Source of the DNA: a virus
Taxonomy: Duplodnaviria; Heunggongvirae; Uroviricota; Caudoviricetes
Direction: 5' to 3' (one strand)
Length of the DNA stretch: 23,016 bases
IMG/VR virus record: IMGVR_UViG_2563366874_000001
Positions 1 to 23,016 of the stretch are shown here, one piece after another. A model generated the notes under the pieces. The model worked only from the letters and a program-made list of their open reading frames with translations. It did not search any database and was not told the origin of the DNA. A program made the position numbers and the translations under genes. Each line of letters begins with the position of its first letter. Position 1 is the first letter of the stretch.

Positions 1-160
1 ATCGCAGGTGAAATTGCCAGTATTCTCGACGGGATCCCCCTGTCGGTGCAGCGGCGTTTTCCGGAACTGGAAAACCGACATGTTGATTTCCTGAAACGGG
101 ATATCATCAAAGCCATGAACAAAGCAGCCGCGCTGGATGAACTGATACCGGGGTTGCTGA

Positions 161-186
<26 letters not shown>
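1..186 (+). CDS. nu1: Terminase small subunit Nu1, C-terminal part (5' end lies outside the window)
   Basis: Frame 1 is open from position 1 to TAA at 184-186 (ends ...LLSEYIEQSG). It overlaps the start of the 641-aa terminase ORF, as Nu1/A do in lambda. The C-terminal peptide matches my recollection of lambda Nu1 apart from one residue. Confidence 0.8.
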
Positions 187-3867
<3,681 letters not shown>

Positions 3868-3887
<20 letters not shown>

Positions 3888-5187
3888 TCTCCCGCATATT
3901 ACCAGTATGGCCTTTAATGAGCCGCTGATGCTTGAACCCGCCTATGCGCGGGTTTTCTTTTGTGCGCTTGCAGGCCAGCTTGGGATCAGCCGCCTGACGG
4001 ATGCGGTATCCGGCGACAGCCTGACTGCCGGAGAGGCACCCGCGGCGCTGGCGTTATCCGTTGATGATGACGGACCACGGCAGGCCCGCAGTTATCAGGT
4101 CATGAACGGCATCGCCGTGCTGCCGGTGTCCGGCACGCTGGTCAGTCGGACGCGAGCGCTGCAGCCGTATTCGGGGATGACCGGTTACAACGGCATTATC
4201 GCCCGTCTGCAACAGGCTGCCAGCGACCCGATGGTGGACGGCATTCTGCTCGATATGGATACGCCAGGCGGGATGGTGGCAGGGGCATTTGACTGCGCTG
4301 ACATCATCGCCCGTGTGCGTGACATAAAGCCGGTATGGGCGCTGGCCAATGACATGAACTGCAGCGCAGGTCAGCTGCTTGCCAGTGCCGCCTCCCGGCG
4401 TCTGGTCACGCAGACCGCCCGGACAGGCTCCATCGGCGTCATGATGGCTCACAGTAATTACGGTGCTGCGCTGGAGAAACAGGGCGTGGAAATCACGCTG
4501 ATTTACAGCGGCAGCCATAAGGTGGATGGCAACCCCTACAGCCATCTACCGGATGATGTCCGGGAAACACTGCAGTCCCGGATGGATGCAACCCGCCGGA
4601 TGTTTGCACAGAAGGTGTCGGCATATACCGGCCTGTCCGTGCAGGCTGTGCTGGATACCGAGGCTGCAGTGTACAGCGGTCAGGAGGCCATTGATGCCGG
4701 ACTGGCTGATGAACTTGTTAACAGTACCGATGCGATCACCATCATGCGTGATGCACTGGATGCACGTAAATCCCGTCTCTCAGGAGGGCGAATGACCAAA
4801 GAGACTCAATCAACAACTGTTTCAGCCACTGCTTCGCAGGCTGACGTTACTGGCGTGGTGCAAGCGACGGAGGGCGAGAACGCCAGCGCTGCGCAGCCGG
4901 ACGTGAACGCGCAGATCACCGCAGCTGTTGCGGCAGAAAACAGTCGCATTATGGGGATCCTCAACTGTGAGGAGGCTCACGGACGCGAAGAACAGGCACG
5001 CGTGCTGGCCGAAACCCCCGGTATGACCGTGGAAACGGCCCGCCGCATTCTGGCAGTTGCACCACAGAGTGCACAGGCGCGCAGTGACACTGCGCTGGAT
5101 CGTCTGATGCAGGGGGCACCGGCACCGCTGGCTGCAGGTAACCCGGCATCTGATGCCGTTAACGATTTGCTGAACACACCAGTGTAA
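3868..5187 (+). CDS. C: Head maturation protease / scaffold C (439 aa), serine peptidase (S49-like), GTG start
   Basis: The track ORF 3733-5187 contains the gpC-like sequence from V/M-TAELRNLPHI. GTG at 3868 gives 439 aa, the length of lambda gpC, and overlaps the end of B by 20 nt. Confidence 0.88.
4582..5187 (+). CDS. nu3: Scaffolding protein Nu3, nested in-frame within the 3' third of C
   Basis: Internal in-frame ATG (MDATRRMFAQ...) 714 nt into C. In lambda, Nu3 is an in-frame internal initiation product of about 201 aa sharing the C stop codon. Confidence 0.7.
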   Translation: MDATRRMFAQKVSAYTGLSVQAVLDTEAAVYSGQEAIDAGLADELVNSTDAITIMRDALDARKSRLSGGRMTKETQSTTVSATASQADVTGVVQATEGENASAAQPDVNAQITAAVAAENSRIMGILNCEEAHGREEQARVLAETPGMTVETARRILAVAPQSAQARSDTALDRLMQGAPAPLAAGNPASDAVNDLLNTPV

Positions 5188-5196
5188 GGGATGTTT

Positions 5197-5529
5197 ATGA
5201 CGAGCAAAGAAACCTTTACCCATTACCAGCCGCTGGGCAACAGTGACCCGGCACATACGGCAACCGCGCCCGGCGGATTGAGTGCGAAAGCGCCTGCAAT
5301 GACCCCGCTGATGCTGGATACCTCCACCCGTAAGCTGGTTGCGTGGGATGGCACCACCGACGGTGCTGCCGTTGGCATTCTGGCGGTTGATGCTGACCAG
5401 ACCAGCACCACGCTGACGTTCTACAAGTCCGGCACGTTCCGTTATGAGGATGTGCTCTGGCCGGAGGCTGCCAGCGACGAGACGAAGAAACGGACCGCGT
5501 TTGCCGGAACGGCAATCAGCATCGTTTAA
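5197..5529 (+). CDS. D: Head decoration protein D (110 aa)
   Basis: Begins [12 protein letters not shown] and is 110 aa. An AAGGG Shine-Dalgarno sits 6 nt before ATG 5197. The track ORF starts two codons earlier at 5191, but that start has poor spacing. Confidence 0.9.
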
Positions 5530-5546
5530 CCTTACCCTTCATCACT

Positions 5547-5571
5547 AAAGGCCGCCTGTGCGGCTTTTTTT
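5547..5571 (+). terminator. Hairpin followed by a T-run in the D-E intergenic region (possible attenuator or mRNA stabiliser)
   Basis: AAAGGCCGC-CTGT-GCGGCTTTTTTT: a 5-bp GC stem extended by A:U pairs, then a 7-T run. It lies inside a Q-antiterminated late operon, so it is probably read through. Confidence 0.4.
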
Positions 5572-5583
5572 ACGGGATTTTTT

Positions 5584-6609
5584 ATGTCGATGTACACAAC
5601 CGCCCAGCTGCTGGCGGCAAATGAGAAGAAATTTAAGTTTGATCCGCTGTTTCTGCGTCTCTTTTTCCGTGAGAGCTATCCCTTCACCACGGAGAAAGTC
5701 TATCTCTCACAAATTCCGGGACTGGTAAACATGGCGCTGTACGTTTCGCCGATTGTTTCCGGTGAGGTTATCCGCTCCCGTGGCGGCTCCACCTCTGAAT
5801 TTACGCCGGGATATGTCAAGCCGAAGCATGAGGTGAATCCGCAGATGACCCTGCGTCGCCTGCCGGATGAAGATCCGCAGAATCTGGCGGACCCGGCTTA
5901 CCGCCGCCGTCGCATCATCATGCAGAACATGCGAGACGAAGAGCTGGCCATTGCTCAGGTCGAAGAGATGCAGGCCGTTTCTGCCGTGCTTAAGGGCAAA
6001 TACACCATGACCGGTGAAGCCTTCGATCCGGTTGAAGTGGATATGGGCCGCAGTGCGGCGAACAACATCACACAGTCCGGTGGTACGGAGTGGAGCAAGC
6101 GTGACAAGTCCACGTATGACCCGACCGACGATATCGAAGCCTATGCGCTGAACGCCAGCGGCGTGGTGAATATCATCGTGTTTGATCCGAAAGGCTGGGC
6201 GCTGTTCCGTTCCTTCAAAGCCGTCAAGGAGAAGCTGGATACCCGTCGCGGCTCTAATTCCGAGCTGGAGACAGCGGTAAAAGACCTGGGCGAAGCGGTG
6301 TCCTATAAGGGGATGTATGGCGATACGGCGATCGTCGTGTATTCCGGACAGTACGTGGAAAACGACGTCAAAAAGAACTTCCTTCCGGACAACACGATGG
6401 TGCTGGGGAACACTCAGGCACGCGGTCTGCGCACCTATGGCTGCATTCAGGATGCGGACGCACAGCGCGAAGGTATTAACGCTTCTGCCCGCTACCCGAA
6501 AAACTGGGTGACCACCGGCGATCCGGCGCGTGAGTTCACCATGATTCAGTCAGCACCGCTGATGCTGCTGGCTGACCCTGATGCGTTCGTGTCCGTACAA
6601 CTGGCGTAA
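5584..6609 (+). CDS. E: Major capsid protein E (341 aa)
   Basis: 341 aa, the length of lambda gpE, in the expected position after D. Begins MSMYTTAQLLAANE. Confidence 0.95.
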   Translation: MSMYTTAQLLAANEKKFKFDPLFLRLFFRESYPFTTEKVYLSQIPGLVNMALYVSPIVSGEVIRSRGGSTSEFTPGYVKPKHEVNPQMTLRRLPDEDPQNLADPAYRRRRIIMQNMRDEELAIAQVEEMQAVSAVLKGKYTMTGEAFDPVEVDMGRSAANNITQSGGTEWSKRDKSTYDPTDDIEAYALNASGVVNIIVFDPKGWALFRSFKAVKEKLDTRRGSNSELETAVKDLGEAVSYKGMYGDTAIVVYSGQYVENDVKKNFLPDNTMVLGNTQARGLRTYGCIQDADAQREGINASARYPKNWVTTGDPAREFTMIQSAPLMLLADPDAFVSVQLA

Positions 6610-6611
6610 TC

Positions 6612-6638
6612 ATGGCCCTTCGGGGCCATTTTCTCTTT
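6612..6638 (+). terminator. Stable stem-loop with a UUCG-type tetraloop and a U-rich tail immediately after the capsid gene
   Basis: ATGGCCC-TTCG-GGGCCAT is a perfect 7-bp stem with a TTCG loop, followed by TTTTCTCTTT, 3 nt after the E stop codon. The FI Shine-Dalgarno GGAGGA follows at 6641. Confidence 0.45.
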
Positions 6639-6650
6639 GTGGAGGAGTCC

Positions 6651-7046
6651 ATGACGAAAGATGAACTGATTGCCCGTCTTCAGGTGCTGGGTGAGCAACT
6701 GAACCGTGATGTCAGCCTGACGGGGACGAAAGAAGAACTGGTGCTCCGTGTGGCAGAGCTGGAAGAGGAGCTTGATGACACGGATGACGCTGCCGGTCAG
6801 GACACATCTGTCAGCCCGGAAAATGCGCTGACCGGACATGAAAATGAGGTTGTATCAGCGCAGCCGGATACCGTGACTGATACGGCTGATCTGGTCACGG
6901 TTGTGGCACTGGTGACGCTGCATACTGATGCACTTCACGCCACGCGGGATGAGGCTGTGGCATTTGTGCTGCCGGGAACGGCGTTCCGTGTCTCTGCCGG
7001 TGTGGCAGCTGAAATGACAGAACGTGGCCTGGCCAGAATGCAATAA
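6651..7046 (+). CDS. FI: DNA packaging / head assembly protein FI
   Basis: Starts MTKDELIARL with GGAGGA 5 nt upstream. The track ORF extends further 5' but has no RBS there. About 131 aa. Confidence 0.88.
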   Translation: MTKDELIARLQVLGEQLNRDVSLTGTKEELVLRVAELEEELDDTDDAAGQDTSVSPENALTGHENEVVSAQPDTVTDTADLVTVVALVTLHTDALHATRDEAVAFVLPGTAFRVSAGVAAEMTERGLARMQ

Positions 7047-7057
7047 CGGGAGGCGCT

Positions 7058-7411
7058 GTGGCTGATTTCGATAACCTGTTCGATGCTGCCATTGCCCGCG
7101 CCGATGAAACGATACGCGGGTACATGGGAACGTCAGCCACCATGACATCCGGTGAGCAGTCCGGCGCTGTGATACGTGGTGTTTTTGATGACCCTGAAAA
7201 TATCAGCTATGCCGGACAGGGCGTGCGCGTTGAAGGCTCCAGCCCGTCCCTGTTTGTCCGGACTGATGATGTGCGGCAACTGCGGCGTGGAGACACGCTG
7301 ACCATCGGTGAGGAAAACTTCTGGATAGACCGGGTATCGCCGGATGATGGCGGAAGCTGTCATCTCTGGCTTGGGCGTGGCGTTCCGCCTGCCGTTAACC
7401 GTCGCCGTTGA
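7058..7411 (+). CDS. FII: Head-tail connector protein FII (117 aa), GTG start
   Basis: 117-aa ORF, the length of lambda gpFII, with GTG as first codon at 7058 and a GGGAGG Shine-Dalgarno upstream. Confidence 0.88.
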   Translation: MADFDNLFDAAIARADETIRGYMGTSATMTSGEQSGAVIRGVFDDPENISYAGQGVRVEGSSPSLFVRTDDVRQLRRGDTLTIGEENFWIDRVSPDDGGSCHLWLGRGVPPAVNRRR

Positions 7412-7492
7412 AAGGGGGATGTATGGCCATAAAAGGTCTTGAGCAGGCCGTTGAAAGGGGGATGTATGGCCATACAGGGTCTTGAGCAGGCC
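7407..7492 (+). repeat. Tandem direct duplication of 43 bp (2 copies, 2 mismatches) spanning the Z ribosome-binding site and start codon
   Basis: Copy 1 at 7407-7449 is GTTGAAAGGGGGATGTATGGCCATAAAAGGTCTTGAGCAGGCC. Copy 2 at 7450-7492 is identical except ATAAAAGG becomes ATACAGGG. The 10-mer GCCGTTGAAA occurs three times, at 7404, 7447 and 7490, bounding the unit. Confidence 0.9.
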
Positions 7493-8044
7493 GTTGAAAA
7501 CCTCAGCCGTATCAGCAAAACGGCGGTTCCCGGTGCCGCCGCAATGGCCATTAACCGCGTTGCGTCATCCGCGATATCGCAGTCGGCGTCACAGGTTGCC
7601 CGTGAGACAAAGGTACGCCGGAAACTGGTAAAGGAAAGGGCCAGGCTGAAAAGGGCCACGGTCAAAAATCCGCAGGCCAGAATCAAAGTTAACCGGGGGG
7701 ATTTGCCCGTAATCAAGCTGGGTAATGCGCGGGTTGTCCTGTCCCGCCGCAGGCGTCGTAAAAAGGGGCAGCGTTCATCCCTGAAAGGTGGCGGCAGCGT
7801 GCTTGTGGTGGGTAACCGTCGTATTCCCGGCGCGTTTATTCAGCAACTGAAAAATGGCCGGTGGCATGTTATGCAGCGTGTGGCCGGGAAAAACCGTTAC
7901 CCCATTGATGTGGTGAAAATCCCGATGGCGGTGCCGCTGACCACGGCGTTTAAACAGAATATTGAACGGATACGGCGTGAACGTCTTCCGAAAGAGCTGG
8001 GCTATGCGCTGCAGCATCAACTGAGAATGGTAATAAAGCGATGA
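7466..8044 (+). CDS. Z: Tail completion protein Z (192 aa)
   Basis: Begins MAIQGLEQAVENLSRISK from the ATG in the second repeat copy; 192 aa as in lambda gpZ. ATGA overlap with U at the 3' end. Confidence 0.88.
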   Translation: MAIQGLEQAVENLSRISKTAVPGAAAMAINRVASSAISQSASQVARETKVRRKLVKERARLKRATVKNPQARIKVNRGDLPVIKLGNARVVLSRRRRRKKGQRSSLKGGGSVLVVGNRRIPGAFIQQLKNGRWHVMQRVAGKNRYPIDVVKIPMAVPLTTAFKQNIERIRRERLPKELGYALQHQLRMVIKR

Positions 8045-8436
8045 AACATACTGAACTCCGTGCAGCCGTACTGGATGCACTGGAGAAGCATGACACCGGG
8101 GCGACGCTTTTTGATGGTCGCCCCGCTGTTTTTGATGAGGAAGATTTTCCGGCAATTGCCGTTTATCTCACCGGCGCTGAATACACGGGCGAAGAGCTGG
8201 ACAGCGATACCTGGCAGGCGGAGCTGCATATTGAAGTTTTCCTGCCTGCTCAGGTGCCGGATTCAGAGCTGGATTCGTGGATGGAGTCCCGGATTTATCC
8301 GGTGATGAGCGATATCCCGGCACTGTCAGATTTGATCACCAGTATGGTGGCCAGTGGCTATGACTACCGGCGCGACGATGATGCGGGCCTGTGGAGTTCA
8401 GCCGATCTGACTTATGTCATTACCTATGAAATGTGA
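8041..8436 (+). CDS. U: Tail terminator protein U (131 aa)
   Basis: 131-aa ORF coupled to Z; length and position match lambda gpU. Confidence 0.9.
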
Positions 8437-8443
8437 GGACGCT

Positions 8444-9184
8444 ATGCCTGTACCAAATCCTGTAATGCCGGTGAAAGGTGCCGGGACCACCCTGTGGGTT
8501 TATAAGGGGAGCGGTGACCCTTATGCGAACCCGCTTTCAGACGTTGACTGGTCGCGTCTGGCAAAAGTTAAAGACCTGACGCCCGGCGAACTGACCGCTG
8601 AGTCCTATGACGACAGCTATCTCGATGATGAAGATGCAGACTGGACTGCGACCGGGCAGGGGCAGAAATCTGCCGGAGATACCAGCTTCACGCTGGCGTG
8701 GATGCCCGGAGAGCAGGGGCAGCAGGCGCTGCTGGCGTGGTTTAATGAAGGTGATACCCGTGCCTATAAAATCCGCTTCCCGAACGGCACGGTCGATGTG
8801 TTCCGTGGCTGGGTCAGCAGCATCGGTAAGGCGGTGACGGCAAAGGAAGTGATCACCCGTACGGTGAAGGTCACCAATGTGGGTCGTCCGTCAATGGCAG
8901 AAGAACACAGTACGGTGACGGCGGCAACCGGTATGACCGTGACGCCAGCCAGCGCTTCCGTAGTGAAAGGGAAGAGCACCACGCTGACCGTGGCATTCCA
9001 GCCGGAAGGCGCAACCGACAAGAGCTTCCGTGCGGTGTCAGCGGATAAAACAAAAGCTACCGTGTCGGTCAGTGGTATGACCATCACCGTGAACGGCGTT
9101 GCTGCAGGCAAGGTCAACATTCCGGTTGTATCCGGTAATGGTGAGTTTGCTGCGGTTGCAGAAATTACCGTCACCGCCAGTTAA
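8444..9184 (+). CDS. V: Major tail tube protein V (246 aa) with a C-terminal Ig-like domain
   Basis: Starts [20 protein letters not shown] with a GAGGA Shine-Dalgarno 5 nt upstream of ATG 8444. The track ORF start at 8414 overlaps U and lacks an RBS. The C-terminal about 90 aa ([12 protein letters not shown]...ITVTAS) looks like a Big_2-type Ig fold. Confidence 0.9.
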
Positions 9185-9199
9185 TCCGGAGAGTCAGCG

Positions 9200-9622
9200 A
9201 TGTTCCTGAAAACCGAATCATTTGAACATAACGGTGTGACCGTCACGCTTTCTGAACTGTCAGCCCTGCAGCGCATTGAGCATCTCGCCCTGATGAAACG
9301 GCAGGCAGAACAGGCGGAGTCAGACAGCAACCGGAAGTTTACTGTGGAAGACGCCATCAGAACCGGCGCGTTTCTGGTGGCGATGTCCCTGTGGCATAAC
9401 CATCCGCAGAAGACGCAGATGCCGTCCATGAATGAAGCCGTTAAACAGATTGAGCAGGAAGTGCTTACCACCTGGCCCACGGAGGCAATTTCTCATGCTG
9501 AAAACGTGGTGTACCGGCTGTCTGGTATGTATGAGTTTGTGGTGAATAATGCCCCTGAACAGACAGAGGACGCCGGGCCCGCAGAGCCTGTTTCTGCGGG
9601 AAAGTGTTCGACGGTGAGCTGA
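9200..9622 (+). CDS. G: Tail assembly chaperone G (140 aa)
   Basis: 140-aa ORF directly after V, ending 18 nt after the GGGAAAG slippery heptamer. Confidence 0.9.
   Translation: MFLKTESFEHNGVTVTLSELSALQRIEHLALMKRQAEQAESDSNRKFTVEDAIRTGAFLVAMSLWHNHPQKTQMPSMNEAVKQIEQEVLTTWPTEAISHAENVVYRLSGMYEFVVNNAPEQTEDAGPAEPVSAGKCSTVS
9598..9604 (+). other. Programmed -1 ribosomal frameshift site (slippery heptamer G GGA AAG) producing the G-T fusion
   Basis: The heptamer is in the correct zero-frame register near the 3' end of G (codons GCG GGA AAG). The -1 frame is open from here through 10038. This is the well-described lambda G/GT mechanism. Confidence 0.8.
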
Positions 9623-10038
9623 GTTTTGCCCTGAAACTGGCGCGTGAGATGGGGCGACCCGACTGGCGTGCCATGCTTGCCGGGATGTCATCCACGGAGT
9701 ATGCCGACTGGCACCGCTTTTACAGTACCCATTATTTTCATGATGTTCTGCTGGATATGCACTTTTCCGGGCTGACGTACACCGTGCTCAGCCTGTTTTT
9801 CAGCGATCCGGATATGCATCCGCTGGATTTCAGTCTGCTGAACCGGCGCGAGGCTGACGAAGAGCCTGAAGATGATGTGCTGATGCAGAAAGCGGCAGGG
9901 CTTGCCGGAGGTGTCCGCTTTGGCCCGGACGGGAATGAAGTTATCCCCGCTTCCCCGGATGTGGCGGACATGACGGAGGATGACGTAATGCTGATGACAG
10001 TATCAGAAGGGATCGCAGGAGGAGTCCGGTATGGCTGA
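9604..10038 (+). CDS. T: T segment of the G-T frameshift fusion tail assembly chaperone (expressed only as gpGT)
   Basis: The -1 frame relative to G is open from the slip site to TGA 10036-10038 and has no independent RBS or ATG. It overlaps the H start. Confidence 0.8.
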   Translation: MFDGELSFALKLAREMGRPDWRAMLAGMSSTEYADWHRFYSTHYFHDVLLDMHFSGLTYTVLSLFFSDPDMHPLDFSLLNRREADEEPEDDVLMQKAAGLAGGVRFGPDGNEVIPASPDVADMTEDDVMLMTVSEGIAGGVRYG

Positions 10039-12592
10039 ACCGGTAGGCGATCTGGTCGTTGATTTGAGTCTGGATGCGGCCAGATTTGACGAGCAGATGG
10101 CCAGAGTCAGGCGTCATTTTTCCGGTACGGAAAGTGATGCGAAAAAAACAGCGGCAGTCGTTGAACAGTCGCTGAGCCGACAGGCGCTGGCTGCACAGAA
10201 AGCGGGGATTTCCGTCGGGCAGTATAAAGCCGCCATGCGTATGCTGCCTGCACAGTTCACCGACGTGGCCACGCAGCTTGCCGGCGGGCAAAGTCCGTGG
10301 CTGATCCTGCTGCAACAGGGGGGGCAGGTGAAGGACTCCTTCGGCGGGATGATCCCCATGTTCAGGGGGCTTGCCGGTGCGATCACCCTGCCGATGGTGG
10401 GGGCCACCTCGCTGGCGGTGGCGACCGGTGCGCTGGCGTATGCCTGGTATCAGGGCAACTCAACCCTGTCCGATTTCAACAAAACGCTGGTCCTTTCCGG
10501 CAATCAGGCGGGACTGACGGCAGATCGTATGCTGGTCCTGTCCAGAGCCGGGCAGGCGGCAGGGCTGACGTTTAACCAGACCAGCGAGTCACTCAGCGCA
10601 CTGGTTAAGGCGGGGGTAAGCGGTGAGGCTCAGATTGCGTCCATCAGCCAGAGTGTGGCGCGTTTCTCCTCTGCATCCGGCGTGGAGGTGGACAAGGTCG
10701 CTGAAGCCTTCGGGAAGCTGACCACAGACCCGACGTCGGGGCTGACGGCGATGGCACGCCAGTTCCATAACGTGACGGCGGAGCAGATTGCGTATGTTGC
10801 TCAGTTGCAGCGTTCCGGCGATGAAGCCGGGGCATTGCAGGCGGCGAACGAGGCCGCAACGAAAGGGTTTGATGACCAGACCCGCCGCCTGAAAGAGAAC
10901 ATGGGCACGCTGGAGACCTGGGCAGACAGGACTGCGCGGGCATTCAAATCCATGTGGGATGCGGTGCTGGATATTGGTCGTCCTGATACCGCGCAGGAGA
11001 TGCTGATTAAGGCAGAGGCTGCGTTTAAGAAAGCAGACGACATCTGGAATCTGCGCAAGGATGATTATTTTGTTAACGATGAAGCGCGGGCGCGTTACTG
11101 GGATGATCGTGAAAAGGCCCGTCTTGCGCTTGAAGCCGCCCGAAAGAAGGCTGAGCAGCAGACTCAACAGGACAAAAATGCGCAGCAGCAGAGCGATACC
11201 GAAGCGTCACGGCTGAAATATACCGAAGAGGCGCAGAAGGCTTACGAACGGCTGCAGACGCCGCTGGAGAAATATACCGCCCGTCAGGAAGAACTGAACA
11301 AGGCACTGAAAGACGGGAAAATCCTGCAGGCGGATTACAACACGCTGATGGCGGCGGCGAAAAAGGATTATGAAGCGACGCTGAAAAAGCCGAAACAGTC
11401 CGGCGTGAAGGTGTCTGCGGGCGATCGTCAGGAAGACAGTGCTCATGCTGCCCTGCTGACGCTTCAGGCAGAACTCCGGACGCTGGAGAAGCATGCCGGA
11501 GCAAATGAGAAAATCAGCCAGCAGCGCCGGGATTTGTGGAAGGCGGAGAGTCAGTTCGCGGTACTGGAGGAGGCGGCGCAACGTCGCCAGCTGTCTGCAC
11601 AGGAGAAATCCCTGCTGGCGCATAAAGATGAGACGCTGGAGTACAAACGCCAGCTGGCTGCACTTGGCGACAAGGTTACGTATCAGGAGCGCCTGAACGC
11701 GCTGGCGCAGCAGGCGGATAAATTCGCACAGCAGCAACGGGCAAAACGGGCCGCCATTGATGCGAAAAGCCGGGGGCTGACTGACCGGCAGGCAGAACGG
11801 GAAGCCACGGAACAGCGCCTGAAGGAACAGTATGGCGATAATCCGCTGGCGCTGAATAACGTCATGTCAGAGCAGAAAAAGACCTGGGCGGCTGAAGACC
11901 AGCTTCGCGGGAACTGGATGGCAGGCCTGAAGTCCGGCTGGAGTGAGTGGGAAGAGAGCGCCACGGACAGTATGTCGCAGGTAAAAAGTGCAGCCACGCA
12001 GACCTTTGATGGTATTGCACAGAATATGGCGGCGATGCTGACCGGCAGTGAGCAGAACTGGCGCAGCTTCACCCGTTCCGTGCTGTCCATGATGACAGAA
12101 ATTCTGCTTAAGCAGGCAATGGTGGGGATTGTCGGGAGTATCGGCAGCGCCATTGGCGGGGCTGTTGGTGGCGGCGCATCCGCGTCAGGCGGTACAGCCA
12201 TTCAGGCCGCTGCGGCGAAACTCCATTTTGCAACCGGAGGATTTACGGGAACCGGCGGCAAATATGAGCCAGCGGGGATTGTTCACCGTGGTGAGTTTGT
12301 CTTCACGAAGGAGGCAACCAGCCGGATTGGCGTGGGGAATCTTTACCGGCTGATGCGCGGCTATGCCACCGGCGGTTATGTCGGTACACCGGGCAGCATG
12401 GCAGACAGCCGGTCGCAGGCGTCCGGGACGTTTGAGCAGAATAACCATGTGGTGATTAACAACGACGGCACGAACGGGCAGATAGGTCCGGCTGCTCTGA
12501 AGGCGGTGTATGACATGGCCCGCAAGGGTGCCCGTGATGAAATTCAGACACAGATGCGTGATGGTGGCCTGTTCTCCGGAGGTGGACGATGA
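10031..12592 (+). CDS. H: Tail tape measure protein H (853 aa)
   Basis: 853 aa, the length of lambda gpH. Long Ala/Gln/Glu/Lys-rich helical region and a C-terminal Gly-rich segment (GSIGSAIGGAVGGGASASGG). Confidence 0.95.
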   Translation: MAEPVGDLVVDLSLDAARFDEQMARVRRHFSGTESDAKKTAAVVEQSLSRQALAAQKAGISVGQYKAAMRMLPAQFTDVATQLAGGQSPWLILLQQGGQVKDSFGGMIPMFRGLAGAITLPMVGATSLAVATGALAYAWYQGNSTLSDFNKTLVLSGNQAGLTADRMLVLSRAGQAAGLTFNQTSESLSALVKAGVSGEAQIASISQSVARFSSASGVEVDKVAEAFGKLTTDPTSGLTAMARQFHNVTAEQIAYVAQLQRSGDEAGALQAANEAATKGFDDQTRRLKENMGTLETWADRTARAFKSMWDAVLDIGRPDTAQEMLIKAEAAFKKADDIWNLRKDDYFVNDEARARYWDDREKARLALEAARKKAEQQTQQDKNAQQQSDTEASRLKYTEEAQKAYERLQTPLEKYTARQEELNKALKDGKILQADYNTLMAAAKKDYEATLKKPKQSGVKVSAGDRQEDSAHAALLTLQAELRTLEKHAGANEKISQQRRDLWKAESQFAVLEEAAQRRQLSAQEKSLLAHKDETLEYKRQLAALGDKVTYQERLNALAQQADKFAQQQRAKRAAIDAKSRGLTDRQAEREATEQRLKEQYGDNPLALNNVMSEQKKTWAAEDQLRGNWMAGLKSGWSEWEESATDSMSQVKSAATQTFDGIAQNMAAMLTGSEQNWRSFTRSVLSMMTEILLKQAMVGIVGSIGSAIGGAVGGGASASGGTAIQAAAAKLHFATGGFTGTGGKYEPAGIVHRGEFVFTKEATSRIGVGNLYRLMRGYATGGYVGTPGSMADSRSQASGTFEQNNHVVINNDGTNGQIGPAALKAVYDMARKGARDEIQTQMRDGGLFSGGGR

Positions 12593-12918
12593 AGACCTTC
12601 CGCTGGAAAGTGAAACCAGGTATGGATGTGGCTTCGGTCCCTTCTGTAAGAAAGGTGCGCTTTGGTGATGGCTATTCCCAGCGAGCGCCTGCCGGGCTGA
12701 ATGCCAACCTGAAAACGTACAGCGTGACGCTTTCTGTCCCCCGTGAGGAGGCCACGGTACTGGAGTCGTTTCTGGAAGAGCACGGGGGCTGGAAAGCCTT
12801 TCTGTGGACGCCGCCTTATGAGTGGCGGCAGATAAAGGTGACCTGCGCAAAATGGTCGTCGCGGGTCAGTATGCTGCGTGTTGAGTTCAGCGCAGAGTTT
12901 GAACAGGTGGTGAACTGA
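12589..12918 (+). CDS. M: Tail tip protein M (109 aa)
   Basis: 109-aa ORF with an ATGA overlap with H; matches lambda gpM size and position. Confidence 0.9.
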   Translation: MKTFRWKVKPGMDVASVPSVRKVRFGDGYSQRAPAGLNANLKTYSVTLSVPREEATVLESFLEEHGGWKAFLWTPPYEWRQIKVTCAKWSSRVSMLRVEFSAEFEQVVN

Positions 12919-13616
12919 TGCAGGATATCCGGCAGGAAACACTGAATGAATGCACCCGTGCGGAGCAGTCGGCCAGCGTGGTGCTCTGGGAAATCGACCT
13001 GACAGAGGTCGGTGGAGAACGTTATTTTTTCTGTAATGAGCAGAACGAAAAAGGTGAGCCGGTCACCTGGCAGGGGCGACAGTATCAGCCGTATCCCATT
13101 CAGGGGAGCGGTTTTGAACTGAATGGCAAAGGCACCAGTACGCGCCCCACGCTGACGGTTTCTAACCTGTACGGTATGGTCACCGGGATGGCGGAAGATA
13201 TGCAGAGTCTGGTCGGCGGAACGGTGGTCCGGCGTAAGGTTTACGCCCGTTTTCTGGATGCGGTGAACTTCGTCAACGGAAACAGTTACGCCGATCCGGA
13301 GCAGGAGGTGATCAGCCGCTGGCGCATTGAGCAGTGCAGCGAACTGAGCGCGGTGAGTGCCTCCTTTGTACTGTCCACGCCGACGGAAACGGATGGCGCT
13401 GTTTTTCCGGGACGTATCATGCTGGCCAACACCTGCACCTGGACCTATCGCGGTGACGAGTGCGGTTATAGCGGTCCGGCTGTCGCGGATGAATATGACC
13501 AGCCGACGTCCGATATCACGAAGGATAAATGCAGCAAATGCCTGAGCGGTTGTAAGTTCCGCAATAACGTCGGCAACTTTGGCGGCTTCCTTTCCATTAA
13601 CAAACTTTCGCAGTAA
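12918..13616 (+). CDS. L: Tail tip protein L (232 aa), Cys-rich C-terminus
   Basis: 232-aa ORF with a TGATG overlap with M. A C-terminal cysteine cluster (CTWTYRGDECGYSG...CSKCLSGCKF) is consistent with the Fe-S-binding region of gpL. Confidence 0.9.
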   Translation: MQDIRQETLNECTRAEQSASVVLWEIDLTEVGGERYFFCNEQNEKGEPVTWQGRQYQPYPIQGSGFELNGKGTSTRPTLTVSNLYGMVTGMAEDMQSLVGGTVVRRKVYARFLDAVNFVNGNSYADPEQEVISRWRIEQCSELSAVSASFVLSTPTETDGAVFPGRIMLANTCTWTYRGDECGYSGPAVADEYDQPTSDITKDKCSKCLSGCKFRNNVGNFGGFLSINKLSQ

Positions 13617-13621
13617 ATCCC

Positions 13622-14365
13622 ATGACACAGACAGAATCAGCGATTCTGGCGCACGCCCGGCGATGTGCGCCAGCGGAGTCGTGCGGCTTCGTGGTAAGCA
13701 CGCCGGAGGGGGAAAGATATTTCCCCTGCGTGAATATCTCCGGTGAGCCGGAGGCGTATTTCCGTATGTCGCCGGAAGACTGGCTGCAGGCAGAAATGCA
13801 GGGTGAGATTGTGGCGCTGGTCCACAGCCACCCCGGTGGCCTGCCCTGGCTGAGTGAGGCCGACCGGCGGCTGCAGGTGCAGAGTGATTTGCCGTGGTGG
13901 CTGGTCTGCCGGGGGACGATTCATAAGTTCCGCTGTGTGCCGCATCTCACCGGGCGGCGCTTTGAGCACGGTGTGACGGACTGTTACACACTGTTCCGGG
14001 ATGCTTATCATCTGGCGGGGATTGAGATGCCGGACTTTCATCGTGAGGATGACTGGTGGCGTAACGGCCAGAATCTCTATCTGGATAATCTGGAGGCGAC
14101 GGGGCTGTATCAGGTGCCGTTGTCAGCGGCACAGCCGGGCGATGTGCTGCTGTGCTGTTTTGGTTCATCGGTGCCGAATCACGCCGCAATTTACTGCGGC
14201 GACGGCGAGCTGCTGCACCATATTCCTGAACAACTGAGCAAACGAGAGAGGTACACCGACAAATGGCAGCGACGCACACACTCCCTCTGGCGTCACCGGG
14301 CATGGCGCGCATCTGCCTTTACGGGGATTTACAACGATTTGGTCGCCGCATCGACCTTCGTGTGA
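13622..14365 (+). CDS. K: Tail tip protein K with JAMM/MPN and NlpC/P60-like features; long-form start (alternative internal start at 13766 gives 199 aa)
   Basis: 247-aa ORF beginning 6 nt after the L stop. JAMM signature HSHPGGLPWLSEAD (H-x-H-x7-S-x2-D). The internal ATG at 13766 with GGAGG upstream corresponds to the 199-aa form I recall being annotated for lambda. Confidence 0.8.
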   Translation: MTQTESAILAHARRCAPAESCGFVVSTPEGERYFPCVNISGEPEAYFRMSPEDWLQAEMQGEIVALVHSHPGGLPWLSEADRRLQVQSDLPWWLVCRGTIHKFRCVPHLTGRRFEHGVTDCYTLFRDAYHLAGIEMPDFHREDDWWRNGQNLYLDNLEATGLYQVPLSAAQPGDVLLCCFGSSVPNHAAIYCGDGELLHHIPEQLSKRERYTDKWQRRTHSLWRHRAWRASAFTGIYNDLVAASTFV

Positions 14366-14934
14366 AAACGGGGGCTGAAGCCATCCGGGCACTGGCCACA
14401 CAGCTCCCGGCGTTTCGTCAGAAACTGAGCGACGGCTGGTATCAGGTACGGATTGCCGGGCGGGACGTCAGCACGTCCGGGTTAACGGCGCAGTTACATG
14501 AGACTCTGCCTGATGGCGCTGTGATTCATATTGTTCCCAGAGTCGCCGGGGCCAAGTCAGGTGGCGTATTCCAGATTGTCCTGGGGGCTGCCGCCATTGC
14601 CGGATCATTCTTTACCGCCGGAGCCACCCTTGCAGCATGGGGGGCAGCCATTGGGGCCGGTGGTATGACCGGCATCCTGTTTTCTCTCGGTGCCAGTATG
14701 GTGCTCGGTGGTGTGGCGCAGATGCTGGCACCGAAAGCCAGAACTCCCCGTACACAGACAACGGATAACGGTAAGCAGAACACCTATTTCTCCTCACTGG
14801 ATAACATGGTTGCCCAGGGCAATGTTCTGCCTGTTCTGTACGGGGAAATGCGCGTGGGGTCACGCGTGGTTTCTCAGGAGATCAGCACGGCAGACGAAGG
14901 GGACGGTGGTCAGGTTGTGGTGATTGGTCGCTGA
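14263..14934 (+). CDS. I: Tail tip protein I (223 aa)
   Basis: 223-aa ORF overlapping the 3' end of K by about 100 nt in another frame. Hydrophobic Gly/Ala-rich central segment. Confidence 0.9.
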   Translation: MAATHTLPLASPGMARICLYGDLQRFGRRIDLRVKTGAEAIRALATQLPAFRQKLSDGWYQVRIAGRDVSTSGLTAQLHETLPDGAVIHIVPRVAGAKSGGVFQIVLGAAAIAGSFFTAGATLAAWGAAIGAGGMTGILFSLGASMVLGGVAQMLAPKARTPRTQTTDNGKQNTYFSSLDNMVAQGNVLPVLYGEMRVGSRVVSQEISTADEGDGGQVVVIGR

Positions 14935-14952
14935 TGCAAAATGTTTTATGTG

Positions 14953-14980
14953 AAACCGCCTGCGGGCGGTTTTGTCATTT
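14953..14980 (+). terminator. Hairpin in the I-J intergenic region (weak terminator or attenuator candidate)
   Basis: AAACCGCC-TGCG-GGCGGTTT followed by TGTCATTT. The downstream U-tract is interrupted, so termination efficiency is doubtful. Confidence 0.3.
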
Positions 14981-14994
14981 ATGGAGCGTGAGGA

Positions 14995-17900
14995 ATGGGT
15001 AAAGGAAGCAGTAAGGGGCATACCCCGCGCGAAGCGAAGGACAACCTGAAGTCCACGCAGTTGCTGAGTGTGATCGATGCCATCAGCGAAGGGCCGGTTG
15101 AAGGTCCGGTGGATGGATTAAAAAGCGTGCTGCTGAACAGTACGCCGGTGCTGGACAGTGAGGGGAATACCAATATATCCGGCGTCACGGTGGTGTTCCG
15201 GGCCGGTGAGCAGGAGCAGACACCGCCGGAGGGATTTGAATCCTCCGGCTCCGAGACGGTGCTGGGTACGGAAGTGAAGTACGACACGCCGATTACCCGG
15301 ACCATCACGTCGGCAAACATCGACCGTCTGCGCTTTACCTTCGGTGTGCAGGCACTGGTGGAAACCACCTCAAAGGGGGACCGGAATCCGTCGGAAGTCC
15401 GCCTGCTGGTTCAGATACAGCGTAATGGTGGCTGGGTGACGGAAAAAGACATCACCATTAAAGGCAAAACCACCTCGCAGTATCTAACCTCGGTGGTGGT
15501 GGGTGACCTGCCGCCGCGTCCGTTCAATATCCGGATGCGCAGGATGACGCCGGACAGCACCACAGACCAGCTGCAGAACAAAACGCTCTGGTCGTCATAC
15601 ACCGAAATCATCGATGTGAAACAGTGCTACCCGAACACGGCACTGGTCGGCGTACAGGTGGATTCGGAGCAGTTCGGCAGCCAGCAGGTGAGCCGTAATT
15701 ATCATCTGCGCGGGCGTATTCTGCAGGTGCCGTCGAACTATAACCCGCAGACTCGGCAATACAGCGGTATCTGGGACGGAACGTTTAAGCCAGCATACAG
15801 CAATAACATGGCCTGGTGTCTGTGGGATATGCTGACCCATCCACGCTACGGCATGGGGAAACGTCTTGGTGCGGCGGATGTGGACAAATGGGCGCTGTAT
15901 GTCATCGGCCAGTACTGCGACCAGTCAGTGCCGGACGGCTTTGGCGGCACGGAGCCGCGCATCACCTGTAATGCGTACCTGACCACACAGCGCAAGGCGT
16001 GGGATGTGCTCAGTGATTTCTGCTCGGCGATGCGCTGTATGCCGGTATGGAACGGGCAGACGCTGACGTTCGTGCAGGACCGACCGTCGGATAAGGTGTG
16101 GACCTATAACCGCAGTAATGTGGTGATGCCGGATGATGGCGCGCCGTTCCGCTACAGCTTCAGCGCCCTGAAGGACCGCCATAATGCCGTTGAGGTGAAC
16201 TGGATTGACCCGGACAACGGCTGGGAGACGGCGACAGAGCTTGTTGAAGATACGCAGGCCATTGCCCGTTACGGTCGTAATGTCACGAAGATGGATGCCT
16301 TTGGCTGTACCAGCCGGGGGCAGGCACACCGCGCCGGGCTGTGGCTGATTAAAACGGAACTGCTGGAGACGCAGACCGTGGATTTCAGCGTGGGTGCTGA
16401 AGGGCTTCGCCATGTACCGGGCGATGTCATTGAAATCTGCGATGATGACTATGCCGGTATCAGCACCGGTGGTCGCGTGCTGGCGGTGAACAGCCAGACC
16501 CGGACGCTGACGCTCGACCGTGAAATCACGCTGCCATCCTCCGGTACCACGCTGATAAGCCTGGTTGACGGAAGTGGTAATCCGGTCAGCGTGGAGGTTC
16601 AGTCCGTCACCGACGGACTTAAGGTGAAAGTGAACCGGGTTCCTGACGGCGTTGCAGAATACAGTGTGTGGGGGCTGAAGTTGCCGACGTTGCGTCAGCG
16701 CCTGTTCCGCTGTGTGAGTATCCGTGAGAACGATGACGGCACGTATGCCATCACTGCCGTGCAGCATGTACCGGAAAAAGAAGCCATCGTGGATAACGGG
16801 GCGCACTTTGACGGCGACCAGAGCGGCACGGTGAATGGTGTCACGCCGCCAGCGGTGCAGCACCTGACCGCCGAAGTCACCGCAGACAGCGGGGAATATC
16901 AGGTGCTGGCGCGCTGGGACACGCCGAAGGTGGTGAAGGGCGTGAGCTTCCTGCTCCGTCTGACCGTAACAGCGGATGACGGCAGTGAGCGGCTGGTCAG
17001 CACGGCCCGGACGACGGAAACCACATACCGCTTCACGCAACTGGCGCTGGGGAACTACAGACTGACAGTCCGGGCGGTAAATGCGTGGGGGCAGCAGGGC
17101 GATCCGGCGTCGGTATCGTTCCGGATTGCCGCACCGGCAGCACCGTCGAGGATTGAGCTGACGCCGGGCTATTTTCAGATAACCGCCACGCCGCATCTTG
17201 CCGTTTATGACCCGACGGTACAGTTTGAGTTCTGGTTCTCGGAAAAGCGGATTACCGATATCAGGCAGGTTGAAACCACAGCCCGCTATCTTGGTACGGC
17301 GCTGTACTGGATAGCCGCCAGTATCAATATCAAACCGGGCCATGATTATTACTTTTATATCCGCAGTGTGAACACCGTTGGCAAATCGGCATTCGTGGAG
17401 GCTGTCGGTCAGGCGAGCGATGATGCGGAAGGTTACCTAGATTTTTTCAAAGGCCAGATAACCGAATCCCATCTCGGCAAGGAGCTGCTGGAAAAAGTCG
17501 AGCTGACGGAGGATAACGCCAGCAGACTGGAGGAGTTTTCGAAAGAGTGGCAGGACGCTAACGATAAGTGGAATGCCATGTGGGGCGTCAAAATTGAGCA
17601 GACCAAAGACGGCAAACATTATGTCGCGGGTATTGGCCTCAGCATGGAGGACACGGAAGAAGGCAAGCTGAGCCAGTTTCTGGTTGCCGCTAACCGTATC
17701 GCGTTTATTGACCCGGCAAACGGGAATGAAACGCCGATGTTTGTGGCGCAGGGCAATCAGATATTTATGAACGACGTGTTCCTGAAGCGCCTGACGGCCC
17801 CGACCATTACCAGTGGTGGAAATCCACCGGCATTTTCCCTGACATCAGACGGAAAGCTGACCGCTAAAAATGCGGATATCAGTGGCAGAGTGAATGCGAA

Positions 17901-18408
17901 CGCCGGGACGCTCAACAATGTCACGGTAAATGAAAACTGTACGATTAAGGGCATGCTGGAGGCGACTCAGGTCAGAGGTGACTTCGTTAAAGCTGTATCC
18001 AAATCATTCCCGAAACAGGCTGGTACGTGGGGTAACACGGAAACACCAAACGGGACGGTTACAGTCACCATCAGCGATGATCATAACTTTGACCGTCAAA
18101 TCATTATTCCGCCCATTATCTTTAACGGAATAGCGTATAGCGATCCGGGAAGTGGTAATAACCCGGGAGGTACAAGATACACGGGTTATGGTTTTGAAGT
18201 TCGCAAAAACGGTGTATTAATCGCATCCAGAGAAACTAAAGGGGCCATTCCCGGTAGCTACAGTGCGGTTATTGATATGCCGAGTGGCAGGGGAAGCGTC
18301 ACTCTGGAGTTTAAGGTTTTCCATAAAGGCAATCAGTGGGCAGGTAATATCACCGACTGTACGGTGATTGTGACCAAAAAAGCCGCTTCCGGCATCAGTA
18401 TTCGTTGA
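14995..18408 (+). CDS. J: Central tail fiber / host specificity protein J (1137 aa)
   Basis: 1137-aa ORF starting [20 protein letters not shown]. Lambda gpJ is 1132 aa by my recollection. The last roughly 150 codons are visibly lower in GC than the rest of the gene. Confidence 0.95.
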
Positions 18409-18429
18409 AATTGTTATAACCCATATAAG

Positions 18430-18456
18430 GGCACCAGAAATGGTGCCTTTTTTATT
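18430..18456 (+). terminator. Rho-independent terminator downstream of J
   Basis: GGCACCA-GAAA-TGGTGCC is a perfect 7-bp stem with a GAAA loop, followed by TTTTTTATT. Confidence 0.7.
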
Positions 18457-18477
18457 GCAGAAAAGCGAGAGGTAATT

Positions 18478-19077
18478 ATGCGTAAACTTTATGCCGCCAT
18501 TTTGTCCGCAGCCATTTGTCTGGCCGTATCCGGTGCGCCTGCATGGGCATCTGAACATCAGTCCACGCTGAGCGCGGGGTATCTTCATGCCCGGACCAAC
18601 GTTCCCGGCAGTGATGATCTGAACGGGATTAACGTGAAATACCGTTATGAGTTTACGGATACGCTGGGGCTGGTGACGTCATTCAGCTATGCAGGAGACA
18701 AGAATCGCCAGCTGACCCGTTACAGCGATACCCGCTGGCATGAAGATTCCGTGCGTAACCGCTGGTTCAGCGTGATGGCGGGGCCGTCTGTGCGCGTGAA
18801 TGAATGGTTCAGCGCGTATGCGATGGCGGGTATGGCTTACAGCCGTGTTTCGACTTTTTCCGGGGATTACCTTCGCGTAACTGACAACAAGGGGAAAACG
18901 CACGATGTGCTGACCGGAAGTGATGACGGTCGCCACAGCAACACGTCTCTGGCGTGGGGGGCTGGCGTGCAGTTTAACCCGACCGAATCCGTGGCCATTG
19001 ATATTGCTTATGAAGGTTCTGGCAGTGGTGACTGGCGCACTGACGGTTTCATCGTGGGTGTCGGTTATAAATTCTGA
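18478..19077 (+). CDS. lom: Outer membrane beta-barrel protein Lom (Ail/OmpX family), 199 aa, with signal peptide
   Basis: N-terminal signal peptide MRKLYAAILSAAICLAVSGAPAWA, alternating beta-strand pattern, and a C-terminal aromatic end (GVGYKF). Located between J and stf as in lambda. Confidence 0.9.
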   Translation: MRKLYAAILSAAICLAVSGAPAWASEHQSTLSAGYLHARTNVPGSDDLNGINVKYRYEFTDTLGLVTSFSYAGDKNRQLTRYSDTRWHEDSVRNRWFSVMAGPSVRVNEWFSAYAMAGMAYSRVSTFSGDYLRVTDNKGKTHDVLTGSDDGRHSNTSLAWGAGVQFNPTESVAIDIAYEGSGSGDWRTDGFIVGVGYKF

Positions 19078-19104
19078 TTAGCCAGGTAACACAGTGTTAT
19101 GACA

Positions 19105-19133
19105 GCCCGCCGGTTCAGGTGGGCTTTTTTGTG
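19105..19133 (+). terminator. Rho-independent terminator downstream of lom
   Basis: GCCCGCC-GGTTCA-GGTGGGC is a 7-bp stem with one G:U pair, followed by TTTTTTGTG. Confidence 0.6.
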
Positions 19134-19141
19134 GGGGGAAT

Positions 19142-21538
19142 ATGGCAGTAAAGATTTCAGGTGTACTGAAAGACGGCACAGGAAAACCGGTACAGAACTG
19201 CTCAATCCAGCTGAAAGCAAAACGTAACAGCACCACGGTGGTAGTGAACACGCTGGCCTCAGAAAATCCGGATGAAGCCGGGCGTTACAGTATGGATGTT
19301 GAGTATGGCCAGTACAGCGTTATCCTGCTGGTTGAAGATTTTCCGCCTTCACATGCCGGGACCATCACCGTGTATGAAGATTCTAAGCCGGGGACGCTGA
19401 ATGATTTTCTCGGTGCCATGACGGAAGATGATGTCATGCCGGAGGCATTGCGTCGTTTTGAGGAAATGGTGGAAGAAGCGGCACGCAACGCTGAAGCCGC
19501 CTCTCAGAGCGCAGCGGCGGCAAAGAAATCCGAAACTGCAGCGGCATCATCGAAGAACGCGGCGAAAACCTCAGAAACGAATGCAGCTAATAGTGCACAG
19601 GCGGCAGCGACCTCAAAGACTGCATCGGCAAACTCCGCGACAGCAGCCAAAAAATCAGAAACCAACGCGAAAAATAGCGAGACAGCCGCAAAGACGAGCG
19701 AAACCAACGCAAAGTCCAGCCAGACGGCAGCGAAAACCAGCGAAACGAATGCCAAAGCCAGTGAAACTGCGGCAAAAAACAGCCAGGTTGCAGCAGCCCA
19801 AAGCGAGAGCGCGGCAGCCGGTTCTGCGACTTCAGCAGCTGGATCAGCAACTGCTGCGGCTAACAGCCAGAAAGCTGCGAAGACGAGTGAAACTAACGCA
19901 AAGTCCAGCCAGACGGCAGCGAAGACCAGCGAAACGAATGCCAAAACCAGCGAAACTGCGGCGAAAAACAGTCAGGATGCAGCAGCCCAAAGCGAGAGTG
20001 CTGCAGCTGGTTCTGCAAGCGCGGCAGCTGCTTCTGCCACTGCATCAGCCAACAGTCAAAAAGCAGCAAAAACCAGTGAAACCAATGCAAAGACAAGCGA
20101 GACTGCAGCGGCGAACTCGGCGAAAGCATCGGCAGCAAGCCAGACAGCAGCTAAAGCAAGTGAAGACGCAGCCAGAGAGTATGCAAGTCAGGCAGCAGAG
20201 CCGTATAAATATGTCTTACAGCCACTGCCTGATGTGTGGATACCGTTTAACGATTCACTGGATATGATTACGGGCTTTTCGCCGTCATATAAAAAAATTG
20301 TTATTGGTGATGATGAAATAACGATGCCTGGCGACAAGGTTGTTAAGTTTAAACGCGCATCAACTGCCACATATATCAATAAATCAGGCGTATTTAGTGT
20401 TGCTAAAATTGATGAGCCACGATTTGAAAAAGAAGGTTTATTGATTGAAGGACAGCGCACTAACTATTTTGTTAAATCCAATACTCCCGCTGAATGGACG
20501 AGTACCAGCAATATCGATAAAACTAATAATGGTGTTGATGAATTTGGTTTTTCATATGCCAAAATGCGAACAAAAGATAATATGACAGGACAATCATCTG
20601 CACTTAGTCTGCATACATGCAGTGCATCCCGGGGGATTGATGTTAGTGGCGATAATAAGTATTGCACTGTTTCATGCAGGGTTAAAGCTCCTGATGGTCT
20701 TCGTTGTCGTTTGCGTTTTGAAAAATACGATGGGTCGGTTTATACATTTTTAGGAGATGCTTATTTAACTTTCGGAACTCTGATAATAGAAAAAACTGGC
20801 GGAGCAGCCAATAGAATAGCAGCTACTGCAACTAAAGATCCGGTTACAGGGTGGATTTTCTATGAGGCAACTATAGAAGCTGTTGAAGGTGAAACCTTAA
20901 TTGGCGCAATGATTCAGTATGCGCCGAAAAAAGGTGGTATAACTGAAGCGGGAGATTATATTTACCTTGCAACACCACAATTTGAAAACGGCGGATGTGC
21001 TTCATCTTTTGTTATTACGACAACTGCACCCGCAACCCGCTCCAGTGATATGGTGACGATCCCAACTGAAAATAATATCTATAATAGACCGCTTACGTGT
21101 CTTGTCGAGGTTAATAGAAATTGGGGCGATATTCCTCCTAATGTAGCACCGCGTATTTTTGATTTTTCTGGTGTGCCACCTATTGAGTCAATTACATACG
21201 CTTTTAACACAACTGAGAAATATTACGGTCAGCTTTATATGCAAACTTATAAAGCGTCGACAAGTACTTACGTTTCTAGTGTGTTTGCTGGTCGAGCTGA
21301 TGTTCGAAAATTCATTGGTGGTTTTAATATTTATTCTGATGGTACTAAACGAGTAGTTTCTAACGGTGAGGCTACTAAAACTATGAAAACGGAGTGGACG
21401 GGCGTAAAAACACGGACCTTTATTCGAATTGGAGGTCAAGCCACATCGGGAACTCGTCATCTATTCGGCCATTTGAGAAATCTTCGTCTCTGGCATAAAG
21501 AATTAACTGATGCGCAAATGGGGGAGAGTATTAAATGA
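19142..21538 (+). CDS. stf: Side tail fiber protein (798 aa), mosaic: lambda-Stf-like N-terminus, Ala/Ser/Thr-rich repeat shaft, low-GC C-terminal receptor-binding region
   Basis: The N-terminus MAVKISGVLKDGTGKPVQNC...TITVYED matches my recollection of the lambda Stf N-terminal domain. Residues about 120-350 are AAKTSETNAK-type repeats. From about nt 20200 the sequence is AT-rich and ends with a LamG/ConA-like signature (HLFGHLRNLRLWHKELTDAQMGE). Confidence 0.85.
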   Translation: MAVKISGVLKDGTGKPVQNCSIQLKAKRNSTTVVVNTLASENPDEAGRYSMDVEYGQYSVILLVEDFPPSHAGTITVYEDSKPGTLNDFLGAMTEDDVMPEALRRFEEMVEEAARNAEAASQSAAAAKKSETAAASSKNAAKTSETNAANSAQAAATSKTASANSATAAKKSETNAKNSETAAKTSETNAKSSQTAAKTSETNAKASETAAKNSQVAAAQSESAAAGSATSAAGSATAAANSQKAAKTSETNAKSSQTAAKTSETNAKTSETAAKNSQDAAAQSESAAAGSASAAAASATASANSQKAAKTSETNAKTSETAAANSAKASAASQTAAKASEDAAREYASQAAEPYKYVLQPLPDVWIPFNDSLDMITGFSPSYKKIVIGDDEITMPGDKVVKFKRASTATYINKSGVFSVAKIDEPRFEKEGLLIEGQRTNYFVKSNTPAEWTSTSNIDKTNNGVDEFGFSYAKMRTKDNMTGQSSALSLHTCSASRGIDVSGDNKYCTVSCRVKAPDGLRCRLRFEKYDGSVYTFLGDAYLTFGTLIIEKTGGAANRIAATATKDPVTGWIFYEATIEAVEGETLIGAMIQYAPKKGGITEAGDYIYLATPQFENGGCASSFVITTTAPATRSSDMVTIPTENNIYNRPLTCLVEVNRNWGDIPPNVAPRIFDFSGVPPIESITYAFNTTEKYYGQLYMQTYKASTSTYVSSVFAGRADVRKFIGGFNIYSDGTKRVVSNGEATKTMKTEWTGVKTRTFIRIGGQATSGTRHLFGHLRNLRLWHKELTDAQMGESIK
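19688..20062 (+). repeat. Two tandem copies of an approximately 186-189 bp (62-63 aa) in-frame coding repeat within stf, themselves built from roughly 21-bp (7-aa) sub-repeats
   Basis: Copy 1 at 19688-19873 encodes AKTSETNAKSSQTAAKTSETNAKASETAAKNSQVAAAQSESAAAGSATSAAGSATAAANSQK. Copy 2 at about 19877-20062 encodes the same with a few substitutions. The segment AAAGTCCAGCCAGACGGCAGCGAA recurs at 19710 and 19890. Confidence 0.85.
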
Positions 21539-21816
21539 AAGATTTAACACTCAAATTTGCAGACAGGGCCGACTTTTCGGCCTTTATGGAGAGCATTGGC
21601 TATTATGATGACGAGTCGATGCAGGATGATATTCTTATTGACGTGATAGGTAATGTGTACAAAGAAACCGGAGAACTTACTGAAGATGGCGAGCCGGTAT
21701 GTGTTAAGGAGGACGGATATTTTGTAAATGTGCGCATCATTAATGATTCGCAAATATCGTCATTATTCGATGAATACGTGGTTGCTGTTGAGCATCAACT
21801 CCGTAGCTGGATGTGA
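21535..21816 (+). CDS. Small acidic hypothetical protein (93 aa), translationally coupled to stf; possible tail fiber assembly or chaperone factor
   Basis: ATGA overlap with the stf stop codon. Low GC like the stf 3' region. No recognisable similarity to lambda Tfa, so the function is inferred from position only. Confidence 0.5.
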   Translation: MKDLTLKFADRADFSAFMESIGYYDDESMQDDILIDVIGNVYKETGELTEDGEPVCVKEDGYFVNVRIINDSQISSLFDEYVVAVEHQLRSWM

Positions 21817-21825
21817 GGAAGAAAA

Positions 21826-22530
21826 ATGGCTACATCGACAGTAATTCCTGATGACATCAAAACGCTAAAGGGAGATGTCAGTAAGGCAAAGGAAGATATT
21901 TCCTCAATTAACGTAAAAGTATCAACGCTTCAGACTGATATGGACAGTGCAAAGCAGGATATCAGTACCAGATACACAAAAACAGAAGTGGATAATAAGC
22001 TGAAAAACAAAGTGGAAGTGAACGATCTGGAAAGTGGTCGTTATGGCGGAGATTTTTACCCGCTGACTGGCCGTGAAGCGTTTTATTTATGGGGATTGGG
22101 CACAACTACAGCGGCGGCAAATCTTTATCTTAATCCTGACCCTGCAATTTCGTCTGTGCTGCGGTCAACATCGTCTATCCGCTATAAACATTCAGTAGAG
22201 ACGATAGATTCAGAGCACGCCGATCTCATTTTCAGGATGCGCCCTGTGTGGTACAGGTCGCAATGCGAAAATGACAGGCGTGACTGGGGATTCTATGGAT
22301 TGATTGCCGAGGAAGTAGGAGAAATTGCCCCTCAGTTTGTTCACTGGCGACCAGCCAACGAAGATGATGCACCGGAAACCATTTCCAGCAATGGCCTTGT
22401 TGCCGAAGGTGTAATGTACGAACGTCTGGTTGTTCCACTGATTCACCATATCCAGAAACTGACTGAAAGAGTTGATGAACTTGAGTCAGAATTGAAGTTG
22501 TTATCAACTTCCCAAAGCGATATCGGATAA
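21826..22530 (+). CDS. Tail-fiber-like protein (234 aa): N-terminal coiled-coil-like region plus C-terminal peptidase-S74-like intramolecular chaperone domain
   Basis: GGAAGA Shine-Dalgarno-like sequence upstream of ATG 21826. The C-terminal half (SSIRYKHSVETIDSEHADLIFRMRPVWYR...GLIAEEV...LVVPLIHHIQKLTERVDELESELKLL) follows the pattern of the endosialidase/T5 pb1 C-terminal chaperone domain, including a Ser-x4-Lys dyad at S116/K121 (nt 22171-22188). Confidence 0.65.
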   Translation: MATSTVIPDDIKTLKGDVSKAKEDISSINVKVSTLQTDMDSAKQDISTRYTKTEVDNKLKNKVEVNDLESGRYGGDFYPLTGREAFYLWGLGTTTAAANLYLNPDPAISSVLRSTSSIRYKHSVETIDSEHADLIFRMRPVWYRSQCENDRRDWGFYGLIAEEVGEIAPQFVHWRPANEDDAPETISSNGLVAEGVMYERLVVPLIHHIQKLTERVDELESELKLLSTSQSDIG

Positions 22531-22551
22531 AGGAGGAGTAATGGATATAAC

Positions 22552-23016
<465 letters not shown>

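Follow-up and report, generated by a model that had tools for sequence, protein, structure and literature searches.

A rare 43-bp tandem duplication at the FII–Z junction of lambda-like phages looks like a tolerated recombination scar

The window (the whole stretch of viral DNA that was analysed, 23,016 nucleotides; IMG/VR record IMGVR_UViG_2563366874_000001) carries a lambda-type late operon, from terminase through tail fibres. At the boundary between FII and Z lies a tandem repeat, which TRF placed at 7404–7499 (period 43, 2.2 copies, 96% matches, 0 indels, score 178). The gene FII is named so in the phage genome PhiR49_1, and PGAP calls its product a head-tail joining protein in the genomes that carry the duplication. 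The boundary is made up of the following features:

7058–7411, + strand: FII (head-tail joining protein) coding sequence, from the ORF listing and a Pfam match (PF05354 Phage_attach, E=1.1e-19).
7404–7413, + strand: first 10-mer GCCGTTGAAA, the last FII codons and stop; lambda and most relatives read GCCGCTGAAA here.
7404–7446, + strand: repeat copy 1, with the 10-mer, a Shine-Dalgarno (SD) sequence AAGGGGG at 7412–7418, an ATG at 7423 and Z-like codons 1–8, of which codon 4 is AAA (Lys) (TRF, sequence and lambda alignment).
7409–7411, + strand: FII TGA stop, inside the first 10-mer.
7421–7475, + strand: potential mRNA helix of 11 bp, 7421–7431 with 7465–7475 (MFE and centroid structures; duplex −16.6 kcal/mol).
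7423–7485, + strand: decoy ORF of 20 codons plus TGA (stop at 7483–7485), encoding MAIKGLEQAVERGMYGHTGS (ORF listing).
7447–7489, + strand: repeat copy 2, with the second 10-mer, an SD at 7455–7461 and the true Z ATG at 7466; codon 4 is CAG (Gln) (sequence and TRF).
7466–8044, + strand: Z (tail completion protein) coding sequence, 192 aa, intact (ORF listing, Pfam and gpZ alignment).
7490–7499, + strand: third 10-mer GCCGTTGAAA, Z codons 9–12 (AVEN) (sequence and lambda alignment).

The duplicated 43 bp spans the end of FII, the Z ribosome-binding site and Z codons 1–8. The two copies stand head to tail without a spacer and match at 41/43 positions, an agreement far beyond the level expected by chance. 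Mismatches are confined to two sites, 7432 (A) versus 7475 (C) and 7434 (A) versus 7477 (G), both within Z codon 4, which reads AAA in copy 1 and CAG in copy 2. At the position of the first 10-mer, 99/109 AAA-allele single-copy loci among the IMG/VR matches listed read ...GCCGCTGAAA; the C at 7408 is also present in the carriers L006, L126 and L128. The first-pass annotation of this DNA had proposed a 43-bp tandem duplication bounded by three GCCGTTGAAA 10-mers, and both TRF and the sequence agree that it is genuine. Its unit length of 43 was right, while the unit as typed had only 42 letters, one A after CCAT being missing. The ORF listing also bears out its description of copy 1 as carrying a complete SD and an ATG at 7423, which open a 20-codon out-of-frame ORF overlapping the Z start.

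Z is 191/192 identical (99%) to lambda gpZ, with K4Q as the sole change, and matches Pfam PF06763 Minor_tail_Z along its full length (E=3.6e-81; the score of 272 bits clears the curated cut-off of 23.9, and profile positions 1–190 of 190 are covered). The Z start was put at the second ATG (7466) by PGAP and by the PhiR49_1 annotators, in all carriers, and copy 2 preserves the Z ribosome-binding site from −19 together with the entire Z ORF. Copy 1 has the same SD (AAGGGGG), spacing and first 8 codons as Z, and the gap of 11 nt from the FII stop to its ATG is the native gap, as in lambda. The components of a decoy are all present: a suitably spaced SD, a start codon and an ORF that runs across the main start. 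This ORF is out of the Z frame (the ATG-to-ATG offset of 43 nt is 3 × 14 + 1), overlaps the Z start by 20 nt and ends 17 nt past the Z ATG. A TTG at 7439, in the Z frame, was considered as an alternative start and rejected, as it has no usable SD. A separate ATG lies 4 nt upstream of the Z ATG (GGGGGATGTATGG; window 7419–7442 and 7462–7485; also in lambda) and opens a 7-codon out-of-frame mini-ORF, MYGH[K/T][R/G]S, which is general in lambda-type phages; the decoy ORF from 7423 finishes in the frame of this mini-ORF, at its stop.

The genes neighbouring Z are intact in the carriers, and the head and tail genes are unflagged in three complete genomes. The window itself has an amber codon (TAG, 3078–3080) in portal gene B (2286–3887), at a conserved CAG position (…DTL*NTQ…), which splits the gene into ORFs of 264 aa and 260 aa. 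This codon is CAG in 44 other loci, TAG is shared only by the IMG/VR contig L004, and the amber version matched 0 of 3,182 complete E. coli records. Whatever the state of Z, the prophage in the window may be defective, perhaps not producing phage, or the portal TAG may be a sequencing error. Further along, nested tandem repeats occupy 19639–20110 (periods 21, 42 and 189 bp; the 189-bp unit is present 2.3 times with 83% matches). They lie inside an ORF of 798 aa (19142–21538), the N-terminus of which matches Pfam PF08400 (prophage tail fibre N-terminal), and they form a repetitive, probably length-variable side-tail-fibre segment.

Wild-type lambda (NC_001416, 7963–8010) has exactly one copy of the 43 bp, and its alignment to the window contains a clean 43-nt gap. 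The lambda junction shares with the window the genes, the SD AAGGGGG, the ATGTATGGCCATA start context, the 11-nt spacer and the 10-mer pair; it differs in having one copy, no decoy ORF, GCCGCTGAAA as the upstream 10-mer and only AAA at Z codon 4. The flanking 10-mers of lambda stand 43 bp apart (GCCGCTGAAA at the FII stop, GCCGTTGAAA at Z codons 9–12) and match at 9/10 positions; in E. coli A36, which is also single-copy, the pair is perfect (10/10). H88 (from strain A36) first looked like a second junction variant and was, on inspection, an ordinary single copy. Overall, lambda and ~99.8% of its relatives have one copy. A single copy in lambda had been expected by the first-pass annotation; it is found there and also in about 3,480 of the 3,489 E. 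coli genomes carrying the locus. Because the vast majority of relatives are single-copy, the duplication is, judged by this comparison, derived and not ancestral.

The full junction 62-mer was present in 7 of ~3,500 complete E. coli records with the locus. These represent 6 distinct genomes (the carrier KK19-02 was deposited twice), or ~0.17% of the E. coli genomes carrying the locus, and 7/7 records are 100% identical over the 62-nt junction probe. The complete genomes are independent, coming from the USA, the UK, Australia and elsewhere. Two of the 91 phage records with the locus also carry the duplication, PhiR49_1 and PhiR49_1_star (a 'star' derivative), both 100% identical to window 7250–7650. 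Three IMG/VR viral contigs and two JGI metagenome contigs are further carriers. The junction was absent from 185,579 GTDB species-representative genomes. A literature search for an FII–Z duplication found no description of it; the sequence itself was already public. As a separate observation, PhiR49_1 (L001, PV340568; locus 5782–6401) has a 1-nt deletion relative to the window in a G-run (GGGG to GGG, window about 10318), which splits its tape-measure gene H into two annotated CDS. This deletion may be a homopolymer sequencing error in the record; H is intact in the window (10031–12592, 853 aa).

These records bear on whether the repeat exists in real DNA at all. Beyond the general risk that attends short repeats, nothing points to a mis-assembly, and we give this explanation next to no probability: the identical junction occurs in independent complete genomes, in a phage isolate genome, in three IMG/VR contigs and in two metagenome contigs, and a 43-bp repeat is shorter than any sequencing read length and is not something that assemblers create. 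The first-pass annotation had named two outcomes that would count against it, relatives all being two-copy and the repeat collapsing on resequencing. What we found is that the overwhelming majority of relatives are single-copy and that the junction recurs in independent assemblies.

The carriers share more than the length of the repeat. The 86-bp core is identical in every one, with the AAA copy first and the CAG copy second. Their flanks vary, at 7408 (T/C, in the first 10-mer), 7378 and 7384 on the left and at 7528 and 7531 on the right, giving at least 5 flank haplotypes. The metagenome carrier L128 goes further: its FII is only about 74% identical to that of the window and is 96% identical to the divergent head type of L110 and L015, so the duplication is found on two different head-gene modules. 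As an identical hybrid core on differing flanks makes a repeated origin very unlikely, we read the pattern as a single origin, after which recombination carried the allele to other genomes, the duplication apparently travelling with the tail (Z) side.

Both alleles of Z codon 4 are also found outside the duplication. The CAG version with its downstream context has an exact 61/61 match in 233 E. coli records; the matches listed also cover the end of FII, which means that CAG is single-copy there. Among the IMG/VR matches listed, the single-copy loci comprise 109 with AAA and 11 with CAG. The AAA/CAG difference between the copies is most likely an imported polymorphism, not accumulated mutation. 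The two mismatches share a codon, and AAA and CAG are each common among single-copy phages, so the mismatches cannot serve as a molecular clock. The first-pass annotation had read the 2/43 differences as a sign of age, and this does not hold for the same reason. Its broader point, that the duplication is not brand new, is upheld on other grounds, as the identical core sits in many flanks.

The location of the repeat is also informative. Among the 11 single-copy CAG loci, 8 have head genes that are only 65–74% identical to those of the window, and all 8 become ~98% identical from the FII stop and Z ribosome-binding site onwards. A sharp switch within the last ~20 bp of FII (window about 7395–7420) was seen in L012, L015, L026, L039, L086, L087, L090, L110 and L128, and in these nine the head genes are only 65–74% identical to those of the window, against ~98% for the Z gene and downstream tail genes. 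As similarity jumps exactly at the FII stop and Z ribosome-binding site, we take the FII–Z junction to be a head/tail mosaic boundary.

Putting these observations together, we consider it fairly probable that the duplication is a rare natural FII–Z allele which arose by a single mis-registered recombination, carries a translated decoy and is near-neutral. The substrate would be the near-identical 10-mers that lambda-like phages all appear to have 43 bp apart, GCCG[C/T]TGAAA at the FII stop and GCCGTTGAAA at Z codons 9–12, as a single out-of-register recombination between them would yield the duplicate. The most likely parents would be two co-resident phages, one with Lys4 (AAA) contributing the left side and one with Gln4 (CAG) contributing the right side, such that the downstream 10-mer of the AAA-type phage was joined to the upstream 10-mer of the CAG-type phage. 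Head and tail clusters are frequently re-joined at the FII–Z junction, a module boundary, and the duplicated allele would later have spread by ordinary recombination, carried with the tail module. No left parent turned up among complete E. coli genomes, in which the best single-copy match to the left arm of the window is 98.7% identical.

Short tandem duplications and deletions arise between short direct repeats, by slipped-strand mispairing or short-homology recombination, with classic examples in lacI and in phage T4 rII. The FII–Z duplication shares the hallmarks of this class: there is no spacer, the single-copy form has the repeat at both ends of the unit and the product has three. It differs in that its copies carry different natural alleles of one codon, which points to two genomes recombining and not to slippage within one. 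Slippage during replication of a single genome would give two identical copies, so the second Z allele would have to be imported later, by a short patch of recombination or conversion, or else two point mutations would be needed. Some single-copy phages, such as the one in A36, do offer a perfect 10/10 direct repeat for slippage. The single-copy CAG locus L029 would also suit slippage: to the right of the repeat its identity to the window is 100% across 600 bp, and to the left, where its haplotype matches that of the carrier L006, the figure is only 97.5%, so that an L029-like genome could be the sole parent. Nevertheless, we regard slippage as unlikely. It calls for two rare events as opposed to one; an AAA patch in copy 1 would require a crossover within about 22 bp of shared sequence; and two de novo changes that recreate a common allele while the other 84 bp of the core stay invariant are very unlikely. 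A hybrid origin by recombination between two phages is thus the likeliest on the sequence comparisons.

The mosaic junctions of lambdoid phages offer a close parallel. Lambda Red recombines diverged phage DNA with high efficiency, and mosaicism has been proposed to result from it (Martinsohn, Radman and Petit 2008; PMC2327257). The duplication resembles these Red-promoted, homeologous or short-homology junctions in its site, at the head/tail boundary, and in the occurrence of the duplicated allele on both head types. It differs in that mosaic junctions are usually in register and create no duplication, whereas here the exchange was apparently 43 bp out of register. The event is of an ordinary kind, a short-homology tandem duplication, at an informative phage module boundary.

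We then considered what the duplication would do to Z. As copy 2 keeps the Z ribosome-binding site from −19 and the whole Z ORF, Z should still be made. The copy 1 ribosome-binding site lies at the native distance from the FII stop, so the decoy should be translated as well, yielding a 20-residue out-of-frame peptide, with initiation at 7423 expected to be about as frequent as Z initiation in a one-copy phage. Within their 20 codons, decoy ribosomes would pass over the second SD and ATG, coming to a stop 17 nt after the Z ATG. In doing so they may mask the Z start for a short time, hold the region open and be released near enough to re-initiate at Z. We infer both decoy translation and its effect on Z from the identity in sequence of the two ribosome-binding sites, and expect the change in Z output to be modest at most. 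Overlapping upstream ORFs, and translational coupling by termination-reinitiation, are familiar from bacterial operons. The decoy is similar in being a short ORF with its own SD that ends just past a downstream start in another frame; it differs in being an accidental copy of the Z start region, with its translation a prediction.

Folding predictions for the mRNA are mixed. The Z start lies in the palindrome TATGGCCATA, an 8-nt version of which (ATGGCCAT) occurs again at Z codons 27–29 (7544–7551). The full 10-nt palindrome TATGGCCATA occurs twice in the window's junction, at 7422–7431 and 7465–7474, and because it is now present twice the two start regions can pair over 11 bp. In the global fold, the predicted P(unpaired) of the Z AUG falls from 0.11 in the one-copy form to 0.018 (~0.02) in the two-copy form, which could mean a larger drop in Z than assumed above. 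The predicted one-copy form already pairs the Z start with the third AUGGCCAU at 7544–7551. The predicted opening energies of the Z ribosome-binding site, two-copy versus one-copy, are 13.3 versus 13.0 and 11.1 versus 12.4 kcal/mol at two window settings, and the fold energy of the segment is unexceptional (z = −0.47). The global fold and the local opening energies disagree, and these models predict no robust structural effect on the Z ribosome-binding site.

The first-pass annotation had suggested that the decoy could lower or modulate Z translation. A stronger role along these lines can be envisaged, in which Z synthesis is substantially reduced or tuned by the decoy ribosome-binding site and ATG, perhaps with help from the 11-bp helix, and the allele was kept since an altered Z dosage benefits the phage. 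Several of the features above suit such a role: a decoy ribosome-binding site that is identical to that of Z and keeps the native coupling distance to the FII stop, the sequestration of both AUGs in the global fold, the C at 7475 (from the CAG allele) that supplies the 11th base pair of the helix, and the survival of the allele through transfer onto several backgrounds. However, a frequency of ~0.17% is not what a favoured allele would show, local accessibility reveals no consistent change and the overall fold energy is not exceptional. CAG also pre-exists in single-copy phages and so was not selected for the helix, and the core is without variation by which constraint could be tested. Taken together, we consider a regulatory role of this strength quite unlikely. 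Its most demanding form, a selected translational device in which Z depends strictly on ribosomes relayed from FII to the decoy ORF, with the 11-bp helix as a part, we judge to be very improbable.

A further possibility is recoding. Ribosomes that start at 7423 could slip by +1 close to the decoy stop (UCU UGA G) and so make an N-terminally longer Z, as a +1 shift at 7480–7485 does enter the Z frame, and the stop context with the upstream AGGGGG loosely resembles the prfB site. A prfB-type programmed +1 site has a slippery P-site codon that can re-pair in +1, a stop in poor context and, about 3 nt upstream, an SD-like element. At the decoy stop (...ACA GGG UCU UGA G), by comparison, the P-site UCU is unable to re-pair with CUU, and AGGGGG precedes the would-be shift codon by 20 nt as opposed to 3 nt in prfB; a programmed frameshift of the prfB type was rejected for this stretch. 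The arrangement is also a by-product of the duplication, without sign of conservation or selection. We regard recoding in general as extremely unlikely.

The distribution of the allele is consistent with tolerance. Z was scored essential in lambda (PMC10695390), so a carrier growing as a phage must still make Z. The duplication is present in the deposited phage genome PhiR49_1, the record of which names a propagation host, and it is on this named host that the viability of PhiR49_1 rests. This presence, and the persistence of the allele through several recombinations, argue against a strong defect, and the allele is probably tolerated and near-neutral; the frequency of ~0.17% suggests no advantage. 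Weighing the other way are the split gene H in the PhiR49_1 record and the amber codon in the portal gene of the window. Overall, the duplication looks like a tolerated recombination scar with an accidental upstream ORF, and not like a new kind of regulator.

For annotation, the duplication is a caution that the first good ribosome-binding site and ATG after FII are not the Z start in carrier phages. For phage evolution, it provides a clean marker allele, with one apparent origin, several backgrounds and two head modules, and it documents recombination where the head and tail genes of lambda meet, placing the breakpoints to within a few bases. If the relay device, improbable as we consider it, were real, the ratio of head to tail proteins would be reset in carrier phages. 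If the decoy alters Z output at all, it would be a natural case in which a one-step scar at a module boundary created an upstream ORF and retuned an essential tail gene.

Follow-up and report, generated by a model that had tools for sequence, protein, structure and literature searches.

A 434-type J specificity cassette in the tail-tip region of a lambdoid phage or prophage of Escherichia coli

Receptor recognition by gpJ in lambda and its relatives

The central tail fibre protein of phage lambda, gpJ (NP_040600; structures 8iyk, 8xcj and 8xck), has LamB as its receptor, and the events that follow contact have been described by cryo-EM (PMC11101478). Four loops from the C-terminal Ig-like domains of the three J chains enter the LamB trimer, the receptor-binding domain opens at its base, and the change is relayed through the beta-prism fibre and the helical shaft until the tail itself opens. 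The main text of that study gives no residue ranges for the receptor loops L1–L4, and the link made below between loops and hotspots of sequence variation rests on the work of Maddamsetti et al. (2018; PMC6646904) together with the alignment made here. Those authors delimited residues 960–1132 of J as a 'specificity region' with a phylogeny discordant with that of the rest of J, concluded that it "is an evolutionary module" that recombines independently, and placed four lineage-defining indel hotspots within it, at residues 1012, 1048–49, 1077–78 and 1107; they assigned no receptors to the natural classes.

The J protein of phage 434 uses OmpC (PMC3509688, PMC11101478, PMC12502783), and lambda is re-targeted to OmpC when its J is replaced by that of 434 (PMC3509688, PMC11101478). 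A study from 2025 (PMC12502783) likewise treats the 434 J as OmpC-binding, and reports from knockout and complementation that the long-tailed EHEC phage phi330 uses OmpC, such that this receptor is used by more than one class of J tip. In phage 21 a single mutation in J is enough to add a receptor, giving use of OmpC (PMC11336670).

The J gene of the window and its departure from lambda

The window analysed here is the whole 23,016-nucleotide stretch of IMG/VR virus record IMGVR_UViG_2563366874_000001, and in its entirety it reads as a lambda-type late region. The tail-tip genes follow the lambda order, M-L-K-I-J and then lom and stf, with ORFs at the M, L, K and I positions and with lom and stf assigned by Pfam. 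The ORF at the K position (13622–14365) is 247 aa long from its first ATG, corresponding to the long form in the 434 record (14132..14875); K in the lambda record is 199 aa. The J gene and its parts are as follows.

14995..18408, + strand: J, tail tip attachment / host specificity protein (central tail fibre), an ORF of 3414 nt encoding 1137 aa, from the ORF list, translation and Pfam
14995..17964, + strand: lambda-like J body (hub domains, FNIII/Ig domains, helical shaft and beta-prism fibre), codons 1 to ~990, from blastn to lambda
17965..18408, + strand: 434-type receptor-binding module of J, residues ~991–1137, divergent and of lower GC, from identity, GC and indels
17995..18402, + strand: Ig_GpJ_C (PF12421), predicted receptor-binding Ig-like domain, residues 1001–1136, from Pfam

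J is 89% identical overall to lambda J (BLASTP) and has the same domain architecture, with six Pfam families in the lambda order (FNIII-A_GpJ, Phage-tail_3, Ig_J, Ig_J_second, Phage_Tail_Tip and Ig_GpJ_C), all six above their curated cut-offs. As the initial annotation had proposed, it is five residues longer than its lambda counterpart (1137 versus 1132 aa), close to lambda gpJ over its first ~980 residues, and only loosely similar to it over the last ~150. In a global alignment, 938 of residues 1–960 are identical (97.7%), scattered substitutions start already at residue 965 (nt 17887), and identity is 76% over residues 961–985, 37.5% over residues 986–1137, and 39.0% when the last segment is taken from residue 979. 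At the nucleotide level the transition is abrupt: blastn aligns positions 1..17964 of the window colinearly with lambda 551..18474 at 97.5% identity, and the match ends sharply at 17964, which is J codon ~990 and lies about 11 codons from the start first proposed for the divergent segment (17930, codon 979). Beyond this point there are four indels relative to lambda J, at lambda residues 1011/12 (+2), 1047/48 (+6), 1077/78 (+1) and 1102–1113 (+2/-6), and these fall at the specificity loops. With four indels and an identity of 37–39%, rather than the more than 95% by which a lambda C terminus had been expected to be recognizable, the tip is not of the lambda, LamB-binding allele.

The divergent end is assigned as the gpJ receptor-binding domain, the function proposed for it at the outset, because of its match to Ig_GpJ_C and its alignment to the solved lambda structures. 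The Pfam family, named 'Tip attachment protein J, C-terminal receptor binding domain', is matched with a score of 90.9 bits (cut-off 26.2) over profile positions 1–134 of 135, and the last 177 aa of J align end-to-end with the lambda gpJ receptor-binding domain structures 8xcj and 8xck (phmmer, query residues 1–176, E 6.5e-33). A single-sequence AlphaFold2 model of the same 177 aa came out all-beta, with a mean pLDDT of only 48.5, too poor for fold comparison or loop mapping.

The base composition of J changes along the gene, and its end is indeed AT-richer than its body, as had been noted: GC is 0.472 over 17930–18408 versus 0.594 in the first 2150 nt of J. When a 479-nt frame was slid along 1..17929, all 349 placements gave a GC above 0.472 (mean 0.574, sd 0.025, minimum 0.509), and GC3 within J is 0.489 in the tail versus 0.696 in the body. 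The last 479 nt of lambda J itself have a GC of 0.543. An earlier step, from ~0.60 to ~0.52, occurs near 17150, some 800 nt before the divergence point (17150–17930). Because lambda and 434 have this step too, with GC of 0.529 and 0.525, respectively, over the same part of J, it is a property of the conserved fibre part and not of the swapped module, and the allele-specific part of the fall is only the further drop below ~0.52. An antisense ORF of 472 aa (15925–17343, minus strand) lies wholly inside J, and is probably only a consequence of how high GC3 is in the body of the gene.

The divergence from lambda does not stop with J, and two further features lie within or across it.

18427..18460, + strand: terminator-like hairpin and T-run between J and lom, from a consensus scan (a 10-bp stem, then TTTTATT; hairpin at 18427–18450)
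18478..19077, + strand: lom, Ail/Lom outer-membrane beta-barrel protein, 199 aa, 434-type allele, from Pfam (Ail_Lom, 398.9 bits)

The non-lambda block runs past the J stop, through the terminator and through most of lom, with the lambda match resuming at ~18950 (blastn), and the predicted Lom has only 46% amino acid identity to lambda Lom. Phage 434, compared in 30-nt bins, keeps a nucleotide identity of 83–100% throughout the gap in the lambda match, including the spacer and lom (87–100% per bin within lom), and has the same downstream terminator and lom allele; lom and the J tip are parts of one non-lambda block. In the records of 434, mEp460 and Ayreon a terminator is annotated at the corresponding position. 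In PhiR11_1* a 434-class J tip is followed directly by stf, and lom is not always linked to this tip. An antisense ORF at 18217..18588 overlaps the end of J, and we assume that it is not a real gene.

Downstream of lom are the side tail fibre gene and two further ORFs (21535–22530), one of which has a recognizable domain.

19142–21538: stf, side tail fibre, 798 aa, with Pfam phage_tail_N at residues 1–131
21826..22530: ORF of 234 aa, with a Peptidase_S74 intramolecular-chaperone domain at residues 116–172 (E 4.6e-6)

The lambda match ends at 19491, within stf (blastn), and beyond ~19494 the side tail fibre region of the window is unrelated to that of 434. A tract of ~250 residues in stf (19480–20250) is rich in Ala, Ser, Thr, Lys and Glu and contains repeats of the form 'AAKTSETNAKxSQT', to which Tandem Repeats Finder assigns periods of 21, 42 and 189 nt; this tract accounts for the extreme AT skew (0.43–0.63) at 19400–20150. 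The C-terminal half of stf has a low GC (0.36–0.42). Of the two ORFs after stf, the 93-aa one gave no match in a Pfam search. Size-matched ORFs are present at the equivalent positions after stf in phage PhiR49_1, where the 234-aa ORF is noted as 'tail fiber protein'.

Relatives of the module and origin of the tip

The closest characterized relative of the J tip is that of phage 434 (OL657226, CPT_434_21), the 'h434' host-range allele. The two J proteins are of the same length (1137 aa) with the stop at the same position, and are 98.6% identical over residues 1–960, 95.4% over residues 986–1137, and 95% over the last 159 residues (96.3% at the nucleotide level for the whole gene). The 434 protein has the same pattern of indels relative to lambda (+2, +6, +1, +2/-6), and the last 200 residues align to those of the window without a gap and with 13 substitutions, seven of them within the receptor-binding domain (window to 434: S1004A, Q1008K, A1009V, N1019D, S1049D, R1099G and W1115R). 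On these grounds we classify the tip as a member of the 434-type (h434) receptor-binding allele class, which is well known, very common and in no way particular to this phage.

The genome of the hybrid phage lambda h434 imm21 (OM418627) bears on the extent of this allele. Scored at informative sites, it is of lambda type between nt 2182 and 17619 and of 434 type beyond nt 17637, with this site included (J codon ~711), and a second 434-type patch is found at nt 175–1684 (21 sites), in the Nu1/A region. Because 434-type DNA starts between nt 17619 and 17637, the h434 host-range allele includes the region homologous to the divergent tip of the window, although the hybrid alone cannot map host range to the last 150 codons, since the 434 lom and side tail fibre genes are also present.

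The same module is found in a variety of other phages. It is 100% identical in PhiR49_1 and Ayreon, the last 177 aa of J have 99.4% identity in Perceval and in O157 Stx2c- and Stx1a-converting phages (tblastn), and the module of phage cdtI has 99.6% nucleotide identity to the window. PhiR49_1 (PV340568) resembles the window over the whole of J (99.7% nucleotide identity) and has the same gene arrangement after it (lom, stf and three further size-matched ORFs), with lom split into two ORFs in its record. In Ayreon (MF807953), cdtI, ev099 and phi458 the module is instead carried on a longer J body of 3498 nt; for Ayreon the last 159 aa are 100% identical to the window, whereas the whole-gene match covers 93% in two pieces with an overall identity of 95.1%. 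The head and other regions of PhiR49_1, Ayreon, Perceval, cdtI and the O157 Stx phages differ from those of the window, and none of the records in the phage collection spans the window in full. Among complete E. coli genomes the module is present in 2112 of 5426, and the sub-allele of the window is the commonest form, with 754 records at 99% identity or above. The segment 17800–22551 as a whole is present at 99.9% identity in several human E. coli chromosomes.

The J tips fall into discrete groups when the last 177 aa are compared by tblastn with 50,697 phage records. Identities are at least 91.5% in 74 records (91.5–100%) and below 60% in 179 (33–50% among the matches listed), and there are no tips of intermediate identity (60–91%). 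Because the identities are bimodal, J receptor-binding domains fall into discrete allele classes. At least four are separated by alignment (lambda, 434, BP-4795/4A7 and Stx2a_WGPS2), with identities of 35–65% between classes; within the 434 class the sub-alleles form a recombined patchwork. The BP-4795/4A7, Stx2a_WGPS2 and phi330 classes have homologous Ig_GpJ_C domains on lambda-like J bodies, but these are only 39–43% identical to the window over the last 159 residues (45–50% by tblastn over the last 177 aa) and differ in their indel patterns. The structures 9wca and 9wcb ('A8 gpJ 713') in the PDB are a better match to positions 17875–18405 of the window (E 2.9e-42) than are the lambda structures (E 6.5e-33). 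Their sequence resembles the BP-4795/4A7 class, and a literature search found no publication describing them.

The J gene of the window is thus best described as a mosaic, with a lambda-type body to codon ~990 followed by ~150 codons of 434 type that come with the terminator and lom. The divergent segment, its breakpoint and its four indels coincide with the specificity region of Maddamsetti et al., and nothing substantive differs. The sharpness of the boundary, the four indels, and the presence of an identical module on a different and longer J body all point to acquisition of the divergent end by cassette exchange and not by drift through point mutation, as do the extension of the non-lambda block into non-coding DNA and lom and the fall in GC3, which selection acting on J residues alone fails to explain. 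The module was most likely acquired by homologous recombination, with one exchange in the conserved part of J and another where lom meets stf, and its lower GC and GC3 are the mark of a separate evolutionary history.

Two other origins for the tip have been weighed. Divergence in place from a lambda-like ancestor, by rapid point mutation under diversifying selection and with no exchange of cassettes, draws on the report that the specificity region is under diversifying selection and evolves fast in the laboratory (PMC6646904), but we reject it as highly improbable. Such a process does not accord with a boundary as sharp as that at 17964, with synonymous sites that are equally divergent (GC3 falls from 0.70 to 0.49), with divergence of the non-coding spacer and lom, or with the four indels, and it leaves the identity of the module on different J bodies in different phage genera, and the lack of intermediates at 60–91% identity, without an account. 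That the tail might instead be the decayed, non-functional J end of a defective prophage is suggested by the cryptic lambdoid remnants in many E. coli genomes and by the high frequency of this segment in chromosomes. It is scarcely credible given that the frame stays open as far as the 434 stop position, that the Pfam domain is covered from end to end, and that identical sequences are found in phages recorded as isolated on named hosts (a K-12 derivative for Ayreon, ECOR13 for PhiR49_1), and this reading too is rejected.

Predicted receptor and significance

The phage is likely to use OmpC and not LamB, a prediction from homology to 434, and the 95% identity of its tip to that of a phage for which OmpC is the receptor in the literature lends support to the suggestion in the initial annotation of a receptor other than LamB. 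The C-terminal ~135 residues would form the trimeric, Ig-like domain by which the end of the central tail fibre binds its receptor, and this 434-class domain would dock on the trimeric porin OmpC in place of LamB. By extension from the lambda cryo-EM, docking on OmpC would trigger the same conformational relay from fibre to hub, which is expected because the J body that carries the relay is 97.7% conserved; this J presumably shares both the trimeric domain and the triggering mechanism with lambda gpJ. A search of the literature found no receptor assignment for phages with this module (PhiR49_1 and other PhiR phages, Ayreon, Perceval, phi458, cdtI, mEp460, IdasGreatGrand and HannyBb), and none is reported in the Ayreon genome announcement, the LF82 prophage paper or the BASEL papers.

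An identity of 95% to 434 does not guarantee the same receptor, since one J mutation in phage 21 adds a receptor (PMC11336670). With the fold and class of 434 retained, the seven substitutions in the domain might shift or broaden recognition, towards particular wild OmpC variants, OmpF, or a second porin besides OmpC. Five of the seven (1008, 1009, 1019, 1049 and 1115) lie at, or within ~11 residues of, the indel and specificity hotspots that control receptor choice in lambda, and the patchwork recombination of sub-alleles in the 434 class is as ongoing selection would give. We nevertheless consider such a shift unlikely: the substitutions are few and mostly conservative, the class-defining indel pattern is unchanged, and Ayreon and PhiR26_1, with identical or near-identical domains, have E. 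coli K-12 strains as their recorded hosts, like 434 itself. Should the seven changes tune recognition to natural OmpC variants after all, the sub-allele patchwork would be the trace of a continuing arms race in which the J tips of prophages face the polymorphic loops of OmpC.

The feature is the well-known and very frequent J specificity cassette of 434 type, carried here by a lambdoid E. coli phage or prophage. Earlier publications cover the allele, the way it behaves as a module and the receptor used by its prototype, and there is no new biology here. The locus is a clean textbook case of the modular exchange of a receptor-binding cassette, in which the likely receptor, predicted to be OmpC, can be read from the sequence; for lambdoid and long-tailed Stx prophages, such a reading is useful in predicting host range, patterns of superinfection and the routes by which resistance can arise.

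Follow-up and report, generated by a model that had tools for sequence, protein, structure and literature searches.

Lom-family proteins are adhesion and virulence factors borne by prophages. The experimentally studied case is lambda lom (NC_001416, 18965-19585), which lies between J and stf, has been treated as a moron, and has been counted among the few genes expressed from the prophage in lysogens (PMC3594210, PMC7067206, PMC1151598). The gene is dispensable for plaque formation (PMC10695390), and lambda Lom is reported as strongly expressed in the lytic cycle (PMC9836094, citing ribosome profiling by Liu et al., 2013), so that expression has been reported both in lysogens (PMC1151598) and during lytic growth. 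In a microarray study from 2007, lom went undetected in lambda lysogens, and the study stated that little was known of the lom promoter (PMC2147009). Morons themselves were defined from HK97 and HK022 (Juhala et al., 2000, as given in PMC3594210) as genes with their own promoter and terminator and an atypical G+C content.

The window analysed here is a stretch of 23,016 nucleotides, and all coordinates refer to it. Phages 2G7b, ev207, Perceval and lambda h434 match 85-87% of its length at 96-98% identity. Base 1 of the window aligns at about base 550 in lambda-like phage genomes, and the window runs through the head and tail genes. The late gene J (tail tip and host specificity protein, 1137 aa; 14995..18408, + strand), identified by its open reading frame and a Pfam series of J domains from Phage-tail_3 to Ig_GpJ_C, ends in a TGA stop codon at 18406-18408 and lies 5' of lom (18478..19077, + strand). 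Downstream of lom is stf (19142..21538, + strand), an intact late gene encoding a side tail fibre of 798 aa with a Pfam phage_tail_N match (E = 1.9e-68), and stf and the subsequent genes are on the same strand as lom. The gaps between these genes are short, 69 nt between J and lom and 64 nt between lom and stf, and each is filled by one hairpin and a run of six Ts.

The lom product is predicted to be an Ail/Lom outer membrane beta-barrel precursor of 199 aa. A first-pass annotation of this DNA had placed it in the Ail/Lom family, and the Pfam match to Ail_Lom (PF06316), which covers residues 1-199 of 199 with E = 5e-120, bears this out; its N-terminal sequence, MRKLYAAILSAAICLAVSGAPAWA, resembles a signal peptide. 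The same annotation had credited lom with a strong ribosome binding site, which is readily seen in the sequence as a Shine-Dalgarno GAGAGG (18467..18472, + strand), 5 nt before the ATG at 18478, with no variation among the aligned alleles of the upstream spacer. The G+C fraction of lom (0.52-0.57) is no different from that of the flanking genes (0.46-0.53 at the 3' end of J, 0.49-0.56 at the 5' end of stf). Many prophages carry a Lom protein with 97-100% identity to this one, and of 5426 complete E. coli genomes, 4732 (87%) match the 742-bp lom cassette; genomes that carry it have a median of two copies and at most fourteen. The gene is best read as the well-known outer-membrane accessory gene of the Ail/Lom family, placed between J and stf in a late operon of the lambda/434 type.

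The closest described relatives are phages 434 (OL657226.1) and Ayreon (MF807953.1), which are 97.5-97.7% identical to the window over 18300-19250 and have the same gene order. Both records carry the two hairpins at the same positions, annotated as "terminator" with no experiment cited in the record fields shown, and the 434 record annotates the lom ribosome binding site as well. They differ from the window in this region by point differences only, one of which falls in the downstream stem, GGCGGGC in those phages and GGTGGGC, with a G.U pair, in the window. Lambda itself is a more distant relative. Homology resumes inside lom, and over 18950-19491 lambda is 87% identical to the window; this homologous stretch takes in the final ~130 nt of lom, the downstream terminator and the beginning of stf. 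The lambda downstream terminator is nearly identical to that of the window except for its loop, GGAACC. The lambda J-lom gap holds an unrelated hairpin, CGTCCG/GGAA/CGGGCG followed by TTTTATT, and the NC_001416 record has no terminators annotated around lom. The hairpins were considered as mosaic boundaries and this was rejected, as the breakpoint of homology with lambda, at about 18950, is inside lom and at neither hairpin. The published experiments deal with lambda Lom; that protein shares only 46% identity with the one described here, and the hairpin upstream of its gene is a different one. HK97 has no lom, its J and stf being separated by a gap of 207 nt, and in N15 other small genes, including cor, occupy the J-stf junction.

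The first-pass annotation had placed terminators on both sides of lom, at 18430-18456 and 19105-19133, and a hairpin with a T-run was found at each of these positions. The upstream feature, a predicted Rho-independent terminator at 18427..18456 on the + strand, was recovered by a consensus scan, a strict scan, folding and covariation. Its stem, 18427-18450, reads AAGGGCACCA/GAAA/TGGTGCCTTT and has 10 pairs, 5 of them G-C, around a core of GGGCACCA/TGGTGCCT and a GAAA loop at 18437-18440; the T-run TTTTTT occupies 18448-18453 and is followed by ATT (tail TTTTTTATT). The predicted folding energy is -15.6 kcal/mol (z = -3.65 relative to shuffles). The stem begins 19 nt past the J stop codon, and 21 nt (18457-18477) separate the end of the T-run region from the lom ATG.

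To compare the spacers around lom, we extracted them from 39 loci in one-genome-per-species bacterial contigs and 80 loci in viral contigs. The upstream spacer occurs in at least 20 distinct forms among the collected loci, with stem variants that include CACC/GGTG, CGTC/GACG and CGCC/GGCG as well as a lengthened form, GGCACCTC/GAGGTGCC. In the covariation alignment of 18 distinct alleles, 95.8% of the cells of the stem are paired, and both sides have changed in 4 of 8 pairs. This covariation score was equalled by none of 500 shuffles, and sliding the partner columns reduced pairing to 35-59%. The T-run shows no variation across the aligned alleles. Citrobacter, with a Lom protein 70% identical to this one, has another upstream hairpin, AGCGCTC/GGGCGCT, and every form of upstream hairpin, including those of Citrobacter and lambda, is followed by TTTT(T)ATT and then the GAGAGG ribosome binding site. 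Three rare alleles depart from the pattern: one (L099) combines two alleles and has two mismatches in its stem, another (L073) has an inverted loop, and in a third (L067) all of the sequence before the midpoint of the 5' arm has been replaced by foreign DNA. Since L099 and L067 are natural alleles in which pairing is broken, the upstream stem is not indispensable. An attenuator with an upstream antiterminator was also considered and rejected; across seven alleles there was no conserved complement to the 5' arm of the upstream hairpin, and none longer than 6 nt.

The downstream feature, likewise a predicted Rho-independent terminator on the + strand (19104..19130; consensus scan, strict scan and folding), has a stem at 19104-19125 that reads AGCCCGCC/GGTTCA/GGTGGGCT, with 8 pairs, of which 6 are G-C and one is G.U, closed by the 6-nt loop GGTTCA. 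The T-run TTTTTT lies at 19125-19130 (tail TTTTTTG), and the predicted folding energy is -16.7 kcal/mol (z = -2.76 relative to shuffles). The stem begins 27 nt past the lom stop codon, and the end of the terminator is 11 nt from the stf ATG. When 16 E. coli alleles were compared, most substitutions proved to be in the loop. The downstream T-run is nearly invariant. Five positions of the stem vary, and at four of them the changes keep a G.U-compatible pairing in the + strand RNA; in one allele (L058) a single terminal pair is broken. Conservation of this stem is too high for covariation to be read from it, the changes being wobble-compatible in all alleles except L058. Citrobacter also has a hairpin 3' of lom, with a poor tail, ATCTTATGG, which looks more like a plain stem-loop.

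A lenient consensus scan for terminators returned 8 matches in the window, with 8.6 expected, and the pair flanking lom were the top matches. A strict scan, which called for a hairpin of dG <= -10 kcal/mol with at least 5 Ts within the next 6 bases, found 7 distinct sites on the + strand, relative to 0.91 +/- 0.92 in 100 dinucleotide shuffles (maximum 4), and 1 site on the - strand. At the shuffle rate, ~0.003 strict matches would be expected by chance in a gap such as J-lom or lom-stf. Read from the sequence, no T-run follows either hairpin on the - strand, and both are therefore unidirectional. Rfam at gathering thresholds matched no families anywhere in the window, and when 18200-19300 was searched permissively, all matches were below threshold and taken as noise, among them STnc50 (18.9 bits; cut-off 55) and Trp_leader (16.8 bits; cut-off 41).

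Both hairpins thus have a G+C-rich stem within the ~5-14 bp and a loop within the 3-8 nt of intrinsic terminators, a U-tract that directly follows the stem and is confined to the transcribed strand, and a position just past a stop codon, co-oriented with the gene; the upstream hairpin also has compensatory substitutions. Judged from alignments, the pattern of conservation in the spacers matches what would be expected of selection on hairpins in the + strand RNA. The analysis shows the structures, their strand specificity, conservation and covariation, the identities of the genes and the lack of a recognisable promoter; actual termination, read-through under Q, and expression of lom from the prophage are inferred. 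It is very improbable that the hairpins are instead inverted repeats that arose by chance, or sites acting as DNA, for example recombination junctions or palindromes bound by a protein: the lenient scan was not enriched, and the hybrid allele L099 and the inverted loop of L073 suggest recombination inside the upstream hairpin, but the strict scan was strongly enriched on the + strand only, the upstream stem carries compensatory changes, the G.U-compatible substitutions keep pairing only in the + strand RNA, and the mosaic junction with lambda, where homology resumes at 18950, is not at the hairpins.

Similar hairpins are found elsewhere in the late operon. The I-J gap has one at 14954-14971, AACCGCCTGCGGGCGGTT with TTTTGTC behind it; a second, with a UUCG loop, follows E in the E-FI gap (6612-6629), and a third is in the D-E gap (~5550-5568). 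In the phage 434 record, terminators are marked in the D-E, I-J, J-lom and lom-stf gaps and again past tfa, and the records of HK97 and N15 each annotate one just upstream of J. Because of the hairpin in the I-J gap, J too is flanked by terminators, and flanking hairpins are therefore no marker of a cassette. The terminators on either side of lom exemplify a general feature of the late operon.

Read-through of terminators is an established property of the Q-modified polymerase that starts from pR', and the Q antitermination of pR' transcripts has been described (PMC7547250). With this in mind, the explanation we favour, to which we assign a probability of roughly 0.78, is that two genuine + strand Rho-independent terminators bracket lom and affect only polymerase that has not been modified by Q, while late transcription passes them. 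In this scheme the sole target of both terminators would be ordinary RNA polymerase, initiating in a repressed prophage or astray. At the end of J, the upstream terminator would halt adventitious transcripts arising within the head and tail genes, and the downstream one would end lom transcripts 11 nt before stf, which would keep the tail fibre genes silent in the lysogen. During lytic growth, Q-modified polymerase from pR' would ignore both, so that lom would be co-transcribed with the late genes and stf and later genes would be expressed by read-through. The gene order itself constrains the alternatives. A consensus scan found no promoter for stf in the 64-nt lom-stf gap, and stf can be reached only by transcription past both hairpins; lom is therefore not insulated from the late operon. 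Since late transcription must pass both hairpins, they can affect only polymerase unmodified by Q.

A somewhat unlikely alternative is that the hairpins act chiefly at the level of RNA, as 3' stem-loops that protect processed segments of the late mRNA (J and lom) or set their expression, with termination incidental. Such a role would account for the conservation of hairpins that are unable to terminate under Q antitermination, and it is consistent with the presence of hairpins behind D and E, genes needed abundantly, and with the stable tetraloops found upstream of lom (GAAA, GGAA and GAGA) and after E (UUCG). A protective stem-loop needs no U-tract, however, yet the T-runs are invariant upstream of lom and nearly so downstream, and a T-run is kept even where the stem has been wholly replaced, with lambda (TTTTATT) and the hairpin before lom in Citrobacter as examples. 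Conservation of the T-runs points to selection for termination. RNA protection and termination are compatible, and protection is possible as a secondary role.

Less probable still is the interpretation offered by the first-pass annotation, in which lom is an autonomous, insulated moron with its own promoter, perhaps in the 3' end of J, and with terminators that isolate it from the late operon. Several observations speak for it. The gene is absent from the J-stf junction of HK97, it has a terminator behind it and a good ribosome binding site, lambda lom has been reported to be expressed in lysogens (PMC1151598, PMC3594210), and the lom of phi24B is constitutive and uncoupled from induction (PMC3342100, PMC4651098). 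There is also a moderately promoter-like site within J, TTGACC-19-CATTAT, with a weight-matrix score of 8.05, where pRM scores 9.2. Against it, a promoter in J would be stopped by the upstream terminator, and none fits in 18457-18477; the suggested start in the 3' end of J is thus in conflict with the annotation's own observation of a terminator there. Expression of stf needs read-through of both hairpins, lambda Lom is reported as strongly expressed in the lytic cycle (PMC9836094), the G+C content of lom is ordinary, and J is bracketed in the same way. The autonomous lom of the phi24B type also differs in its layout, with an AT-rich leader and no upstream terminator.

A consensus scan of the + strand over 14000-23016 found no promoter-like sites, and a sigma-70 weight matrix, on which pR scores 12.2 and pL 11.9, gave no usable site in the 21 nt that separate the upstream T-run from the lom ATG; consensus scans of this kind may miss an activator-dependent or atypical promoter. 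The TTGACC-19-CATTAT site (18089-18119) was the best weight-matrix site within 500 nt upstream of lom. It lies 358 nt before lom and 5' of the upstream terminator, and as sites of this score occur about once per 2 kb of + strand, one within 500 nt is unremarkable. With the weight matrix applied to ten loci, no positionally conserved promoter was found in the 500 nt before lom, and the promoter-like candidates in J are not positionally conserved beyond the effect of the coding sequence. A motif of the form (A/T)TGACC..(G/C)AT(A/T)AT, ~357-377 nt upstream, was set aside because it occurs in four alleles only, within J coding sequence and 5' of the terminator. The papers searched gave no mapped lom start site or RNA 3' end. 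An apparently efficient terminator 21 nt before the ATG, with no recognisable promoter after it, leaves expression from the prophage without an evident route and weighs against the favoured explanation, as do the array study that missed lom in lambda lysogens, the low identity to the lambda Lom on which experiments were done, and the rare alleles with a broken upstream stem.

Measured against the features that define morons, then, the locus gives a mixed result. The gene is missing from otherwise syntenic phages, HK97 having no lom and N15 having other genes in its place, and it has its own terminator directly downstream in the hairpin and T-run at 19104-19130, but its base composition is like that of its neighbours. 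What survives of the description of lom as a classic moron architecture is an accessory gene with a downstream terminator; no promoter is seen, and there is a terminator upstream. The accompanying claim, that lom is insulated from late-operon read-through, fails on the position of stf downstream, as late transcription must cross both hairpins and the flanking terminators do not block operon transcription into or out of the gene.

A further possibility, which we consider quite unlikely, is that in lambda/434-type phages lom has no conventional promoter and that its expression in the prophage is driven either by weak promoters inside J, through leaky read-through of the J-lom terminator, or by an atypical promoter overlapping the spacer. 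A conserved motif, TTATAACCC, which is TGTTATAAC in the window (18412-18420), resembles an extended -10 element and is a candidate for such a promoter on the basis of its sequence; its start site would fall at the foot of the hairpin. If a promoter does overlap the spacer, the upstream "terminator" would instead be a leader element, an attenuator or a 5' stabilising stem-loop, and this leader element would set a low level of lom in the lysogen, with the 5' stem-loop of the ompA mRNA as a parallel.

Returning to the favoured explanation, in which both hairpins are terminators that Q-modified polymerase ignores, the structures flanking lom are real, ordinary and already known, as they are annotated in 434 and Ayreon. 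The analysis does not support the one part of the original interpretation that would have been new, namely that lom is insulated from the late operon, and beyond correct annotation the terminators have little significance. Hairpin terminators are common inside a Q-antiterminated late operon and would silence genes in the prophage state only; because they silence only in the prophage, they are no sign of insulation from late transcription and no marker of a moron.

The lom of this window is like the morons of HK97 and HK022 in being an extra, non-essential gene in the late operon, absent from HK97 and followed by a terminator, and unlike them in having no recognisable promoter, a terminator upstream, and ordinary G+C. 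The short-tailed Stx phages (Min27, P13374 and phi24B type) also carry an Ail/Lom gene with a strong downstream terminator, ACCCGC..GCGGGTTTTTTATTG. Their Lom proteins are 32-41% identical to that of the window and are encoded in a different gene neighbourhood, where lom is preceded by an AT-rich leader of ~190 nt containing TTGAAG-19-TAAAAT (score 10.7), which ends 59 nt before the ATG, and has no upstream terminator. The lom locus of the short-tailed Stx phages fits the definition of a moron; the locus in the window fits it only in part.

Across the whole late operon, the + strand is strongly enriched in T-run terminator-like hairpins: a strict scan (hairpin ΔG ≤ -10 kcal/mol and at least five T in the next six bases) returned 7, against 0.9 expected from dinucleotide shuffles and 1 on the - strand. 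Besides the pair flanking lom, the outer membrane protein gene, terminator-like hairpins on the + strand occupy the intergenic gaps D-E (5550-5568), E-FI (6612-6629) and I-J (14954-14971). When the window was mapped onto the gene map of phage 434, the other three were placed within coding sequence: just past the end of B (3935-3954), in T (9768-9795) and in K (14127-14157).

A motif, TTATAACCC, was found 8-10 nt 5' of the J-lom hairpin and is kept in most E. coli alleles, its conservation spanning two different J 3' ends; among the J-lom spacers compared, it is absent in lambda and Citrobacter. The window copy (18412-18420) reads TGTTATAAC, which is similar to an extended -10 element whose final nucleotide is C; as a candidate promoter element of this kind, it would have transcription begin at the base of the J-lom hairpin. 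The TG of the motif is not conserved.

The J-lom hairpin itself is disturbed in three natural variants among the collected lom loci. In L067 (positions 1-1200 of the locus, from IMGVR_UViG_2874945390_000010), J is replaced by unrelated sequence as far as the middle of the 5' arm, and the foreign segment terminates in a 10-bp hairpin, CCAGTCAGTT..AACTGACTGG, possibly an insertion-sequence end. L099 combines parts of two stem alleles and carries two mismatches, and in L073 the loop is inverted, from AGAAAT to ATTTCT. Lom loci at 46% identity, the same value as lambda's, were also encountered in assemblies of unrelated bacteria, Neobacillus, Kitasatospora, Pseudomonas, Shewanella and the like (L015-L026 and others). 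The contigs bearing them have low coverage, several are about 48.5 kb long, and the flanks of L015, the one locus of the set in which flanks were inspected, are identical to lambda's; these loci are almost certainly lambda DNA contaminating the assemblies.

Portal gene B (2286-3887, + strand) has an in-frame TAG at 3078-3080, where the phage 434 codon is CAG (Gln), which cuts the gene into two open reading frames, 2286-3080 and 3105-3887. The 401-bp stretch around this codon had no match at 100% among complete E. coli genomes, the best being 99.0%. By appearance the TAG is a private nonsense (amber) allele, so this phage could be defective or could be an amber mutant of laboratory origin. At the other end of the window, the 3' third of the side tail fibre gene, stf, is low in G+C (0.37-0.42 across 20250-21449, where the profile ends), and is followed by a 93-aa open reading frame without Pfam matches (21535-21816) and a 234-aa open reading frame encoding a Peptidase_S74 intramolecular-chaperone domain (21826-22530). 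The nearest phages, whose homology stops at about 20428, have none of this, and the region has the appearance of an exchanged module for the tail-fibre tip.

Inverted repeats were also seen in the lom-stf spacer and in a J-stf gap that lacks lom. The J-stf gap of HK97, which has no lom (L128, 4050-4159), contains a perfect 17-bp inverted repeat, GGAAGGTGCGAATAAGT ... ACTTATTCGCACCTTCC, with 76 nt between the arms and a T-rich segment enclosed. In the lom-stf spacer of the window, a perfect 13-bp palindrome, TAACACAGTGTTA, lies directly 5' of the terminator (19087-19099); by itself it is not significant, since chance alone should yield about five palindromes of the form 6-N1-6 in 23 kb. The palindrome of lambda is identical to it.

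Follow-up and report, generated by a model that had tools for sequence, protein, structure and literature searches.

The window analysed here, a stretch of 23,016 nt from a virus of the Caudoviricetes (IMG/VR record IMGVR_UViG_2563366874_000001), carries a side tail fibre gene, stf (19142..21538, plus strand), followed on the same strand by a small open reading frame, ORF93 (21535..21816, 93 aa), and by the gene of a short distal fibre-like protein, d1 (21826..22530, 234 aa). The 798-aa Stf protein consists of a lambdoid anchor (aa 1-131; Pfam PF08400, E 1.9e-68), an Ala-rich repeat shaft and a mobile C-terminal module, and a match to phrog_1419 (tail protein) spans its full length. In d1, an N-terminal plug with the motif 'TVIPxDIxxLK' is followed by a coiled coil and a C-terminal Peptidase_S74 domain (PF13884, aa 116-172), and phrog_3299 matches the C-terminal end. 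Alignment with PhiR49_1 and strain SCU-172 shows that the next gene, d2, is reduced to its first three codons and part of the fourth (22541..22551, plus strand). In intact prophages, d2 follows d1 and encodes a hydrophobic protein of 97 aa (phrog_1443, E 5e-58). Here, identity to PhiR49_1 and SCU-172 stops at 22551, where d2 is cut by the end of an IS3-family insertion sequence (22552..23016), whose transposase lies on the minus strand and which runs off the window.

The mobile module comprises approximately 440 residues of Stf (aa 362-798; 20225..21535, plus strand), with boundaries taken from blastp matches and alignment. It is 38-59% identical to the fibres of T1-like, Dhillonvirus, Seuratvirus, T5-like and rV5-like phages, whose N-termini are unrelated, and the N-terminal Pfam anchors differ among the fibres that carry a homologous module. 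From about 20200 to 22200, the GC content falls from 0.55-0.60 to 0.37-0.43, and the drop at ~20200 coincides with Stf aa ~362, where homology to the fibres of unrelated phages starts. The low-GC C-terminal module of stf postulated in the preliminary description is therefore real. Within the module, a beta-sandwich domain resembling a carbohydrate-binding module (CBM-like; 20489..20989, plus strand; aa ~450-616) precedes a basic, strongly conserved C-terminal region (20996..21535, plus strand; aa 619-798), which is the proposed binding partner of ORF93. The middle domain is homologous to the RcGTA head spike fibre Rcc01080 (PDB 6tb9; E 5e-14); the conserved C-terminal region with which ORF93 correlates is absent from that protein. 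The C-terminal region contains many invariant alignment columns and ends in ...HLFGHxRNxRxWHKxLTDxQ, and the pI of the last 148 aa is 9.0-9.7 in five of six lineages. In the AF2 monomer model the end of Stf reaches a pLDDT of 25-40, while the neighbouring domain folds well on the same alignment; this low confidence could reflect mere trimer dependence or a shallow alignment (31 sequences). An assignment of the terminal 'RIWxxALTDxQ' to a LamG/ConA-like domain was considered and rejected, as it has no Pfam support and the region is not confidently modelled.

Direct reading of the sequence confirms that the start of ORF93 overlaps the stop of stf as ATGA (21535..21538, plus strand), with the ATG at 21535-21537 and the TGA at 21536-21538, an arrangement indicative of translational coupling. 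Within the last stf codons lies a Shine-Dalgarno-like stretch, GGGGGAGAG (21520..21528, plus strand), whose GGAG is placed 8 nt before the ORF93 start codon; a GGAG/GGGA stretch is found at the same distance upstream of the ORF93 homologues in five other phage lineages. Among 40 distinct alleles, the pooled dN/dS of ORF93 is 0.36 in its own frame, while the two alternative frames give 1.14 and 0.78. Because ORF93 matches phrog_1361, is spread over many genomes and phages, and evolves under purifying selection in its own frame, it is not a chance ORF but a real gene.

The encoded protein is short and acidic, as had been noted from its translation, with a pI of 4.05 and a charge of -14 (21 D+E versus 7 K+R). 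It matches phrog_1361, a family of unknown function, from end to end (E 2.7e-46; residues 1-93 aligned to positions 1-92 of the 92-position profile), and a sister family, phrog_18574, to which the Aeromonas and Silvania homologues belong, is its second match (E 1.8e-8). ORF93 shows the hallmarks of this family, namely, a stand-alone protein of ~85-125 aa with the motifs M[KR]D..L[KR]F, D[VI]IG, GY[FH]VN[LV]R and a C-terminal R.WA, and these motifs are kept in members down to ~30% identity. No relatives were found in Pfam (no family at E <= 1), NCBIfam or the PDB, and no fusion to a fibre occurs among 88 family clusters. Proteins of 600-2,700 aa with PKD/TPR repeats, which emerged as apparent tandem-repeat relatives, proved to be an artefact of summed weak domains (best single-domain E > 40). 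The AF2 model of ORF93 predicts an alpha/beta fold of five beta-strands and three helices, followed by a C-terminal tail that is conserved, with invariant R90 and W92, and disordered in the monomer.

Of 5,426 complete E. coli genomes, 988 carry ORF93, and 181-207 phage records contain it as well, with lambdoid, T1-like, Dhillonvirus, Seuratvirus/Nonagvirus, T5-like and rV5-like phages among its carriers. The co-occurrence with the stf C-terminal domain that the preliminary description proposed to examine holds in both directions, when ATGA and TAATG/TGATG are counted as overlap forms. Starting from the small ORF, a fibre module ending in a stop/start overlap precedes it at 95 of 97 loci. Starting from the module alone, a family member of 93-110 aa overlaps the fibre stop at 77 of 80 diverse loci (28-92% identity); of the other three, one lies at a locus end, one has a frameshift and one a divergent copy. 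Similarly, the two are paired at 8/8 enterobacterial and 3/3 Aeromonas genome loci. The pair moves jointly among six phage groups and among fibres whose N-termini are unrelated, and the ORF93-fibre pairs form three clades, taken as independent lineages. Consequently, ORF93 travels with the C-terminal module, as had been suspected, and not with the phage backbone or the fibre N-terminus, and this holds across no fewer than six phage groups and three bacterial lineages.

Two further observations narrow down the partner. Where the CBM-like part occurs alone, in an archaeal MAG (L097) and in Endozoicomonas (L100), both the conserved C-terminal region and the small ORF are missing, which points to the last ~180 aa of the fibre. 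On the 3' side, the gene after ORF93 is variable or missing, and the fibre module is therefore its constant partner. A d1-type N-terminal motif follows in 89 of 97 Escherichia-type loci, on proteins of 90-576 aa, and the first ~26 aa of d1 were found only in module-carrying phages. In a second enterobacterial clade, the downstream genes likewise vary and share a different conserved plug, 'MANR[IK]DSI..'; approximately 17 loci carry a Mu-like baseplate gene after the ORF93 homologue; d1 is missing in E. ruysiae (L090); and in Aeromonas prophages no further gene of the operon follows the homologue on its strand. In rV5-like phages, d1 is absent and the C-terminal third of the ORF93 homologue is replaced. 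ORF93 is thus obligately and reciprocally co-inherited with the fibre module, with a conserved coupling geometry, and d1 is a variable companion of the module.

Based on the results presented above, we favour, at a probability of roughly 0.55, the reading that ORF93 is a module-specific, trans-acting assembly partner of the last ~180 residues of the fibre, which takes the place of Tfa or of an intramolecular chaperone. Such an assembly or chaperone role is suggested by where the gene lies, by its coupling to stf and by its obligate co-inheritance with the module. A ribosome finishing the last fibre codons would re-initiate on ORF93 at the ATGA overlap, and therefore approximately equal amounts of the fibre and ORF93 would be produced near each other. 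The acidic alpha/beta protein would then bind the basic, conserved fibre end, which would not fold alone, and the bound ORF93 would help nucleate trimerisation and folding from the C-terminus. The charges are complementary, with a pI of 9.0-9.7 for the fibre end versus 4.0-4.5 for the small proteins, and the disorder of the modelled tail with R90 and W92 is what would be expected of a binding peptide. Binding to the fibre, the binding site and the chaperone activity are all inferred. No virion proteomics or genetics of an ORF93-type protein was found in the literature on BASEL, DT57C, Sf11, rV5, JenP1/2 and the Eligo lambda-Stf chimeras.

In this role, ORF93 would do the job that Tfa does for lambda Stf and that a C-terminal intramolecular chaperone does in T5 pb1 and rV5 gp41. 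Like Tfa, T4 gp38, P2 G and Mu U (PF02413, Caudo_TAP), it is a separate polypeptide encoded right after the fibre gene, and, as had been proposed, it occupies the position of lambda tfa, where the orf-314 stop and the tfa start overlap in the same way and share lambda nt 21973. Tfa-type proteins are also specific to the fibre C-terminal part and are co-transferred with it. On the other hand, ORF93 is half the size of lambda Tfa (93 versus 194 aa), and its predicted fold appears to have no known counterpart. Lambda Tfa matches PF02413 at E 2.8e-43, whereas the ORF93 family has no Pfam match, and hhalign aligns the family with lambda Tfa at a probability of only 0.2%; the impression that the two proteins do not resemble each other was correct. 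The Peptidase_S74 chaperone of endosialidases, T5 pb1 and rV5 gp41 holds an equivalent place at the fibre end, but PF13884 does not match ORF93, which is a polypeptide separate from the fibre, and the S74 domain of this locus belongs to d1. In fact, the two solutions alternate between alleles of one rV5-like fibre gene, which carries either an intramolecular chaperone without the small ORF (rV5 gp41) or the module with the small ORF (JeffSchatz, FFH2). Thus rV5, for which proteomics exists, has the fibre allele without ORF93. T4 gp57A forms an oligomer of all-helical coiled coils, and its gene lies apart from the fibre genes; ORF93, with beta-strands in its AF2 model and a constant link to the fibre, is set apart from it by this description. 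By sequence, the family is unrelated to known chaperone families. ORF93 probably represents a new fibre-accessory family, as yet unnamed, and most likely acts as the assembly helper of its own horizontally mobile module. If so, it would be a fourth way of assembling a fibre C-terminus, unrelated in sequence to Tfa/gp38, gp57A and the intramolecular chaperone, and a function would be assigned to two 'unknown' PHROGs.

A tentative alternative, to which we give clearly less weight, is that ORF93 remains part of the virion as a structural connector. Sitting at the tip of the proximal fibre, it would form or complete a dock for exchangeable distal receptor-binding proteins of the d1 type, by analogy with the small hinge proteins in the long tail fibre of T4. 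The gene order of proximal fibre, ORF93 and distal fibre fits such a connector as well, and this counts against the assembly-partner reading, as does the annotation of the IrisVonRoten homologue as 'tail fiber protein'. The connector is further favoured by the conserved plug on a highly variable d1 body, by the restriction of this plug to module-carrying phages, by the separate plug of the second enterobacterial clade, and by the replaced C-terminal third in rV5-like phages, which have no d1. Against it, ORF93 is kept where no distal fibre follows, namely, in Aeromonas, at the Mu-like baseplate loci and in E. ruysiae, and virion proteomics of any ORF93 carrier was not found in the literature.

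A described counterpart is the two-part lateral fibre of IrisVonRoten (Tequintavirus), for which PMC11990801 describes a proximal Gp22 with a 'galectin-like' domain and a T-shaped Gp24. We found that bas32_0022 ends in the same module, that bas32_0023 is a 92-aa ORF93 homologue, and that the plug of d1 recurs at the N-terminus of bas32_0024, a distal protein of 574 aa compared to 234 aa here. The 'galectin-like' domain is probably the CBM-like middle domain of the module. The AlphaFold-Multimer model in that paper combines Gp22 with Gp24, the only two proteins named in the figure legends that describe it; these legends make no mention of the small protein. It is also conceivable, if doubtful, that ORF93 is a permanent stoichiometric subunit, which would complete the fold of the fibre end and act as a universal 'socket' for plug-bearing distal receptor-binding proteins. 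If true, lambdoid, T1-, T5-, Seurat-, Dhillon- and rV5-like phages would share a three-part plug-and-socket fibre system. LtfA and LtfB of DT57C are listed as consecutive gene products (gp108, gp107) and belong to a different fibre type.

It seems improbable that ORF93 is a transient cap, which would mask the carbohydrate-binding domain or tip of the fibre in the producing cell and be shed later, so that progeny would not stick to LPS or debris. The module does contain a CBM-like domain, the stop/start overlap suggests stoichiometric production with the fibre, and a precedent exists in the 'chaperone caps' of Alteromonas phage fibres (PMC10579305, cited in PMC11990801), which are reportedly likewise cognate accessory proteins shared with a fibre module among distant phages. 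However, the presence of ORF93 follows the C-terminal region and not the CBM-like domain, and neither release nor masking of a glycan site is supported. Finally, a passenger gene unrelated to the fibre (a moron, anti-defence gene or exclusion factor) or an untranslated ORF is disfavoured and highly improbable, for although ORF93 is small and has no annotated function, it has neither a signal peptide nor a membrane segment, its frame is under purifying selection, its motifs persist in distant members, and its position is kept inside the structural operons of strictly lytic T1-, T5- and rV5-like phages.

If ORF93 is needed for fibre folding or for carriage of the distal protein, host-range engineering must move the small gene along with the module, and fibre structure predictions that omit the small protein would be incomplete. 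Together, the module and ORF93 occur in about 18% of the complete E. coli genomes, and many coliphages that are therapeutic candidates or belong to model collections carry them too, including BASEL phages Bas05, Bas25, Bas32 and Bas55.

The tail-fibre region of the lambdoid prophage lies at the right end of the window, where J (14995-18408) and lom (18478-19077) are followed by the fibre gene stf (19142-21538), by ORF93 (93 codons, 21535-21816, plus strand) and by a 234-codon gene, here called d1 (21826-22530, plus strand), beyond which lies an IS3-family element whose insertion point is 22552. The ATG of ORF93 (21535-21537) and the TGA of stf (21536-21538) form an ATGA at 21535-21538, and GGGGGAGAG at 21520-21528, upstream of this ATG, constitutes an internal ribosome site. 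Between about 20200 and 22200, the GC content falls from 0.55-0.60 to 0.37-0.43; the drop is sharp (0.56 to 0.37) at approximately 20200, where homology to the fibres of unrelated phages also starts, and this position looks like the recombination junction of the fibre module, the mobile C-terminal part of stf (aa 362-798). The preliminary description of a short, acidic ORF overlapping the stop of a low-GC stf module was accurate in every point; the protein has a pI of 4.05 and a net charge of -14. The stf shaft (19430-20200) is rich in Ala, Ser, Lys and Thr, with a very strong AT skew (0.5-0.65), and contains an internal direct repeat of ~249 bp at ~84% identity (19673-19921 versus 19862-20110).

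ORF93 is a real, widespread gene. Its DNA occurs in 988 of the 5,426 complete E. coli genomes and its protein relatives in 181-207 phage records. Across 40 different alleles, all with 93 codons, the pooled dN/dS is 0.36 in frame, whereas the remaining two frames give 1.14 and 0.78. The profile search proposed earlier gave an end-to-end match to phrog_1361 ('unknown function', E 2.7e-46) and no family match in Pfam or NCBIfam. Against 1.84 billion cluster representatives, the ORF93 profile had 88 hits. The true family members among them stand alone, measure about 85-125 aa and have in common the motifs M[KR]D..L[KR]F, D[VI]IG and GY[FH]VN[LV]R, with R.WA at the C-terminus; long PKD/TPR proteins that also appear among the hits were rejected as artefacts (best single-domain E-value >40). 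The predicted structure, from 45 homologues (pLDDT 82, pTM 0.69), runs strand, two helices, four strands, helix and has no informative structural neighbour; its last five residues are disordered, yet R90 and W92 are invariant. As first suggested, lambda tfa occupies the equivalent place after its fibre gene with the equivalent overlap, whereas the proteins bear no resemblance: lambda Tfa matches PF02413 at E 2.8e-43, and the ORF93 family has no Pfam match and an hhalign probability of 0.2% against Tfa. ORF93 may be likened to lambda Tfa in its working while standing outside the Tfa family, and its family probably represents new, sequence-unrelated fibre accessory proteins, with a function that we infer.

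ORF93 is obligately linked to a single mobile fibre module. Homologues lie directly after a long fibre gene in six phage groups, namely lambdoid (PhiR49_1), Drexlerviridae (swan01), Dhillonvirus (KarlBarth), Seuratvirus (VogelGryff), T5-like (EC100, IrisVonRoten) and rV5-like (JeffSchatz). The fibres of these groups have unrelated N-termini but a common C-terminal stretch of ~440 residues (36-56% identity; aa 362-798 in stf), and the GC drop falls at its boundary. Entries in the protein database show the module behind several different N-terminal anchors. The association, already proposed in the preliminary description, was tested both ways. When the search began with the small ORF, the fibre module was present and ended in a stop/start overlap at 95 of 97 loci (ATGA, n=35; TAATG/TGATG, n=59); at the remaining two, the fibre gene is broken. 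From the module, with one genome per species, the small ORF was found in all eight enterobacterial loci (Escherichia, Silvania, Buttiauxella, Leclercia and one mislabelled MAG), and three Aeromonas prophages with a 25-27% identical module carry a divergent 104-aa ORF with the ATGA overlap and the same motifs, belonging to phrog_18574, the second PHROG match of ORF93. Among further diverse viral contigs found via the module, a family member of 93-110 aa overlaps the stop of the fibre gene in 77/80; a frameshift, the end of a locus and a divergent copy account for the remaining three. Several 'Campylobacter phage' and 'Listeria phage' records (MG0656xx, OR8477xx) carry T5-like or rV5-like sequence identical to E. 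coli phages and are probably mislabelled or contaminated.

In AlphaFold2 models of the module (window 20222-21535, stf aa 361-798), the middle domain (aa ~450-616) alone folds confidently, as a beta-sandwich. This domain has a homologue in the RcGTA head spike fibre (6tb9, E 5e-14) and resembles both a Pseudomonas phage baseplate/fibre protein and carbohydrate-binding modules. The first ~80 and last ~180 residues are strongly conserved and have pLDDT <40 as a monomer (25-40, especially aa 619-798, with the same alignment). In five of six lineages the final 148 residues of the fibre have a basic pI (9.0-9.7), and the small protein is always acidic. The 'galectin-like' domain described for IrisVonRoten Gp22 (PMC11990801) is probably this middle domain. 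The legends of the AlphaFold-Multimer model in that paper name Gp22 and Gp24 only, and the proximal fibre is called Gp22 in one figure legend but Gp23 in the body of the paper (PMC11990801); in GenBank, bas32_0022 is the fibre and bas32_0023 the ORF93 homologue. In the BASEL annotation, the small ORF is hypothetical, or a 'tail fiber protein' in IrisVonRoten, and its downstream neighbour is labelled 'putative lateral tail fiber chaperone'. Our literature search found no paper giving the small protein a role.

Fibres of the stf kind generally require C-terminal help, by Tfa or gp38 in trans or by the intramolecular chaperone domain Peptidase_S74 in cis. The fibre module has neither Tfa/gp38 nor S74, and ORF93 is the sole gene that always accompanies it. 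In rV5-like phages, the fibre gene takes two forms: rV5 gp41 has an endosialidase-type S74 C-terminus and no small ORF, and the CBM-like module occurs together with the small ORF in JeffSchatz and FFH2, with a fibre terminal motif and a C-terminal third of the small ORF both unlike those of other lineages. These alternatives, together with the missing Tfa and S74, the ever-present ORF93 and the lambda tfa position, therefore favour an assembly partner. We consider it somewhat probable (about 0.55) that ORF93 is a module-specific assembly partner binding the last ~180 fibre residues; the binding, its site and the chaperone activity are all what we infer. Because the stop/start overlap is conserved and an internal ribosome site is present, synthesis would be coupled and roughly equimolar, beside the just-completed fibre C-terminus.

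The main rival is a connector retained in the virion, where it would provide the distal fibre with its docking site; we regard this reading as possible but doubtful. A d1-type gene with the conserved N-terminal peptide 'TVIPxDIxxLK' is present in 89/97 Escherichia-type loci, with a body of 90-576 aa (commonest 234 and 346), and matches to the initial ~26 residues of IrisVonRoten Gp24 are confined to phages carrying the fibre module. However, d1 is absent from an E. ruysiae locus and from rV5-like phages, the small ORF is often the last same-strand gene in Aeromonas, and in about 17 loci of a second enterobacterial clade a Mu-like baseplate gene follows instead. Since the downstream gene varies, the constant partner is the fibre C-terminal module and not the distal fibre. 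Variable downstream genes of that clade (IMG/VR loci), 200-340 aa long, bear a conserved N-terminal peptide of their own, 'MANR[IK]DSI[TS]L', which parallels the d1 peptide. The d1 protein itself starts with its conserved 'TVIPxDIxxLK' plug, continues as a coiled coil and has a Peptidase_S74 domain from about aa 116; it would be only ~115 aa when mature if self-cleaved, matches only the last ~230 of 1,385 positions in phrog_3299, and could be a distal fibre in minimal form or a remnant. ORF93 as an intramolecular chaperone was rejected, the S74 domain being in d1 instead.

A cap that transiently covers the glycan-binding domain is improbable; an archaeal MAG and an Endozoicomonas locus have the middle domain only, lacking the conserved C-terminal region, and no recognisable small ORF was found at either. 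An unrelated passenger gene is very hard to credit. Beyond d1, intact prophages carry a 97-aa hydrophobic gene (phrog_1443, unknown function), which the IS3-family element at 22552 cuts after the third codon, leaving a remnant that begins at 22541; the 99.4% identity to PhiR49_1 and strain SCU-172 ends exactly at this insertion point.

Follow-up and report, generated by a model that had tools for sequence, protein, structure and literature searches.

The stretch of DNA analyzed here (the window, 23,016 nucleotides; IMG/VR record IMGVR_UViG_2563366874_000001) raises the question of what a short protein ending in an intramolecular chaperone domain contributes to the tail fiber region of an E. 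coli lambda-like prophage. The gene, orf234, lies at 21826..22530 on the plus strand, where the earlier note had placed it; the frame is intact from ATG (21826) to TAA (22528-22530, stop codon included), encodes 234 aa (26.3 kDa) and is preceded by a ribosome-binding site, GAGGA, read from the sequence at 21815..21819 (+), 6 nt 5' of the start codon. Identical copies are present in phage PhiR49_1 and in E. coli TO6 (WP_000235966.1, annotated as 'tail fiber domain-containing protein'). The family is a common one and has been annotated before, and the useful addition made here is its clear place in a swappable fiber cassette; a literature search on the gene found no paper, and the BASEL 2021 paper does not mention it. 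The most likely answer is that the side tail fiber has two parts and that orf234 forms the distal, added one, which would make it the smallest form known of such a subunit. What bears on this answer directly is the identity of the domain, the conservation of the dyad and of the cassette, the shared N-terminus, the mosaic boundaries of the gene and the purifying selection acting on it.

The C-terminal half of the protein (residues 116-234; 22171..22527, +) matches the Pfam profile Peptidase_S74 (PF13884) with 27.3 bits (E 4.6e-6; residues 116-172, profile positions 1-57 of 58), above the gathering score of 22 bits, so that the S74 domain proposed in the earlier note for this short protein is borne out by a profile search. 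The predicted catalytic dyad, S116-S-I-R-Y-K121 (22171..22188, +), stands at the start of this match in the surroundings ...VLRSTS116SIRYK121HSVE and aligns with the S-x4-K of the DT57C fiber protein LtfA. The two residues occupy the positions and have the catalytic spacing that had been claimed for them, and together with 18 other positions they are invariant across 30 homologues. Among PDB sequences, the matches are DT57C LtfA (best, E 4.9e-7) and MyRF ICA, and a search of the same sequences with a family-alignment profile returned LtfA again and no further match. By fold, orf234 is most similar to the MyRF ICA domain and to the endosialidase (endoNF) chaperone, with weaker matches to the T5 pb1 and GA-1 chaperones; the fold is thus that of a chaperone domain, and its long C-terminal helix corresponds to residues 198-233 (22417-22524, +) within the S74 domain. 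Profile, dyad conservation and fold support both the identification of this half as a Peptidase_S74 intramolecular chaperone with an intact dyad and the core reading that goes with it, namely cleavage before S116 at the predicted scissile bond T115|S116. Computed from the sequence, the fragments would have masses of 12.6 kDa (residues 1-115) and 13.8 kDa (residues 116-234), in agreement with the autoproteolytic fragment of about 13 kDa expected beforehand.

S74 domains are described as acting in cis. The chaperones of endosialidase K1F (3gw6), the GA-1 neck appendage (3gud) and T5 pb1 (4uw8) share with orf234 the fold, the C-terminal location and a Ser-x4-Lys dyad that opens the domain, but their passenger is a large spike or a long fiber, whereas that of orf234 comprises 115 residues. 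MYRF ICA (7dc3) belongs to a eukaryotic membrane-bound transcription factor and has no functional relation to orf234 beyond the domain. An S74 domain on a short protein, considered unusual in the earlier note, turns out not to be so, as 19 of the 150 best representative homologues are shorter than 300 aa.

The genomic setting provides the first indication of what this passenger may be. Upstream lies a gene for an Stf-like proximal side tail fiber of 798 aa (19142..21538, +), identified by its phage_tail_N and GTA_spike_fiber matches and its fiber homologues. It consists of a lambda-type N-terminal anchor (aa 1-131; Pfam phage_tail_N, E 1.9e-68), a shaft of repeats rich in Ala, Ser and Thr, and a distal lectin-like domain of ~440 aa that starts with PLPDVWIPFNDSL (about nt 20220-21535, +). 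The NCBIfam model GTA_spike_fiber matches aa 434-634 (E 1.6e-15), and over its distal 450 aa the protein shares 50% identity with Gp22 of IrisVonRoten and 44% with the Ltf of KarlJaspers. Between this gene and orf234 lies orf93 (21535..21816, +; phrog_1361, E 2.7e-46), which encodes a small acidic protein (10.7 kDa, pI 4.05). The order of proximal fiber with lectin-like distal domain, 93-aa protein and third gene is kept in the lambdoid phage 2G7b, the N15-like PhiR46_1, the Nonagvirus ESCO3 and the T5-like HMD-P4 and IrisVonRoten. The T1-like KarlJaspers has the same three consecutive genes, with 44% identity over the distal 450 aa of the fiber, 54% for orf93 and 59% for orf234. Homologues of orf93 are known from 183 phage records spanning several families. 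The gene always comes after a fiber of the lectin type and travels with it, not with the third gene. Although described in the earlier note as a stand-alone protein, orf234 is not free-standing genomically, because it occupies the third position in a conserved cassette of three genes. In the window, as in 2G7b, PhiR55_1 and HMD-P4, orf93 and orf234 are in one frame, separated by TGA and three codons. A read-through fusion of the two was considered and dropped; in KarlJaspers the two genes overlap in different frames.

A closer view of the third position shows that it is occupied by alternative genes with a common beginning. Alleles of 234, 333-351 and 574 aa are identical or nearly identical over their first 15 residues, which in orf234 read MATSTVIPDDIKTLK (codons 1-15; 21826..21870, +), and all of them have PF13884 at their end. 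The same peptide opens the allele of 345-351 aa carried by 2G7b, PhiR46_1 and ESCO3, and a close variant, MVTKTVIPTDITKLK, opens the HMD-P4 gene product and the 574-aa Gp24 of IrisVonRoten. The pattern common to these alleles, orf234 included, is M-x-T-x-T-[VN]-I-P-x-D-I-x-x-L-K. Among 80 prophage loci in IMG/VR, defined by a near-identical orf93, the third gene starts with MATSTVIP... in 78, with the short allele in ~30 and the long one in ~40. The allele of ~346 aa, found in E. coli lambdoid prophages, 2G7b, PhiR46_1 and ESCO3, shares with orf234 the site, the first 15 residues and the S74 end, and its flanks, orf93 on the upstream side and orf97 on the downstream side, are nearly the same, but it differs in a ~200-aa domain between anchor and chaperone, in a classical SDRDLK cleavage motif and in a gene body without nucleotide similarity to orf234. 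TO6 and 2G7b show 92-97% nucleotide identity on both flanks and none within the body of the third gene, the break falling 44 nt into it. The body of the third gene after codon 15 is an exchangeable module, swapped between otherwise near-identical loci. A link between the type of Stf distal domain and the third-gene allele was also considered and rejected: the two re-assort, and both alleles are found in each of the Stf clusters 1-4, so that neither is paired with a particular distal domain.

Published two-part fibers allow this position to be interpreted. In IrisVonRoten (Bas32, a Tequintavirus), Gp22 has been published as a proximal fiber with a galectin-like domain, and Gp24, a 'T-shaped' distal tail fiber, has been modeled by structure prediction as attached to it (Humolli et al., PLoS Biol 2025, PMC11990801). 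The gene order is that of the window, with the proximal fiber followed by a 92-aa gene, which shares 39% identity with orf93, and by the distal subunit, and Gp24 resembles orf234 in its N-terminal motif (MVTKTVIPTDITKLK against MATSTVIPDDIKTLK) and its C-terminal PF13884 chaperone. Unlike orf234, Gp24 has 574 aa, and its pre-chaperone sequence was published as two receptor-binding domains, Gp12-like and T5-like (PMC11990801). Before the chaperone, orf234 has just a coiled coil and a ~65-aa segment, which do not align with the receptor-binding domains of Gp24; the two proteins can be aligned over the first ~28 residues and the chaperone region only, and the S74 subtype is SSIRYK in orf234 but SDSRLK in Gp24. 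Lacking a receptor-binding domain of this kind, orf234 would represent a minimal form and not a T-shaped fiber.

The branched, L-shaped LtfA/LtfB fiber of DT57C (Golomidova 2016, PMC4728585; Ayala 2023, PMC10713586) offers a further parallel. It shares with orf234 an autocleavable PF13884 end (predicted in the case of orf234), and it includes TKTEVD-type repeats in LtfA and an N-proximal repeat or coiled region in LtfB. According to genetics and sequence comparison, LtfB is attached via LtfA, and its first 45 residues match gp15, the partner-binding fiber of phiEco32 (PMC4728585). LtfB, unlike orf234, has 788 aa, determines host range and begins with an N-terminus unrelated to the MATSTVIP motif, and the DT57C locus has neither orf93 nor a lectin-type distal domain.

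The end of orf234 also has counterparts in undivided fibers. One-piece fibers, including lambdoid Stf proteins with phage_tail_N, have C-terminal ends that match residues ~49-234, which speaks for orf234 carrying a genuine fiber end. The one-piece lambdoid Stf proteins P0066 (958 aa) and P0065 (735 aa), which carry the same N-terminal phage_tail_N anchor as the Stf of the window, are 57-61% identical to orf234 over its residues ~45/50-224/234, and the last 35 residues of P0066 are nearly identical to those of orf234. In one-piece Stf the fiber chain itself includes the end module, covalently joined, whereas in orf234 this module belongs to a separate polypeptide with its own putative docking peptide.

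Within the passenger itself, three parts can be distinguished. The N-terminal peptide described above is proposed to serve for docking, and it is followed by a predicted trimeric coiled-coil stalk of six heptads (residues 10-51; 21853..21978, +), recognized from the heptad layout, with I or V at position 2 and L, A or I at position 5, and from the AF2 monomer model, which has helices at residues 9-47 (pLDDT 77-84) and 52-60. Homologues of 221-269 aa differ in stalk length by whole repeats. The third part, delimited by selection and homologue alignment, is a pre-cleavage end module (residues 52-115, YTKTEVD ... TTTAAANLYLNPDPAISSVLRST; 21979..22170, +). Residues ~49-115 align with the pre-chaperone segment of one-piece fibers of 539-1243 aa, and N99 is invariant and T94 nearly so among the 30 homologues. 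In the same AF2 model residues 63-122 are non-helical, with pLDDT below 50. The coiled-coil character ascribed earlier to all 115 N-terminal residues is therefore correct for residues ~10-60 and does not extend to residues 63-122, and the K-x-D-I-S repeats reported with it are present as three copies of K-x-D-[IV]-S, at residues 15, 22 and 43. Searches of residues 1-115 against Pfam and PDB gave coiled-coil noise only and no recognizable receptor-binding domain.

The gene is under purifying selection. The dN/dS ratio of orf234 is 0.19-0.23 overall and about 0.2 in all three parts of the protein; it is 0.09-0.23 for residues 66-234 and 0.09-0.22 for residues 66-115, indicating strong purifying selection. 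For the same phage pairs, dN is 0.036 in orf234, compared with 0.17-0.24 in stf and 0.10-0.42 in orf93. Host-range determinants are not usually conserved to this degree, and the figures fit a variable adhesin less well than a protein with a structural or capping role. The allele is widespread: of 5,426 complete E. coli genomes, 746 (14%) carry it, and it also occurs in phage isolates (IdasGreatGrand, PhiR55_1 and PhiR49_1) and in ~45 records of Escherichia phages, most of which are T1-like Drexlerviridae. The virion proteomics found for cassette-bearing phages, namely swan01 and mar004NP2, was too shallow to detect the third-gene product, covering a handful of major proteins, among which the proximal fiber was included for mar004NP2 and no cassette protein for swan01 (PMC6563131).

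Taken at the level of the whole protein, orf234 is probably a minimal distal fiber subunit, in which a docking peptide would be followed by six heptads, then by a short end module and finally by a chaperone that cleaves itself off. Of the options raised in the earlier note, that of a miniature accessory fiber or tip is the one favored by its location at the site of larger distal-fiber alleles and by the 15 N-terminal residues shared with them. The sequence of events that we infer would begin with the S74 domain (116-234) aligning three chains, with the long terminal helices forming a bundle. The chaperone trimer would then template the folding of the end module (~52-115) and zip the six heptads (10-51) into a coiled coil, after which Ser116, activated by Lys121, would cut T115|S116 and the 13.8-kDa chaperone would depart. 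The mature trimer of 12.6-kDa chains would plug via MATSTVIPDDIKTLK onto the distal end of Stf, which carries a lateral lectin-like domain of its own. After cleavage, the end module would become the C-terminal end of the mature product, where it might act as a receptor binder or as a mere cap.

The alternative that survives best is that of a trans-acting assembly factor or transient cap, in which the orf234 trimer of coiled coil and S74 domain would dock briefly on the end of the proximal fiber, aid its trimerization or mask it, cleave itself and be lost, and so would not last in the virion. BASEL phage records in GenBank label homologues as 'putative lateral tail fiber chaperone', transient fiber caps have been reported in other phages (as cited in PMC11990801), and both the conservation of orf234, unusual relative to its fiber, and a mature part that has no recognizable receptor-binding domain would suit such a role. 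Nevertheless, this alternative, another of the options in the earlier note, is unlikely. Phage 21 has the same Stf type and the 93-aa gene and lacks the third gene, so this fiber type does not need it and orf234 is not an obligatory fiber companion. The other alleles found at this site begin with the same peptide but are longer by 200-450 aa, in which receptor-binding domains have been modeled in the case of Gp24. The BASEL papers offer no evidence behind the chaperone label, and orf234 shows no similarity to chaperones of the Tfa, gp38, Mu U or gp57 types among its Pfam, NCBIfam and PHROGs matches, its PHROG matches being tail fiber families. A bolder version of the same idea would make S74 an intermolecular device, with orf234 docking by its 15-residue peptide on the tip of the proximal fiber, setting the register of the partner trimer through its chaperone-nucleated coiled coil or masking the partner, cutting itself and never becoming part of the virion; this appears quite unlikely.

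It is also rather improbable that orf234 is a real small fiber, short, accessory and independent, with its mount elsewhere than on Stf, such as the tail tip itself. Comparison of the Stf of phage 21 with those of phages that have the third gene found all conserved motifs in all of them and no candidate docking site, the phage 21 protein being unchanged despite the missing third gene, and the free re-assortment of third-gene and Stf distal-domain alleles would fit such an independent mount. However, the cassette moves as a unit among lambdoid, T1-like, T5-like and Nonagvirus phages with unrelated tail tips, so docking on a shared part of the fiber or on orf93 is far more economical, and Gp24, which is homologous, sits on Gp22 in the published model.

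A further reading, very improbable and rejected, is that orf234 is a remnant without function, derived from a former one-piece fiber gene of which the 3' end stayed behind when the lectin-type distal module and orf93 recombined in: the homology of residues ~49-234 to the ends of one-piece lambdoid Stf, the near-identity of the last 35 residues with P0066 and the tail fiber assembly gene fragments downstream in intact loci make it plausible that the gene once arose in this way, but a remnant is not what it is today, given an intact frame with a good ribosome-binding site, dN/dS of about 0.2 in every part, an invariant dyad with 18 further invariant positions, a conserved start and first 15 residues common to other alleles, and retention in isolated lambdoid phages, in the compact genomes of virulent T1-like phages and in 14% of the complete genomes of E. 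coli, all of which contradicts the module-exchange remnant once put forward for this gene.

If orf234 is indeed a minimal distal subunit, it would be the smallest natural S74 passenger, with 115 residues of which roughly half are coiled coil, and a convenient 26-kDa model for S74 trimer nucleation and self-cleavage. The 15-residue peptide and the conserved orf93 flank would form a plug-and-socket junction for distal fiber tips, which would be exchanged independently of the lectin-like domain of the proximal fiber across lambdoid, N15-like, T1-like, Nonagvirus and T5-like phages, and this junction would be directly useful to re-target lambda-type particles. The database label 'Putative lateral tail fiber chaperone' would then probably be wrong for the whole protein. 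Current understanding is not overturned by this reading, as two-part or branched fibers and self-cleaving chaperone domains are already established.

The right-hand edge of the locus is interrupted. In lambdoid phages the cassette is followed by orf97, a conserved gene for a protein of 95-99 aa that is intact in TO6, 2G7b, PhiR46_1 and phage 21, the annotation of the last giving it 2 TMDs; tail fiber assembly gene fragments are found downstream in intact loci. In the window only the first 11 nt of orf97 remain (M-D-I-T...; 22541..22551, +), the two-TM membrane protein being cut off by an insertion sequence, and the match to intact loci ends at position 22551. The remaining sequence (22552..23016, -) is the end of an IS3-family element that runs past the window; it contains a transposase integrase-core fragment (Pfam rve, rve_3 and rve_2 on 22594-23004(-)), of which 100% identical copies, annotated as 'IS3 family transposase', occur in thousands of E. 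coli records.

The gene under study, orf234 (21826-22530, + strand), is an intact reading frame of 234 codons plus stop, with a ribosome-binding site, GAGGA, read from the sequence 6 nt 5' of its start. Its product is 100% identical to WP_000235966.1, named 'tail fiber domain-containing protein' by PGAP, and to a protein of phage PhiR49_1. The earlier note had correctly recognised a short protein bearing an S74 chaperone domain: Peptidase_S74 (PF13884, Pfam) matches residues 116-172 at 27.3 bits against a curated cut-off of 22 (E 4.6e-6), and the best match in a PDB sequence search is the C-terminal chaperone of DT57C LtfA (E 4.9e-7), with the MyRF ICA domain matching more weakly. The Ser-Lys dyad, described there as intact, consists of residues S116 and K121, both invariant in an alignment of 30 homologues, as are PVWYRS at 140-145 and further positions. 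The description of the N-terminal 115 residues as coiled-coil-like with K-x-D-I-S repeats holds in part: a K-x-D-[IV]-S motif recurs at residues 15, 22 and 43, but only about half of the stretch has a coiled-coil look, residues 10-51 comprising six heptads. The AF2 model, built on 30 homologues (mean pLDDT 65), is confident for an N-terminal helix (9-47) and reasonably confident for a C-terminal domain with a long helix (198-233), and leaves residues 63-122 unmodelled.

The window is late-region DNA of a lambdoid prophage from E. coli; its gene order runs through the tail genes L, K, I and J, and J (14995-18408) is followed by lom (18478-19077), the side tail fibre gene stf (19142-21538, +; Stf, 798 aa), the 93-aa gene orf93 (21535-21816, +) and orf234. 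The DNA of the Stf shaft (19639-20110) contains 2.3 tandem copies of a 189-bp unit (83% matches), with shorter periods of 21 and 42 bp inside it, and encodes AAKTSETNAKSSQT-type repeats; the long alternative-frame and antisense ORFs over it (e.g., 19428-20267 + and 19504-19944 -) were set aside as by-products of repeat composition. Genes orf93 and orf234 lie in one reading frame, with only TGA and three sense codons between them (21814-21828), as they also do in phages 2G7b, PhiR55_1 and HMD-P4; in KarlJaspers their counterparts overlap in different frames, and a read-through fusion therefore seems unlikely. After orf234 the first 11 nt of orf97, a 97-aa membrane-protein gene, remain (22541-22551, +); an IS3-family element begins at 22552 and continues past the window end (23016), so this prophage lacks that gene. 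Genes of the orf97 type (95-99 aa; L001 9542-9835, and 5292-5585 of the phage 21 locus) start MDITPFLHALCAVAA..., have two transmembrane segments annotated in phage 21, are highly conserved in lambdoid phages whatever the preceding fibre alleles, and could have a moron or exclusion function.

Stf, orf93 and orf234 form a conserved cassette. Three consecutive genes of the T1-like phage KarlJaspers encode counterparts of the distal ~450 aa of Stf (44% identity), orf93 (54%) and orf234 (59%), whereas the N-terminal anchor of its fibre is unlike that of Stf. A 650-800-aa fibre followed by a gene of 91-93 aa and then a third gene is also the arrangement in lambdoid phages 2G7b, IdasGreatGrand, PhiR55_1 and PhiR49_1, in N15-like PhiR46_1, in Nonagvirus ESCO3, and in T5-like HMD-P4 and IrisVonRoten. 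PhiR46_1 is a linear plasmid-prophage whose cassette (L007, 6420-9043) has parA/parB and a telR site directly downstream; the module thus passes between temperate phages that integrate and those of the plasmid type. In KarlJaspers (L002 6836-7537) and ESCO3 (L008 6209-6919) the gene after the cassette encodes a protein of 233-236 aa, homologous between the two phages, with a Gly-rich N-terminus and a Cys-rich end (...PTGCCG), labelled 'putative sugar-binding protein' in KarlJaspers, whose PHROG family carries no function. The Stf distal domain (aa 434-634; 20441-21043) matches NCBIfam GTA_spike_fiber (E 1.6e-15), known from the spike fibre on the head of Rhodobacter's gene transfer agent (PDB 6tb9), and thereby connects the tip of a lambdoid tail fibre to a fibre of the GTA head. 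The orf93 product, acidic (pI 4.05) and of 10.7 kDa, matched no Pfam or NCBIfam family; it accompanies the fibre type as the next gene, has homologues in 183 phage records, distributed over lambdoid, T1-like, Dhillonvirus, Queuovirinae, T5-like and rV5-like phages, and might be a chaperone of the lectin-like domain or a connector. Phage 21 has the fibre, a 92-aa gene (L012 5001-5279) and the membrane-protein gene, with the third gene absent from the locus, which marks that gene as an optional addition and ties orf93 to the fibre.

Third-gene alleles have in common only the first 15 residues and the S74 end. The window allele (234 aa) starts MATSTVIPDDIKTLKGDVSK and carries the cleavage motif SSIRYK; that of 2G7b, PhiR46_1 and ESCO3 (345-351 aa) starts MATSTVIPDDIKTLKSDVSK, with SDRDLK; those of HMD-P4 (333 aa, SDRDLK) and IrisVonRoten (Gp24, 574 aa, SDSRLK) start MVTKTVIPTDITKLK. 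PF13884 lies at the C-terminus of all three proteins scanned (window, 2G7b and Gp24). In 78 of 80 IMG/VR prophage loci whose orf93 is near-identical, the third gene begins MATSTVIP...; about 30 loci have the short form, of 227-241 aa, and about 40 the long one, of 323-347 aa. Nucleotide comparison of TO6, an E. coli locus of the window type with intact orf97, with 2G7b showed alternating blocks: the stretch for the Stf anchor and shaft is 95% identical, similarity vanishes over the distal domain of Stf and returns at 92% where stf ends, a level that holds across orf93 and the opening 44 nt of the third gene; the remainder of that gene is again dissimilar, and from orf97 on the identity is 97%. 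This pattern indicates two independent swap modules, the Stf distal domain and the third-gene body, whose alleles re-assort.

The Gp22-Gp24 locus of IrisVonRoten is of the same cassette type, and the distal part of Stf is 50% identical to that of Gp22. Gp24 has been modelled as a 'T-shaped' distal fibre that combines two receptor-binding domains with a chaperone at its C-terminus and attaches to the proximal fibre Gp22, from whose C-terminus a galectin-like domain protrudes (Humolli et al. 2025, PMC11990801). Attachment of DT57C LtfB via LtfA was deduced from genetics and sequence comparison, the N-terminal 45 residues of LtfB matching a partner-binding fibre of phiEco32 (Golomidova et al. 2016, PMC4728585); Ayala et al. 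2023 (PMC10713586) agree on this attachment. Our literature search found no paper on the short 234-aa protein itself, whose family is already annotated and widespread. It probably belongs with the known tail fibre subunits that end in a self-cleaving chaperone, here as distal partner of a two-part fibre, and its best reading is that of a trimeric, self-cleaving distal subunit that likely docks on Stf. The S74 domains would trimerise and set the register, after which the six-heptad coiled coil and the end module (residues 52-115) would fold; cleavage at T115|S116 by Ser116 and Lys121 would then free a chaperone of 13.8 kDa, and the trimer of 12.6-kDa chains would dock on the Stf distal end via residues 1-15, the mature product presumably being present in the virion. 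The end module may bind a receptor, or simply cap or extend the fibre. The useful outcomes are the placing of orf234 in a plug-and-socket fibre cassette, the recognition of the shared 15-residue anchor and a minimal model for S74 function.

A trans-acting chaperone, one of the options raised in the earlier note, or a transient cap would agree with the strong conservation of orf234, with its having no recognisable receptor-binding domain and with the label 'putative lateral tail fiber chaperone' given to short homologues in BASEL phage records, which the BASEL papers do not discuss; it is nevertheless unlikely, as phage 21 has the fibre without a third gene and larger alleles occupy the identical site, and the label is likely wrong. 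Slightly less plausible still is a short fibre with its mount at another place on the tail, an uneconomical arrangement for a cassette that passes between phages whose tails are unrelated.

Among lambdoid variants orf234 is under purifying selection, with dN/dS of 0.19-0.23 for the whole gene, 0.36-0.58 for residues 1-65, 0.09-0.22 for 66-115 and 0.09-0.23 for 116-234. In the pairs of phages compared here it is far more conserved (dN 0.036) than stf (0.17-0.24) or orf93 (0.10-0.42), and such conservation favours a structural or generic-ligand function of the end module over that of a variable adhesin. That orf234 is a remnant is very improbable, being contradicted by this selection and by its retention, although the term may describe the origin of the allele. 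Residues ~49-234 match the C-terminal ends of one-piece fibres (539-1243 aa, 55-61% identity), including lambdoid Stf proteins starting with phage_tail_N, so the part following the coiled coil is a bona fide fibre end. A library of 1.84 billion representative proteins holds 3,465 homologues at E <= 1e-3; 19 of the best 150 representatives are shorter than 300 aa, and short S74 proteins are thus not rare. About 45 records of Escherichia phages, most of them T1-like Drexlerviridae, contain the short-allele body, as do 746 of 5,426 complete E. coli genomes, where 8 of its 933 places are on plasmids; a laboratory strain of E. coli B (NZ_CP014269.1) carries it at 94% identity.
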